Of a stretch of DNA of 48,217 nt, positions 1 through 48,217 are shown one piece after another. Where the stretch lies: positions 1 through 48,217 of IMG/VR virus record IMGVR_UViG_3300036859_000196; one strand, 5' to 3'. Every line of letters starts with the position of its first letter. Positions within the stretch are counted from its first letter, which is position 1. The position numbers were made by a program, and so were the translations under genes. The notes beneath the pieces are model-generated. The model ran no database searches, was not told where the DNA came from, and saw nothing but the letters and a program-made list of their open reading frames with translations. This DNA is from a virus.

Positions 1-125
1 TTACTGTGGATTGGGACCGCGACGTGATGGGCTACTCGCCCGACCGCGTCGACGCCCTGGTGTGGGCGATCACCGAACTGATGCTGGCCAACCGCGCCCG
101 CGGCGGCCTTGTGGGGACGTTCTGA
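1..125 (+). CDS. terL: Terminase large subunit, 3' terminal fragment (window-edge copy of 47403..47527)
   Basis: nt 1..127 identical to 47403..47529 and 48091..48217; stop TGA 123-125 overlaps portal ATG 125-127. Confidence 0.6.
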   Translation, partial: TVDWDRDVMGYSPDRVDALVWAITELMLANRARGGLVGTF

Positions 126-1501
126 TGCGCAAGCATGGCTTCATGTTGCGGTTGCGCACCGCCATCACGGCGTTCTGGCTCGCCAAGGCCTCCGCCGTCG
201 GCCCCCTCATCGCGCGCCTCGTCGTCGGCCGCGCCGTCTATCCCGAGCGAGACTACGCTAAGCTCGCGCAGGAGGCCTACCAGCGCAACAGCGTGGCCTC
301 GTCCGCCATCCGCATGATCGCCGAGTCAGTGGCCCAGATCCCATGGTGCATGTACTCCGGCAAGGGCGACAACCGCACAGAGATCGAGGAGCACCCGTTC
401 CTCGACCTGATGCAGTCGCCCAACCCCACGCAGGACTGGCAGTCGCTGATCACCGCACTGATCAGCAACTACAAGATCAGCGGCAACCTCTACTGCGAGC
501 GGACCGAGGAGGCGAAGATCGAGCGCATGGAGCTCTACGCGCACCGTCCCGACCGCATCACCATCGTGCCGGACGAGACCGGCGTGCCGGCGGCGTACAA
601 GTACCGCTGCGGCGGTGCCGAGCGCGACTTCGAGATCGACATCGACAAGCAGACGCGGCCGCTGCTCCACCTCAAGACGTTCAATCCGCTCAACGACTGG
701 TATGGTCAGAGCCCCCTCGATGCGTGCGCGTGGGCCATCGATCTGCACAACGGCTACTCGTCGCACAATCTGGGCCTGTTGCAGAACAGCGGCAGCCCAT
801 CGGGCGCGCTGGTATTCAGGGGTACCACGCAGGAGCCCGGCTCGCTGGACCCCGACCGGGCCGCGATCCTGCTTGCCCAGATCCGCGGCGAGGAACGCGG
901 CTACGACAAGAACGGCTCGCGAATGCTGCTCGACGGCGGCGAGTGGCAGTGGCTGCAGATGGGCCTCGATGCCGACAAGATGCAGTCGATGGAGGGCAAG
1001 AACCAGGCCGCGCGAGAGATAGCCTTCACGCTCGGCGTCCCCCCGATGCTGCTCGGCATTCCCGGTGACAACACCTATTCCAACTACCAGGAAGCGCGGC
1101 AGGCCTTCTACCAGGAGACCGTCATCCCGCTCGCGAGCATGCTGGTGCGTGCGTTCCAGCAGTGGTTCGCCAAGGCCCTCGGCAAGGGCGTGTATCTGGA
1201 GGCCAACATCGACGATCTCGACGCCCTGGCCGCAGCCCGCGCCGAGCAGTGGGACCGCATCGAGAAGTCCGAGCAGCTCACCACCAACGAGAAGCGCGAC
1301 GCCATGGGCTACGAGCCTGTCGACGGCGGCGACGTGCTGTACGTGAGCGCTGGCAAGATCCCGATCGATCAGGCGGTGGACACCTTCGAGGCCGATCAGG
1401 ACCGCGCCGACGAGGCGCTTGCGGCGAAGAAGCCGCCCAAGGTCAAGTCGGGCGGGCCGGTGTTCAAGTCGCCGCCCGTTGTCCATGAGGCAAGCGAATG
1501 A
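125..1501 (+). CDS. Portal protein (HK97-family-like)
   Basis: 458-aa ORF directly after terL; portal-like size and position; ATG 125 inside longer TTG-initiated ORF 11..1501. Confidence 0.8.
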   Translation: MRKHGFMLRLRTAITAFWLAKASAVGPLIARLVVGRAVYPERDYAKLAQEAYQRNSVASSAIRMIAESVAQIPWCMYSGKGDNRTEIEEHPFLDLMQSPNPTQDWQSLITALISNYKISGNLYCERTEEAKIERMELYAHRPDRITIVPDETGVPAAYKYRCGGAERDFEIDIDKQTRPLLHLKTFNPLNDWYGQSPLDACAWAIDLHNGYSSHNLGLLQNSGSPSGALVFRGTTQEPGSLDPDRAAILLAQIRGEERGYDKNGSRMLLDGGEWQWLQMGLDADKMQSMEGKNQAAREIAFTLGVPPMLLGIPGDNTYSNYQEARQAFYQETVIPLASMLVRAFQQWFAKALGKGVYLEANIDDLDALAAARAEQWDRIEKSEQLTTNEKRDAMGYEPVDGGDVLYVSAGKIPIDQAVDTFEADQDRADEALAAKKPPKVKSGGPVFKSPPVVHEASE

Positions 1502-1875
1502 GCGCCCACGACTACTACAGCGGCAAGGGCCTCCAGCTCCAATCCAAGTATTCCAGCGGGCACGGAACAGTGGTGTTGCAATACGACCGCGATCCAGAAC
1601 TTGACACGATTTGGTACGGTCGCCGGCTCGAAACGGTGCACATCACAATCGCCGAGGATGGCTCGATGTCCGAGACGATTGAGGAGTGGACGGGAGCGCC
1701 GTCGAACGTCAATCACTACTTGGTGCTTGCCGAAGCGCCCCCCGAGTTGCCGACGGATGCACAGATCGATGCCATCCGACAACTCAACCGCGAGGGTCAC
1801 CCCAGTGGTTATGAGGTAATCAAGTGGATCGCCGGCAAAGACGCCGCGGACCGCGCCGGTAGGATGCACGACTAG
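1498..1875 (+). CDS. Hypothetical protein (moron-like, lower GC), starts MSAHDYYS
   Basis: 125-aa ORF, ATGA overlap with portal stop; its first ~26 nt recur at 47968. Confidence 0.5.
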   Translation: MSAHDYYSGKGLQLQSKYSSGHGTVVLQYDRDPELDTIWYGRRLETVHITIAEDGSMSETIEEWTGAPSNVNHYLVLAEAPPELPTDAQIDAIRQLNREGHPSGYEVIKWIAGKDAADRAGRMHD

Positions 1876-1879
1876 CCCC

Positions 1880-3166
1880 ATGGTTCTCCCCCGGCTTGCC
1901 CCCCGCCAGCGCATGGAGCGGGCGGCCTCGGTGCGCCTGGTCGTTGCCCTGGAGACCGCGCTGGAGCGGAACCTCGCCCGCACCATCGTCGCCATCGGCC
2001 GCAACGCCATGTCACGCTACGTCGCCGGCGGCGATCCTGCCGCCGTTGATGCCGTTGATATGTCAACAATCGGCCGCGTGCTCGCCCCATCGCTCCGCAA
2101 CACGGCGCGGGTGTTCGGCCGCGCCCTCGTATCGAAATCGACAGACATCGGCATCGAGACCAAGGCCTTCGAGGATCTCGATGCCGGCGTCGAGGAGTTC
2201 CTTCGCGCGCACACGGCCGACCGCGTGGTTCAGATCTCCGACGCCCTGAAGCGCATCATCACCAACATCATCCGCGACGGGTTGGAGGCCAACCGCGGCG
2301 TCGAGGAGGTGGCCCAGGCCATCGTCGAGGCCACGTCCGGCACCATGGCCATGGCCAGAGCCCGGCGCATCGCCCGCACCGAGACGCACATGGCGGCCAA
2401 TGCCGGCCAGCTCGCCGCCGCCCGCGCATCGCCGCTGCAATGGCGTAAGGAGTGGCTCGCCACCGAGGACCAGCGCACGCGCGAGGACCACGCCGAGGCC
2501 AACGGGCAGACGGTCGACCTTGACGAGCCGTTCATCGTCGGCGGCGAGGAGATGATGATGCCGGGCGATCCGAATGCGCCGCCCGAGCAGACCATAAATT
2601 GTCGGTGTGCAGTTCTTTACAGCCCGATCGCCGCGGTGCAGCGCCCCGATGATGATGAAGCCGGCGGCGTCGAGCTCAACGACCTGCTCACCGATCCCGA
2701 CCTGTGGCGCGCGTTCTTCCAGCAGTTGGAGGAGCGCAACGCCCTGCCGGCCGACGTCGTGCTCTACGCCACCGGCGAGGCGTGCGGCCTGCCGCAATTC
2801 GCGTCCGCCGATGACATCGAGATAGGGAGTGAACTCGTCACCCCGCGCTCAGCGAGCATGAACCCCATCTTGGTCAATGCCGGCGCGGGGCTGCCCGATA
2901 CTTTCCCGCTCTACGGACGCCCGGTGGTCGTGAAGATCGCCGCGCCGGCCGGCACGCCGGCGGAGAGCGGCGCCACGATCGCCATGGAGGTGAAGCTCCG
3001 TGAGGACGTGCGCATCGTCGTCACCGCCGTGACCGAAGAGCGCTGGGGCGAGGCGCAGGACGAGGCCGGCGTCGAACGCGACCGTCCGCGTGCCCGCTAC
3101 CGCCATCAACGCATGCCCGCGAGGCGAGGCATCACATTGGTTGAAGCAGAGGTTCAGACGAAATGA
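1880..3166 (+). CDS. Head morphogenesis protein (Mu gpF / SPP1 gp7-like)
   Basis: Motifs ARTETHMAANAGQ, TEDQRTREDHAEANGQTV, INCRCAV typical of Phage_Mu_F domain. Confidence 0.7.
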   Translation: MVLPRLAPRQRMERAASVRLVVALETALERNLARTIVAIGRNAMSRYVAGGDPAAVDAVDMSTIGRVLAPSLRNTARVFGRALVSKSTDIGIETKAFEDLDAGVEEFLRAHTADRVVQISDALKRIITNIIRDGLEANRGVEEVAQAIVEATSGTMAMARARRIARTETHMAANAGQLAAARASPLQWRKEWLATEDQRTREDHAEANGQTVDLDEPFIVGGEEMMMPGDPNAPPEQTINCRCAVLYSPIAAVQRPDDDEAGGVELNDLLTDPDLWRAFFQQLEERNALPADVVLYATGEACGLPQFASADDIEIGSELVTPRSASMNPILVNAGAGLPDTFPLYGRPVVVKIAAPAGTPAESGATIAMEVKLREDVRIVVTAVTEERWGEAQDEAGVERDRPRARYRHQRMPARRGITLVEAEVQTK

Positions 3167-3867
3167 CCAAGCCGCTCACCCGAGCCGAGCTGGAGCACAA
3201 GGCCGTCAGGCTCGAATTGAAGTCGCTGGACGAGGCCGGCATCTTCGAGGGCTACGCCAGCGTCTTCGGTAACGAGGATCTCGGCGCCGACATTGTCGCC
3301 AAGGGCGCATTCGCCAACTGCCTTCGCCAGCGCGGCGTGCGCGGCGTCAAGATGCTGCACGAGCACGACTGTCAGAAGCCCATCGGGCGCTGGGTCGATC
3401 TCATGGAGGACAGCCACGGACTGCTCGCCAAGGGCAAGCTCAACCTCAATCTCGCGAACGGCCGCGAGGTCTACGAGATGCTCAAGGATGAGATGCTTGA
3501 CGGACTCAGCATCGGCTTCCGGGTTGTCAAGGCAACATCCGCACGCGGAAACGAGTCCGTGCGGACACTCGAAGAGGTCGATCTCAGAGAAATTTCAACA
3601 GTCCTCTTCCCAATGAACGAAATGGCTGTTATAGGCTCGGTCAAGGGTATTCACCCGCCGGACAGCAGCGAATTCGTTCGCGAGTTCGAGCGGTGGCTCA
3701 TGCAGGACGCTGGGCTTACCCGCACGAAAGCCCGCCAAATCCTTGGCGGGTACAAGACCCTCAGAGCCATGCCGGACGCTGGCGACGAGGTGGCAATGCC
3801 ACCTGGCGTCGTTTGGTCGTCCCTTGAGGACGGTCTGCGACGCCTCAGCGACGCAGCTAGCCAATAG
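3163..3867 (+). CDS. Prohead protease (HK97 gp4-like)
   Basis: N-terminal FEGYASVFGNEDLGADIVAKGAF resembles HK97 prohead protease family; sits upstream of capsid gene. Confidence 0.75.
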   Translation: MTKPLTRAELEHKAVRLELKSLDEAGIFEGYASVFGNEDLGADIVAKGAFANCLRQRGVRGVKMLHEHDCQKPIGRWVDLMEDSHGLLAKGKLNLNLANGREVYEMLKDEMLDGLSIGFRVVKATSARGNESVRTLEEVDLREISTVLFPMNEMAVIGSVKGIHPPDSSEFVREFERWLMQDAGLTRTKARQILGGYKTLRAMPDAGDEVAMPPGVVWSSLEDGLRRLSDAASQ

Positions 3868-3879
3868 GGGTGTCCAACA

Positions 3880-5226
3880 ATGCCTGATGGCGCAATCCCA
3901 ACCGAAGTGAAGGCCCTCTTCGACGACCTGCAGAAGACGCTCCTCGCCAACCGCACGAAGGCCGAGGAGTTGGAGAAGCAGGTCAAGAAGACCGGCGAAG
4001 ACGCTGTGACGAAGGCGGAGCTCAAGAAGACCGACGACGCCTTCGAGGCCCTCAAGACGAAGATCACCGACGAGATCAACGCGCTTCACAAGAAGGCGTC
4101 CCGTCCCGTCGTGGCGCAGGTCACCGACGCCAAGTCCGCGGCGCTGGAGACCAAGGCTAATGCCGAGTTCGGCCGCTGGATCACGCCCGCCGGACATGCG
4201 GTGGACGTGACCAAGGCCGGCGCGGCGCGCATTGAGTATTCCAAGGCCTTCGAGACCTACCTCCGCAAGGGCAAGGACGGGCTGAGCGACCTCGAAGCGA
4301 AGGCGCTGTCCGTCGGCAGTGCACCCGACGGCGGCTTCTTCGTCGAGCCGTTCCGCAGCCAGCAGATCATCGACAAGCTCTACGAGACGAGCGCCATGCG
4401 CGCGATCGCCTCGGTGATCTCCATCACCTCGAAGTCGGTGGAGTATCCCATCGACCGCGATGAAGCGACCACCGGCTGGGTCGGCGAGCAGTCCTCGCGC
4501 CCGGAGACCAACACGCCGCAGGTCGGCATGCTGGAGATCCCCGTGCACGAGCTCTACGCGCTGCCCAAAGCGACGCAGAACCTTCTCGACGACGCCGGCT
4601 TCAACGTCCAGTCCTGGCTCGATATGAAGGTGGCTGACGAGATGGGCCGCGAGGAGAACAAGCAGTTCGTCCTCGGCAACGGGGTCAAGCAGCCCAAGGG
4701 CTTCACGACCTACACGACCGCGGCGACGGCCGATGCCTCCCGAGCCTTCGGGACGCTGGAGCGCGTCAACACTGGCCAAAACGGCGCATTCAAGACGCTG
4801 GCCGCCGGCCCGCCTATCGTCAACCCGGCGGACGACCTGCTGGACCTGATCTACAAGTTCAAGTCCGGCTATCGCTCGCGTCTGCGCTGGGGCGGCACCA
4901 AGCTCACCCTGGGCGCGGTCCGCAAGTTCAAGGACCTCCAGGGCAACTACATATATGACGCCCGCCTAGGCGCCAACGGCATCATCGACACGGTGTTCGG
5001 CTATCCGTGGGACGAGCTCGCCGACATGGCGGACTACACCACGACCGGCGCGCTCGGCATCGCGCTCGCCGACTGGAAGCGCGGCTACCAGATCGTCGAC
5101 CGCCAGGGCATCCGCCAACTGCGCGATCCCTACACGTCGAAGGGCTACGTGCTGTTCTACACGACCAAGCGTGTCGGCGGCGGCGTGCTCGACAGCGACG
5201 CGATCAAGTTCATTCAGTTCAGCTGA
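3880..5226 (+). CDS. Major capsid protein (HK97 fold)
   Basis: 448 aa, N-terminal coiled-coil delta-like domain then capsid-like body; follows protease. Confidence 0.8.
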   Translation: MPDGAIPTEVKALFDDLQKTLLANRTKAEELEKQVKKTGEDAVTKAELKKTDDAFEALKTKITDEINALHKKASRPVVAQVTDAKSAALETKANAEFGRWITPAGHAVDVTKAGAARIEYSKAFETYLRKGKDGLSDLEAKALSVGSAPDGGFFVEPFRSQQIIDKLYETSAMRAIASVISITSKSVEYPIDRDEATTGWVGEQSSRPETNTPQVGMLEIPVHELYALPKATQNLLDDAGFNVQSWLDMKVADEMGREENKQFVLGNGVKQPKGFTTYTTAATADASRAFGTLERVNTGQNGAFKTLAAGPPIVNPADDLLDLIYKFKSGYRSRLRWGGTKLTLGAVRKFKDLQGNYIYDARLGANGIIDTVFGYPWDELADMADYTTTGALGIALADWKRGYQIVDRQGIRQLRDPYTSKGYVLFYTTKRVGGGVLDSDAIKFIQFS

Positions 5227-5238
5227 GGGAGGCCGAAC

Positions 5239-5619
5239 ATGGATGCGCTCCAAGTCGCCACACTGACGGTTCTGAATGGCCAGAGCCTGTCGGACGCAGT
5301 GGACCTAAGCGGGTGGGACGTCGTCGCGCTTCGCTCTCCCGCCAGCGTTGAGGCCAGTGCCTTCGGCTTCAAGGCCTCGTTGGATGGATCGAACTTCTTC
5401 GATGTGAACTACGCATGGAAGAACAGCAGCGGCGACTTCGTACGGAAGAAGCTTGAATACCCGTCTTCTTCCTCTGAATACGCCGTTATTTCCAACGAGG
5501 ATGCTCGCGTTGACTGGCGATCCATCCGCTGGCTGAAGCTCGAAATGCGTTCGGGTGGCTCGCCCATCAACGTGGGGGCCAACCGCGTCTTCGAGCTGGT
5601 CCTTCGTCGCTGCAACTAA
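5239..5619 (+). CDS. Hypothetical protein
   Basis: 126-aa ORF with RBS-like context after capsid gene. Confidence 0.45.
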   Translation: MDALQVATLTVLNGQSLSDAVDLSGWDVVALRSPASVEASAFGFKASLDGSNFFDVNYAWKNSSGDFVRKKLEYPSSSSEYAVISNEDARVDWRSIRWLKLEMRSGGSPINVGANRVFELVLRRCN

Positions 5620-5639
5620 TCTCAGGAGACCAGGGACCA

Positions 5640-6061
5640 TGATCCCACACGACCTTCACAACCGGCTGTCGTTCCTGCGCAGCAACGAGCCGGTCACGCT
5701 CACCAACCTCAACACGGCGCAGGTCGGCCAGATCATCGACATGGTCGACCTCATGTCGCTGGAGTACGTCATTGCCGCGGGCGCTCTGACAGACGCTGCC
5801 ATGACGCTGACGCCGCTGGTGGAGCACGGCGACGCATCGAACCTCTCGGATGCCGCAGCGGTGGACGACGTCGACCTCCTCGGCACCGAGGCTGCCGCCA
5901 TCTTCACCCAGGCGGACGACAACGCGGTGAAGACCGTTGGCTACGTCGGCACCAAGCGCTACGTGCGCCTGACGCTGACGCCTGCGGGCAACGACGCCGG
6001 CAGCGCCACTTTTGGAGCCACGGCGGTCGGCATCAAGCGCTTCCGTGGCACTGGCAACTGA
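5640..6061 (+). CDS. Hypothetical protein
   Basis: ATG 5640 inside ORF 5555..6061; co-oriented with late operon. Confidence 0.45.
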
Positions 6062-6133
6062 TGCTGTCGGACTGGCGGTCCTCCGGCCTGGTGCCGAGCA
6101 GGCCCGCCAGCCGACCCCCGCAGGTGGAGAGAA

Positions 6134-6489
6134 TGCGCTACGGCCTACCGCCAGAGCAACCCCCAGAGGCCACGATCCGCGTCCGCATGGTGAAGACCAC
6201 CAAGGCAACGCTGGATGGTGGCCGCACCGCCAAGGTCTACGAGGCCGGGCGGGACTACGATCTCCCGGAGTGGCTGGCGGAAGCGTTCTTCAAAGGTGGG
6301 GAAGGCGACCCCGCCGAGGCGCACGAGGGGCTGGACGCGGCGGGCGAACAGACTCATTCCGAGGCTGCACAAGCAGCAACGGGAGATGGAAATGACGCCA
6401 CAGGCGGCGCTGACCACGATACTGAAGCGTCTCACCCGCCTCGCCAATCGCGGCGACCGCGCGGACCTCGACGCCTTCATGGAGAGTGA
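6134..6489 (+). CDS. Hypothetical protein (frame overlaps next gene)
   Basis: Internal Met MRYGLPPEQ... of ORF 6061..6489; C-terminal half low complexity. Confidence 0.25.
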
Positions 6490-6844
6490 CGAACTTTCCA
6501 GGCTCCGGCAGTTCATTCTGCCGAAGAGCATCCCGGTGGTCGGGGCGGCGTACGACAAGGCGTTGGAGCGGATACAACTGCGCCACCGGCCGCTTGCCCC
6601 CGGAAAGCGGCGCGCGTGCTGGACGGCCGACATGGTGGCGAGGCTCAAGGCGTCCTGGGATCGCCACGGCAACCCGTACCGCGTCGCTCGCGAACTCGGC
6701 ATCACCGAGAAGGCGGCCAAGGTTGCATATCGCAAGTTTATCGAGAATGGCGCCGCGCCGCGCCAGACGCTCCAGGACGGCCGCTCAGTGGCTGGGGGCC
6801 CTACTAGCGGCCCGGTCCTGGACCCCCTGAAGCGCGCGGCGTGA
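6392..6844 (+). CDS. Hypothetical protein with HTH-like segment
   Basis: ATG 6392 with GGAG 6 nt upstream, inside ORF 6215..6844; segment PYRVARELGITEKAAKVAYRKF. Confidence 0.35.
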   Translation: MTPQAALTTILKRLTRLANRGDRADLDAFMESDELSRLRQFILPKSIPVVGAAYDKALERIQLRHRPLAPGKRRACWTADMVARLKASWDRHGNPYRVARELGITEKAAKVAYRKFIENGAAPRQTLQDGRSVAGGPTSGPVLDPLKRAA

Positions 6845-6853
6845 GGCGTTCCC

Positions 6854-7501
6854 ATGGGCCCCTCCCGCGGCAGCCTCGAACTGGTGACCGCCCCGGCAAC
6901 GGAGCCGGCCACGATTGCAGAGGCAAAGGCGCACGCCCGCATCGAGACTTCGGCCGACGATGCGCTGCTCGGCGCCTACATCACGGGGGCGCGCGAGCTG
7001 GTCGAGCGCACCACCGGCCGGGCGCTTATCACGCAGACCTGGAAGCTGACCCTCGACTGCTGGCCCGGATCGCGGGACGACGACTGGTGGGACGGCGTTC
7101 GGGAACTGCCGATCAGCTACGGCGAGGGCACCCACGTCGAGATCCGCAAGGCGCCGTTCCTGGCCATAACGTCGGTCGTGACGCTCGACGAGAGCGACAC
7201 GCCTACCACGTGGGCGTCGAGCAACTACTACGTCGACAAGCGCCACGGCTTCGGCCGGCTGATCAAGAAGCAGGGTGTGGTGTGGCCGACCATCATCGGC
7301 CGGGACTTCGGGGCGATCGTCATCGCCTTCACGGCAGGGTACGGAGCGAACGCGAGCGACGTGCCGATGGCGCTGCGGCAGTCGGTGAAGGATATCGTGG
7401 CCCACTGGTATGAGAACCGCGAGGCGGCCGCAGAGGTGAACTTCAACGAGGCGCCGATGAAGACGCGGGCGCTGCTGCAGCAATACACGGTGGCGAGGTG
7501 A
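6854..7501 (+). CDS. Head-tail connector protein (gp6-like, GTA-type)
   Basis: N-terminal ATIAEAKAHARIETSADDALLGAYITGARELVERTTGRAL typical of phage gp6 connector family. Confidence 0.65.
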   Translation: MGPSRGSLELVTAPATEPATIAEAKAHARIETSADDALLGAYITGARELVERTTGRALITQTWKLTLDCWPGSRDDDWWDGVRELPISYGEGTHVEIRKAPFLAITSVVTLDESDTPTTWASSNYYVDKRHGFGRLIKKQGVVWPTIIGRDFGAIVIAFTAGYGANASDVPMALRQSVKDIVAHWYENREAAAEVNFNEAPMKTRALLQQYTVAR

Positions 7502-7537
7502 GACGGATGAGCACGGAATGGAAGACCGATATGAGCG

Positions 7538-7600
7538 ATGAGGCCGACGGTCTACGCCGTCTCGAAGACCGCACCGGGGGCGCATAGCGCATACCGCTAA
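7538..7600 (+). CDS. 20-codon micro-ORF MRPTVYAVSKTAPGAHSAYR ending in the PGAH-x-[VA]-YR tail
   Basis: Hand translation; stop TAA 7598-7600 overlaps ATG 7600 of next gene; tail matches four larger ORFs. Confidence 0.35.
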   Translation: MRPTVYAVSKTAPGAHSAYR

Positions 7601-7971
7601 TGCCCAAGCACGCCGGCGAGCTCCGCGACCGCATCCGCATCGACCAGGACCTCGGCGCGACGGTGAACGTCATCGGCGACGCGGTGCCGGATTGGCAGCC
7701 GCTGATTACGGGCACCGACGACGGAATGATCTGGGCCAACGTCGCCCCGATGAGCGCGGGCGAGCAGTGGCGGCGTCTACAGATGAATGCGGAGGCGAAC
7801 TGGAAGGTCACGATCCGCCACCGCACGGACATAACCCCCAGGATGCGCGTCGTCTTCGGCCCGCGCGTCATGGAGATACGCGGCATCGTCAACCCCGACA
7901 TGAAGCGCCGGTTCCTCGAATTGGCCTGCGAAGAATTGGTAGCCGCCGATATAGTGGGGGCCGTGCCGTGA
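7600..7971 (+). CDS. Head closure / head-tail joining protein
   Basis: 123 aa; size, position and sequence pattern consistent with Phage_H_T_join family. Confidence 0.65.
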   Translation: MPKHAGELRDRIRIDQDLGATVNVIGDAVPDWQPLITGTDDGMIWANVAPMSAGEQWRRLQMNAEANWKVTIRHRTDITPRMRVVFGPRVMEIRGIVNPDMKRRFLELACEELVAADIVGAVP

Positions 7972-8465
7972 GGATCGCCGTCACCACGCCGCCGGACCTC
8001 GATTTCTCCGCCCTCGAAGCGGAGGCCCGCGCCGCCGTGGACCAGGCGCTCAAGGCCGGCGTGCAGATGATCGCCAACGATGCGAAGCGCGCGGTGGCAA
8101 GCGGCCCCAAGACGGGCAATATCTATACGCACTATTTCCGTACCGGCCCCAACGGCGGCGTGTTCCCGGTCGAGAAGCGCGGCGTGCCGCACCAGGCCTC
8201 CGCCCCGGGCGAGGCGCCGGCAACCGACACGGGGCGGCTGGTCAACTCCATCGTCGCCGATGCGGAGTGGACCGGCGACAGCATCACCGGCTACGTGCGT
8301 GCCGATGTGGAGTACGCGCGCTGGCTCGAATACGGCACGCGCAAGATCCTGCCGCGCCCGTTCCTGATCCCGGCGATCGAGCGCAACCGGCAGCGCATCG
8401 TCGACCTGATCCGGGTCGCATTCGCAACGGCCGCGGGGCAGTTCGCCCGCAAGGTGAGGAGATAG
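7968..8465 (+). CDS. Tail component protein, HK97 gp10 family
   Basis: GTG 7968; C-terminal EYARWLEYGTRKILPRPFLIPAIERN resembles HK97 gp10 family. Confidence 0.65.
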   Translation: MRIAVTTPPDLDFSALEAEARAAVDQALKAGVQMIANDAKRAVASGPKTGNIYTHYFRTGPNGGVFPVEKRGVPHQASAPGEAPATDTGRLVNSIVADAEWTGDSITGYVRADVEYARWLEYGTRKILPRPFLIPAIERNRQRIVDLIRVAFATAAGQFARKVRR

Positions 8466-8470
8466 GCCCC

Positions 8471-8764
8471 ATGGACGAGAAGCGAGCAGCCGACGACGCA
8501 GTCCGGTACCGCGAGGCGCTGTCGATGATCGAGCAGATGCAGCCGATGGCCGACAAGCTCTACGACTGGCGCATCGACCCCAACGGCCGGTTGCGGGACG
8601 CGCTCGACGTATTCCAGCGCACCTGCAGTGACATCATCGAGGCGCTATCCACCGACGCTCTGGCAGAGGGCTTGAACGATTTGTCGCGGGACGGAGGGCG
8701 CATGTTCTCCGACCGCCGCCCGCTCGATGCCAAGGCAAGGGGCGCGCATAGCGTCTACCGCTGA
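8471..8764 (+). CDS. Small acidic helical protein, C-terminal ...ARGAHSVYR tail family
   Basis: ATG 8471 with GAGGAG upstream inside ORF 8267..8764; shared C-terminal motif. Confidence 0.6.
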   Translation: MDEKRAADDAVRYREALSMIEQMQPMADKLYDWRIDPNGRLRDALDVFQRTCSDIIEALSTDALAEGLNDLSRDGGRMFSDRRPLDAKARGAHSVYR

Positions 8765-8767
8765 TTG

Positions 8768-9178
8768 ATGGCCGACCGCTCCGTCGAACTGTTCGCAGCC
8801 CTCCGCACCGCCCTCGCGGGCGACGCGGCGCTGGCGACAGTGCTCGGCGGATCGGGGCGCGTGCACAGCGCCATGACGCCCGCTGGTGCGCCGCCGCCCT
8901 ACGTGGTGATCGGCGATGAGACGGCCGCGGACTATGGCGCCAGCGACGGAGACAGCCAGGAGCACACCGTCACGATGCACGTGTGGACCGAGGAGCCCGG
9001 CAAGCTGCAGTGCCTGCAGGCGATGTCCGCGGTGCGCGCGGCACTGCACGACGTAGATCTGTCCCTCTCCGGCGGGCTGCTGGTCAACCTGCGTTGCGAG
9101 TTCAAGGAGACGTTCCGCGACCCGGACGGCGTTTCCCAGCACGGCGTCATGCGCTTCCGGGCCGTAACGACGGGGTGA
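8768..9178 (+). CDS. Tail completion-like protein (DUF3168-like)
   Basis: 137 aa; segment PPPYVVIGDETAADYG...HTVTMHVWTEEPG; position as in GTA clusters. Confidence 0.55.
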   Translation: MADRSVELFAALRTALAGDAALATVLGGSGRVHSAMTPAGAPPPYVVIGDETAADYGASDGDSQEHTVTMHVWTEEPGKLQCLQAMSAVRAALHDVDLSLSGGLLVNLRCEFKETFRDPDGVSQHGVMRFRAVTTG

Positions 9179-9182
9179 CATC

Positions 9183-9473
9183 ATGGGAAGGCGACACGCT
9201 TACATCGAGGCCATAAGCGAAAAATTGGGCGAGTTGGAGACACAGCTCCATGATCTCGCGGATGCAGCGGCGCGCGTGCGCGATGAGTCAATGCAGATGA
9301 GCGTCGCGCAGAGCATGAATGAGTTCCTTGCTGGGCTGTCGCGCTCTCAGAGCGCGCTACTCAGCGCAAGACGTGCTCTCGACACGATCGAAGATCCGAC
9401 CATATGGGACCCGACGAAGTCTGCACCCGGCGTCGAGGGCAGAATTCCCGGCGCGCACCGCGCCTATCGCTAG
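9183..9473 (+). CDS. Small helical protein, C-terminal ...IPGAHRAYR tail family
   Basis: 96-aa ORF; shared C-terminal motif. Confidence 0.6.
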   Translation: MGRRHAYIEAISEKLGELETQLHDLADAAARVRDESMQMSVAQSMNEFLAGLSRSQSALLSARRALDTIEDPTIWDPTKSAPGVEGRIPGAHRAYR

Positions 9474-9488
9474 CAAGGAGCACTCCCC

Positions 9489-9902
9489 ATGGCCAATCTC
9501 TCCCAGACCGCGGCAAACGTTGCAGCCGCCGCCGGCGCCAAGATCGACACCACGAAGATCGCCGGCGCCACGCTCACCGCGGGCATGCCGGTCTACATCG
9601 ACGCCGCCGACGGCAAGGCCAAGATTGCCGACAACAATGTATCGGCTGCGCTCGCCGCAGTCTACGGCATCGCCCTCAACGGCGCCTCCGATGGGCAGCC
9701 GGTGGCGATCTGCACCGAGGGCGATGTGAACCTCGGCGCCACCCTCGCGATCGGCGAGATCTATGCGCTCTCCGCCACCGCGGGCGCGATCTGCCCGGAC
9801 GCGGATGTCGTGTCCACCAATTTTGTCAGCCACCTCGGCACGGCACGAACGCCGGCGCTCATGCAGCTGAAGATCAACAATACCGGCGTCGCGCACGCCT
9901 GA
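9489..9902 (+). CDS. Hypothetical structural protein (DUF2190-like)
   Basis: AAGGAG RBS 8 nt upstream; Gly/Ala/Val-rich 137-aa pattern. Confidence 0.4.
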   Translation: MANLSQTAANVAAAAGAKIDTTKIAGATLTAGMPVYIDAADGKAKIADNNVSAALAAVYGIALNGASDGQPVAICTEGDVNLGATLAIGEIYALSATAGAICPDADVVSTNFVSHLGTARTPALMQLKINNTGVAHA

Positions 9903-9939
9903 CGTATTGACAACGTATATACGCTGAGGAGCACACGAC

Positions 9940-10347
9940 ATGGCCAGGCAGAAGGGGAGCGACGTACTCCTCAAGCTCGACACTACTGGGTCCAGCAACT
10001 ACGTCACCATCGGAGGCATTCAGAACGCGCGCATCACGCTCGACCGCGGCGACGCCGATGTCACCAACCAGGGCTCACCGTCCAAGCACCGCGAGCTTCT
10101 GGAGGCCGCGGGCATCTTTAAGATGAGCGTGTCCGGCGACGGCGTGTTCGACAGCGCCGCCCCGCAGGACACCCTGCGCTCCATCATGATGCAGGGCCTG
10201 CACCGCAACTGGCAGGTCATCGTGCCGGGCCAGGGCACCTACTCCGGCGCCTTCATGGTGACCAAGCTGGAGTTCGGCGGGCCGCACGAGAAGGAGGTCA
10301 CCATGCAGATCTCCCTCGAAAGCGCCGGGCTGATCAGCTTCGTCTGA
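9940..10347 (+). CDS. Major tail protein (TP901-1/GTA type)
   Basis: 135 aa; GAGGAG RBS; size and position typical of GTA-like major tail protein. Confidence 0.65.
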   Translation: MARQKGSDVLLKLDTTGSSNYVTIGGIQNARITLDRGDADVTNQGSPSKHRELLEAAGIFKMSVSGDGVFDSAAPQDTLRSIMMQGLHRNWQVIVPGQGTYSGAFMVTKLEFGGPHEKEVTMQISLESAGLISFV

Positions 10348-10356
10348 GGGGGAACC

Positions 10357-10710
10357 ATGGACAACGACCTGCGCGGCAGCGCCACCATCACGATCGACGG
10401 GGAGGACTATGAGGTCGGGCAGAGCATCGGCGCGCTCGCCCGCCTCGCCAAGGCCTTCGGGGTCAAGACGTTCGACGACGTGAACCGCCGCGTCAACGAG
10501 ATGAACCTTGAGGACATGCCAGTCGTGCTGCAGTGCCTGCTGCGCGGCAACGGCCATAAGGTCTCCGACGAGGCCATCGAGCGGCTGGCGCCAGGCAGCT
10601 ATTTCGCCATGCTGCGCATGCTGTACGACTCCGCGTTCCCGGCGTCCAAGCCGAACGGCGCCGCGGAGGGCGCCACTGCAAACCCTCCCCAGACATCGCT
10701 GAGTTCCTGA
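10357..10710 (+). CDS. Tail assembly chaperone-like protein
   Basis: 117 aa between major tail and tape measure genes. Confidence 0.5.
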   Translation: MDNDLRGSATITIDGEDYEVGQSIGALARLAKAFGVKTFDDVNRRVNEMNLEDMPVVLQCLLRGNGHKVSDEAIERLAPGSYFAMLRMLYDSAFPASKPNGAAEGATANPPQTSLSS

Positions 10711-10718
10711 CCGAGGCG

Positions 10719-10910
10719 ATGCAGTTCGGATTGGGCATCCTCCACCTTCCCCCCGACGCTTTCTGGCGCATGACGCTCCGCGAGTACGACGCCGCGCTCG
10801 CCGGCCATAACCGATTTCACGGCGGCGACACCAAGCCCGACATCGACGTGCCCGGCATGCGGTCCTTCATTGATGAGATGAAGGCCAAGCATCCCGACAA
10901 CCCGGCCTGA
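10719..10910 (+). CDS. Small tail assembly protein
   Basis: 63-aa ORF immediately upstream of tape measure gene. Confidence 0.4.
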   Translation: MQFGLGILHLPPDAFWRMTLREYDAALAGHNRFHGGDTKPDIDVPGMRSFIDEMKAKHPDNPA

Positions 10911-10918
10911 GCACCCCA

Positions 10919-12778
10919 ATGCCCGACGCCAATCTCAATTTCCAGATCACCGGCGACGCATCGCAGTTCCGCGCGGCGCTGAACCAGGCGCAGACGGCAA
11001 GCCGGCAGACCGCGGAGGGCATGACGACCGCCTTCACGCGCGCGACCGAGAAGGTCGCCACGTCGGTGCGCGATCTCGGCCGCGGCATAGGGGGCGTCTT
11101 CGAGCAGGTCGCCCGCAACATCGGCCAGGCCGCGACGCAGTGGGGCGATCAATGGGCGGGCACGGCGCAGGGCGCTTTCAACTCGGTGTCGTCTGCCGCG
11201 CGCGGAATGATTTCCGCCGTGGCGGGGATCTTCGGCGGCGCTACCGCGCGCATGGCGGACATCGCACTCAACCTGTTTGCGCTGCCGTTCGAGAACGCCC
11301 TGGACCACGCGTCACGCGCCGCTGCGCGGTTCCTGCGAGACATCCCATCGGCATCCACCGCAAGCGCCGGGACGGGCATGAGCTACTTCGAGGCCAACCT
11401 TGCGGTGCTGCGCCGGGCCGTCAGATCGATGATGGGTCTGTCCGGCGGCCTCGGCGACAGGCCCCAAGCGTTCGAATTTGAGCAGGCCATGGCCGGGATC
11501 AATCCCGCGGGCACTAGCCAGTCGCCAATGGAGCGAATGGACCCGCTGCGGATGACGGAACTGGGCCGGACTTTCGGCCCAGCCGTTGCCAACCTCACGG
11601 GCCAGGCGCAGTTGGAGGAGCGCGCTGCCGCAGTGGTCGGCCAGACCGCGGGCGCCATTGCGAGGGCGCGCGCCGAATTGGAGCTGTGGCGCGCGCTGTG
11701 GCTTCAGGGCGACCGGGAGCCGAACGCCGATCAGGTTGCAGCCATGGAGGCAATCCTCAACCGGATCGCCAATGCTGCCGACGCGCGCCAATCGAACCAG
11801 GACAGACAGCAAGTGCTCGCGCAGATCCGGCGCGAGATCGAGATGGAGCGTGAGCGGGCGGACGCGATCAATCTGACCGCAGGCGCTCGTGCGCGGGAAC
11901 GCTCCGAGGCCATAGTCCGCGGCTTCCGCCAAGGCCGGGGCGGCCGAGGCGCGAACCTTCTCGAAGATGACGAGGTGCAGGCTGCGCTCGCGCGCAGGGA
12001 AGCCGCCGCCGACGCCGCCGCGCACACGCGCCTTGCGGCCGAAATGGGCCAGGCGGTGCAATTTCAGACCATGGCATTCGACCGCCAGCGCCAATCGATC
12101 GGGGCCACCGCCGGCGAGATGGCGCGGCTTCTGTTCGTGGAGCAGCAGCACCAGGCGGCGATCCGTGCTGGCGTGCTTCTGTCGGATGATGAAGCAGAGG
12201 CGATCAACCGCAACGCCGAAGCAATCGCTCAAAGGACGCAGGCGCTGACGCTCGCGAACGAGCAGTTCAGGCGGTTGTTGGACACCGGCCGCGTGGTTGC
12301 GAGCAGCCTGGAGAGCGCATTCGCCAAGTTCATGGACGGCACCAAGCAGAGCTGGCGCTCGCTCGTGAACGACCTCTCCAAGGACATGGCCAAGCTCGCC
12401 TTCCGGCAGCTGTTCATCAACACCCTGTTCGGCCAGGGCGCCGGCTCGTCCAACCCGCTGGGGCTATTCGGTCAGGTGTTCGGCGGCTTCCGCGCCGAGG
12501 GCGGCTCGGTGTCGGCCGGCACGTCCTACATGGTCGGCGAGCGCGGCCCGGAACTGTTCCGCCCGCGCCAGTCCGGCACCATCGTGCCCAACAGCGCCAT
12601 GCGCGGCGGCGACCCCGCAGTCATCAACATGCGCATCGACCTCTCCGGCGCGAACGGCGACGAGACCATCGCCCGCATCTCCGGCCAAGCGGCGCGCATG
12701 GCGGCGATGGCGGCGGTGCAGGAGAGCAACGCGGCGTTCCCCGCGCGACAGCGCCGGCTGCAGATGCTGGGGACGTGA
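10919..12778 (+). CDS. Tail tape measure protein
   Basis: 619 aa, Ala/Gln-rich helical; C-terminal FRAEGGSVSAGTSYMVGERGPELFRP typical of tape measure C-terminus. Confidence 0.8.
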   Translation: MPDANLNFQITGDASQFRAALNQAQTASRQTAEGMTTAFTRATEKVATSVRDLGRGIGGVFEQVARNIGQAATQWGDQWAGTAQGAFNSVSSAARGMISAVAGIFGGATARMADIALNLFALPFENALDHASRAAARFLRDIPSASTASAGTGMSYFEANLAVLRRAVRSMMGLSGGLGDRPQAFEFEQAMAGINPAGTSQSPMERMDPLRMTELGRTFGPAVANLTGQAQLEERAAAVVGQTAGAIARARAELELWRALWLQGDREPNADQVAAMEAILNRIANAADARQSNQDRQQVLAQIRREIEMERERADAINLTAGARARERSEAIVRGFRQGRGGRGANLLEDDEVQAALARREAAADAAAHTRLAAEMGQAVQFQTMAFDRQRQSIGATAGEMARLLFVEQQHQAAIRAGVLLSDDEAEAINRNAEAIAQRTQALTLANEQFRRLLDTGRVVASSLESAFAKFMDGTKQSWRSLVNDLSKDMAKLAFRQLFINTLFGQGAGSSNPLGLFGQVFGGFRAEGGSVSAGTSYMVGERGPELFRPRQSGTIVPNSAMRGGDPAVINMRIDLSGANGDETIARISGQAARMAAMAAVQESNAAFPARQRRLQMLGT

Positions 12779-12780
12779 CA

Positions 12781-13212
12781 ATGACCGACGCGTTGCGACT
12801 GGAGCGCAAGACTTGGGTCGAAGCTCTGATGTTGATCGCCGGCGGCGCTGCCATGATCACGGCATATGCTGTCTGGGTTGCCGGTAAAATGGCCGTCACC
12901 GAGTTCGGGAAGCGCAAGATCGTTGAGCTTTTCCTGACGGAGGAGGAGCGCATTGAGCGCGAGATTGCTGAGATCGACCTCGATGTTCGGCGCAATGAGC
13001 GCTACCTGGAACGCGGGGCGGTAGATGCACATAGGGACGACGCGCGCGACATCTTGCTCGAGCGCAACGAAGGGCTTCTTGAGCGGCGTGCCGTGCTTGA
13101 TGACAAGCTCCGCGAGCTCCGTCGCGTCATGAGCGAATTTGACGATGTGCCAACCGCAGGCGAGGACGAGAAGTCCGCCCGTGTCCCCGGCGCGCACATG
13201 GTCTACCGATGA
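12781..13212 (+). CDS. Membrane-anchored coiled-coil protein, C-terminal ...VPGAHMVYR tail family
   Basis: N-terminal hydrophobic segment; stop overlaps next ATG (ATGA); shared C-terminal motif. Confidence 0.6.
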   Translation: MTDALRLERKTWVEALMLIAGGAAMITAYAVWVAGKMAVTEFGKRKIVELFLTEEERIEREIAEIDLDVRRNERYLERGAVDAHRDDARDILLERNEGLLERRAVLDDKLRELRRVMSEFDDVPTAGEDEKSARVPGAHMVYR

Positions 13213-14213
13213 ATTTCTACCCCTCGATCATCTACTGGCCGCGCATTCTGCAGCGCGACCGCCGCTGGACGTGGGAGCTGGCCGCCCGCACGCTCTCCGG
13301 TGGCCGCTCCATGTCCGGCCTGATGCCGGTCGCGCGCCTCGACGGCGGCGGCATGTGGATGGCCTCGCTCGGCGATGTCCAGGTGTCCACCCCGGACCAG
13401 GTCAGGGCGTGGCGGGCCATCGCGGCTCGGCTCGACAGCGGGGCGACGCCGATCGCCGTGGAGGCGCGGGACGAACGCCACTCGCCATGGCCGCTCGTGG
13501 GCGGCGTGCCGCTGGTCGCCGAATACGAGGCCACCAACTCGGACGGCAGCACACCGTCCGATCAGACGAACTACGTCTCCGACGTGATCCAAGCCGAGGT
13601 CAAGACGGCCGCGGCGCTCAGGGCGACAACTCTGGATCTGATCCTGGAGAACGCCCAGGCGCTTCGCGGCGGCGAATACTTCAGCATACAGCACGACACG
13701 TTCAGTCACCGGCTCTACCGCCTCGGCAAGGTGACAAAGATCGACACGAGCGACCACGCAGTCAGCGCGATGACGGTGACCATCGCCTCGCCTGGCGTGT
13801 TCACCGTGACGGCGCACGGCTTCGCGGCCAGGCAGCGGGTCTACTTCCGCACCTCCGGCGCGCTGCCGACGGGGCTGTCGCCGGAAACGCTCTACTTCGT
13901 GTTGTCCACAGATTTGTCGGCCAACACCTTCAAGGCCTCCGCGACCGAGGAAGGGACCGCGATCAACACGTCGGGCAGCCAGTCCGGCACGCACCGCGTG
14001 GTGACTGGTGGCTTCCCGACCGTGACAATCCGCCCGCCGCTGCGCGAGGACACTACCGCCGGCACGCGTGTCGAGTTCGACAACCCCACGTGTATCATGC
14101 GGCTCGCGGCGCCTGATGCCATGGATCTGGTACTCGACCGCCGCATCTACGGCCAAGCCGATGTCAAGTTCGTCGAGGACTTCCCGCCGTTCGATCTGGT
14201 GGAGGACGCATGA
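13209..14213 (+). CDS. Putative distal tail protein
   Basis: 334-aa ORF after tape measure; assignment by position only. Confidence 0.45.
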   Translation: MNFYPSIIYWPRILQRDRRWTWELAARTLSGGRSMSGLMPVARLDGGGMWMASLGDVQVSTPDQVRAWRAIAARLDSGATPIAVEARDERHSPWPLVGGVPLVAEYEATNSDGSTPSDQTNYVSDVIQAEVKTAAALRATTLDLILENAQALRGGEYFSIQHDTFSHRLYRLGKVTKIDTSDHAVSAMTVTIASPGVFTVTAHGFAARQRVYFRTSGALPTGLSPETLYFVLSTDLSANTFKASATEEGTAINTSGSQSGTHRVVTGGFPTVTIRPPLREDTTAGTRVEFDNPTCIMRLAAPDAMDLVLDRRIYGQADVKFVEDFPPFDLVEDA

Positions 14214-14818
14214 CCTCCCCCGCCTTCGACGCCGCGCTTGCATCGGGCAATCCCCGCGTCGGCATCTTCTTCCGCCTCGGCGTCATCATGGAGGACGGCG
14301 AACCGTTCCGCATGTGGCTCGGCATCGGCGATTGCGAGGCGGGCATAGATGCGGAGGACGGAGCCGGCGAGATCTATAGGGGCATGGGCGAGATGCTCAA
14401 CGTCCCCGCATTTCAACAGTTGATCAACGGCGTCGCGGAACGCGTGACGTTCACGCTGTCGGGCGTGCCGCCGCGCGCTGTCGAGCTGGCCACCGGCGAA
14501 GCCGCCGAGGTCAAGGGCGTCGCCCTCAACGTCGGCCTCGGCGTGTTCGATCAGGATTGGCAGCTTGTCGACGAGCCGGTGTGGCTGCGGCGGTACATCG
14601 TCGATTTTCTGACCGTCGCGCGCCAGCAGTCCGGCACCGAGGAGGCGGTCTATACCGTCTCGCTGTCGACGCGATCGATCTTCACGGGCCGCCGCCGGCC
14701 GGGGCTGTCGTTCTTCACCGACGAGGACCAGCAGCGCCGCTCGCCTGGGGATCGGTTCTGCGAGCACGCGCGGCGCTATGCACAGCTGGAGGCCAAGGCG
14801 TGGCCCAAGACCACCTAG
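14210..14818 (+). CDS. Putative tail hub protein (GTA gp13-like)
   Basis: 202 aa; synteny with GTA tail module. Confidence 0.4.
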   Translation: MTSPAFDAALASGNPRVGIFFRLGVIMEDGEPFRMWLGIGDCEAGIDAEDGAGEIYRGMGEMLNVPAFQQLINGVAERVTFTLSGVPPRAVELATGEAAEVKGVALNVGLGVFDQDWQLVDEPVWLRRYIVDFLTVARQQSGTEEAVYTVSLSTRSIFTGRRRPGLSFFTDEDQQRRSPGDRFCEHARRYAQLEAKAWPKTT

Positions 14819-15198
14819 CCGCGTTCCTCTCCCGCGCCGCCTCTCGCGGCTTCGTGTGGGGCGTGCACGACTGCATGCTGTTCGCGGCGGACTGGGCGCT
14901 GGCGCTCACCGGGCGCGATCCGGCGGCGGCATGGCGCGGTACCTACTGCTCCAAAGAGGAGGCCATAGTCATCATCCACGAGGCCGGCGGCATGATGCAC
15001 CTGATGCATCGCGCGCTGGGACTATGCGGTTGGGCCCCGGCCCCCGGCGACGAAGGTGATATCGCTCTCGTGCGGCGCTCGCACCACGCCGATCCGGCTG
15101 CGGCGGTTTGCGTCTCGCGGCAGCGCGTCGCCTTGTTGACACGCCGCGGCCTTGTCGTGAGCCACTGCCCGATCATGGATGCCTGGCGTCATGGCTGA
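14800..15198 (+). CDS. Phage cell-wall peptidase, NlpC/P60 family
   Basis: GTG 14800; motif RGFVWGVHDCMLFAADW with catalytic-like Cys. Confidence 0.6.
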   Translation: MAQDHLAAFLSRAASRGFVWGVHDCMLFAADWALALTGRDPAAAWRGTYCSKEEAIVIIHEAGGMMHLMHRALGLCGWAPAPGDEGDIALVRRSHHADPAAAVCVSRQRVALLTRRGLVVSHCPIMDAWRHG

Positions 15199-17386
15199 GA
15201 CCATCGGCTTCCTGATCCTGGCCGGCGCCGAGGCGGCCGGCGCCGCCGGCGCTGCGGCGGCTGGCGCTACCGTCATTCTGCCCGGCCTCACGGTGGCCAC
15301 GGCCGTGGGCACTGCGGCCATCCTCGGCGCCTCGATCGCGGTGGCGTTCGCCACCCAGCCGGAGGTGCCCAAGGCTTCGGACGGCTCGCAGCCCATCCGC
15401 CAGCCGATCCCGCCGCGTCCCTTCGGCTACGGGCGCACGCGCGTTGCCGGCGCCTACATGCTGTTCGAGGTCGACGACGCCGGGGAGAGCTGGGACGTGC
15501 TCGCCCTGCACCACGGCCGTATCGACAGCATCGTACACGTCTACCTTAACGATGACCTGGTCCAGCTCAGCCCGACCGGGTTCGTGAACGGACTCCTGAA
15601 CCTGCCCGACACCGACACGCGCTACAACCACAACGTCGGCAACCTCGTCCAACTCAAGTTCACCCTGGGGGCGGACTCCGAGACTGCGTTTGCTGATGTC
15701 GTGGCGGTCCTGCCGACGCTGTGGACCAGCAATCACCGCGGTGACGGCGTGGCCTCGCTGATGCTCCACTGCATCGACGTGAGCACAACCAATGTGCTCA
15801 AGAACTACCCTCGCGGCCTGCCGAAGCCCTCCGTGGTGGCGGACCTCTCCCCCATCTGGGACCCGCGCGACGGCGGCCAGGACCCAGACGATCCCGACAC
15901 GTGGGAGGTCTCGTCCAACCCGGTACTGCAGCTGCTCGACTATCTCACCAACGCCGACCGCGGGCCGGCGCTCGACTACGCGGCCCTGATCGAGCCGGTG
16001 ATCGACGAGTGGATGGCCGAGGCCGACATCTGCGACGAGATCGTCGACAAGGCCGACCTGTCAACCGAGCCGCGCTACAGGTCCGACGGCTGGGCGTTTC
16101 TTACCACCGACCCGGCCGAAGTGATCGGTGCCATCCTCAACGCGTGCGACGGATGGCTGGCAGAGAACGGCGACGGCACGCTCTCCCTGAAGGTCGGCCA
16201 GTACCGCGCGCCCGATGTCACCTTCACCGACGACCACATCGTCGGCTTCGCCATCGACAAGGGCGTCGCTGACGAGGAGATCGTCAACGAGGTGCAGTTC
16301 ACGTACACAGCCGCGCAGGCCAATTGGCGCGACGCGCCGGGCGTGTCGTTCCGCGACGAGGCCTCCATCTCCGAACTTGGCGTCTTGCGCTCGACGCGGC
16401 TCAGCCTCAACTGGGTGCAGAGCCATTCGCAGGGCCGCCGCCTCGCCAAGCGTGCGCTAGCCCGCCACACGGCGGCGGCGCGCGGCCAACTCATAACAAC
16501 GCTGTACGGGTTGCGGGCGCTGGGCGAGCGCTGGGTCAACGTGCGCTCGCGCCTGATCGCCGACCTCACCGACGCCGTCATCGAAATCACCAGGGTGCGC
16601 ATTGATCTTGCCAATGCCCGGCTCACCTTCGAGTGGACGCTCGTCAACCCCAACAGCGTCGATGCGTGGGACGAGGAGACCGAGGAAGGCGTCGCGCCGC
16701 ACTACTTCCCGGTGCCCACGAACGTCACTGCCGAGGACCACGGGGCCGGCAACGAGATCCGGGTGGACTTCGACGAGGTCGACCCGGCGCAGCCGTGGCT
16801 CTGGTACGCCATCGACTACCGCCTCGGCACCTCCGGGTCGTGGACGCGCGTGCTGCGCTTTGCCGAGGAAGACCTCACGACGCTCGGCGGCGGGCGCGTC
16901 CGTCTCACCACCGACGCAGTGTCTCCCGGCGCCTACTCGGTGCGCATCGCCGCCACAGGCCGGCAGCTGATCAACAGCAATCCATATTGGCGAGTGGGCG
17001 AGCCTGAGCTGGTTGAAGCCGCCACGACGGTCAACATCACCCTGTCTGGCGAGCAGACCATCGACGGCGTCGCCGTCATCGCGACCAACCGCGTGCTGGT
17101 CAAGGACCAGGCCACGCCGGCGAATAACGGCATCTACACGGTGGCAGTGGGTGCGTGGACTCGCGCCGCCGCCATGGACACCTGGGCCGAGACGGTCGGC
17201 ATCGTCGCCGACGTCGCCGCCGGCACGGTCAACGGCCGCACCAGGTGGGCCTCGACGACAAGCCCATCAGGAACGCTCGGGGTTACGGCCATCGAATTTG
17301 CTCTGATCGGGCCAGACCAGCTGGTCGATCCCGATCTGGTGTGGGCGCCCAGCGTCGACGGCTTCACCAACGTGGTCATCTCATGA
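15191..17386 (+). CDS. Host specificity / central tail fibre protein (GTA gp15-like)
   Basis: ~730 aa; C-terminal RVLVKDQATPANNGIYTV module. Confidence 0.6.
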   Translation: MAETIGFLILAGAEAAGAAGAAAAGATVILPGLTVATAVGTAAILGASIAVAFATQPEVPKASDGSQPIRQPIPPRPFGYGRTRVAGAYMLFEVDDAGESWDVLALHHGRIDSIVHVYLNDDLVQLSPTGFVNGLLNLPDTDTRYNHNVGNLVQLKFTLGADSETAFADVVAVLPTLWTSNHRGDGVASLMLHCIDVSTTNVLKNYPRGLPKPSVVADLSPIWDPRDGGQDPDDPDTWEVSSNPVLQLLDYLTNADRGPALDYAALIEPVIDEWMAEADICDEIVDKADLSTEPRYRSDGWAFLTTDPAEVIGAILNACDGWLAENGDGTLSLKVGQYRAPDVTFTDDHIVGFAIDKGVADEEIVNEVQFTYTAAQANWRDAPGVSFRDEASISELGVLRSTRLSLNWVQSHSQGRRLAKRALARHTAAARGQLITTLYGLRALGERWVNVRSRLIADLTDAVIEITRVRIDLANARLTFEWTLVNPNSVDAWDEETEEGVAPHYFPVPTNVTAEDHGAGNEIRVDFDEVDPAQPWLWYAIDYRLGTSGSWTRVLRFAEEDLTTLGGGRVRLTTDAVSPGAYSVRIAATGRQLINSNPYWRVGEPELVEAATTVNITLSGEQTIDGVAVIATNRVLVKDQATPANNGIYTVAVGAWTRAAAMDTWAETVGIVADVAAGTVNGRTRWASTTSPSGTLGVTAIEFALIGPDQLVDPDLVWAPSVDGFTNVVIS

Positions 17387-17967
17387 GCTACTTCTCCAAG
17401 CTCTTCTCCGAGATCTGGCGCGACTACGTCACGGCCGGCGTGCCCGCGTCGGGCGCGCACGATCCGGTCAAGGGGGATATCCGCAACTGGGGTGCCGTGG
17501 TGGAGGAGCACCTGTGGCAGGTGCTGGCCGCCTCGGCGGTGGCGGTCTCGCACACCGTCAGCACGACCGAGACCGCGCTCGCCACCATCCAGATCCCCGC
17601 GAACACGTTGGGGGCCAACGGCATCTTGCGCGTGACGACGCTGTGGACGATCACCAACAGCGCCAATGACAAGACATTGCGCGCGCGCCTCGCGGGCCTG
17701 GTAGGGACGGCCTACCTCGAAGTCGTGCTGACAACGCAAGCCAGTTACCGCGACCAGCGACAGATCGCCAACCGCAACGCCGCGAATTCTCAGATCGGCG
17801 GCTCGTTCTCAGCGCTGGGCGGCTTTGGGAACTCCGGAAACGCCAACGTCACTTCGGCCGTCGACACCACCGCCAACCAGGACCTCGTCATATCCGGCCA
17901 ACTCGAGACCGGTAGCGAGACGATCACGCTCGAAGCCTACCTCGTCGAAGTGTTGAAGCGCGCCTGA
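17383..17967 (+). CDS. Tail fibre protein 1
   Basis: 194 aa; N-terminal FSKLFSEIWRDYVTAGVPASGAHD shared with next gene. Confidence 0.5.
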   Translation: MSYFSKLFSEIWRDYVTAGVPASGAHDPVKGDIRNWGAVVEEHLWQVLAASAVAVSHTVSTTETALATIQIPANTLGANGILRVTTLWTITNSANDKTLRARLAGLVGTAYLEVVLTTQASYRDQRQIANRNAANSQIGGSFSALGGFGNSGNANVTSAVDTTANQDLVISGQLETGSETITLEAYLVEVLKRA

Positions 17968-17977
17968 GAAAACCGAC

Positions 17978-19642
17978 ATGATCTTCACCAAGCTAGGCGC
18001 CGAGATCTGGCGCGACTTCGTCACGGCCGGCGTGCCCGGTTCGGGCGCGCACGATATCGCCAAGGCCGATGTTCGCCAATGGATGGAAGCCGTCGAGTCC
18101 GCGCTCGGCGCCGGCCTCCTCATGACCACCACGCCGCTCGACACCGATGCGATAAGCGCTTTCTTCGCATCCTATGAATGCCTCGGCGCCACGAAGTTTC
18201 AGCTGATCCAGGCGGAAGATCAATCCGACCTGGATGACAGCGGCATGCGTGACTTGATGTTCGTGGAGCACCAGGACGAGGACCTCGTAGACTACACGTC
18301 GGCGCTCACCGACCCCAGCGATCGCAAAGTCTCGAACGCGCTGCGCGTCTTTATGACGGGCAAGAATACCGCTGGCTCTTACGCGAACGATCAGTTCAAA
18401 GACTTGCATGCCGGCTGGTTTGCCGCCATTGGCCGCACCCGCGGCCTGCGGGGCGTCTCAGGTCTGCTCTCCAACTCGATACAATACAGCGACGGCGTGG
18501 GCGGGAACGAATGCCGCGTCGAGCAGCCGGCCGCGGCCTCTTTGCAGAGCACCCAACTCTTCGGCTGGCTGATCACGTTGAACGCCCGCAAGGGGGATGC
18601 CGACGGTTCACACTTCGTGCGCGCGCTGGAGATCCAGAACGCCGGCAAGCTGGCAACGGCGGCGATGGAGGTCTTCACGCTTAGCGGCTTCGGCGAGGCG
18701 GGGACATGGCAGTACCTCCTCAAGGGCGATCAGGCGACCGTCACGACCGCTGCCATTCGCATGCCGGCTTCGGCGAGCGGCGATGTCGGCACGATCATTG
18801 AGTACGACAGCAACGACTATTCGTACTATGAGCGGGCATCGAACCATTTTCATTGGATCATCGGCGGAGCAGATGCGGCCGAGCTGACGGCGGGCGGCTT
18901 CAACATCTCAGGCGGCTTGCGCGTCGGCTTCGGCGTTGGCACATCGCCGACAGCTGATCGGGTCGAGATTGCCGATGCAAATTTTGCACTGGATATTGCT
19001 GCCGGAGGAGCCGCCGCGCAACCTGGGGTAATTTTCGACAGTGGCGATACTCTTATTTTCATCAGAGCGTCTAATGAGTTCCGCTTCCGCATAGGTGGCA
19101 GCTCAGCATTCGTTCTGCAGTCCGGTGCCATCTTGCCGCCGACTAACGACACCGTTGCCTTGGGGCTTGCGGCAACGTCCTTTTCCGACCTGTTTCTGGC
19201 ATCCGGCGCCGTCATCGGCTATGCCAACGGCGACTACAGCCTCACGCATTCCAGCGGCCTGCTGACCGCGAGCGGCGCGTTCAAATCCGCCCACGCGACG
19301 GGCGGCATTGGTTATGCGACCGGCGCAGGCGGGACCGTCACGCAGACGACGAACAAGGCGACCGGCGTCAGTCTCAACAAGGTGGTCGGGCAGATCACCA
19401 TGGACGCCGCGGCGCTTGCGGCCAACACGACTGTTGCCTTCACGCTCACCAATTCGGCCATCGCAGCAACCGACTTGGTGAGTGTCGCGCATAGCTCCGC
19501 CGGTACTGCGGGGGCCTATCAGGTATGGGTAACGACGCTGGCGGCCGGATCGTGCGTGATCCAGGTGCGCAACATCACGGCGGGTTCACTGAGCGAGGCA
19601 ATCGTCCTGAGCTTCGCCGTGCTCAAGGGCGTTACTTCCTGA
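17978..19642 (+). CDS. Tail fibre protein 2
   Basis: 554 aa; N-terminal FTKLGAEIWRDFVTAGVPGSGAHD; Gly/Ala/Thr-rich C-terminal region. Confidence 0.55.
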   Translation: MIFTKLGAEIWRDFVTAGVPGSGAHDIAKADVRQWMEAVESALGAGLLMTTTPLDTDAISAFFASYECLGATKFQLIQAEDQSDLDDSGMRDLMFVEHQDEDLVDYTSALTDPSDRKVSNALRVFMTGKNTAGSYANDQFKDLHAGWFAAIGRTRGLRGVSGLLSNSIQYSDGVGGNECRVEQPAAASLQSTQLFGWLITLNARKGDADGSHFVRALEIQNAGKLATAAMEVFTLSGFGEAGTWQYLLKGDQATVTTAAIRMPASASGDVGTIIEYDSNDYSYYERASNHFHWIIGGADAAELTAGGFNISGGLRVGFGVGTSPTADRVEIADANFALDIAAGGAAAQPGVIFDSGDTLIFIRASNEFRFRIGGSSAFVLQSGAILPPTNDTVALGLAATSFSDLFLASGAVIGYANGDYSLTHSSGLLTASGAFKSAHATGGIGYATGAGGTVTQTTNKATGVSLNKVVGQITMDAAALAANTTVAFTLTNSAIAATDLVSVAHSSAGTAGAYQVWVTTLAAGSCVIQVRNITAGSLSEAIVLSFAVLKGVTS

Positions 19643-19839
19643 GCAGATAATCCGTAGGTTCATCGCCAGCTATGCGCCGGAACTCTGCTTCAGCCTCACG
19701 AACCGCTTTCCTCTGTTCTCGAGTTCCGTACCACGCCCCTGTCGGTCGGCGCCAAGGCTTACGCCGCAAGAGCGCAGCCGCGCCAACCGAAAGAAACACA
19801 GTCCACACGGTCGCGCCAGACCACCACAAGAACGAGTCA

Positions 19840-20037
19840 ATGACCATGACCCCTGACCTCCAGAAACTCCAGGACATGCTCGGCGCCATGCAGCAGCAGC
19901 GCGACCAGGCGCTGAACTCCGTGGTGCTCGCTTATGCTGAGATCGCGGCGCTGAAGCGCACGGTAGCGGAGCAGGGTTTGCGGATCAAGGAGCTGGAGGC
20001 CACAGCGCTTCCTAAAACGGAAGGCGTCGCTCCATGA
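19840..20037 (+). CDS. Small coiled-coil protein
   Basis: ATG 19840 inside ORF 19672..20037; stop overlaps endolysin ATG. Confidence 0.35.
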   Translation: MTMTPDLQKLQDMLGAMQQQRDQALNSVVLAYAEIAALKRTVAEQGLRIKELEATALPKTEGVAP

Positions 20038-20888
20038 CTGACCGCTTCCCAGCGTGTCTGGCCGAGACCCTGCGCCACGAGGGTGGCTGGAGTGAGGTTC
20101 GTGAGGACCCCGGCGGAGCCACCATGAAGGGCGTCACCATCGCGGTGTACGCCGGCTATATTGGCATCCCGCTCACGCCAGCCACGACGCCGTCTCTCAA
20201 GGCGCGCCTGCGCAACATCACTGACGCCGAGCTCAAGGCGATCTACGGCAAGAACTACTGGGGCGCGGCGCGCTGTGGTGAGATGCCGGTCGGTGTAGAC
20301 CTCGCCGTCTTCGACGTGGCGGTGAACAGCGGCGTCGGCCGCGCCGCGAAGCTCCTGCAGAAGGTGGTCGGCGCCACCCAGGACGGACACATCGGAGCCG
20401 CAACACTGGCCGCGGTCAAGCGCGCAGATCCCCCTTCTGTCGTGCGCAATCTGATGGCGGAGCGGCGTGCGTTCCTGCGCCGCCTGCCCACGTTCTGGCG
20501 CTTCGGCACGGGCTGGATGCGCCGTTGCGATGCCATCGAAGCCGCGGCGATCGCGGCGAGCGGACCGGCAGGTCTCGACGACACCATAACCGTCGTCACC
20601 GCCCCTGCGCCGCTGCCGGATGCTGACGCGCAGTCAGCAACTCAGGGCCGCGCTGTGGCGCCCGACCCGAAGCCGCCGGTCGCCACCGAGGTCACGCTCG
20701 CCGCCACCGGCATCGCCACGAACATCGGCGGGTGGGCCAACGGCTTCGCCAAGGTCTACGGCATGCAGGGCAACCCGAATGTGTGGGCGATCGTTCTGGC
20801 GTTCCTGTCCGAGCCGCTGTTCCTCACCAGCATCGTCACGCTGGTGGGCGCGCTGATGACGTACCTGTGGAGGCGCAAGCACGCATGA
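20034..20888 (+). CDS. Endolysin: GH108 lysozyme + PG_binding_3 domains, C-terminal hydrophobic segment
   Basis: LRHEGGWSEVREDPGGATMKGVT (GH108-like); YWGAARCGEMPVGVDLAVFDVAVNSG (PG-binding); C-terminal VWAIVLAFLSEPLFLTSIVTLVGALMTYLW. Confidence 0.85.
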   Translation: MTDRFPACLAETLRHEGGWSEVREDPGGATMKGVTIAVYAGYIGIPLTPATTPSLKARLRNITDAELKAIYGKNYWGAARCGEMPVGVDLAVFDVAVNSGVGRAAKLLQKVVGATQDGHIGAATLAAVKRADPPSVVRNLMAERRAFLRRLPTFWRFGTGWMRRCDAIEAAAIAASGPAGLDDTITVVTAPAPLPDADAQSATQGRAVAPDPKPPVATEVTLAATGIATNIGGWANGFAKVYGMQGNPNVWAIVLAFLSEPLFLTSIVTLVGALMTYLWRRKHA

Positions 20889-21250
20889 TCGCGCTCCTCT
20901 CCGCCGCCTGGTGGGGGCAGAAGCTCTCCGGCATCGCCGCTCAGGCCGTCGGCATCGCCGTGGCCGTCGCCATCGTCATCGGCGGCGTCTGGTGGCTCCG
21001 GCACGACGCCCGCATGGATGAGCGCGCGACGTGGGAAGCCAGGCTCACGGCTGCGAAGCTCGCCGCCACACTGAAGGCGCGCGCCCGCGAGCGGCAATCC
21101 GAGGCCATCGGCAAGCAGCAAGCCGAGAATTGGGCGGCGTCGCTCGCCGCATCCGAGGCCGCGCGCCGCGACGCGGAGACCAGGCTGGAAGCCATGCGCG
21201 CCCGCATCATCGCGTACCCGAAAGAGATCGTCGAGGCCCTGAACCGATGA
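20885..21250 (+). CDS. Inner-membrane spanin (i-spanin-like)
   Basis: N-terminal transmembrane helix then Ala/Arg-rich coiled coil; ATGA overlaps on both sides. Confidence 0.55.
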   Translation: MIALLSAAWWGQKLSGIAAQAVGIAVAVAIVIGGVWWLRHDARMDERATWEARLTAAKLAATLKARARERQSEAIGKQQAENWAASLAASEAARRDAETRLEAMRARIIAYPKEIVEALNR

Positions 21251-21570
21251 CCCGCAACGCTCACCGCTCGGCACGGCGCCTTGTGCTGGCGATCGGCCTC
21301 GCCATCATGGCGCTGTCCCTCGTGCTCTTTCTGGCCGGCTGCGCCACGACCACGGCGGCCGACGGCCCGGTCTATGTAACGACCGCCGCGCCCGCAATCC
21401 CAGCGGAGTGCTCGGCGCGCTGCCCTGCGGAACCGAAGCTGCCTATCGAGGACATAACCGACATTGCCGCGGCGAAGGACCGCTCGGCCATGAAGACGGC
21501 GCTCCGGTGCGAGGCGCACTACCGCCGGACGTGCGCAGCGCGGCTCAAGGTGCTGCTGCCGCCCCTGTGA
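21247..21570 (+). CDS. Outer-membrane lipoprotein spanin (o-spanin-like)
   Basis: Signal peptide with lipobox LAGC; Pro- and Cys-containing mature region. Confidence 0.6.
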   Translation: MTRNAHRSARRLVLAIGLAIMALSLVLFLAGCATTTAADGPVYVTTAAPAIPAECSARCPAEPKLPIEDITDIAAAKDRSAMKTALRCEAHYRRTCAARLKVLLPPL

Positions 21571-21577
21571 GCAGTCA

Positions 21578-21901
21578 ATGGAGCATCAGGTCATGACCAT
21601 GCACTACCCCGAGAACGGGCGCGCCGGACCCCCGCATTGGCCACCGCCTGCGGCGCCCGACGGCGGCAGAATGCACGACATCAGGAAATTCGGGCTGCCG
21701 ATCGGCGTCCTGTCCGGCGCGGCGTTCGCCGTGTGGGCACTGGTTCAGATCAGCTACGCCGCGGGCGAGAACGTCGGCGCTTATAAGCATACGCTCATCA
21801 CGCTTCAGCGTGATGTCAACGAGCTGAAGGCCGACATGCGCGAGATCAAGGGCGTTCTGGCCCGGTTGGATCAGCGGTGGGCGGTAGAGGTGAGGAAATA
21901 G
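21578..21901 (+). CDS. Membrane protein, possible holin
   Basis: 107 aa, one predicted transmembrane segment, last gene of late operon. Confidence 0.3.
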   Translation: MEHQVMTMHYPENGRAGPPHWPPPAAPDGGRMHDIRKFGLPIGVLSGAAFAVWALVQISYAAGENVGAYKHTLITLQRDVNELKADMREIKGVLARLDQRWAVEVRK

Positions 21902-21904
21902 GCA

Positions 21905-22483
21905 TCACATAGGTGCGACCGAGCCCCGCCGGCCTTCGGGCTGGCGGTCGGGCGGCGCATCTCCAGGTCGCGGGCGGCCTGCATTCGGCCAATCTGCGGG
22001 ACGATGCCCGGCCAGGTACGCTTCTATGAGCTGGCGCTGCGGCGGCCTGATGCGGCGCTGGCCGGATTCCAGAGCGTAGCCGATTTGCCTGGTTGGCTTG
22101 TACCCGAGCACGCCAGCCATCTGGTCAAGGGTGAGGCCGAGCTGGTGCCGGGCCTGCCGGAAATACTCGCGAGCCTCGATCGCGTCTGCCGCGGCAGCAC
22201 CGTGCAATCCGGTCAGTGCGCGCACCTCCGTCAGCGTGGGTCGATCAAACTTGGACGTGCCTAGCACCACAAGGCCACGCTCGGGGAAGGGCCCCTCGCT
22301 GTCCTGATCCATGGCGCGGTGCGAGCCGTCGGCCATCAGCCGGTAGGACACCACGTCGCTATCTCGGTCATGGATGCTGCAGACGCCTATGCCTCTGACG
22401 GTGCACTCATCGGATGTGATGTAGAGGATTGTGCGGCCGTACCTGTCGAGAACCTGGTGCCAGGCGGTTGCTGACCGTGGCAT
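21905..22483 (-). CDS. XRE-family HTH regulator with N-terminal extension
   Basis: C-terminal GLTLDQMAGVLGY...GQRRIRPPQRQLIEAYLAGHRPADWP; paralogue of 25713..26006. Confidence 0.55.
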   Translation of the reverse strand: MPRSATAWHQVLDRYGRTILYITSDECTVRGIGVCSIHDRDSDVVSYRLMADGSHRAMDQDSEGPFPERGLVVLGTSKFDRPTLTEVRALTGLHGAAAADAIEAREYFRQARHQLGLTLDQMAGVLGYKPTRQIGYALESGQRRIRPPQRQLIEAYLAGHRPADWPNAGRPRPGDAPPDRQPEGRRGSVAPM

Positions 22484-22524
22484 GGTTGGGGTATCCTTCT
22501 TGTGTCGCCGCCCCGCACGGGACG

Positions 22525-22609
22525 GTGTTGGGTTGAAACAGAGTTACTGCCCAAACGGGCTCAGACAGTCTCCGCCCCCATGTGAGGGGTGGGTGTTGGG
22601 TTGAAACTC
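22525..22609. promoter_or_regulatory. Two direct copies of GGTGTTGGGTTGAAAC in the upstream region
   Basis: 16-bp exact repeats at 22525-22540 and 22594-22609, upstream of the minus-strand regulator. Confidence 0.35.
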
Positions 22610-22634
22610 ACTCTGATCACATACTGAGCAAAAC

Positions 22635-22662
22635 CCCAGCCTCGTGGTTGGGGTTTTGTGTT
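22635..22662 (-). terminator. Hairpin with T/U-run downstream of the minus-strand gene
   Basis: AAAACCCCAGCC..GGTTGGGGTTTT inverted repeat just after stop of 22664..23062. Confidence 0.3.
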
Positions 22663-22663
22663 G

Positions 22664-23062
22664 TCAGCGCCGGCCGCCGTGAAGCGCGATCTCGTCGTCG
22701 TGCTCGTCGTCGTAAGAGTTGCGGGCGCGCGGCTTGCGGTAGGCACCCTCGCGCTTCAGGCTCTCCTTGATGTGGCGGGACACCTCGGCTTTGTAGCCGT
22801 CCAGCAGCTCACGTACGCCAGCAAGGTGCTCTGCCGGCACGCCGATGCGGATGCCATCGGTGTACAGCTTGAGATGCGGACCGTCGGCATGTTGCTCGAT
22901 GAGGTCAACGCCGCAGCCGTACCGCCTGCCATTGAGTGTGATGCGCAGATCGTGGCAGGGCACCTTGACGTTATGGTCGATATCCAACTCGCGCTCGGTG
23001 ATGATTTGCAGCGACACATCGGCGCCGCGGGCGGTCTTGAAGCTGATCTGTTGCATCGTCAT
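22664..23062 (-). CDS. Hypothetical protein
   Basis: ATG 23062 with AGAGGGA RBS inside ORF 22664..23146. Confidence 0.5.
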   Translation of the reverse strand: MTMQQISFKTARGADVSLQIITERELDIDHNVKVPCHDLRITLNGRRYGCGVDLIEQHADGPHLKLYTDGIRIGVPAEHLAGVRELLDGYKAEVSRHIKESLKREGAYRKPRARNSYDDEHDDEIALHGGRR

Positions 23063-23218
23063 CGTCCCTCTATGTGTCTCGATGAGCTGACTATCGCTGA
23101 TTTGTGCATGTAACACAAGCGTATTACGTGATGCGCGGCATGTCAAGCCTTAAAGCGTACATTTCCGTTCCTTCGGGCTTGGGTTCGATGGTTCATCGGG
23201 GAATGGGGAATTATATAC

Positions 23219-23247
23219 TTGACGTACTGACCTTGAGCGTCTACATT
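23219..23247 (+). promoter_or_regulatory. Sigma70-like promoter inside the left inverted repeat
   Basis: TTGACG, 17-nt spacer, TACATT upstream of transposase start. Confidence 0.4.
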
Positions 23248-23275
23248 GGCGGTCATGAGATCAGGGGATGCCGCC

Positions 23276-24202
23276 ATGAACCTCACCAATTCGATTTTCC
23301 AGGACGCCGAGAAGGCCCGCGAGTTTCTTGAGGCTCAGCGTTGGCCGGATGGTCCCATTTGCCCCCACTGCGGCGTTATCGCTGACGCCACCAAACTCGC
23401 CGGCAAGAGCACGCGAGCTGGCGTCTACAAGTGCAAGTCTTGCGAGAAGCCTTTCACCGTCACGGTCGGCACCGTATTCGAGCGCTCAAAGATCCCACTC
23501 AACAAGTGGTTGCTGGCGACGTTTCTGCTCACGGCTTCCAAGAAGGGAATGAGCAGCCACCAGATCCACCGTAGTCTGGAGGTTACTTACAAGACCGCTT
23601 GGTTCATGACCCATCGCATCCGCGAGGCCATGCGTGACATCAATGCCGGCCCCATCGGTGGCGAGGGCGGCGACCTGGAGAGCGACGAAACTTACATCGG
23701 CGGCAAGGCCAAGAACGCCCACAAGGGCAAGCCCGAGCCGAAGAAGCATGCCGTGCATGCCCTTGTGGAGCGCGGCGGTCGTGTGCGCGCCACCCATGTC
23801 GCCGACGTGACCGCCAGGACGTTGCGCTCGGTCATGGAGAAGCACGCAGACAAGCGTTCTACGCTTCATACGGACGACGGCCTCACGGGCTTGTCCATTG
23901 GCAAGGACTTCGCCGGCAGCACAACCGTCAACCACAGCGCTGGCGAGTATCACCGCTACAAGGACGGCGCCGGCATCCAATCTGCCGAGAGCTTCTTTGC
24001 GATCCTGAAGCGGCAGGTCTACGGAACGCACCACGCGATCAGCGAGGCGCATCTGCAGCGCTATGTGACGGAAGCCACCTTCAAGTGGAACCACCGCATT
24101 GCGCTGGGCGTGGACGACACCGGCCGCGCCAAGGCTGCTCTCAAGTCCATCGGCGGCAAGCGTTTGACCTATGGGACGATTCGTGGAGCCCAGAACGCCT
24201 AA
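23276..24202 (+). CDS. IS1595-family transposase (ISXO2-like DDE)
   Basis: N-terminal zinc ribbon RWPDGPICPHCG...YKCKSCEKPFTVTVGTVFERSKIPLNKWL then LEVTYKTAWFMTHRIREAM. Confidence 0.85.
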   Translation: MNLTNSIFQDAEKAREFLEAQRWPDGPICPHCGVIADATKLAGKSTRAGVYKCKSCEKPFTVTVGTVFERSKIPLNKWLLATFLLTASKKGMSSHQIHRSLEVTYKTAWFMTHRIREAMRDINAGPIGGEGGDLESDETYIGGKAKNAHKGKPEPKKHAVHALVERGGRVRATHVADVTARTLRSVMEKHADKRSTLHTDDGLTGLSIGKDFAGSTTVNHSAGEYHRYKDGAGIQSAESFFAILKRQVYGTHHAISEAHLQRYVTEATFKWNHRIALGVDDTGRAKAALKSIGGKRLTYGTIRGAQNA

Positions 24203-24500
24203 GCAGAAAGATCGGCGGCGACGCTGCCGATAGTCCCGCTTATCGGCTGCCACCGAATCGTGTCATGAGCCCCATTGCGGCGTTTCTGAGCCAAACGACT
24301 GCGGGAACAATGGGGCTGAGCACGACGGGGATCGTAGCTACACGGACACCTAGATAGGACGCAAAGACAAGCCTTGCGAGGCGGTCTTTGGCGTCCTGCT
24401 CGTCGTGGGCGCGGATCTCGAACTGCCAGACCTTGCCACCGTGGTTGTAGCGGAACAGGTGCGTCTGCATATCGTCAACAACACCAAGAGGTGTGAACAC

Positions 24501-24663
24501 CATGTATGCCGAGATATGGAAGAGCGCGCTGAATGGCCTTTGGTACTGGCACATCCGCAGCGGCAACCATGAGATCGTGAGCCAGAGCGAGGGCTACACG
24601 ACTAAGACTGCAGCTCTCCACGGACTGCGGCTGATCTTCGACGGTCCTGCCTACGACCGCTAA
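24501..24663 (+). CDS. DUF1508 (YegP-like) small protein, IS passenger
   Basis: Hand-translated 53 aa MYAEIWKSALNGLWYWHIRSGNHEIVSQSEGYTTKTAALHGL...; AAGAGG RBS. Confidence 0.5.
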
Positions 24664-24701
24664 CCCAGGAGACAGGAGACCAAGGGGCTCGCTGGCGAGC
24701 A

Positions 24702-24920
24702 TCACCCCTTGGCTCCCTTCCCAGACGAACGGGGGTCGCGCTTCGGCGCGGCCCCTTTCGTTTTCTCTGCTTTATCGACCGGCTTATGCGGTTTGTGAGG
24801 CGTACTGAGCATGCGACGAATCGTGCGCTCAAACTGCTGAGCGTCAATCCCGCCTTTCGCCTCAGTATCTGCCGTACCACGCTTCGGCATCAGACTGTGA
24901 ACCACCTTCAATTTCGACAT
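24702..24920 (-). CDS. Small Lys-rich basic protein, IS passenger
   Basis: Internal Met MSKLKVVHSLMPKRG... of ORF 24702..25118. Confidence 0.3.
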   Translation of the reverse strand: MSKLKVVHSLMPKRGTADTEAKGGIDAQQFERTIRRMLSTPHKPHKPVDKAEKTKGAAPKRDPRSSGKGAKG

Positions 24921-25371
24921 CGATGCGCCCCCAAGAATCTGATGAGTCCAGGGGGGCACGGGGCGTGGGGCCGGCGTAGTGCGGCTGCTGGGCTTCCCAT
25001 CCGGGCGGCCGTGGGTGCAAATCCCACCGGCTCCAGCGCCCCGTGTATCGTCAACCGTTGCATGCAGCTCTGCTGCGTGCAAGCGGGCTATTTGTGCTCT
25101 GACTCGGTAAGCAAGCACTTAACGCCGCATGGCCTCAGTGGTTGCATCGCTCGTCCCCTCGCTTGCCAGCCCGCGCTTCGCGCCGGGCGGTCCCTACCAA
25201 GCTACCGGTTAGTCTCTAGAGCTACCGATGGTGCTTGACTGCCACGATTCGCGGTGGAAGCAAGAGCTTGAAAATTTCACGAATCACTTATTCCGCGAAC
25301 GTGGAATCGATTGGCAACAGTACGTCAAGTATATAATTCCCGGGGAATGGCTGGTGCCGGTACAGGCGGCG

Positions 25372-25701
25372 TCAATCTGCCGCTTGCGCCTCTATGGCGG
25401 CAAGAAAGCCGCCGAGCGCGGAGTATAGTGCGTAGCCGGCGGTCGGGCCTCCCGTAGCGAACCCCAGCCGATTATGGAGCGCACGTAGCCGCTCCAAGGC
25501 GTCTCTCGGGTACTCCGCCTCCCATCCGCCGTTGTAGAATGAGCGGACTGTCCGCACGTCGGTCCTAATGGACTTGCCGGTATAGCTCTGGTCGGGAAAC
25601 CCTGATCCCGTTGGTACCGGCGACACGTGGCTCAGCGTCTCTGTCACTGATGCGCACACGACCATGTAGTCGTGGCGCAGATTGTCGAATGTCGTTATCA
25701 T
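25372..25701 (-). CDS. Hypothetical protein
   Basis: 109-aa ORF directly downstream of HTH gene 25713..26006. Confidence 0.45.
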   Translation of the reverse strand: MITTFDNLRHDYMVVCASVTETLSHVSPVPTGSGFPDQSYTGKSIRTDVRTVRSFYNGGWEAEYPRDALERLRALHNRLGFATGGPTAGYALYSALGGFLAAIEAQAAD

Positions 25702-25712
25702 CGGCCTTTCTC

Positions 25713-26006
25713 CTATCTCTTGGCGGGCAACCTATCCCGCATTTTCTCCATGCACTCGGGGGCCGAAGCCGGCCGCAATGCTTTCGGGGTGCAGACAGCG
25801 AGCAGCTCCGGCCAATCCCCCGGGCGATAGCCGGCGAGGTATGCTGCGACTAGGCGGCGCTGTGCTGGTCTGATCCCACGACGGCCATTCTCCATGTGGT
25901 GTACCTGAGACTTGGCCTGCTCGCCCTCGTATCCCAGCATCATCGCCATCTGCTCAAAAGTAAGGCCCAGATCGCGCCGGGCCCGCTTGAATTCGTCGGG
26001 GGTCAT
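25713..26006 (-). CDS. XRE-family HTH regulator
   Basis: GLTFEQMAMMLGY...ENGRRGIRPAQRRLVAAYLAGYRPGDWP. Confidence 0.6.
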   Translation of the reverse strand: MTPDEFKRARRDLGLTFEQMAMMLGYEGEQAKSQVHHMENGRRGIRPAQRRLVAAYLAGYRPGDWPELLAVCTPKALRPASAPECMEKMRDRLPAKR

Positions 26007-26215
26007 GACTCAGCCGTAGCGGCGGGCCAGCGCGTTGCCCACTCCAGGTCGGGCAAGTCGCCGCTGTCGTCGAGCAGGAACGGCTGCATCGCGATTGTCG
26101 CCCGCGCCTTCACGAGGTCGCAGACGTTGTTGCCGTCGGCAAGCTCGTTGAGCACTTGGCACATGGCGTCTGCCAGTGCCTCAACGTGTGCTTCTGTCGG
26201 TCGCTGCATGCTCAT
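26003..26215 (-). CDS. Hypothetical protein
   Basis: 70-aa ORF, ATGA-coupled to neighbour. Confidence 0.4.
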   Translation of the reverse strand: MSMQRPTEAHVEALADAMCQVLNELADGNNVCDLVKARATIAMQPFLLDDSGDLPDLEWATRWPAATAES

Positions 26216-26265
26216 GGGGCGGGCTCCTTCGTGATGTGGGCGCTGATGATATCAAGGATGGTGGG

Positions 26266-26484
26266 TCATTCCGGCCTCCGAGCACTGGCGATAATGGCGT
26301 CAATCGCCCTGTCAAGCTGGTCGGCGAGATCATCGTTCCGCCCATCCGGGTCGTGCTCGGCCCAAGCAGCTACTGCCGACTCTATCTCACGCTCTACCCG
26401 TCGACGCTCGTCGGCGTCGACAATTGCGGCTACGCGGGCCTTGATTGCTTTCTGGTCGAAGCTGTTCAGATGCGAAATGTCCAT
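26266..26484 (-). CDS. Hypothetical acidic protein
   Basis: 72-aa ORF in minus-strand operon. Confidence 0.4.
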   Translation of the reverse strand: MDISHLNSFDQKAIKARVAAIVDADERRRVEREIESAVAAWAEHDPDGRNDDLADQLDRAIDAIIASARRPE

Positions 26485-26539
26485 TCCGGTTCTCCCTGCA
26501 AAAGAAAAATGGCCGCACCCCGAAGGATGCGGCCCGATC

Positions 26540-26800
26540 TCAGTGTGAGAAGCCCGTCTCCCAGCACCGGGAGCCGTCGCCGCGGGTCACATACTCGCCG
26601 CACTCGGGGCATCCGTAGCGGCGGCCCTTGCGGGCATTGCCGCTGGAGTGACTGTGATCCTCGCTGATCGAAACCAGGCTGAGGTCCACCCAGAATTCCT
26701 TGCTCCCGTCCCAGAATTGGAGCTTGGCCTTCTCCCCGAACTTGGTCTTGCCCGACCAAGCCAGCTTGTACTTGCGACCCTTGTAAGTAGCGACTTGCAT
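26540..26800 (-). CDS. Hypothetical protein with C-terminal zinc-ribbon-like CPEC...C motif
   Basis: 86-aa ORF, lower GC. Confidence 0.4.
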   Translation of the reverse strand: MQVATYKGRKYKLAWSGKTKFGEKAKLQFWDGSKEFWVDLSLVSISEDHSHSSGNARKGRRYGCPECGEYVTRGDGSRCWETGFSH

Positions 26801-26894
26801 TTTTGAACCCCTAGGAAGGAGCGGCTGACAATGATCAATATACTTTCGCGGTCACAGAAAGCCAAGGACGACGAACGGAGGGGCGCCGATCACA

Positions 26895-26921
26895 TTGTTG
26901 TGACTTCTGAAGTCACAACAA
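26895..26921. promoter_or_regulatory. Perfect 27-bp palindrome (13-bp arms), operator candidate
   Basis: TTGTTGTGACTTC-T-GAAGTCACAACAA about 20 bp upstream of the RHH gene. Confidence 0.5.
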
Positions 26922-26941
26922 ATCAGCGACGATTTGCAGCG

Positions 26942-27145
26942 ATGGCGACGACCACACGAAAGCGCATGGGGCGGCCCCCGAAGCCGCCGGAGGCCCGGAT
27001 GATCGATGTCGGTCTGCGGCTCGATCCTGGGACGCATGCAACGGTCACCGCCATGGCGGTTGAGCGCGGCATTGAGCGGGCTGCGATGATCCGCGAATTG
27101 TTGGCGGAGGCGCTCGCTGCGCGGGCGAAGAGGGATAAGAGATGA
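26942..27145 (+). CDS. Ribbon-helix-helix (CopG-like) DNA-binding protein
   Basis: RKRMGRPPK...LRLDPGTHATVTAMAVERGIERAAMIRELLAEAL. Confidence 0.5.
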   Translation: MATTTRKRMGRPPKPPEARMIDVGLRLDPGTHATVTAMAVERGIERAAMIRELLAEALAARAKRDKR

Positions 27146-27157
27146 CCAGTCGTCGCC

Positions 27158-27405
27158 ACATCCGCGAGGCCATGCGTGACATCAATGCCGGCCCCATCGG
27201 TGGCGAGGGCGGCGACCTGGAACGCACCACGCGATCAGCGAGGCGCATCTGCAGCGCTATGTGACGGAAGCCACCTTCAAGTGGAACCACCGCATCGCGC
27301 TTGGCGTAGACGATACTGCTCGTGCCAAGGCCGCTCTCAAGTCCATTGGCGGCAAGCGCTTGACGTACGGGACAACTCGTGGAGCCCAGAACGCCTAAGC
27401 AGCGG
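27158..27405 (+). pseudogene. Internally deleted remnant of the IS1595 transposase gene
   Basis: Near-identical to 23618-23691 joined to 24035-24207 (343-bp internal deletion); no inverted repeats nearby. Confidence 0.7.
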
Positions 27406-27437
27406 GCGCGCAAACGCGGTCGCCCGCCGTAGCCTAA

Positions 27438-27908
27438 CTATGCTGCCTTCGACTTAGCTGACTCGAAATCCAGCTCCACTTTGTCGCCTTGCCAAAGGAC
27501 GATTGGAACCTTCTTCCCATCCGCCTTCACCTCAATCGCGACAATCCCCAACCTCTCTAGGCTGCGCAGCGTGCGAGTTAGATTTGACAGGGCGCGATCT
27601 GACTTCTCAGCCAACTCAGTCAATGACTGAGGCTGTGAATTTCGGATGATCTCCAGCAACAACATGTTCTTCTCGGTCAACACCTTGAAGAGCGCATCTA
27701 GCGACGACACCCAAACCCTCGGCTCGTGGGCCGACGGCTTCTCCCCGCGCGCGATCCTTATCATTCGCTCCCGAACGTAACTGGGCGGAGCGATGCCAAC
27801 TCGCAAAGTCTTCGTTACTGCCACGGCACGCCCTCGTCCTCGTCCGCCGCGTCGCACTCCAGCCATATGATGTCTCGTGTGATGGTGCCGCTCAGTTCTA
27901 CGCTCCAT
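27438..27908 (-). CDS. Winged-helix DNA-binding protein
   Basis: LLLEIIRNSQPQSLTELAEKSDRALSNLTRTLRSLERLGIV; start codon uncertain. Confidence 0.45.
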   Translation of the reverse strand: MERRTERHHHTRHHMAGVRRGGRGRGRAVAVTKTLRVGIAPPSYVRERMIRIARGEKPSAHEPRVWVSSLDALFKVLTEKNMLLLEIIRNSQPQSLTELAEKSDRALSNLTRTLRSLERLGIVAIEVKADGKKVPIVLWQGDKVELDFESAKSKAA

Positions 27909-28060
27909 ATCGCCATCGCCGGCCTTCTCCTACTCGTCGTCATCCGTGTAGCCAACAGCCTCTGGCGTCATGCGCCGCAGCCAGCCACGGCATCGCGGCG
28001 CTCGCCCCCCTGGAGTTTCTTGCCGATGGTGTCGAGTGTATGATCGGTCATCGCGGGGCC

Positions 28061-28366
28061 TCAATCTCTCGTTTCCAGGAACCCAGCAGCGCCGACAGTC
28101 CACGTGAAACCGCCGCGCCGCATCATCTCCTCGAACCCGACAACCTCCTCCTGTCTGATGGTGAGGTCGCCGCACTTGCCGCCGTTGATCCAGACACCAT
28201 AGGTGGTGTGGCCCGGAGTGTCATGCAGGACGCGGAACGAAGCGCTGCGGATGTCCACTTGCTTGTCGCTCTTCGGCATCGCGGGGGGGCATCCTTCGTG
28301 GTGAATGAGTTCTGCTTCAAGCTTCGCGAACAACGCGTGCGGCTCCAAGCTCAGCACGCGCGCCAT
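28061..28366 (-). CDS. Hypothetical protein
   Basis: High third-position GC in minus frame; overlaps upstream gene by 16 nt. Confidence 0.5.
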   Translation of the reverse strand: MARVLSLEPHALFAKLEAELIHHEGCPPAMPKSDKQVDIRSASFRVLHDTPGHTTYGVWINGGKCGDLTIRQEEVVGFEEMMRRGGFTWTVGAAGFLETRD

Positions 28367-28599
28367 CGCGAACACGTGGCGCAGTCCAAGGCATCGTCCC
28401 TAGGGCAGGCGCACTTGATGTCCCGGTCGGCGATCAGCTTCATCGTTCGGCGCTCCGCTGCGTCGAGCGCGAGGCGCACAAGACGGTCAGCCTTCTCTCG
28501 CCCAAGTTCTTTGGTGCATGAGGCATGCAGACTGGCGAGGTTCTTCGCCATGTGGGACGCCCACTCCTCGCCGGACAGTTTCAGCGGCATTTGGCTCAT
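28351..28599 (-). CDS. Cys-rich small protein (C-terminal CxC...CxxC)
   Basis: ATG 28599 with AAGGA RBS; codon bias drops upstream of this start. Confidence 0.45.
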   Translation of the reverse strand: MSQMPLKLSGEEWASHMAKNLASLHASCTKELGREKADRLVRLALDAAERRTMKLIADRDIKCACPRDDALDCATCSRWRAC

Positions 28600-28795
28600 C
28601 CTTGCGCAGTTGGCGGCGAGCCGCACCGAGGACACGTCGCCGGCTCCGTCACATAGTTTTCGGAGGCGCCAGAAGAGGGGATGATCGACCTGACGCGATA
28701 GTGCAGAGAATGTAGTACGTAATCGCGTGGCTGTCAAGTCGCCTCACGAGCTGACACAGCTTGACTCTTGCCGTCGTGTCTGCTATGTGTCAGTC

Positions 28796-28969
28796 ATGAG
28801 CACCATGGCGCGACTCAAGAAGCTGTTTACGCTCTACCTTGACCCTAAGCTGCTGGCGCGGCTGGAAGCGTGGCTGTCCAGGCAGGACGTGCCACCCAGC
28901 AGGACGGCCGTAGTCGAGGCGGCCCTGCGCGAGTTCCTGGAGAAGCGCGAGAAGGGGCGGAAAGCGTGA
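28796..28969 (+). CDS. Ribbon-helix-helix (CopG/Arc-like) protein
   Basis: MARLKKLFTLYLDPKLLARLEAWL...SRTAVVEAALREFLE; TTGACT-17-TATGTG promoter-like upstream. Confidence 0.55.
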   Translation: MSTMARLKKLFTLYLDPKLLARLEAWLSRQDVPPSRTAVVEAALREFLEKREKGRKA

Positions 28970-29055
28970 GCTGCGTCTACGTGACGGCGTGAACTGACGA
29001 GAAGGAATAGGAGGCCGCGTGTGGCGCAACGCCTTGGCGTGCTATCCGGAACAAC

Positions 29056-29286
29056 GTGACCGCCCAGGATGACACCATGCCGAAATTCGACGCTGAGCGC
29101 TACCGCCAGCCGCACGCTGAGGCGACCCTTGCGAGGGTCATCTGGGGCGATGAGTACGGCCCTCAGCCACTGTCGGCGATGGCATGGTGGGAGCAGCTGC
29201 CGGAGCGCCGCAAGCGCATCATCCGAGCGGCGCTGGATGAGATCGCCGGGCTTCCGCGTGAGCGGAAACCCGGAACGCTAAAATAA
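29056..29286 (+). CDS. Hypothetical protein
   Basis: 76-aa ORF. Confidence 0.3.
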   Translation: MTAQDDTMPKFDAERYRQPHAEATLARVIWGDEYGPQPLSAMAWWEQLPERRKRIIRAALDEIAGLPRERKPGTLK

Positions 29287-29298
29287 GGGCCGCCCACC

Positions 29299-29682
29299 AT
29301 GACCGAACGCAAGCCGATACTATGCTTGGATTTTGACGGCGTGATCCACAGCTATACCAGCGGTTGGCAAGGCGCAGACAAGGTGCCTGATCGGCCGGTG
29401 CCTGGCGCCATTGAGTTTCTGGCTGAGGCCGTGCAGCACTTCCGCGTCGCGATCTTTTCGAGCCGCAGCAACCAGCCCGGCGGCTACGAGGCCATGCGGG
29501 CTTGGCTTGAGCGGAACGCGATGGAGAAGCTGCCCGGAAACTTCGAATGGCTTCACGAGATCGAGTGGCCGCTTGAGAAGCCGCCAGCGCTGGTGACCAT
29601 CGACGACCGCGCCATCACCTTCAACGGTACGTGGCCCACCATCGAAGCCATCAAGGGGTTCAAGCCATGGAACAAGCGATAA
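29299..29682 (+). CDS. HAD-superfamily phosphatase-like protein
   Basis: N-terminal ILCLDFDGVIH (HAD motif I DxDG) and later LVTIDDRA. Confidence 0.55.
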   Translation: MTERKPILCLDFDGVIHSYTSGWQGADKVPDRPVPGAIEFLAEAVQHFRVAIFSSRSNQPGGYEAMRAWLERNAMEKLPGNFEWLHEIEWPLEKPPALVTIDDRAITFNGTWPTIEAIKGFKPWNKR

Positions 29683-29894
29683 GAGAGACAGAAAGCCATC
29701 AGGACATGAAATACCGCCACTGGCTCGCGTTGCTCGGTGTCCTGCTCATCGCGGGGTCGCCGTCGGCGCCGTTGCTGGCCGCGGACTGGCTGCCGGTGGC
29801 TGGTCTGTTCATTGGCGCCGGCGTCCTATGCCTGAGCGGCGCCGCTATCATCACGCCAGACGGACAACCGAGTAGGATGAGGAGGCCATGGTGA
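29667..29894 (+). CDS. Small membrane protein (two hydrophobic segments)
   Basis: ATG 29667 overlaps previous gene end. Confidence 0.4.
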   Translation: MEQAIRETESHQDMKYRHWLALLGVLLIAGSPSAPLLAADWLPVAGLFIGAGVLCLSGAAIITPDGQPSRMRRPW

Positions 29895-30347
29895 TCACGA
29901 TAGACGGGCCGCAAGGTCAAGGTGCTCAGGCTACAACCCGGACGTTGGCGAGTACGTGAAGATGGTTGAGATCGACGGCAAGCGACAGATGGCGGTCGGC
30001 GGTCCAGGCCGCTGACGGCTATGGACTGCGCGAGACCGCACCGAGCCGTTGCGCGAGGCGGCGACCAAGGGAGGGTGTCCTGTGCCAGCCGAGACCAGGG
30101 AACGTGAAGACTGGATTGCACGCAACCATGCGCAGTACATGCTAGTCGCCCTGCGGGACATCGCACGAGGTGGCGATGACGGCAAACCAATCGCCGCGAA
30201 GGCGGCGCAAGACCGCGCCCGCCGCGCACTGAAGAATATTGGGCTAGGTTGGCCCTTTTGGGCAAAGCCGAAGCGATAAAGGAGAAGCAGGATGAGCGAC
30301 GAAGGAAGTCGCCGCCGCGCTGCTGGAACGCAAAGGATGAGGAGGCC

Positions 30348-30578
30348 ATGACGCTGGCCGAGATGGTGGTTGAGGTGCGCACCGGCGTTGAGATGTCGCA
30401 AAAGGCATTCGCCTCAGCACTCGGTTTCTCGCCGCAGTACCTCTGCGACTTGGAGCACGGTCGGCGTCCGGGCTCTGTCGAATTTGTCAACCGCCTTTGT
30501 GATTGGATGGGGCGTGGCCCGAAGGGTCGCAAGGAATGGCACATGGCCGGTGCGCGGTCGCACGGCTGGGAAGTATAG
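30348..30578 (+). CDS. XRE-family HTH regulator
   Basis: MSQKAFASALGFSPQYLCDLEHGRRPGSVEFVNRL. Confidence 0.5.
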   Translation: MTLAEMVVEVRTGVEMSQKAFASALGFSPQYLCDLEHGRRPGSVEFVNRLCDWMGRGPKGRKEWHMAGARSHGWEV

Positions 30579-30590
30579 GATAGGGAGCCA

Positions 30591-30815
30591 ATGAATCCGG
30601 AAGTCCACTGCGCGACCTGCGGGCGCACCAAAGACCCGATGCAACACATGCGTGCCGACCATCCGCCGACTGCGGCGAAAGCGTGGCTAAAGCGCACGTG
30701 CAAACGCGAGGGCAAGCCGTGTGAGTTTGGCTATCGGGCCGGCGTTGACGTAGAAGGCCTGCGCCGGGCTCTGAAGCGCGGGACAACCGAACAGAGCAAG
30801 GATGAGGAGCGCTGA
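30591..30815 (+). CDS. Hypothetical Cys-containing protein
   Basis: 74-aa ORF. Confidence 0.3.
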   Translation: MNPEVHCATCGRTKDPMQHMRADHPPTAAKAWLKRTCKREGKPCEFGYRAGVDVEGLRRALKRGTTEQSKDEER

Positions 30816-30985
30816 CATGCCGCTGTGCGAGCATAGGCAATGGGTCGGTTCCTGCGATAGGTGCCGCATCCGGGATGGCGAACTTGGTGCTCATCGGGCC
30901 GCCTCCGCACCCGGAGCATCGGCAAAGTCGGTACATCTGTCCCGACCAACATCCGCGCGTCGGTTAATCTTTCCCTTGGAAATCA

Positions 30986-31035
30986 TGGCGGTCCCGGCAG
31001 GGCTTGAACCCGCAACCTCCGCGTTCGAAGCGCGG
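30986..31035 (-). other. attP core: 3' ~50-nt fragment of a tRNA-Arg(UCG)-like gene
   Basis: Minus strand reads anticodon stem-loop CCGCG-CTTCGAA-CGCGG, T-arm GCGGG-TTCAAGC-CCTGC, acceptor 3' strand, CCA; no D-arm or 5' acceptor strand. Confidence 0.55.
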
Positions 31036-31120
31036 CCACACGGCGCCACATGTGTGATTTTGCTGGGGTTTTTCGCGCGCATCGTCGTCCAAATCGCCCG
31101 CTCTTCGCATTTCGTTCTCG

Positions 31121-31936
31121 CTAGGTCGGTTCACATGAACCGACCAACGTCCGCGTATCCGAGAAGCGGGGGGGGGCCGCAGGGGTGCTGGCGAGTTCAC
31201 CCACCATCCACTTCGCGGCATCGGCCTTGATCTGCTCGAACACGACGGGGTGCTGGCTCTTGAAGTCCGGCATGCGCGACGACGCCACGTATCCCTGCGC
31301 GGTCGCGTCGAGCCAAATCTGCGTCCAGCGCGCCGCGTCGAGTCCGAGCAGTTTGAAGTCGCGTCGCGTCACGGGTCTCCGCTCCAGAATGGCAACGATC
31401 TTGAGCGCCTTGATCTTCCACGCCGTCAGTTGGACCGGGGCACTATGGCCGGCGCCGCTGTCGGGGACATAGTCAGGGAGGGCGACCCGCTTCACCGGGC
31501 ACCACTCGTGCCAATGTCGGTCATCGCCCCAGCGCTCGGCGACGTGCGGCAGATCGGGTTCGAACCTGCGGCGGTAGACCCGCTCGGACGGTGGCCATAT
31601 CGTTATCACAGTGAGTCCGAGCCAGTTGCAGATCGTGCCGAGCCCGTTCTGCTTTCCTCCTTCTGGCACCAGCACGGCACGACAATCCGGGCCGATCTCG
31701 GCGGCTCCGTACCAACGTTCGGGCAGCGCCTGCACCGCCACCGTGTTGTTGAGGATGAGCTTGGCCTCGATGCCAATCTGGAAGCCGTCTTCCCTGCGAA
31801 CGAGCAGGATGTCCCAGCCGCCAGTCTCGGCATACGCAACCCAGGCGTCACCCTTTGTGACCTGCGTGATGAACTCGGCGCAGAGCGCGACCTCGCTCTC
31901 GAAACCGGGCTTGCGGGATCGCTTCGTGGCCGTCAT
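31121..31936 (-). CDS. Hypothetical protein with PD-(D/E)xK nuclease-like motif
   Basis: Starts at ATG overlapping integrase stop; motif DILLVRREDGFQIGIEAKL; G9 tract encodes PPP near C-terminus. Confidence 0.45.
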   Translation of the reverse strand: MTATKRSRKPGFESEVALCAEFITQVTKGDAWVAYAETGGWDILLVRREDGFQIGIEAKLILNNTVAVQALPERWYGAAEIGPDCRAVLVPEGGKQNGLGTICNWLGLTVITIWPPSERVYRRRFEPDLPHVAERWGDDRHWHEWCPVKRVALPDYVPDSGAGHSAPVQLTAWKIKALKIVAILERRPVTRRDFKLLGLDAARWTQIWLDATAQGYVASSRMPDFKSQHPVVFEQIKADAAKWMVGELASTPAAPPRFSDTRTLVGSCEPT

Positions 31937-33039
31937 TCCCTGCCCCGCTTGTCCTCGATCGCCTTCGGCTCCCGCAGCGACAGCGCATTCGCCGCGCGCT
32001 GCAGGTAGTCCGGGTGGAAGCGCGCATAGACGCGCTCGGTGATCGCCGTGGAAGTGTGGCCCATGTACTGGCTGATCTCCGCCATTGGCAGCCGGGCCTG
32101 GGCCATCCAGACACCGGCGGTGTGGCGGAGCACGTAGGGTGTGACATCGTCGAGCTTGGCGCGGCGTGCGGCAGCCACGATGGCCTGGCGCACGCCCTGG
32201 CGGCCAGTGATGGGAGCCTCGTTGTACTCGATTACCCACTCGGTCTGAGCCATCTCGCGCGCCAGCTTTAGCGTCTCATAGGCCTCCTCATTGAGCGGCA
32301 CGCGAGCGCGGCCCTTGCGGGTGGCATCGCGCTCCGGGTCGTCGAGGTTCACGTGACCGAAGTAGGTGACCCCGCTCTGGGGGTGCGTCCACTTCTTGAG
32401 CGTGACGCGGTCCCATGTGAGCTGCAGGATGTGGCTCGGCCGGCCGGCGGTGGCGAACGCCAGCTGCAGCCACACCTTGACGTGGAACGCCTTGGCGGCG
32501 TCGATCAGTCGGACGGCCTCAGCCTTGGTCAACCACCGCTCACGCGGCCGGGCTGCCGGCGGGCGCTCGATCTCCGGACGGTCGCCTGAATAGAGCTTCT
32601 TCCGCTTGCCAAAGCCGAGCGCCGCAGAGAGATAAACCAGCTCGGACCGGATGCCGCCGTTCGACACCCCATGACCGCGCCGATGCCTGGCATAGGCCCG
32701 GCAGGTGGTGTCCTCGATCTGGTCCGGCATCAGGTGCCCGAAGTGTGATGCCATCGGTTTCCAGGCCTCGCGCATGCGGCGCGCGTCCTTGCCGACCGCC
32801 TCGCGGTCCTTGACGTACAGGTCGTAGATCGAGGCCATGGCAACCGCCTTCCCGTCTTTCCCCTGGCGCTGTGCCTCGGAGAGGCCGCTGTTCCAGCGCG
32901 CTACCTCGCGGTCAGCATCCGGCCGATTGCCCGTTGTCGCTTTGATGCCGAGCGCATGGCGCTGTTTGCTGCGTCCATGCCCCCAGACGACGCACCAGAC
33001 GCCGCGGTGTCGTCCGCGCCTGTAGACTTGATCCCCCAT
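31933..33039 (-). CDS. int: Tyrosine integrase
   Basis: N-terminal RGVWCVVWGHGRSKQRHALG arm-type region; C-terminal VLRHTAGVWMAQA...YMGHTSTAITERVYARF catalytic region. Confidence 0.85.
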   Translation of the reverse strand: MGDQVYRRGRHRGVWCVVWGHGRSKQRHALGIKATTGNRPDADREVARWNSGLSEAQRQGKDGKAVAMASIYDLYVKDREAVGKDARRMREAWKPMASHFGHLMPDQIEDTTCRAYARHRRGHGVSNGGIRSELVYLSAALGFGKRKKLYSGDRPEIERPPAARPRERWLTKAEAVRLIDAAKAFHVKVWLQLAFATAGRPSHILQLTWDRVTLKKWTHPQSGVTYFGHVNLDDPERDATRKGRARVPLNEEAYETLKLAREMAQTEWVIEYNEAPITGRQGVRQAIVAAARRAKLDDVTPYVLRHTAGVWMAQARLPMAEISQYMGHTSTAITERVYARFHPDYLQRAANALSLREPKAIEDKRGRE

Positions 33040-33233
33040 CGCACCAGCAACGCCTCCAGATCCTCGCGCCTCACGCGCACCATGCCGTCGATCCGAACCA
33101 CGGGTAGGCCCGTGCCGGGTTGATCCTTCTCGCGCTCGATCAGCGCGTAGACCTTGCTCTTCGAGCAATCGAGCTCCCGCGCGACGCTGCGGACCGAGAG
33201 AAGACGCGGCGGCAGAACTGCGGTGTCGGTCAT
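32901..33233 (-). CDS. xis: Excisionase / AlpA-like HTH protein
   Basis: LLSVRSVARELDCSKSKVYALIE...LPVVRIDGMVRVRREDLEALL; 3' end overlaps int start. Confidence 0.5.
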   Translation of the reverse strand: MTDTAVLPPRLLSVRSVARELDCSKSKVYALIEREKDQPGTGLPVVRIDGMVRVRREDLEALLVRWGIKSTGADDTAASGASSGGMDAANSAMRSASKRQRAIGRMLTAR

Positions 33234-33451
33234 GGCCCCGCCCTCTCATAGACCCGCGCCAGCTCGGCCCGCGTATAGGCCCCGTCGTAGCGGTCGCTCG
33301 CGGCGTCGACGACCCGGCAGCCCGCCTCGAATTCACGCATCTCGCGGCGGTGCATCCACCACAGCATCGCAAGGCCGCCAGCGAGACCGACGACGCAGCC
33401 GACGAGGCCGCCAAGGGCGCCGACGGCGAGAAGGATCGGATCGAAAGTCAT
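33230..33451 (-). CDS. Small membrane protein
   Basis: Hydrophobic N-terminus ILLAVGALGGLVGCVVGLAGGLAMLWW. Confidence 0.4.
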   Translation of the reverse strand: MTFDPILLAVGALGGLVGCVVGLAGGLAMLWWMHRREMREFEAGCRVVDAASDRYDGAYTRAELARVYERAGP

Positions 33452-33454
33452 GGC

Positions 33455-33706
33455 TCACTCCCCATCCGACTCGATGATCTGCTTCGCGGGGTCGGTCTCA
33501 TCCGCTGACCACATATCGATGAGCCACGGGTGCTCCATAACGGCTTTGCGGATCGCGCCTGGCGTCGTGTTGAATGCGTTGGTTGCCGCCTCGACCGTCG
33601 GCGGCGCGTCCTGCATGTAAACCCAGATGGCGAGCGCCGAGACGAAGCTGTCCCAATGCACGCCCGGCTGGTCGGGGTCGGTCTCGAAGTCGACAAACGG
33701 CGGCAT
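33455..33706 (-). CDS. Hypothetical protein
   Basis: 83-aa ORF in early minus-strand operon. Confidence 0.4.
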   Translation of the reverse strand: MPPFVDFETDPDQPGVHWDSFVSALAIWVYMQDAPPTVEAATNAFNTTPGAIRKAVMEHPWLIDMWSADETDPAKQIIESDGE

Positions 33707-33707
33707 C

Positions 33708-33926
33708 TCAGCACCTCAGCAGCCAGTGGTTGCGATTGGCGTCGTGGTCGCATTCGCAGGGGTAGGCGATGTGCTGCAGTTCCGCGATCCACCAGAGCCG
33801 CGGCACACAGTCGGGCGACTGCGCTTGGTTCACACGTATCTGCACGACCTCCCGCTGCATGCCGGCCGGCGCACAAACCGCTACGGCGTGTTGGTCGCAG
33901 ACGAAAATGTTGACGCGGTCGCTCAT
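33708..33926 (-). CDS. Hypothetical Cys-rich protein
   Basis: 72-aa ORF. Confidence 0.35.
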   Translation of the reverse strand: MSDRVNIFVCDQHAVAVCAPAGMQREVVQIRVNQAQSPDCVPRLWWIAELQHIAYPCECDHDANRNHWLLRC

Positions 33927-34114
33927 CTCATCACCCGCTTCACTGCATCGACGAGCGTGCGGGCTTCATCCCACTCATGCTTTCGCACGGTGATGAAGCC
34001 AACCTCGTGCAGATCACGGAGAATTGCGCGCGCGACGTTTTCCTCGACGCGCCTAGAGATGACCGCCAGTGCCTTGTGGTTGGTGCCGCAGCTCAGCGTG
34101 TTGATGTCGCTCAT
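33923..34114 (-). CDS. Hypothetical protein
   Basis: Internal Met MSDINTL... of ORF 33923..34252. Confidence 0.35.
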   Translation of the reverse strand: MSDINTLSCGTNHKALAVISRRVEENVARAILRDLHEVGFITVRKHEWDEARTLVDAVKRVMR

Positions 34115-34115
34115 C

Positions 34116-34373
34116 TCACCACCCCTGATCCGGCAGCCGCCGCCCGAGCTTCCACCTGCCCCCGATGAACGAGGCCTTGAAGTAGGCGGCGCGGTCGCCG
34201 TTGAGGGCTCGGACGATCGGCTGCACAAGTGCCTGCCTGCGGATACGCGCATCGTCCTCCCGAGGCACGATCAGCACCATCTCGCGATGCGGACCGGCAT
34301 GGACGACGGTTGCCTTGACGACTTCGACGGTCATGTCCTGCGTGCCCTCCAGGTCTGGCCGATAGTCGGTCAT
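34116..34373 (-). CDS. Hypothetical protein
   Basis: Internal Met MTDYRPDLEG... of ORF 34116..34421. Confidence 0.35.
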   Translation of the reverse strand: MTDYRPDLEGTQDMTVEVVKATVVHAGPHREMVLIVPREDDARIRRQALVQPIVRALNGDRAAYFKASFIGGRWKLGRRLPDQGW

Positions 34374-34831
34374 CACGCGGCCGCCCTCGCCTGCTTGAGG
34401 TGCGCGCGCCGGTCGAGCCACGCCGCGATCTCGGTGGCCCCACGGCTGAAGGCGCGCAGGTCCTCCGAGGTGTAGGTGTCTGCCGCAGCAACGACGGAGC
34501 GGTCGCGCGGCTTGTCGCTTGGTTCGACCGCGCCGATCGCCGCGAGCAGAGACTTGGCGTCATCGGACAGCGCATCCCAGTCGCGATGCTCGGATACGAA
34601 CGTGCCCTTCCCCTGCCTGCGGATCAGCACGCCCTCCGCTTCCAGCGCGTCGAGCGCCTTGCGCATCGTACCGGAGCTGACGCCGTACTCAGCAGCCAGA
34701 GCGCCCTCATTGGGGAGGGGGAAGCCGGGTTTCCATTCGCAGGAACGAATGCGCTCAGTCAGGCGCTCTTGCGCCTGAATGTAGAGCGGCGTGATTTTGA
34801 AACGGTTCTCGCCGTTGATGGTCGTGTGCAT
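34373..34831 (-). CDS. GntR-family winged-helix regulator
   Basis: LPNEGALAAEYGVSSGTMRKALDALEAEGVLIRRQGKGTFV. Confidence 0.55.
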   Translation of the reverse strand: MHTTINGENRFKITPLYIQAQERLTERIRSCEWKPGFPLPNEGALAAEYGVSSGTMRKALDALEAEGVLIRRQGKGTFVSEHRDWDALSDDAKSLLAAIGAVEPSDKPRDRSVVAAADTYTSEDLRAFSRGATEIAAWLDRRAHLKQARAAA

Positions 34832-34835
34832 GGTG

Positions 34836-35573
34836 CTACTCCTTCGCTGCGGTGGCGGCGTGCTTCATCGCGGCCTCGTACACGCGCAGGGCCTTGATGG
34901 CGTGGTCGGCATCGAGGCGGTGCTGAGAGTTCTTGACGTGGGCGTCCCACGCTTCCTTGAGCTCCACAGCGTCCATGCCAGTCCACTCCTCCTCGATATT
35001 CACGAGATAGCCTTCCTGATCGGCGTAGAGGTCATCAACCGCAATCCGCTCAGCGCCGGGGATGGCATCGACCTCGCTCTCATCGCTGAAGCCGAGTCCG
35101 GAAATGGAGAGTGTGACGCGGCGCTTGGCTTTGGTCGTCGCTTTCATCAAAGCGTTGGCTGCCGCTTCGCCCTCAAGGCCGTCGACACGCACCACGCCGA
35201 TGTCCTCGTCCTGCCGGCCGGTGCCATCGCGGGCGCGGGCCGTGACGATGCACAGGCCGTTCGTCACCTTGCGATCGACAATCTCGATCGACACGCCGTT
35301 GAGCTTTCGCAGTTGGTCGGTGCAATCCTTCAGCGCGTAGAGCGTCAGCTTGCCGTTGAGCTTGATGTAGGCGAACGGCTTGGTGAGCGGGTTGAGACCC
35401 AGCGAGGAGCAGACCTTGCCGTAGTACTCCGTGCGCTGCAGCGGGCTGAGCTGGCCGAGGTCGCCATTGATCATCACGGCTTCCATTGCCTTGCCTACGT
35501 CCTGGCCGGCGGCGGCGAGGGCACGGCTCGAATTGCCGTTGGGGTGGGCGACTGCGGTCGATTGAGCTGCCAT
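34836..35573 (-). CDS. RecT/Red-beta-like single-strand annealing protein
   Basis: LGLNPLTKPFAYIKLNGK...ALMKATTKAKRRVTLSISGLGF; strong GAGGAGG RBS; alternative in-frame start near 35707. Confidence 0.5.
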   Translation of the reverse strand: MAAQSTAVAHPNGNSSRALAAAGQDVGKAMEAVMINGDLGQLSPLQRTEYYGKVCSSLGLNPLTKPFAYIKLNGKLTLYALKDCTDQLRKLNGVSIEIVDRKVTNGLCIVTARARDGTGRQDEDIGVVRVDGLEGEAAANALMKATTKAKRRVTLSISGLGFSDESEVDAIPGAERIAVDDLYADQEGYLVNIEEEWTGMDAVELKEAWDAHVKNSQHRLDADHAIKALRVYEAAMKHAATAAKE

Positions 35574-35778
35574 TGTGGTCCTCCTCAGAAAGCGGGTTCG
35601 TCTTGGTCGTCGGCATAGCTGGGAAGCTGCGGCGCGGCGCAGGTGTCCCATCAGTTCCAGAATGGCCCAACTATCGAATGCCTGCGGCGCTGGCGTCTCA
35701 CTCATGGCTCCCTCCTTCAGGTCAGTGTCTGCGCCGCCTGCTCGCGGCGTTTCTGTTTCGGACCTGTCTTGTACGTTC

Positions 35779-36285
35779 TCATCCCAACCTGACCTGCAAT
35801 GTCTGACCACCGTTGCTCAGTTCGGCGCCTGGGATGGCTTTGCCGTCCTTCAGCGCGGCGAGAACGGCGCGCCTGTCGAGCTTCGGTGTTTGCGTGACCT
35901 TGAAATCGTCAGGGATCGCCGCCTCGTCCGTGATCACCAGCGACGGCGGCACGGCCCGGCACGACACGGTGCCGAGCGGCGTCTCCAGCCGCTGCAGGCC
36001 GCCGACCTCCATGGCCGTGAGTAGAGCGGCACGGATGCGCTCCTCCTGATCCTCCAGCCGCTTGCCGCGCTCACCCAGGACGCTGAGCGTCGCGTTGATC
36101 CCGCTGACCAGCGCGCGGATCTCGACGATGCGCGCCAACGCGTGCCGAATGGCGTCGTGCAAGTCGGTGCTGCCCTCAACCATGTCGCGCTGCAGAATGT
36201 CGTCGTTCTCCAGGTCCAGCGCGAACATGGCCAGAAGCGCGCGCGCCGCATCAATCTGGGTACGCAATTCGCCGGCCGCGCTCAT
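35779..36285 (-). CDS. Hypothetical coiled-coil protein (Gp157-like by position next to recombinase)
   Basis: 168-aa ORF upstream of RecT-like gene. Confidence 0.35.
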   Translation of the reverse strand: MSAAGELRTQIDAARALLAMFALDLENDDILQRDMVEGSTDLHDAIRHALARIVEIRALVSGINATLSVLGERGKRLEDQEERIRAALLTAMEVGGLQRLETPLGTVSCRAVPPSLVITDEAAIPDDFKVTQTPKLDRRAVLAALKDGKAIPGAELSNGGQTLQVRLG

Positions 36286-36515
36286 CGCCCGCCCCCGTTC
36301 AGCTCAATGTCGATCGCCGTGATCACCGGGTTGCCCGGCCAGAGCGGAATGCTCTCGCGCGCCACCTTGAGCAGGTGCCGCAGGCGCCTGTTCTCGGCCT
36401 TGAGCTTGCCGACGTGGTAGTTGATGGTGTCGATGCTCCCGAGAGCGCGCAGATATGCGGCGTCTGCCGGCGTCGGGGACGCGGGCGGGTCGGTCCGCAG
36501 CTCACTGATGGTCAT
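36282..36515 (-). CDS. Hypothetical protein
   Basis: Internal Met MTISELRTD... of ORF 36282..36704. Confidence 0.35.
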   Translation of the reverse strand: MTISELRTDPPASPTPADAAYLRALGSIDTINYHVGKLKAENRRLRHLLKVARESIPLWPGNPVITAIDIELNGGGR

Positions 36516-36799
36516 TACACGGTCTCCTTCTCTGCGCGCTGCTTCGCGACGTTCTCGGCCCACTCCGCGCTGATCTCGACGTACTTCGTCTGCTGCAGGT
36601 GCAGAGCGATGCGCGTGTAGAGCGGATCGTCCTGGGCAAGGGCGACCGATGCGTCGCCAGCGCCCTTCTTCCACCCGTACAGGTCGATGCCGGCGATGTG
36701 CCAACCGCTGCCATCGCAGCGATCGATGCGCGCGGTGCCCTCGTAGAGCGCGATCTCCACGTCTCCGCGCGTCTCTGGAAAATCGAAATTATGGAGCAT
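36515..36799 (-). CDS. Hypothetical protein
   Basis: ATG 36799 with GGAGGAAGG RBS. Confidence 0.45.
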   Translation of the reverse strand: MLHNFDFPETRGDVEIALYEGTARIDRCDGSGWHIAGIDLYGWKKGAGDASVALAQDDPLYTRIALHLQQTKYVEISAEWAENVAKQRAEKETV

Positions 36800-36947
36800 G
36801 CCTTCCTCCCGTTCAGATGTGCGGGCGCGGCCCGCCGTCGAAACCGCGCCCGCCTTGGCTCTCGGGTTGCATTGCGGAGCCCCCGAGAACCAACGCCCTG
36901 CCCTCGCCCCGCTGACCGGGGGCACGGGTGAAACTCCGTGCTGGTTG

Positions 36948-37793
36948 CTATGCGGTCTCAATCAACTCGATCACCTTGTCGGCCATTTTTGTCCACGCCG
37001 CGCTCCACGCCGCGCTCCACGCCGCGCTCTCCGCGCTCCACGCCGCGCTCTCCGCGCTCCACGCCGCGCTCTCCGCGCTCCTCGCCGCGCTCTCCGCGCT
37101 CCTCGCCGCGCTCCTCGCCGCGCTCGCCGCGCTCCTCGCCGCGCTCTCCGCGCTCCACGCCGCGCTCCACGCCGCGCTCCACGCCGCGCTCTCCGCGCTC
37201 ATCGCCGCGCTCCACGCCGCGCTCTCCGCGCTCATCGCCGCGCTCCTCGCCGCGCTCGCCGCGCTCCTCGCCGCGCTCCTCGCCGCGCTCCTCGCCGCGC
37301 TCGCCGCGCTCCTCGCCGCGCTCCTCGCCGCGCTCTCCTCTGGACGTGCGCCCTTGCACATCGGCAAGAGAACGTCAGCACACTGACGCACAGCGTCCCG
37401 CACCAGATCATGCTCGATGCCTGGATTGACGCTGCTGTCTGTCAGCAGCCAATGCAGAAAGCGCCAGCCCACGCAGGACAGATCGGCGCCGGGGCGGATC
37501 GCGCGCATGAAACGCTCGGGCCACGCCTGAGCGGCGCCATTCGGCAGGCCTTCAAAGATCGAGTCTTCCAGGTGTGCCAGCATCACCGGGATGCCGAAGC
37601 GCGTCTCGTACTCCACGTGGTTGTCGCTGTAGAGCGTGCAGCCGACCGCGCACCCCTTGCCGTTCTGCCAATACTGGCCCTTGATGATCTCGTCGGCGGC
37701 GCGGTGGCGGGCGAGTTGGGCCAGGATGTCGATCTTGGCCTGGGGGTCGCCGTGGTAGGCCTGCATCGGGGTGCTCTCCTGCAATGGCGGCAT
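36948..37793 (-). CDS. Protein with globular N-terminal domain and ~29 tetrapeptide repeats
   Basis: Repeats SAAR/SAAW/SAES/SAAS/SAAM encoded by 12-nt units; likely start ATG 37766 (AGGAGA RBS). Confidence 0.55.
   Translation of the reverse strand: MPPLQESTPMQAYHGDPQAKIDILAQLARHRAADEIIKGQYWQNGKGCAVGCTLYSDNHVEYETRFGIPVMLAHLEDSIFEGLPNGAAQAWPERFMRAIRPGADLSCVGWRFLHWLLTDSSVNPGIEHDLVRDAVRQCADVLLPMCKGARPEESAARSAARSAASAARSAARSAARSAASAARSAAMSAESAAWSAAMSAESAAWSAAWSAAWSAESAARSAASAARSAARSAESAARSAESAAWSAESAAWSAESAAWSAAWSAAWTKMADKVIELIETA
36990..37340. repeat. Tandem array of ~29 imperfect 12-nt repeats
   Basis: Units like GCGCTCCACGCC / GCGCTCTCCGCC; all six frames open across the array. Confidence 0.85.
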
Positions 37794-38392
37794 GACGCGG
37801 GAACTCCGGGGACGAATGACTGATGTAGGCCAAGCTAAGGGGAAATCTCCCCCATGTCAATTAATATCTGGGAACTTTCCCCCACTCCTTGCTGAGGCGT
37901 GACCATTCTGCCACGATCAGCACGCGGGGCATTTGGCAGTGTGAGGGGTATGCAATGTTGGTGCGCGTTTCGTTGTTGCTGCTATTGTCGACCTGGTGCG
38001 GTCCATCGCTCGCGCAAGACGCCCGCCTCGACGAAGCCATCAAAGCCGAGCGCAGGGCGGTGCACGATGCGATCAATCTGGCCCAGGAACCGCTGCGGCG
38101 CTTCAGGGCGCCAAAGCCAGCCGGATTGCGCGTCAAAGGACCTCAACGACGCGATCGTATTTAGTCAGGGCATCATCTCTGCTCTGGTGCAGAAGCCAGG
38201 CAACTTGGACCCGACGTTATTCCTGGAGCTTGGGGCGTCTGCGCTTGACGTCGGCGATGGGGCGCGCATAGCGGGTTGCCGCGAGGACGCTCGCAAGATG
38301 TACGACTACGTCATCAGGGTGTTTGTCGGGGGCGCCTATGCCGGCCTGCGCCAGCGGGCGCAGATCGGCATCGATGATCTCCGCGCGGCGCG

Positions 38393-38839
38393 CTAACGCC
38401 CGCCGCGTCGGACCCAGGTTATCGGCGCGGCCCAATCGATCAAGACGTTTTCCATGGGCCGCGACAAGGGGTTATAGGACCGCAGCGTGTAGCGATCCGG
38501 CATAGTGCCCTTGTCGAGGATCTTAATCAGCGTCTCGCCGTCGTCGGTCCGCAGCGCGCAGTCGAGCCCGATCAGGTTGTCGAGATACTTGCCGGCCCGT
38601 CTCTGGCAGAACAGCTGATCGCCGTCGCGATACGTGGGCGACATCGAGTCGCCGCGAACCTCGATTGCAAAGGCTCCCGACCCCGCCTCGAAAGCGAAGT
38701 CGGCCACCTCGGGCGGGCGGCCCTTTGTCGGCTCCTGGAAGGGCGTCCAGCGCTCCGCGCCATTTGCAATGCCCACCAGCGGGATCTGGAGCTGGAAGCG
38801 CTCGTCGCCCGACAAGAGCATCATGGGGTGCACGTCCAA
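38393..38839 (-). CDS. S24 (LexA/CI-type) peptidase domain, probable C-terminal part of a frameshifted CI-like repressor
   Basis: VRGDSMSPTYRDGDQLF (Ser) and TLIKIL (Lys); HTH-like sequence continues upstream in this frame and in the neighbouring frame. Confidence 0.65.
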   Translation of the reverse strand: MDVHPMMLLSGDERFQLQIPLVGIANGAERWTPFQEPTKGRPPEVADFAFEAGSGAFAIEVRGDSMSPTYRDGDQLFCQRRAGKYLDNLIGLDCALRTDDGETLIKILDKGTMPDRYTLRSYNPLSRPMENVLIDWAAPITWVRRGGR

Positions 38840-39081
38840 GACGTGGGCCAGCTTGACGAACTTATCGATGCTTGGATCGTGGCCGCGATTGAGCCAGTCA
38901 CGCGCCCCCCAATCTTTAGCGACGCCTCCCGCATGCTCATGCCCTTCTGCTTGAGCAGCCGGAGGGCGCGCCTGCGCCAGTCCAAGTCCATGGCGACGCG
39001 GTAGGGGCTTTTTCCATCGTGCACAATCCTTGAGGGAAATTTGCCCTTGTCATAGGGGTTTTTTCCCCCTATAAGGCGGTC

Positions 39082-39297
39082 ATGAGCGAAGCGCAATCCT
39101 TCCTGGTCGAGATCGAAAAGTTTCTTGTGCGCACGGGCATGACGCCCGCGGCGTTCGGCAAAAGGACGGCCAACGATGGCAAGTTCGTCGATCGGCTGCG
39201 GCGCGGCGGTCAGGTGACCTTGGGCACTGCCGAACGTATCCGCGAGTTTATCGCTGGGTACGAGGTGCCGCGCGAGCGGCGGCGTCGGGTGGCTTAA
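39082..39297 (+). CDS. Cro-like small regulator
   Basis: 71-aa ORF divergent from repressor; GMTPAAFGKRTANDGKFVDRLRRGGQVTLGTAERI. Confidence 0.4.
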   Translation: MSEAQSFLVEIEKFLVRTGMTPAAFGKRTANDGKFVDRLRRGGQVTLGTAERIREFIAGYEVPRERRRRVA

Positions 39298-39623
39298 CCA
39301 TGTGGCGTACTCCGGGCAACCGAGTGCGCCAGTTGCGTTTGTTGCACCAACCTCCAGCTTGGCCCGCACGCGCCAAGCTCCCGAGGTTGACCCTGCAACG
39401 TGTGCGTGCTGCGGCGCAAGTGGGGAATTCCACAGCCCGCCGATAGTCAGTTGCGATGTGTCTGAAATCGCACAGTCCCCGTAGCGTTCCATTGCGTCGG
39501 TGGCGGTCAGCCGGGCCGAAGAGGTCGCCCGCCGCGTGGCGGCGGGCGCGGATTGAAACACGTTGCTGCGCGTTGCTTCACGTTGCGTCCAGAGTCACCT
39601 CAACGCACCGCAAGGGACTGCGC

Positions 39624-41057
39624 ATGCACGGCAATCGCATAATCGGCGGAACGATCGCGGCTCTCACGGTGGGCTGCCTGTTCCTCACCGCCTGGATCAT
39701 GCACCGCAGCGGGGCGCTGCAGGGCGCCACCGAGGATGGACGATGGGCGCTGGGGCTCGCGGCGATCGCGGTGCATCTAGGCCTCGCGGTGTTCGGCCTG
39801 GCCATGTTCGCGTCGCGCAAGCTCGCGGTCACCCTGGTCTGCGGGTTGATGGTGCTCGGCGCCGCGGCGTGTTCGGCCTGGCAGATCGCGACCTTCCTGG
39901 CCACCGAGGTGATCAGCGTCACCAAGGCGCGGGAGGCAATCGAGAAGCGTGAGGATGTTCGCGCGGCCGCGGCGCTCGAAGCGGCCAAGGAGCAGCGCAA
40001 GACGCAGGCCAAGCTCGCCGAGGACGAGCTCAAGTGGAGCCGTGGGACAACGCGCGAGGTCGGCGGCCGGCGCGAACGCAAGGAGATGGCCGACGCGCGA
40101 GCGAAGCTGATTGCCGAGATGGGCAAGGCCGAGATGGCCGCAGCGGCGCCGGCGCCGAAGGCCGAGACGGCGCCGCAGGTACAATCCGGAGCCGTGGCGC
40201 AGTGGGTCGCCGCCCGCATGGGCTGGGACGAGACCGCCATGCAGGCGTCACCCTACCTGATGATCGCGCTCATGCTGCTGGCCATCGAGGTCGTCGGCTG
40301 GCCGATGGCGAGCTTCTATTGGAACCGGCCTGGGCCACAGATCATCACCGTGACTGCGGAGCAGGTGGCGCCTGTGCCGACGCCGCCCCGAACCGAACCC
40401 ATTGCCGCCGCATCTGAGTTGCCCGCTCTACTCCTGCCGGCGCCCGAGCCCGCCAAGGTGCAGCCCGCCAGGCTGCCGCCTCCCCGCACGCGCCAGCCGG
40501 TCTCAGAGCCTGCGCGCGCCGCACTGGATGCCGTGGGCTACCCATGGATCAAGCCGCGCGGGCCGCTGCTGGAGCAGCCACTCACCGCGGAGAAGTTTGC
40601 GGTCTGGCTGCGCGCATTCGGTTTCGACGGCGCACACGATTTCCACAAGATCCAGCGCCTCTACCAGGAGGCCTGCACCGAGTTCCACTGCGAGGCGCTG
40701 AGCTACAAGACGCTCGCCGGCACGCTCGACAACCGCCGTCTCGGCGTCGTCAAGAAGACCGGCGGCCCCGTGACCTGGATCGTCACACCCTTCCGCGCAA
40801 AGAAGGCCGCGCCTGAGGCGGCGGCTGAGCAGCCAGAACAGCGTCTCGACGGCGAGCAAGAGCCGGTCTCGGAGGGCCGGCGAGGGATCATCCCTTTCTC
40901 CGCCGCGGCACGGGCGCCGCATAAGCCAATGGCCCGGATCAACTTCCGCCAGTTCGACCACCCGGCAATCGTGCAAGCGAGGGCGCACGCGCTGCGGCGC
41001 GAGGGGCGCATGGTGCGGCGGCAGCGTGGTGCGCGCGTGAACAGGAGGGCGGCGTGA
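39624..41057 (+). CDS. Large membrane protein of unknown function
   Basis: ATG 39624; about four N-terminal hydrophobic segments, Ala/Glu/Lys coiled coil, Pro-rich linker, C-terminal domain. Confidence 0.5.
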   Translation: MHGNRIIGGTIAALTVGCLFLTAWIMHRSGALQGATEDGRWALGLAAIAVHLGLAVFGLAMFASRKLAVTLVCGLMVLGAAACSAWQIATFLATEVISVTKAREAIEKREDVRAAAALEAAKEQRKTQAKLAEDELKWSRGTTREVGGRRERKEMADARAKLIAEMGKAEMAAAAPAPKAETAPQVQSGAVAQWVAARMGWDETAMQASPYLMIALMLLAIEVVGWPMASFYWNRPGPQIITVTAEQVAPVPTPPRTEPIAAASELPALLLPAPEPAKVQPARLPPPRTRQPVSEPARAALDAVGYPWIKPRGPLLEQPLTAEKFAVWLRAFGFDGAHDFHKIQRLYQEACTEFHCEALSYKTLAGTLDNRRLGVVKKTGGPVTWIVTPFRAKKAAPEAAAEQPEQRLDGEQEPVSEGRRGIIPFSAAARAPHKPMARINFRQFDHPAIVQARAHALRREGRMVRRQRGARVNRRAA

Positions 41058-41074
41058 CTGAGGGGCGCACCGAG

Positions 41075-41338
41075 ATGGCGCTGAGGTTCATCGACCTTGC
41101 GATTGCCAAGGGCGACCTCAAATTCGGCTACGGAGCAATCGCCGCTCATCTGGAGATCATGACCGGCGAGGAACACACGGTCGGCATGGTAGCGGGATTG
41201 CTCGACAGAGAAGGGAAGCGTAGGCCGCATGAAAAGCAGAAGCCCCCGGCTGCTGACCGCCGAGGGCTTCGAGAACTGAGTAACCCGTCCCGGCAAGGAG
41301 GATCACACATGGACACCAAGGAGGCATCCGATGCCTGA
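41075..41338 (+). CDS. Hypothetical protein
   Basis: Internal Met MALRFIDLAIAKGDLKFGYG... of ORF 41054..41338. Confidence 0.3.
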   Translation: MALRFIDLAIAKGDLKFGYGAIAAHLEIMTGEEHTVGMVAGLLDREGKRRPHEKQKPPAADRRGLRELSNPSRQGGSHMDTKEASDA

Positions 41339-42305
41339 TGAAATAGAGGCAAACGGCGGCAAAAGCAAGGCCCCCAAGCGGAAATCCACGCGCGATAGCG
41401 ACCTTTGGTACAAGCGCTACCCGGCTCGGTTCCGCAGAGACACGATGCACGATCATCCGATGCCGTTCGATCTGCGATGCCAGTGGAGCCTGCTGACCGA
41501 TCTGTTCTACGAGCACGGCGGTCCGCTGCTGAATGACGACCGATGGGTCGCTCTCCAGTTCGGCTGCGACGTGCGCAAATGGAAGCATATCCGCGCGCAG
41601 CTTTTCGCTCATGGGAAACTAACCATCGGCCCCGACGGATTGATCCACAACAAGACCGCCGACGAGGTGATCGGCGAGCGCGCCGACAAGCTCGTAAAGA
41701 CTGCCGTTGCGCCAGCAAGACGACGCCTCGGGAAGGGCGCGACCCCTGCCAGTACCCCTGCCACTACCTCGGTCGGTAGTCCCCCCGGTAGTCCCCCCGG
41801 TACTGGCGCCGATCTTTCCGAAAAGCCCAATGATATCAACGAAGGCGCGCAAAAAACGGCCGGAGACACGCGCGCGTCTTTAGATCTTCCTTCGGAAGAG
41901 AGAAGAGAGATAGAGAGAAGAGAGATCCAGACTCGTCCTTTTTCCTCTGTTGCTGCGCGTGAGGAAAAGGACGACGAGCGCAGGGTCGTTTTTGAAAACG
42001 GCAAGATCGAACTGTTCAACGGGATGCGAGCCTATTGGCTCGATCGGTTCGATGGTGACGGCGACCGACTGGAACTTGGTCTGATCCAGGCAGCGGCGTT
42101 CGTGCAGTCCAACTCGTCACGCCCCATCGAAGCGCAGGTCAGCGCGCAGCTCGCCCGGCAGTGCGCCGAGAGGCACGACCGCGACAAGCGGTACGCGGCC
42201 GCAGCTGACCGCAAGGCGGCAACCAACCCCGCGTCGGGTACAGACCCGCTGATGTCACCCAAACGCGCCCGTGCGCTCGCTGCCTACCAGGAGATGTTCG
42301 GATGA
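41331..42305 (+). CDS. Replication initiation protein (DUF1376/YdaU-like N-terminal domain)
   Basis: WYKRYPARFRRDTMHDHPMPFDLRCQWSLLTDLFYEHGGPL; internal repeats and AT-rich patch. Confidence 0.55.
   Translation: MPDEIEANGGKSKAPKRKSTRDSDLWYKRYPARFRRDTMHDHPMPFDLRCQWSLLTDLFYEHGGPLLNDDRWVALQFGCDVRKWKHIRAQLFAHGKLTIGPDGLIHNKTADEVIGERADKLVKTAVAPARRRLGKGATPASTPATTSVGSPPGSPPGTGADLSEKPNDINEGAQKTAGDTRASLDLPSEERREIERREIQTRPFSSVAAREEKDDERRVVFENGKIELFNGMRAYWLDRFDGDGDRLELGLIQAAAFVQSNSSRPIEAQVSAQLARQCAERHDRDKRYAAAADRKAATNPASGTDPLMSPKRARALAAYQEMFG
41895..41930. repeat. Two tandem ~15-bp direct repeats inside the replication gene, iteron-like
   Basis: AGAGAAGAGAGAT-AGAGAGAAGAGAGAT with adjacent CTTCC..GGAAG inverted repeat and T-run. 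Confidence 0.35.
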
Positions 42306-42733
42306 CACCCGACGAGTTCGTGCAGCGCCTGTTGAACCACATCGGTCCGCCCGATCACGCGACCGACCTAAAAACCTTCAAGGCCGACTACGTCGCAGCA
42401 CTCGGCGGTGCCGAGCCCGACATCCTGCGGGAAGCCTCGGAGCGACTGCTGAAGGCCCGCACGTACCGCGCGTGGCCGATGGTCGGCGAGTGCGTCGAAG
42501 CCGTCGGGGCTGTCGCCGGCGAACGCGAGCGGAAGCGCCAGCGCGAGAGCCGTGGCGGCACATCGCCCTACGCGACCAACAACGCGACGCCGGAGATGCG
42601 CCAGCGTGTCGCTGCCTTGGTGAAGGCCACCGTCGCGGAGATGGCCGAGAAAGCCGCGCATCGTGGCAATAAGCCGATCCTCTACGCGCTCTACGAGGAA
42701 ATTCACGGCAGGCCATGGAGGGAGCCGACATGA
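42302..42733 (+). CDS. Hypothetical protein
   Basis: 143-aa ORF coupled to replication gene. Confidence 0.4.
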   Translation: MTPDEFVQRLLNHIGPPDHATDLKTFKADYVAALGGAEPDILREASERLLKARTYRAWPMVGECVEAVGAVAGERERKRQRESRGGTSPYATNNATPEMRQRVAALVKATVAEMAEKAAHRGNKPILYALYEEIHGRPWREPT

Positions 42734-43077
42734 TCCGCCAGGTCCTCGCCAAGGACCCCGACGAGCCGATTTGCGACGCGTGCGCCGGGGCGCTCGGCGC
42801 GCATCCGACAGTGAACGCCATTGCCACCGTCTCGACGCGCGCGTGCTGCCTCTGCGACGAGGAACGCCCATGCGCCGCGATCCGCGACTGGTCGTGGCCG
42901 ACAAATCCCACGGCGGGGCGGGGCGACACGCGCGCGCTGCATCAAGCAATCTCTGCCGACACTGACAGCCAGGCGAGCGCTGCTGCCCCGTCCGTGGGCC
43001 TGACAACACCGCGCCGGCCGCACGACGAGCCGGACGACTACAGCGAACTCGAAACGCTGCTCGGGAGGCGCGCATGA
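42730..43077 (+). CDS. Hypothetical Cys-rich protein
   Basis: ATG 42730 overlaps upstream stop; CDAC...CCLCDEERPC. Confidence 0.4.
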   Translation: MIRQVLAKDPDEPICDACAGALGAHPTVNAIATVSTRACCLCDEERPCAAIRDWSWPTNPTAGRGDTRALHQAISADTDSQASAAAPSVGLTTPRRPHDEPDDYSELETLLGRRA

Positions 43078-43601
43078 CCAGAGCCCACCGCGACGGCCTC
43101 ATCGCCGCCGCCGTCCTGCTCGCGCTCATCGCGCTGCTCGCCGCCAACGCGCGATCGGAGCCCTACCGCGGCGACTACATCGACGAAGAGCAGCGCGCCA
43201 ACCGCCGCGCGCTGCTGGCGCACAATTGCTTCTGGTACGGAACACACTGCCGCGGCTGGCGCCCGCGCGCGCAGCAGCGCCATGCCCAGCCTTCGATCGA
43301 CAGCGACGTGGTGTGCCATCGCCTCACCGAGGCCACCGGCGAGCAGGCGCAATCGAAGGAAGCCGCAGAGGAGCGCGCGCTTCGCGCTTGGCAAGGCCGC
43401 GTGCGGTTCCACTTCGGCGAAAGATTTATCGCCTTCGATAACGCACGCGACGCGCGCATCGCCTGCTCGCCGTCGTCGGTCGCCGATACGGTGGGCGGCA
43501 AGATCCAGGACAAGCTTCTCGGCATCTCGCACTTCCGCTGCGAGATCTCGGCAAGGCCCTGCCGGGCTCCGGCCCGCAAGGTCAATCGCGGCGATGACTG
43601 A
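43074..43601 (+). CDS. Secreted or membrane-anchored protein
   Basis: N-terminal LIAAAVLLALIALLAANA signal-like segment; several Cys. Confidence 0.45.
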   Translation: MTRAHRDGLIAAAVLLALIALLAANARSEPYRGDYIDEEQRANRRALLAHNCFWYGTHCRGWRPRAQQRHAQPSIDSDVVCHRLTEATGEQAQSKEAAEERALRAWQGRVRFHFGERFIAFDNARDARIACSPSSVADTVGGKIQDKLLGISHFRCEISARPCRAPARKVNRGDD

Positions 43602-43653
43602 TCATCGCCGATGCGTTTCCGTTGCGTTGCGTTTGACATGTCAACAACCAAGG

Positions 43654-44322
43654 ATGAAAACCGCAATGGAATGGTTCAACTCAAGCGACAACCGCAAGAC
43701 GGTTTGGAAGGTCGGTCTGATCTGCCTCGGCGTGCTCGCCGCGGTGATGATCTTCAGCGGCCTGCTCAACAGGGCGCGTGCCGACGGCCCGTCGAAGAAG
43801 GGCCAGATCGCAGCCGCTACGCCCGCGCCAGCCCGGCTATGGACGGGCGTCTACGTCGGCGGCTTCGGCAGCTACGCCACCGGCACGCTGGGCGACTCCG
43901 GCCCCATCGACATCTCGTCGACCGGGCCGTTCGCCGGCCTCAACGTCGGCCTCAACGTGCAGACCGGCCAGATCGTGTGGGGCTTCGAGGTCGCGCACGC
44001 CTGGGCGTTCGGCGACCTCAAGGACATCGGCATCGATCGCGAGCTTGAATACACTGGCCGCGTCGGCGTCCTGTGGAACCCGCAGGCACTGCTGTACGTG
44101 CACGGATCGTTCGCGCAGATCGCGACCAAGTTCGGCGACTTCGAGGGCTGGAAGGGCGGCGTGGGCGTCGAGATCCGCACGCCGTCCGAGGGCTGGTCTA
44201 TGGACCTGCGCGGCGGCTATGCAGACTATGACGTTCACCCCTCAGTTGAGGCGAACATGCTGTGGCTGCGCGTCGGCCTCAACAAGCGGTTCGACATGCC
44301 GGCGGGGTGGTTCGGCCAATGA
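43654..44322 (+). CDS. Outer-membrane beta-barrel-like protein
   Basis: Signal peptide then alternating hydrophobic/aromatic strands, Gly/Tyr-rich; ends ...AGWFGQ. Confidence 0.5.
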   Translation: MKTAMEWFNSSDNRKTVWKVGLICLGVLAAVMIFSGLLNRARADGPSKKGQIAAATPAPARLWTGVYVGGFGSYATGTLGDSGPIDISSTGPFAGLNVGLNVQTGQIVWGFEVAHAWAFGDLKDIGIDRELEYTGRVGVLWNPQALLYVHGSFAQIATKFGDFEGWKGGVGVEIRTPSEGWSMDLRGGYADYDVHPSVEANMLWLRVGLNKRFDMPAGWFGQ

Positions 44323-44429
44323 CACGCGCCATCCTGTTCGCGTTCCTACTGCTCGCCGGCTGTGCCGAGGTGCGTGAGGTCATGCATCTCGGACAGCCAG
44401 CGGGCCACACTGAAGGGGAGCGGAAGTGA
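44319..44429 (+). CDS. Small lipoprotein (36 aa)
   Basis: Hand translation MTRAILFAFLLLAGCAEV... with lipobox LLAGC; ATGA overlap with upstream stop. Confidence 0.35.
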   Translation: MTRAILFAFLLLAGCAEVREVMHLGQPAGHTEGERK

Positions 44430-44937
44430 TCTCCGAGACCCATACAGCAATCATCGTTTGGCTGGCCCTGGCGATACTCGCCAGCGGCCTGCCGGGAGGG
44501 TGGTGATGAGCATCGAGCTATCCGTCATAATCCACCACGAGACGGCCGCCGCTTGGCTGGTCTCCGACACGGGCGAGCGCGCCGACGGTGAGGCGCGGGC
44601 ATGACGCGGTACGTCACGGAGATGCGGAAGCCGCCGAAAGCCGACTGGATGGACGCCGTTGTCGTCCCAACGCTCGTTCACCCGGTCGTGAGCGTGGGGC
44701 CCCCTGTTTATACGGGCCTGCTTGATCGGAACGGCCACCGCATCTTGCGCGTGCCCAACGAGGTCGGCTTTGTCCCGAGGCGTGAGAAGCCATGAGCCGC
44801 CCCGTCCACCTCAAGGGCTTCCGCATCGGCAAGGGCGGCCGGGTCGAGAAGGACCCGAAACGGCTCGACGCCTCGGCTCGCGCGCGGCAGCGGCCGGGCG
44901 GGTCGAAGCGGGTGCGCGTCAAACGCAAGGGCGCCTG

Positions 44938-45516
44938 ATGCGCGAGATTGGCCCCGAGCTGACCGGCCGCACCGAGTATGTGCCCCATCGGGCGCTAACG
45001 CTGATCGACATGCTCTACCGCGATCGGGATCCAGAAAAGCGGCTCAGCGACGCGAAATTCCACGCGGGCCGCGATCTGCGCCGGCTGTGGATAGTGCGCC
45101 TCGGCCACAGCGAGGGTGTCGGCGGCTACGGCGATGGATCGCGCGCAACGGACCTACCGAAAGCCGATCGCGCCGGCCTCGCGCAGACCGGTTTCCGGAT
45201 CCAGAATGACGGCTCCGTCACGTTCAAGGCAGGCAAGCGCCGCGGCCGCACCAACGAGCGCCACCTGGAGGACGCCCTTTTCGCCGCCCTGGGCTTGCAC
45301 GACCAGGAGGGCAACAAGGTGCACGCCACCGAGCTTGAGATAGCGCTGTTGATCGGTGCGGTCGACCAAGCCGATCCGCCGTTGACGCTGACCGGCATCA
45401 CGCTTGCGCTCAGCCGGCGCTACAAGGAGACTTCTAAGCAGGCGCCACCCTGGGGCATGGGCTTCCTAGACGTGACGCTGGGGCGGCTCGCCAAGCACTT
45501 CGGCTACATGCGATGA
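44938..45516 (+). CDS. Hypothetical protein
   Basis: ATG 44938 inside ORF 44722..45516; upstream of terS. Confidence 0.4.
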   Translation: MREIGPELTGRTEYVPHRALTLIDMLYRDRDPEKRLSDAKFHAGRDLRRLWIVRLGHSEGVGGYGDGSRATDLPKADRAGLAQTGFRIQNDGSVTFKAGKRRGRTNERHLEDALFAALGLHDQEGNKVHATELEIALLIGAVDQADPPLTLTGITLALSRRYKETSKQAPPWGMGFLDVTLGRLAKHFGYMR

Positions 45517-45654
45517 ACGGTCGCGCGGGATCCAAATTCCGCCCCGCCGGGATCTATGGCAGGTGTGGAAATCACTACAGTGGCGCTTCACGCCCACGCC
45601 CCAAGCCCGCCCGCGCCGAACGTGCCGAGGCGGGCTTTCCATTGCCCCACATCG

Positions 45655-46245
45655 ATGGCCAGCAAGCAGAAGTCCCGCTCGAAGTCCGCACCGAAGGCAA
45701 AGCCCGCGAACAGCTCCAAGCGGAGCCGCGGCAGGCCAAGCGACTTCAAGTCGGAGTTCTGCGATCAGGCCGAGAAGCTGTGCAAGCTCCTCAACGCCGA
45801 CGATCTGGCGCTCGCGGCCTTCTTCGAGAAGGACGTCGCCACCATCAACCGATGGAAGAAGGCGCACGCTGAATTCCGCGCGTCGATAAAAAGGGGGAAG
45901 ATCGCGGCCGACATCGAGGTCGCGCACAGCTTTCATGAACGCGCCCGCGGCTACGAGTGGCAAGAGGCCGTGCCGATCAAGCTGAAGACCGTCGAGTACC
46001 ACGATGGCAAGCGGGTCAAGGAGAGCGAGCGCGTCGAGATCGTCATGGTCACAAAGCGCCAACCTGCGGACGTGACGGCGGGCATCTTCTGGATGAAGAA
46101 CCGACAGCACGAGACGTGGCGCGACAAGCACGATCACGCGCACTCCGGCGCCGTCGATGTGAACCTCACAGAGGTACGCGGTGGAATTGCGGGCAAGCTC
46201 GATCGCATCGCTTCCGCCCTCGAAAAGGCAAGCGTTCCTCGATAG
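45655..46245 (+). CDS. terS: Terminase small subunit
   Basis: Basic N-terminus then RGRPSDFKSEFCDQAEKLCKL..DVATINRWKKAHAEFRASIKRGK HTH-like region. Confidence 0.65.
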   Translation: MASKQKSRSKSAPKAKPANSSKRSRGRPSDFKSEFCDQAEKLCKLLNADDLALAAFFEKDVATINRWKKAHAEFRASIKRGKIAADIEVAHSFHERARGYEWQEAVPIKLKTVEYHDGKRVKESERVEIVMVTKRQPADVTAGIFWMKNRQHETWRDKHDHAHSGAVDVNLTEVRGGIAGKLDRIASALEKASVPR

Positions 46246-47527
46246 CCTGAGCGGCGACGAGCTCGCCCACATCGAGCACGACTGGCGCTTCTGGGCTCGC
46301 GACGAGCAACTCGCACCGCCGGGCCTGTGGCGCATATGGCTGCTGCTGGCCGGACGCGGCTTCGGCAAGACCCGCGTCGGTGCCGAGTGGTGCCACGAAC
46401 GCGCCGCCGAGTCCGTCTGCCGCATCGCCATCGTCGGCGCCACGATGGACGACGCCCGCAAGATCTGCGTCGATGGCGAGTCCGGCATCATGGCGTGCGC
46501 CAAGCCGTGGTTCCGCCCGACCTTCGAGCCGTCGAAGAACGGCGGCACGGTGACGTGGCCCAACGGCTCGCTGGCCGAACTCTACTCGGGCGAGAAGCCG
46601 GACGGCCTGCGCGGGCCGCAGTTCCATGCGGCGTGGCTCGACGAGCTGCTGAAGTGGCGCCGCATGCAGGCGGCCTGGGACATGCTCAGGTTCGCGCTGC
46701 GGCTTGGCACTCACCCGCGCACCGTGATAACCACCACGCCGACGCCAGCGAAGCTGATCAAGGACCTGGTCAATGACAAGCGCACGGGGGCGGACGGTTT
46801 GCCCATGGTGCGCGTAGTGCGCGGCTCGACCTACGCCAACGCCGCCAACCTATCGGCCGACGCCCTCGACGAACTGCGCACCAAGTACGAGGGCACCCGC
46901 CTCGGCCGGCAGGAGCTGTTCGGCGAGATCCTCGAAGACCGCCCCGGCGCGCTCTGGACATATGCCAACATCGACGAGCACCGCATCAATGACCCGGAAC
47001 AGGTCCCCAAGCTTGAGCGCACCATCGTCGCCATCGATCCTCCCGTCACTTCGGGCGAGGATGCCGACGAGTGCGGCATCGTCGCCGCCGGGCGGGGGCC
47101 GCACTCGCACGCCTACGTGCTCGGCGATGCGTCCGAGCGGGGCCTCTCGCCTAAGCAATGGGCTCAGAAGGCGCTTCGGCTTTACCACGACACCGGTGCG
47201 GGCCTGATCGTCGCCGAGGCCAACAACGGCGGCGAGATGATCAAGCACGTGATCAACACCGAGGCGCCGGAGGTCAAGGTCAAACTGGTGCACGCTAGCA
47301 AGGGCAAGGTCACCCGCGCCGAGCCGGTGTCGAGCCTCTACGAGCAAGGCCGAGTGCACCACGTCGGCACCTTCAAGGCGCTCGAAGATCAGCAAACTGA
47401 CTTTACTGTGGATTGGGACCGCGACGTGATGGGCTACTCGCCCGACCGCGTCGACGCCCTGGTGTGGGCGATCACCGAACTGATGCTGGCCAACCGCGCC
47501 CGCGGCGGCCTTGTGGGGACGTTCTGA
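46181..47527 (+). CDS. terL: Terminase large subunit (GTA-like family)
   Basis: N-terminal LSGDELAHIEHDWRFWARDEQLAPPGLWRIWLLLAGRGFGKTR (Walker A-like); GTG start overlapping terS. Confidence 0.85.
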   Translation: MELRASSIASLPPSKRQAFLDSLSGDELAHIEHDWRFWARDEQLAPPGLWRIWLLLAGRGFGKTRVGAEWCHERAAESVCRIAIVGATMDDARKICVDGESGIMACAKPWFRPTFEPSKNGGTVTWPNGSLAELYSGEKPDGLRGPQFHAAWLDELLKWRRMQAAWDMLRFALRLGTHPRTVITTTPTPAKLIKDLVNDKRTGADGLPMVRVVRGSTYANAANLSADALDELRTKYEGTRLGRQELFGEILEDRPGALWTYANIDEHRINDPEQVPKLERTIVAIDPPVTSGEDADECGIVAAGRGPHSHAYVLGDASERGLSPKQWAQKALRLYHDTGAGLIVAEANNGGEMIKHVINTEAPEVKVKLVHASKGKVTRAEPVSSLYEQGRVHHVGTFKALEDQQTDFTVDWDRDVMGYSPDRVDALVWAITELMLANRARGGLVGTF

Positions 47528-47529
47528 TG
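47357..47529 (+). repeat. 173-bp direct repeat, copy B (3' end of terL)
   Basis: Identical to 48045..48217; its last 127 nt equal window 1..127. Confidence 0.85.
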
Positions 47530-47946
47530 GGTGACCTACTGGCAAGAGCGAGAGACCTTGCGCAGCGCGCCAGGAGCATTGAGGCGGATGCGCAGCGCCT
47601 TGACGACGCAATGGCCGGATCTCCGACGAGAAGTGAGGTCGAGCGCGCAGTCGACGAAGCTCAGCGGCTTAAGCCCGCCGTCTCGGCTCTCGCCAGGGGA
47701 CAGCACGCCCTCATCGATGAGGCCGGCCGCCTCGATGACGTCGATGACGCACCCGGCATCGAGGATGCCGTTGGCGCACTATTCGACGATCTGGAGTTCG
47801 ACGCCGAGCGCATCCTCTGGCTCATCAACAGCGTCATCTATGATGGTGGGAAGTACCTATCCACCCATACGCACGACACGTTTAACGATTGGCTAGACGC
47901 GAACAAATCGGCCCCTCGCCCCGGCGCTCACGCCGTCTACCGCTAA
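47527..47946 (+). CDS. Small acidic helical protein, C-terminal ...RPGAHAVYR tail family
   Basis: ATG 47527 overlaps terL stop (TGATG); shared C-terminal motif. Confidence 0.6.
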   Translation: MGDLLARARDLAQRARSIEADAQRLDDAMAGSPTRSEVERAVDEAQRLKPAVSALARGQHALIDEAGRLDDVDDAPGIEDAVGALFDDLEFDAERILWLINSVIYDGGKYLSTHTHDTFNDWLDANKSAPRPGAHAVYR

Positions 47947-47967
47947 CCGCGCCCTGAGGTACATCAT

Positions 47968-48044
47968 ATGAGCGCGCACGACTACTACAGCGACCTGCGC
48001 GGCAAAGGCGAAGTCGTCCATGTGCGCGAAAGGGTCGAGAGCGT
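47968..48044 (+). pseudogene. Truncated 5' copy of the MSAHDYYS gene (homologous to start of 1498..1875)
   Basis: First ~26 nt near-identical to 1498-1523; frame then runs into the terL 3' repeat. Confidence 0.4.
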
Positions 48045-48217
48045 CACCACGTCGGCACCTTCAAGGCGCTCGAAGATCAGCAAACTGACTTTACTGTGGA
48101 TTGGGACCGCGACGTGATGGGCTACTCGCCCGACCGCGTCGACGCCCTGGTGTGGGCGATCACCGAACTGATGCTGGCCAACCGCGCCCGCGGCGGCCTT
48201 GTGGGGACGTTCTGATG
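48045..48217 (+). repeat. 173-bp direct repeat, copy C (terL 3' end remnant)
   Basis: Identical to 47357..47529; continues as window 1..127. Confidence 0.85.

What the first reader, a model, noticed from the sequence alone, without database searches (positions are those of the whole stretch)
43074..44429. Cell-envelope cluster after the replication genes: secreted protein, outer-membrane beta-barrel-like protein, mini-lipoprotein
Three consecutive genes with export signals: a signal-peptide protein, a ~220-aa protein with an amphipathic strand pattern and aromatic-rich C-terminus, and a 36-aa lipoprotein with lipobox LLAGC. These are candidates for lysogenic conversion or superinfection exclusion by remodelling the host surface.
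Basis: inference. Interest (0 to 1): 0.45.

Follow-up and report, generated by a model that had tools for sequence, protein, structure and literature searches.

The report
Phage outer-membrane barrel with mini-lipoprotein partner
A temperate phage of an alphaproteobacterium carries, between its replication and packaging genes, a secreted cysteine-rich protein, a small eight-stranded outer-membrane barrel and a tiny lipoprotein that almost always travels with the barrel. This is a new family of a known kind of phage surface-modifying cargo, and its function has not been tested.

Summary
Positions 43074-44429 encode a Sec-exported 175-aa protein (g1), a 218-222-aa outer-membrane beta-barrel (g2) and a 36-aa lipoprotein (g3, lipobox LLAG|C).

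- **g2:** it passes Pfam PF13505 (32.7 bits against a cut-off of 28.7). AlphaFold gives eight strands, and the closest solved folds are OmpA-TM, NspA, Ail, OmpX and OmpW.
- **g3:** it is real. A g3 homologue lies next to the barrel gene in 6 of 7 independent related loci, usually with an ATGA overlap. A 26-aa membrane peptide (g4, ...LPGGW) follows in five loci.
- **g1:** it is a separable module, found with or without the barrel. Its fold is unresolved.

The window is a complete temperate phage genome with an integrase and an S24 repressor. Its lysis cassette (GH108 endolysin plus a spanin-like pair) lies at 20.0-21.6 kb, so the cluster is not the lysis module.

Every relative I examined sits in a phage contig in the same slot. 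I found none in cultured phages, IMG/VR or GTDB representative genomes.

The function (exclusion, receptor masking or host conversion) remains an inference. I found no own promoter or terminator, and composition matches the rest of the genome. Phage-encoded small barrels and lipoproteins are a known category, so this is a new family with an unusual coupled pair and is of moderate interest.

The parts
43074..43601 (+). g1: Sec-exported, cysteine-rich periplasmic or secreted protein (175 aa). It has a signal peptide (..LAANA|RS), a variable basic N-terminal region and a highly conserved ~90-aa C-terminal domain with 4 invariant Cys.
43590..43653 (+). g1-g2 intergenic region. It holds a hairpin around the g1 stop codon (43590-43609), the element CCGTTGCGTTGCGT (43619-43632), the 12-bp palindrome TTGACATGTCAA (43633-43644) and the Shine-Dalgarno sequence AAGGA.
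   Evidence: Sequence. A GCGT-rich element plus TCAACA/TCAAAC plus AAGGA recurs upstream of the barrel gene in L001, L002, L003, L009 and L010. The fold is no more stable than shuffles (z = -0.72). No sigma-70-type promoter or terminator was called. Function unknown.
43654..44322 (+). g2: eight-stranded outer-membrane beta-barrel protein (222 aa, or 218 aa from the ATG at 43666, which has better SD spacing). From N to C: signal peptide ..ARA|DG, a ~20-residue periplasmic linker, the barrel (residues 65-214), and a conserved 9-residue C-terminal extension DMPAGWFGQ after the beta-signal Phe213.
   Evidence: PF13505 at 32.7 bits, above the 28.7 cut-off. AF2 gives 8 strands, mean pLDDT 77.7 and pTM 0.63. 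Foldseek PDB top hits are OmpA-TM, NspA, Ail, OmpX and OmpW. BFVD top hits are phage 'outer membrane protein beta-barrel' proteins. There are 9 close homologues, 100 clusters at E<=1e-10 and 57 invariant columns.
44319..44429 (+). g3: mini-lipoprotein (36-aa precursor; lipobox LLAG|C; mature CAEVREVMHLGQPAGHTEGERK, 22 aa; Ala at +2, so outer-membrane sorting is expected by the E. coli rule). It is translationally coupled to g2 (ATGA).
   Evidence: Homologues with a lipobox and the CxE[VL]R[EDG] motif lie directly after the barrel gene in L002, L003, L009 and L010/L011, and 275 nt after it in L008. No family hit in Pfam, PHROGs, NCBIfam or PADLOC.
44426..44506 (+). g4: 26-aa single-pass membrane micro-protein (MISETHTAIIVWLALAILASGLPGGW), GTG start overlapping the g3 stop (GTGA).
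   Evidence: It is conserved, with an invariant LPGGW-stop end, in L001 (directly after the barrel gene), L008, L011 and L002. The best 12-aa hydropathy window scores 2.95.
44506..44604 (+). g5: 32-aa ORF, overlap-coupled (ATGA) on both sides. Weak evidence.
   Evidence: Only one related locus (L008) has a homologue, 74% identical over 23 aa. GC3 is 0.82.
44601..44795 (+). g6: 64-aa protein of a phage family of unknown function. It is the last of the overlap-coupled chain g2-g6.
   Evidence: phrog_23102, E = 6.9e-13. ATGA overlap with g5.

Best explanation
This is an accessory cell-envelope module of a temperate phage that infects an alphaproteobacterium, probably one related to Hyphomicrobiales.

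Shown or directly readable:
- g1 is exported by Sec and disulfide-rich.
- g2 is an eight-stranded OmpX/Ail/OmpA-TM-class outer-membrane barrel. It belongs to a lineage of PF13505 that lay in phage-like DNA in every case examined.
- g3 is a 22-residue (mature) lipoprotein whose gene is coupled to the barrel gene.
- g4 is a 26-residue membrane peptide.

Inferred:
- The barrel is inserted into the host outer membrane by BAM.
[quoted passage not shown] One possible contact is the conserved periplasmic tail FD[ML]P[AV]GW[FL]G that only this subfamily has.
- The pair alters the infected or lysogenic cell's surface for the phage's benefit. The most likely roles are masking or replacing a receptor, so that related phages cannot superinfect, and preventing progeny from being lost on debris.

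I give about 0.9 to the structural identities, about 0.6 to 'g2 and g3 act together', and about 0.35 to exclusion or receptor masking specifically. The module is not the lysis cassette and not a virion part.
For: - Barrel: Pfam hit above the gathering score, an 8-strand AF2 model and the fold matches.
- Lipoprotein and g4: conserved features across loci, with 4-nt start/stop overlaps linking g2, g3, g4, g5 and g6.
- Pairing: g3 is adjacent in 6 of 7 independent loci of the subfamily that has the C-terminal extension. More distant barrels without the extension (L007, L014/L015) have no such lipoprotein nearby. The extension is the most conserved segment of the barrel protein (0.84).
- Phage context: every relative I could place lies between replication genes and terminase, or in other phage-like DNA.
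- Temperate phage: integrase and S24 repressor.
- Lysis is encoded elsewhere: a GH108 endolysin and a spanin-like pair.
- The presumed extracellular hairpins are as conserved as the membrane part (0.63-0.76 against 0.77). That is unlike immune- or phage-driven hypervariable loops and fits a conserved binding role.
- Precedents: Cor, Lom and Bor (PMC3594210), the T5 Llp lipoprotein that blocks FhuA (PMC9586334), and prophage porins such as nmpC with a proposed exclusion role (PMC5381585).
Against: - There is no expression, localisation or phenotype data.
- No homology to any characterised exclusion protein.
- No promoter or terminator of its own was detected and composition is not atypical, so prophage expression is unsupported.
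- In L001 the adjacent lipoprotein is missing. Only a loosely similar one lies 1.1 kb away. In L016, a more distant member that has the extension, no mini-lipoprotein follows.
- The conserved codons of the extension (..GGG TGG..) could be kept partly as a ribosome-binding site for the downstream gene rather than as a protein contact.
- The topology used for the loop-conservation argument is inferred from DSSP output and the general rule for 8-stranded barrels, not from model coordinates.
Confidence: 0.5

Rival explanations
1. Host-benefit lysogenic conversion unrelated to phage exclusion. The barrel and lipoprotein would be expressed from the prophage and improve host fitness (adhesion, resistance to killing or predation, envelope robustness), as reported for lambda Lom (an Ail-like barrel) and Bor (a lipoprotein).
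For: The phage is temperate. The predicted fold is closest to the Ail/OmpX/NspA/OmpA-TM class, which includes adhesins and serum-resistance factors. For Lom and Bor as precedents see PMC3594210. A conserved element upstream of the barrel gene could be a regulatory site of its own.
Against: No autonomous promoter or terminator was found and composition is not distinct. The family is absent from GTDB representative genomes, and every context examined was phage-like, which does not fit a broadly host-beneficial gene. There is no Ail_Lom or Bor HMM hit. The loops are not hypervariable.
Confidence: 0.2
2. Envelope stabilisation or tethering during infection. The barrel, through its ~20-residue periplasmic N-terminal linker, and/or the mini-lipoprotein would link the outer membrane to peptidoglycan, as Omp25/Omp2b do in Brucella and Lpp does in E. 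coli. This would keep the envelope intact until programmed lysis.
For: Hyphomicrobiales-type barrels are covalently attached to peptidoglycan through their N-termini (PMC12729407, citing Godessart 2021). g2 has a Pro/Ala-rich linker before strand 1. Three g3 homologues end in Lys, as Lpp does. The distant chromosomal relatives are Omp25/RopB-like tandem genes.
Against: The predicted mature N-terminus is Asp/Glu-Gly, not the Ala-Asp reported for Omp25. The C-terminal Lys of g3 is not conserved: L008 ends in RR, L009 in E and L011 in L. A 22-residue tether is much shorter than Lpp. No benefit to the phage is apparent.
Confidence: 0.1
3. Lysis accessory. g3 would be an o-spanin-like or disruptin-like outer-membrane lipoprotein, g4 a holin- or antiholin-like peptide, and the barrel would weaken the outer membrane at the end of infection.
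For: In lambdoid phages the slot between the replication genes and the terminase holds the lysis genes. g3 is a small outer-membrane lipoprotein like Rz1, and g4 is a small membrane peptide.
Against: A full lysis cassette lies elsewhere: a GH108+PG_binding_3 endolysin at 20034-20888, a TM plus coiled-coil i-spanin-like gene, and a lipoprotein matching phrog_456 'Rz-like spanin' at about 21247-21570. g3 matches no spanin family, has no partner i-spanin next to it, and is not Pro-rich. No endolysin or holin lies next to the cluster in any related locus.
Confidence: 0.07
4. The genes are adjacent without any shared function. g1, g2, g3 and g4 would be independent small cargo genes that happen to accumulate in a recombination hot spot. 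On this reading g3 and g4 may be conserved mainly because they are overlap-coupled to their neighbours.
For: The region is mosaic among related phages. g1 is present, absent or relocated (L008). An AAA ATPase is inserted in L001, and other genes in L002.
Against: g3 stays directly downstream of the barrel gene across 52-80% protein divergence. It keeps its lipobox and mature motif while the flanking genes change.
Confidence: 0.13

Closest known systems
Lambda Lom (Ail/Lom family, PF06316) and Bor (PF06291): prophage-expressed outer-membrane barrel and lipoprotein
   Same: Both are a temperate-phage-encoded eight-stranded outer-membrane barrel plus a small outer-membrane lipoprotein, both accessory to the virion and to lysis. 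The predicted g2 fold matches Ail and OmpX among its top hits.
   Different: There is no sequence membership: only PF13505 is hit, and neither Ail_Lom nor Bor. In lambda, lom and bor are separate genes at different loci with their own expression. Here the two genes are overlap-coupled, and the lipoprotein is only 22 residues when mature. Expression in lysogens is unknown here.
Superinfection-exclusion lipoproteins Llp (T5) and Cor (phi80, N15, HK022)
   Same: They are small phage-encoded lipoproteins of the outer membrane's inner leaflet that act on an outer-membrane barrel from the periplasmic side (PMC9586334, PMC3594210). T5 makes Llp shortly after infection (bioRxiv 10.64898/2026.03.26.714494), which would fit g3's place in the rightward early operon.
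   Different: Llp and Cor target a host receptor (FhuA); from my own recollection of T5-like and T1-like genomes, not checked here, their genes sit next to the receptor-binding-protein gene. g3 sits next to a phage-encoded barrel, is much shorter than Llp or Cor, and shows no detectable homology.
Prophage porin genes nmpC (DLP12/qsr') and lc (PA-2)
   Same: They are outer-membrane protein genes carried by lambdoid prophages, with a proposed role in excluding phages that use host porins (PMC5381585, citing Highton 1985). From my own knowledge, not checked here, these genes lie between the early-regulatory region and the late genes, the same kind of slot as g2.
   Different: From my own knowledge, those are large trimeric general porins. 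g2 is a small 8-stranded barrel of PF13505 with a dedicated lipoprotein neighbour.
Omp25/RopB-like 'porin family' barrels of Hyphomicrobiales (PF13505)
   Same: They share the Pfam family and motifs such as VQTGQIVWG.E..W. Chromosomal tandem paralogues (L012, L013) are 27-32% identical to g2. They are probably the ancestral source of the phage gene.
   Different: The phage lineage has its own signature: GP.x.S..GP, FGDLKD[IV]G, Y.H.S[FW] and the C-terminal FDMPAGWFGQ extension. It ends in Gln/Asn/Arg instead of the terminal Phe, and in every case examined it lay in phage-like DNA.
Uncharacterised 'outer membrane protein beta-barrel' proteins of uncultured and cultured phages (BFVD: uncultured Caudovirales, Synechococcus phage S-CBWM1, Vibrio phage nt-1, Myxococcus phage Mx8 p58)
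   Same: They are small phage-encoded outer-membrane barrels with the same predicted fold (Foldseek E = 1e-6 to 1e-3). This shows the category is widespread.
   Different: Sequence identity is only 9-19%. tblastn with g2 and two family members finds nothing in 50,697 cultured-phage records. None of these proteins has an assigned function, and I know of no reported lipoprotein partner for them.

Membership tests
Pfam PF13505 OMP_b-brl (small outer-membrane beta-barrels, MBB clan) | HMM score at or above the curated gathering score | tested here: met
   32.7 bits against 28.7, E = 1.1e-7, covering residues 53-208 and profile positions 9-172 of 175. Two homologues carry precomputed PF13505 hits.
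Pfam PF13505 OMP_b-brl (small outer-membrane beta-barrels, MBB clan) | Closed antiparallel barrel of eight strands preceded by a cleavable Sec signal peptide | tested here: met
   AF2 predicts 8 strands (65-80, 86-104, 107-118, 127-142, 145-158, 161-175, 181-195, 198-214) with block pLDDT mostly 81-95. The top PDB folds are 8-stranded barrels. The AxA motif is invariant (A41, A43). This is a prediction only.
Pfam PF13505 OMP_b-brl (small outer-membrane beta-barrels, MBB clan) | C-terminal beta-signal ending in an aromatic residue at the extreme C-terminus | tested here: inconclusive
   The motif LRVGLNKRF with invariant F213 is present, but a conserved 9-residue extension follows it. Internal beta-signals exist in other outer-membrane proteins.
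Ail/Lom family (PF06316) | Match to the family HMM | tested here: not met
   No hit at E<=0.1 in the Pfam scan. The similarity to Ail is at fold level only (3qra, E = 1.3e-5, 16% identity).
Bacterial lipoproteins (signal peptidase II substrates) | Basic n-region, hydrophobic h-region and a lipobox [LVI][ASTVI][GAS]C within the first ~35 residues | tested here: met
   g3 begins MTR-AILFAFLL-LAG|C. The same holds in L002 (LSGC), L003 (LAGC), L008 (LAGC), L009 (LAGC) and L011 (LGGC).
Bacterial lipoproteins (signal peptidase II substrates) | Actual diacylglyceryl modification and Lol sorting | not testable with these tools
   This needs globomycin or palmitate labelling and membrane fractionation.
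Two-component spanins (o-spanin such as Rz1) | Lipoprotein gene embedded in, overlapping or adjacent to an i-spanin gene within the lysis cassette | tested here: not met
   g3 lies next to a barrel gene, 22 kb from the endolysin. A separate pair, TM plus coiled coil and lipoprotein, follows the GH108 endolysin at 20.9-21.6 kb and matches phrog_456. g3 matches no PHROG.
Llp/Cor superinfection-exclusion lipoproteins | Sequence homology to Llp or Cor, and a gene next to the receptor-binding-protein gene | tested here: not met
   No PHROG, Pfam or PADLOC hit for g3. The tail-fibre genes are at about 15-19.6 kb, not adjacent.
Llp/Cor superinfection-exclusion lipoproteins | Blocks adsorption or DNA entry of the same or related phages | not testable with these tools
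   This needs adsorption and plating-efficiency assays. No cultured host or phage is available.
Moron (autonomous accessory transcription unit in a phage genome) | Own promoter and terminator flanking the gene(s) | tested here: inconclusive
   There were 0 promoter-like sites and no + strand terminator in 41000-46500. The scan uses an E. coli-type consensus. A hairpin at the g1 stop and a conserved upstream element exist, but they are not significant as structure.
Moron (autonomous accessory transcription unit in a phage genome) | Composition different from the surrounding genome; patchy presence among related phages | tested here: inconclusive
   Composition is not different: GC is 0.64-0.69 and GC3 0.73-0.89, like the terminase and portal genes. 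Patchy presence is met: g1 occurs without the barrel and the barrel without g1.
Peptidoglycan-tethered envelope proteins (Lpp; Omp25-type barrels) | Conserved attachment residue (C-terminal Lys in Lpp; N-terminal Ala-Asp in Omp25) | tested here: not met
   The g3 C-terminus is K in 3 loci but RR, E and L in others. The predicted mature N-terminus of g2 is D/E-G. For the attachment motifs see PMC12729407.

The most novel reading that the evidence does not exclude
The barrel, its 18-23-residue lipopeptide and the 26-residue inner-membrane peptide form a dedicated phage-built envelope complex, a type of phage surface or exclusion device not described before. The lipopeptide would dock on the subfamily-specific periplasmic tail of the barrel. 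The complex would belong to a large lineage of small outer-membrane barrels (about 100 clusters at E<=1e-10) that lay in phage-like DNA wherever I checked, in uncultured temperate phages of Alphaproteobacteria.
Probability: 0.25. Interest if true: 0.6.

Novelty: new member of a known kind. Interest (0 to 1): 0.35.

Why it matters
Phage-encoded outer-membrane proteins and lipoproteins (Lom, Bor, Cor, Llp, NmpC) are classic examples of how phages rewrite the host surface. Almost all that is known about them comes from enterobacterial phages.

This locus defines a family of small barrels in temperate phages of soil and groundwater Alphaproteobacteria. Every member I could place lay in phage-like DNA. 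Part of the family is tightly coupled to an unusually small lipoprotein.

If the pair proves to be an exclusion or receptor-masking device, it would add a mechanism in which the phage supplies both the barrel and its lipoprotein ligand. It would also be a minimal model for barrel-lipoprotein recognition.

If it proves to be plain cargo, it is one more uncharacterised accessory module. Either way, it corrects any assumption that the slot before the terminase holds the lysis genes in this phage.

Tried and rejected
- **Lysis or spanin reading:** rejected after finding the endolysin and a spanin-like pair at 20.0-21.6 kb.
- **Cultured-phage relatives:** megablast of 40000-48217 and tblastn of g2, P0028 and P0030 against INPHARED found nothing. 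TerL reaches at most 50% identity, to phages of various hosts that include Brevundimonas, Roseobacter and Caulobacter phages.
- **Relatives in IMG/VR and GTDB representatives for g2 and g1:** none. The host therefore could not be named. A back-translated g3 motif scan of IMG/VR gave one chance match.
- **Catalytic H-x-S idea (PagL/OMPLA-like) for YVHGS in strand 5:** dropped. The Ser is not conserved in the wider family, and neither PagL nor PagP appears among the Pfam or fold hits.
- **Promoter or terminator, or an RNA element, between g1 and g2:** no consensus sites, the fold is not better than shuffles and there is no Rfam hit.
- **Codon-position test on g3 and g4:** too few sites to show purifying selection. 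The case for these genes rests on conserved ORF length, lipobox and motifs.
- **afdb50 fold library:** unavailable.
- **Third large protein search:** left unused, because a 36-aa query would not have changed the conclusion.
Full report
**What the window is**

The 48,217-base window (65% G+C) is a complete phage genome assembled as a circle. Bases 1-127 are repeated exactly at 48091-48217. The gene order is as follows.

| Region | Content |
|---|---|
| 11-1501 onward | portal, then head and tail genes |
| 20034-20888 | GH108 + PG_binding_3 endolysin (start of the lysis cassette) |
| 23246-24202 | IS1595 transposase, in a cargo region |
| 31933-33414 (-) | tyrosine integrase |
| 38393-38839 (-) | S24 (CI/LexA-like) repressor |
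| 39-46 kb (+) | rightward operon with a DUF1376/primosomal-like replication gene (41331-42305), the genes of the finding, then TerS |
| 45556-47527 | TerS (45556-46245, phrog_309) and TerL (46181-47527) |

The phage is therefore temperate with a lambdoid layout. The finding sits in the slot between replication and packaging.

**The observation**

All three ORFs exist as described.

- **g1 (43074-43601)** has a textbook Sec signal peptide (..LAANA|RS). All eleven family members have one.
- **g2 (43654 or 43666 to 44322)** has a signal peptide ending in the invariant A-x-A (ARA|DG).
  - It passes the Pfam gathering score for OMP_b-brl (32.7 against 28.7 bits).
  - AlphaFold2, run with a ten-sequence alignment, gives eight long antiparallel strands with block pLDDT mostly 81-95.
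  - Foldseek puts the OmpA transmembrane domain, NspA, Ail, OmpX and OmpW at the top of the PDB list. It puts phage 'outer membrane protein beta-barrel' proteins at the top of BFVD.
- **g3 (44319-44429)** is MTRAILFAFLLLAG|CAEVREVMHLGQPAGHTEGERK, with a canonical lipobox. Its start overlaps the g2 stop.

**Whether the 36-aa ORF is real**

On its own it could be chance in a 65% G+C genome. I collected relatives of g2 from a 5.8-billion-protein collection (9 hits) and from metagenome contigs, then read the DNA downstream.

There are seven independent loci with sequence after the barrel gene: the window, L001, L002, L003, L008, L009 and L010/L011. The last two overlap and are one phage.

- In five loci (the window, L002, L003, L009, L010/L011) a 33-41-aa lipoprotein starts at or within 8 nt of the barrel stop. 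Its mature N-terminus is C-[AS]-E-[VL]-R-[EDG].
- In L008 it lies 275 nt away.
- In L001 it is missing. Only a loosely similar lipoprotein (CGHVRE..) lies 1.1 kb downstream.

The barrel proteins in these loci are 52-80% identical to g2, so the pair has survived substantial divergence.

A 26-aa membrane peptide ending in LPGGW-stop (g4, 44426-44506) follows in the window, L001, L002, L008 and L011.

In the window, g2, g3, g4, g5 and g6 are chained by 4-nt ATGA or GTGA overlaps.

**What goes with what**

g1 is a separable module.

- It precedes the barrel gene in the window, L001 and L009.
- It precedes a divergent barrel gene in L007 and lies downstream in L008.
- It is absent from L002 and L003.
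- It occurs with no barrel in L004 and L005/L006.
- In every case it sits in the same pre-terminase slot of a phage contig.

The tight unit is therefore g2+g3, often with g4.

The barrel subfamily that carries the mini-lipoprotein also carries a 9-residue extension, FD[ML]P[AV]GW[FL]G[QNR], after the usual terminal Phe of the beta-signal. This extension is the most conserved stretch of the protein (0.84 majority fraction against 0.77 for the membrane-embedded strands).

More distant barrels without the extension (L007, L014/L015) have no such lipoprotein nearby. L016 has the extension but no mini-lipoprotein.

This correlation suggests that the periplasmic tail and the lipopeptide meet. The same codons (..GGG TGG TTC GGC CAA TGA) could also serve as the ribosome-binding site for the downstream gene. 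I could not run a complex prediction.

**How large and how phage-specific the family is**

A profile search of 1.84 billion cluster representatives found 961 proteins at E<=0.001, 100 at E<=1e-10 and 10 at E<=1e-30. Most are about 200 aa, and those looked up are singleton 'hypothetical proteins' from metagenomes.

Every relative I could place lies in phage-like DNA.

- **Close homologues:** P0004, P0006 and P0008.
- **More distant profile hits:**
  - P0023 lies between replication genes and NusG-like and terminase genes.
  - P0028 lies among YqaJ, HNH, integrase and many small genes.
  - P0022 lies after GcrA and DUF1376 genes.
  - P0021 is on a 3.7-kb contig with no recognisable domains, so its context is uninformative.

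The nearest chromosomal relatives are tandem Omp25/RopB-like genes at 27-32% identity (L012, L013). This points to Hyphomicrobiales-type hosts and to the likely origin of the phage gene. The GcrA and DUF1376 genes in related contigs fit Alphaproteobacteria. The TerL matches (at most 50% identity) include Brevundimonas, Roseobacter and Caulobacter phages but also phages of unrelated hosts, so they add little.

I found no relative in 50,697 cultured-phage records, in IMG/VR or in GTDB species representatives.

**What it is not**

It is not the lysis cassette. The order at 20.0-21.6 kb is endolysin (20034-20888), then a protein with a transmembrane helix and a coiled coil (about 20885-21250), then a lipoprotein (LFLAG|C, about 21247-21570) that matches phrog_456 'Rz-like spanin'.

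- g3 matches no spanin family and has no i-spanin partner.
- None of g1-g6 matches a PADLOC defence model or an NCBIfam model.
- g2 is not a member of Ail/Lom by HMM.
- The idea that YVHGS in strand 5 is a PagL/OMPLA-like catalytic pair was dropped, because the Ser is not conserved in the wider family.

**How it most likely works**

Shown: the export signals, the barrel family and predicted fold, the lipobox, the gene coupling, the conservation of the pair, the phage context, and temperate status.

Inferred:

- BAM inserts the barrel into the host outer membrane, with the N-terminal ~20-residue linker and the C-terminal tail in the periplasm.
- The 26-residue peptide sits in the inner membrane.

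The genes are embedded in the rightward early operon. I found no promoter or terminator of their own, and composition matches the rest of the genome. They should therefore be made at least during lytic growth. Whether they are also made in lysogens is unknown.

The presumed extracellular hairpins are as conserved as the membrane core. This is unlike surface antigens under diversifying selection and fits a conserved binding role.

Taken together with the precedents, I favour a phage-benefit surface function. Those precedents are Llp, made early by T5 to block FhuA (PMC9586334); Cor, Lom and Bor (PMC3594210); and prophage porins proposed to exclude other phages (PMC5381585). The likely roles are exclusion of related phages and/or protection of progeny by masking or replacing a receptor.

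| Reading | Probability |
|---|---|
| Exclusion or receptor masking (phage benefit) | ~0.35 |
| Host-benefit lysogenic conversion | ~0.2 |
| Envelope tethering | ~0.1 |
| Lysis accessory | <0.1 |
| Unrelated neighbours | ~0.13 |

g1 remains a periplasmic, disulfide-rich protein of unknown function. Its model is weak and its fold matches are generic.

**Novelty**

Phage-encoded small outer-membrane barrels are widespread and phage lipoproteins are classic, so the kind is known. What is new is the family itself and the overlap-coupled barrel plus mini-lipoprotein (plus micro-peptide) arrangement, for which I found no described counterpart. Function is untested, so I rate interest as moderate (0.35).

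Noticed in passing
window 1-127, 47403-47529, 48091-48217; also 47357-47529 = 48045-48217: An exact 127-nt terminal repeat indicates a circularly assembled complete genome. A third identical copy, and a 173-nt repeat of the terL 3' end, bracket a 515-bp segment (47530-48044). This is either an insertion between terL and the portal gene with a duplicated target, or an assembly artefact.
   Followed up: partly
window 20034-21901: The lysis cassette comprises a GH108+PG_binding_3 endolysin with a C-terminal hydrophobic helix, an i-spanin-like protein (TM plus coiled coil, about 20885-21250), an o-spanin-like lipoprotein (LFLAG|C, about 21247-21570, phrog_456), and a 107-aa single-TM protein (21578-21901) that may be the holin.
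   Followed up: partly
window 23246-24202; 27159-27221; 27219-27402: There is an IS1595-family transposase (DDE_Tnp_IS1595 plus zinc ribbon) inside the phage genome. About 3.5 kb away lie partial second copies of its sequence, 63 nt at 100% and 184 nt at 92% identity. This suggests a duplicated or decayed IS in the cargo region.
   Followed up: no
window 30989-31047 (-): A 59-nt tRNA-like fragment (Rfam RF00005, 30.8 bits) that ARAGORN does not call lies about 0.9 kb from the tyrosine integrase (31933-33414, -). It is probably the attP core derived from a host tRNA gene, and could be used to identify the host.
   Followed up: no
window 36956-37381: There is a long array with 9/12-nt periodicity (27 register-shifted copies) inside an ORF with extreme GC1. 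It encodes a repetitive, probably Gly/Ala/Arg-rich, protein in the early-left region.
   Followed up: no
window 43590-43653; L001, L002, L003, L009, L010 upstream of the barrel gene: A conserved GCGT-rich element (CCGTTGCGTTGCGT in the window), followed by TCAACA/TCAAAC and AAGGA, precedes the barrel gene in most related loci. The window also has a perfect 12-bp palindrome TTGACATGTCAA (43633-43644) and a hairpin over the g1 stop. This may be a regulatory site. Spacing is not fixed, and there is no significant RNA structure.
   Followed up: partly
window 42715-43077 and homologues in L001, L002, L008, L010: A small Cys-rich, zinc-finger-like protein (DEPICDACA...CCLCDEERPC) is conserved just upstream of g1 or the barrel gene and is overlap-coupled to g1. 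In L001 the gene caller fused it with g1.
   Followed up: no
L001 14914-17256; L002 13218-15431: The large terminase genes of two related phages carry intein-like Hint domains (780 and 737 aa). The window's TerL (448 aa) does not.
   Followed up: no
window 17391-17490 and 17983-18082: Two consecutive tail-fibre-like genes share an 82%-identical 100-nt 5' module (FxKLxAEIWRDxVTAGVPxSGAHD), as expected for exchangeable fibre genes with a common attachment domain.
   Followed up: no
L004, L006, L007 and the contig of P0023: Related phages encode a NusG-like protein (PF02357) just upstream of the terminase genes, probably a late-gene antiterminator. The window has instead an unrelated conserved 194-aa protein (44932-45516) that is shared with L002 and L003.
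   Followed up: no

What the first reader, a model, noticed from the sequence alone, without database searches (positions are those of the whole stretch)
47357..48217. Repeat-flanked cassette between terL and portal carrying a tail-family gene and a truncated gene start
The last 173 bp of terL (47357..47529) recur as a direct repeat at 48045..48217, continuing into window position 1..127 and the portal start. Between the copies lie the tail-family gene 47527..47946 and a 5' fragment (47968..48044) homologous to the start of gene 1498..1875. This looks like a moron cassette gained by homologous recombination, leaving a duplicated terL 3' end. It also implies the tail-family genes are mobile between junctions.
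Basis: seen in the sequence. Interest (0 to 1): 0.6.

Follow-up and report, generated by a model that had tools for sequence, protein, structure and literature searches.

The report
Recombination scar at phage terminase–portal junction
A temperate phage genome carries a small extra gene between its DNA-packaging and portal genes, flanked by an exact 173-base duplicate of the packaging gene's end and a cut-off gene start; this looks like a fresh but ordinary scar of phage gene shuffling at a junction that varies in all its relatives.

Summary
A 173-bp exact direct repeat (R: 47357-47529 and 48045-48217) flanks a 515-bp insert. The insert holds an intact 139-aa gene (47527-47946) and a 77-bp gene start (47968-48044). 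The supposed continuation into 1..127 is not a third copy: it is a 127-bp end overlap of a circular de Bruijn contig, and the contig is cut exactly at the last 127 bases of R.

Relatives show that the terL|portal junction is hypervariable. It is empty in the closest relative (L003), and holds a full-length homologue of the truncated gene in L015/L016. Elsewhere it holds other small genes ending in the same C-terminal peptide (GAHxVYR).

Best reading (0.6): a donor junction cargo was patched in by one homologous crossover in the conserved terL 3' end and one illegitimate join at 48044|48045. That join truncated the donor's second gene and duplicated R, which keeps the portal's ribosome-binding context.

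It is not a classical moron: no promoter or terminator was found, and its start overlaps the terL stop. Without reads, how many genomes carry the loop is unknown.

The scar itself is ordinary. The more curious by-product is a clade-restricted set of small late-operon proteins that share only a terminal peptide, one of which sits at different junctions in different phages.

The parts
46181..47527 (+). terL, terminase large subunit (448 aa), complete, ends inside R copy 1
   Evidence: Pfam Terminase_6N 1.3e-33 and Terminase_6C 1.2e-18; PHROG terminase large subunit; relatives at 84-78% identity.
47357..47529 (+). R copy 1: the last 57 codons of terL, its stop, and the ATG of the next gene
   Evidence: 173 nt, 100% identical to 48045-48217. 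It starts on a terL codon boundary (HHVGTFKALEDQ..) and ends exactly at ..CTGATG.
47527..47946 (+). geneX: 139-aa orphan gene, helical bundle with a disordered C-terminal peptide ..KSAPRPGAHAVYR
   Evidence: Intact ORF whose ATG overlaps the terL TGA. GC1/2/3 are 0.73/0.45/0.71, against GC3 of 0.88 (terL) and 0.91 (portal). No Pfam, PHROG or NCBIfam hit. Only itself was found among 5.8e9 protein clusters and 1.84e9 representatives. AF2 pLDDT is 80, with four helices and the last 14 aa unstructured.
47947..47967 (+). 21-nt spacer with a GAGG Shine-Dalgarno for the truncated gene
   Evidence: Sequence CCGCGCCCTGAGGTACATCAT, followed by ATG.
47968..48044 (+). gY': the first 25-26 codons of an MSAHDYYS.. 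gene, cut off by the join to R. The reading frame runs on out of frame into R, giving a 49-aa chimeric ORF that ends at 48117
   Evidence: 63% identity over 19 aa to the 92-aa gene that follows terL in L015/L016. 24/25 nt match to the start of 1498-1875. Chimeric ORF translation.
48045..48217 (+). R copy 2: non-coding duplicate of the terL 3' end that supplies the upstream context and ATG of portal
   Evidence: In the terL frame there is a stop at 47955-47957 and no start codon before 48096. The same ..GTGGGGACGTTCTGATG precedes both geneX and portal.
1..127 (+). Assembler end overlap (identical to 48091-48217), not a separate copy
   Evidence: Exact 127-nt identity of the two contig ends. 127 is the largest k in common metaSPAdes settings, and contig ends at repeats carry maxK overlaps (PMC10914622).
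125..1501 (+). portal gene (458 aa)
   Evidence: Pfam Phage_portal 6.8e-65. Its N-terminus aligns from residue 1 with the portal of L006.
1498..1875 (+). g1498: 125-aa gene after portal. It shares only the MSAHDYYS start with gY'
   Evidence: L003 has an MSAYDYYSG.. gene at the same place.
8471..8764 (+). Second window gene with the GAHxVYR tail (97 aa, head-tail connector region)
   Evidence: Ends ..DAKARGAHSVYR. Homologous to the L007 gene ending at 20286, in the same position.
12781..13212 (+). Third window gene with the GAHxVYR tail (143 aa, TM helix plus coiled coil), between tape measure and distal tail protein
   Evidence: Ends ..KSARVPGAHMVYR. Homologous (E = 9e-8 without the peptide) to the gene after portal in L016. 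Flanking genes identified.

Best explanation
The window is a complete, circularly assembled genome (48,090 bp) of a temperate siphovirus, probably of an alphaproteobacterium.

In its clade the gap between terL and portal is a hot spot that holds different small late-operon genes in different phages.

The proposed event (inferred, not observed): a relative carrying terL-geneX-gY at this junction recombined with a phage whose terL and portal were adjacent, as in L003.
- The left crossover was homologous, inside the very conserved last ~120 nt of terL.
- The right crossover was illegitimate. It joined nucleotide 77 of the donor's second gene (gY) to a point 173 nt before the end of the recipient's terL.

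The product is terL-R-geneX-gY'-R-portal.
- It has an intact terL and an intact new gene coupled to the terL stop.
- It has a dead 5' gene fragment.
- It has a non-coding second copy of the terL end, which keeps the original ribosome-binding context and ATG in front of portal.

The exact identity of the two R copies and the unpruned fragment indicate a recent event. RecA or phage recombinases should delete the 688-bp unit at some rate.

What is shown: the repeat, the junction sequences, the gene content and the states of the relatives. What is inferred: the order and mechanism of the crossovers, the recency, and the RBS argument.
For: - Exact 173-nt repeat with 688-nt spacing.
- R ends precisely at the shared ATG of geneX and portal, and begins at an unrelated position in mid-terL, abutting a 77-nt gene start.
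- The gene start is homologous to a full 92-aa gene placed directly after terL in L015/L016.
- The closest relative, L003, has the empty junction and otherwise the same gene order.
- Other clade members carry one or two small genes there: L002/L178, L005, L006, L007, L177.
- None of seven relatives checked has a terL 3' duplication, and the other two family genes of the window have no flanking repeats. The scar is therefore a one-off, not a systematic feature.
- R holds 61-65-nt exact tracts shared with L003 and L016, even though terL protein identity is only 81-84%.
- There is no break in identity to L003 at the start of R. This fits a small patch rather than a swap of a whole genome arm.
- geneX shows a coding signature and a confident helical model.
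Against: - No reads or coverage are available. The contig begins exactly at the last 127 nt of R, so the assembler treated R as a collapsed repeat edge and chose how to walk the loop.
- The donor was not found: geneX has no homologue anywhere.
- No second assembly of this phage could be retrieved.
- Identity of the two R copies would also result from assembler collapse.
- The direction of change (gain here versus loss in the L003 lineage) is not proven.
Confidence: 0.6

Rival explanations
1. Assembly-graph effect. In a k = 127 de Bruijn graph, R is one edge shared by two loops: the main genome and the 515-bp cassette. The contig is one walk through this figure-8. The cassette junctions exist in some molecules, but perhaps only in a minority variant, in tandem copies, or in an excised 688-bp circle, while the dominant genome is terL-R-portal (47,402 bp).
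For: The contig starts at offset 47 of R (the last 127 nt) and ends at the end of R, with an exact 127-nt overlap. Contigs break at repeats with maxK end sequences (PMC10914622). The closest relative has the empty junction. No independent assembly of the phage was found.
Against: Both cassette junctions (R-end|geneX and gY'|R-start) must be covered by overlapping 128-mers from real reads. The gY'|R join cannot arise from a mixture of two ordinary strains. The cassette content is biologically coherent for this junction: an intact coupled gene, a Shine-Dalgarno sequence, and a homologue of the junction gene of a relative.
Confidence: 0.22
2. Origin within a single genome. An ancestor terL-geneX-gY-portal underwent template switching or unequal exchange that copied R in front of portal, followed by deletion of the rest of gY. 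No second parent is involved.
For: The two R copies are identical. L007 shows that a two-gene junction (a GAH-tail gene plus a second small gene) exists in the clade.
Against: A single unequal exchange would duplicate geneX as well, and geneX is present once. Two precisely placed switches are needed, the second ending exactly at the portal ATG. L003 shows that a terL|portal parent type exists.
Confidence: 0.1
3. Break-induced rearrangement at an intein homing site. Relatives carry an intein with an HNH endonuclease in terL at ALEDQM|C, 13 codons into the region equal to R. A cut in an intein-free allele during co-infection, repaired from a non-allelic template, produced the duplication whose left edge lies 39 nt from that site.
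For: L004 and L176 terL genes contain Hint/intein domains plus an HNH ORF at this site. The window allele reads ALEDQQT, without the Cys.
Against: The evidence is proximity only. No endonuclease or intein remnant is present in the window's terL or cassette. The repeat edge does not coincide with the insertion point.
Confidence: 0.04
4. A maintained, reversible cassette. The 173-bp repeats are kept so that geneX can be lost and regained (population-level on/off switching), or so that R copy 2 can act as a regulatory element for portal.
For: R copy 2 places the same upstream 173 nt, including GGGGA about 10 nt before the ATG, in front of portal as in front of geneX.
Against: The arrangement is unique to this genome among all relatives examined. 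The truncated gene serves no evident purpose. No promoter-like or terminator-like site was found.
Confidence: 0.04

Closest known systems
Mosaic joints made by illegitimate recombination between phage genomes (Hendrix/Hatfull model of phage mosaicism), helped by relaxed homologous recombination at short conserved tracts (De Paepe et al. 2014, PMC3945230, listed; model otherwise from own knowledge)
   Same: Abrupt change from identity to unrelated sequence. One join lies inside genes (gY codon 26 to terL codon 393). Relatives carry alternative cargo at the same junction. A conserved flanking gene end could serve as the homology arm.
   Different: Most described joints are already trimmed to gene borders. 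Here the by-products are still present: a dead gene start and an exact 173-bp duplicate.
Morons (HK97 gene 15 type; definition in PMC3594210)
   Same: Extra DNA relative to the closest relative, inserted between two conserved late genes. Lower GC3 than its neighbours.
   Different: No own promoter or terminator was detected. The start codon overlaps the terL stop, so it is read as part of the late operon. Expression from a prophage is unknown.
Campbell-type (single crossover) insertion-duplication
   Same: The insert is flanked by direct repeats equal to the homology segment. Topologically the structure equals integration of a 688-bp circle R+geneX+gY' at R.
   Different: There is no evidence for a circular intermediate or a site-specific recombinase. 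The circle itself would need an illegitimate join.
Self-circular metagenomic contigs with a maxK end overlap (PMC10914622)
   Same: Exact 127-nt identity of the two contig ends.
   Different: Here the overlap lies inside a longer (173-nt) genuine internal repeat. That is why a reader without tools saw three copies.
Terminal targeting peptides of capsid cargo: the T4 capsid targeting sequence, the HK97 protease C-terminal region, and encapsulin cargo-loading peptides (from own knowledge, not tested)
   Same: A short conserved peptide at the extreme end of otherwise unrelated small proteins encoded among head and tail genes. It is predicted to be disordered.
   Different: No sequence resemblance was established, no partner is known, and virion localisation is untested. 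One member has a TM helix.

Membership tests
Moron | Extra DNA between genes that are adjacent in close relatives | tested here: met
   L003 has terL TGA-ATG portal with nothing between them. The window has 688 extra bp.
Moron | Own promoter and terminator (independent transcription unit) | tested here: not met
   0 promoter-like and 0 terminator-like sites in 46900-48217 (a sigma-70 consensus scan only). The ATG overlaps the terL stop.
Moron | Base composition different from the neighbours | tested here: inconclusive
   Cassette GC is 62.7% against 65.2% for the genome. geneX GC3 is 0.71 against 0.88 and 0.91 for its neighbours, but protease (0.77), g1498 (0.75) and other small genes are similar.
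Moron | Expressed from the repressed prophage, with benefit to the host | not testable with these tools
   No expression data.
Illegitimate-recombination mosaic joint | Novel join between non-homologous positions that truncates a gene | tested here: met
   gY' stops after 77 nt and abuts terL codon 393, out of frame. The full-length homologue in L016 is 92 aa.
Illegitimate-recombination mosaic joint | Relatives show the parental arrangements | tested here: met
   terL|portal is seen in L003. terL|gY|portal is seen in L015/L016. terL|GAH-tail gene(+gene)|portal is seen in L006, L007, L002 and L177. The exact donor with geneX was not found.
Illegitimate-recombination mosaic joint | No or only micro-homology at the join | not testable with these tools
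   The donor gY sequence beyond nt 77 is unknown.
Self-circular de Bruijn contig | Exact end overlap of length maxK | tested here: met
   1-127 = 48091-48217 at 100%. maxK is 127 in common metaSPAdes settings (PMC10914622).
Physical terminal redundancy / concatemer artefact as the source of the 173-bp repeat | The repeat lies at the genome ends and contains the same sequence on both sides without a unique insert | tested here: not met
   The two R copies are 688 nt apart and enclose unique coding sequence. Only the 127-nt overlap is terminal.
Intein / homing-endonuclease insertion in terL | Hint or endonuclease domain in terL or in the insert | tested here: not met
   Window terL matches only Terminase_6N/6C, and geneX has no family hit. 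Inteins are present in relatives L004 and L176 only.
GAHxVYR-tail protein set (defined here) | K-x(1-4)-G-A-H-x-[VILF]-Y-[RK] within 2 residues of the stop, on the late-operon strand | tested here: met
   geneX ends KSAPRPGAHAVYR*. On the coding strand of 168 loci, 10 of 10 occurrences of the core motif were terminal, and all lay in the window's clade.

The most novel reading that the evidence does not exclude
The cassette is a snapshot of how a clade-specific set of small late-operon proteins moves between gene junctions. These proteins are unrelated in sequence except for a shared terminal peptide. The peptide is C-terminal K..GAHxVYR on 17 genes in 9 phages, or a similar N-terminal MSAHDYYSG on five. 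It would be a portable docking or encapsidation tag (or a nascent-peptide signal acting at the coupled stop codon) that lets any helical cargo plug into the same partner in virion assembly.
Probability: 0.2. Interest if true: 0.65.

Novelty: new member of a known kind. Interest (0 to 1): 0.3.

Why it matters
If read-level data confirm it, this is a clean natural example of a phage mosaic joint caught before trimming. It keeps both by-products, a truncated gene and an exact duplicate of the neighbouring gene end. It also has a relative with the empty site and a relative with the full-length version of the truncated gene. That illustrates the accepted model of phage gene shuffling but does not change it.

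Practically, it shows how a k-mer end overlap that falls inside a real internal repeat can mimic a three-copy repeat.

The side observation could be worth an experiment, because it would be directly testable by virion proteomics and tail-deletion mutants. It concerns unrelated small structural-operon proteins that share only a terminal peptide, one of which is found at different junctions in different phages.

Tried and rejected
- Retrieving the source contig or other assemblies of the same phage. Exact-protein look-ups of geneX and terL found nothing on record. A 20-nt R-end pattern in metagenome contigs gave 7 chance hits, about 40% identity to R, next to signal-peptide genes.
- Homologues of geneX. 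None in isolated phages or IMG/VR. Only itself among 5.8e9 clusters. A profile of the three window members found only those three in 1.84e9 representatives.
- Family and fold assignment of geneX. Pfam, PHROGs and NCBIfam gave nothing. Foldseek against BFVD and PDB gave no match with E <= 0.001, only generic helical bundles.
- A mosaic breakpoint at the start of R. Sliding identity to L003, L016 and L005 shows no step there.
- Similar duplications in relatives, or flanking repeats around the other two family genes. None found.
- A diversity-generating retroelement reading of the 24023/27219 repeat. Rejected: the mismatches are mostly C/T transitions and not adenine-specific, and the gene is an IS1595-type transposase.
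- Homology between the C-terminal half of the window's MuF protein and the long GAH-tail proteins of L001/L002. None found.

Full report
**1. Observation.**
The sequence is as described.
- The repeat finder reports a 173-nt, 100% identical direct repeat R at 47357-47529 and 48045-48217, 688 nt apart.
- R copy 1 is the last 57 codons of terL (46181-47527; Terminase_6N/6C) plus the ATG that overlaps its stop. After copy 1 the ATG opens a 139-aa ORF (47527-47946).
- After copy 2, through the circular closure, the same ATG opens portal (125-1501; Phage_portal).
- Between the ORF and copy 2 lie a 21-nt spacer with a GAGG Shine-Dalgarno and 77 nt that start MSAHDYYS. These 77 nt run out of frame into R, giving a 49-aa chimeric ORF.
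- In the terL frame, copy 2 has an upstream stop at 47955-47957 and no start codon before 48096. It is therefore a non-coding duplicate.

**2. What the '1..127' copy is.**
- Positions 1-127 are identical to 48091-48217 and to 47403-47529. An exact 127-nt end overlap is the signature of a self-circular contig from a de Bruijn assembler run with largest k = 127. Contigs that end at repeats carry maxK end sequences, and 127 is the usual top k for metaSPAdes (PMC10914622).
- The contig starts exactly at the last 127 nt of R. In the graph, R was therefore a single shared edge with two loops, the genome and the 515-bp cassette, and the contig is one walk through that figure-8.
- Consequences: the real molecule is 48,090 bp, and there are two copies of R, not three. 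Both cassette junctions must exist in reads. How many genomes carry the loop was decided by the assembler and cannot be checked here.
- I could not retrieve the contig's own record, or any second assembly of this phage.

**3. Context.**
- The window is a complete temperate siphovirus. It has terS (45556-46245), terL, portal, MuF (1880-3166), S78 protease (3163-3867) and HK97-fold capsid (3880-5226). Further genes are the tape measure (10919-12778), distal tail protein, fibre, endolysin, tyrosine integrase (31933-33414, minus strand) and an S24 repressor.
- Remote terL relatives are mostly prophages of Alphaproteobacteria.

**4. Relatives.**
No isolate phage is close. The nearest terL proteins are 84-78% identical. 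I read the terL-portal junction in eleven clade members:
- L003, L001 and L004/L176: adjacent genes. The last two carry an intein in terL.
- L005: a 135-aa gene starting MSAHAYYNG.
- L015/L016: a 92-aa gene starting MSAHDYYGGMLAKGDVVQV. This is the homologue of the window's 77-nt fragment (63% over 19 aa).
- L006, L002/L178 and L177: one gene ending in ..GAHxVYR/K.
- L007: such a gene plus a second small gene.

The junction is therefore a hot spot, and an occupied junction is normal.

L003 is the closest sequence: about 0.9 nt identity across the terL 3' half and 166/173 in R. It has the window's gene order minus the 688-bp unit, including an MSAYDYYSG gene after portal. No relative has a duplicated terL end.

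**5. Mechanism.**
- The right edge of R is the start codon shared by geneX and portal. The left edge of copy 2 is a join between codon 26 of gY and codon 393 of terL, out of frame.
- Homologous recombination cannot make that join, so one illegitimate event is required.
- The simplest history is a two-crossover patch. The homologous crossover lay in the conserved terL 3' end, where R shares exact tracts of 65, 61 and 38 nt with L003, L016 and L006. The illegitimate crossover went from the donor's gY to the recipient's terL, 173 nt before its end.
- A crossover near the 3' end of R explains why both copies are identical without needing a near-identical donor.
- Identity to L003 shows no step at the start of R. 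This fits a patch rather than an exchange of a genome arm.
- The duplicate keeps portal behind its original upstream sequence (..GTGGGGACGTTCTGATG). That is a plausible reason this particular product was viable (inference).
- The exactness of the repeat and the untrimmed fragment argue for a recent event. Direct repeats of 173 bp should recombine out (inference).
- The donor was not found, because geneX is an orphan.

**6. Is it a moron?**
By the definition in PMC3594210, only partly.
- It is extra DNA relative to the closest relative.
- No promoter-like or terminator-like site is present.
- The start is coupled to the terL stop.
- Composition differs only modestly: GC 62.7% against 65.2%, and GC3 0.71 against 0.88-0.91, similar to other small genes.
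- It behaves as late-operon cargo.

**7. The 'tail family'.**
- Three window genes end in GAHxVYR, with stops at 8764, 13212 and 47946.
- In the clade I found 17 such genes in 9 phages, all on the late-operon strand.
- On the coding strand of 168 loci, all 10 occurrences of GAH-x-[VILM]-[YF] were within two residues of a stop. All lay in phages with terL about 70% or more identical to the window's.
- Codons vary synonymously: Arg is CGN or AGR, and Gly is GGC, GGA or GGT. The constraint is therefore on the peptide.
- The proteins are otherwise unrelated. With the peptide removed, only three pairs are homologous. Two pairs sit at the same place. The third pairs window 12781-13212 (after the tape measure) with the L016 gene after portal (E = 9e-8).
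- geneX is predicted as a four-helix bundle (pLDDT 80) with the last 14 residues disordered. No fold or family match was found.
- A second shared peptide, N-terminal MSA[HY]xYY[SGN]G, heads four otherwise unrelated genes plus the window fragment, always directly after terL or portal. It resembles the C-terminal one (AH-x-[YV]-Y).
- The function is unknown. A docking or encapsidation tag, or a nascent-peptide effect at coupled stop codons, are untested ideas.

**8. Verdict.**
However, an illegitimate join is essential, the unit is not a classical moron, and the junction is normally occupied in this clade.
- The finding is a new example of a known process, phage mosaicism by illegitimate plus short-homology recombination. 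The caveat is that its frequency in the population rests on an assembler's walk through a repeat.
- Interest is modest (0.3). The terminal-peptide gene set is the part that might repay further work.

Noticed in passing
window 8471-8764, 12781-13212, 47527-47946; L001 ends 5208 and 7288; L002 ends 7778 and 11145; L004 ends 1733 and 9948; L006 end 9143; L007 ends 11756, 20286 and 21192; L016 (oriented) 5982-6488; L176 ends 14252 and 14944; L177 11341-12279: Small, mostly acidic helical proteins of the late operon, unrelated to each other except for an extreme C-terminal peptide K-x(1-4)-GAH-x-[VILF]-Y-[RK]. The set is restricted to the window's clade. The peptide is conserved at the protein level and is predicted to be disordered. 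There is no Pfam, PHROG or NCBIfam family. One homologous pair sits at different junctions.
   Followed up: partly
window 1498 and 47968; L003 2527; L005 9350; L015 5624 / L016 4310: An N-terminal peptide MSA[HY]xYY[SGN]G heads four otherwise unrelated genes and the truncated fragment, always directly after terL or portal. It resembles the C-terminal GAHxVY peptide (AH-x-[YV]-Y).
   Followed up: partly
L004 5989-8202 and L176 10001-12199 (terL); equivalent to window about 47396: Relatives carry an intein (Hint domains) with an HNH endonuclease ORF in another frame. It is inserted in terL at ALEDQM|C, 13 codons into the region that is duplicated in the window. The window allele reads ALEDQQT.
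   Followed up: partly
window 23246-24202 and 27159-27402: An IS1595-type transposase gene (DDE_Tnp_IS1595 plus zinc ribbon) and, 3.5 kb downstream, a partial copy lacking 343 internal nt (63 nt at 100% followed directly by 184 nt at 92%). This is a second rearrangement remnant in this genome. It is not a DGR pair, since the mismatches are mostly C/T.
   Followed up: yes
window 36992-37338: A tandem array with a 33-nt period (12+12+9), about 10 copies and 84% matches, inside overlapping long ORFs on both strands (36798-37823 plus, 36948-37793 minus). No Pfam hit.
   Followed up: no
window 17391-17490 and 17983-18082: A 100-nt direct repeat at 82% identity at the starts of two consecutive genes downstream of the tail fibre gene. 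These look like paralogous N-terminal modules.
   Followed up: no
window 2630-3163 (MuF residues about 250-428); L007 13450-14700: The MuF protein carries a ~180-aa C-terminal extension with no family hit, conserved in L007. It is absent from the short MuF genes of L001, L002 and L005, which are instead followed by a 406-430-aa coiled-coil gene with the GAH tail.
   Followed up: partly
window 43282-44322; L005 5693-6394; L006 5105-5788; L007 7729-8331; L178 6047-6649: An outer-membrane beta-barrel (OMP_b-brl) gene is conserved a few genes upstream of terS in this phage clade.
   Followed up: no
L006 2042-2162; L007 6529-6637: Tandem arrays with an 11-nt period (7-8 copies) inside the DUF1376 replication-region genes of relatives, iteron-like. 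The window's DUF1376 gene is 41331-42305.
   Followed up: no
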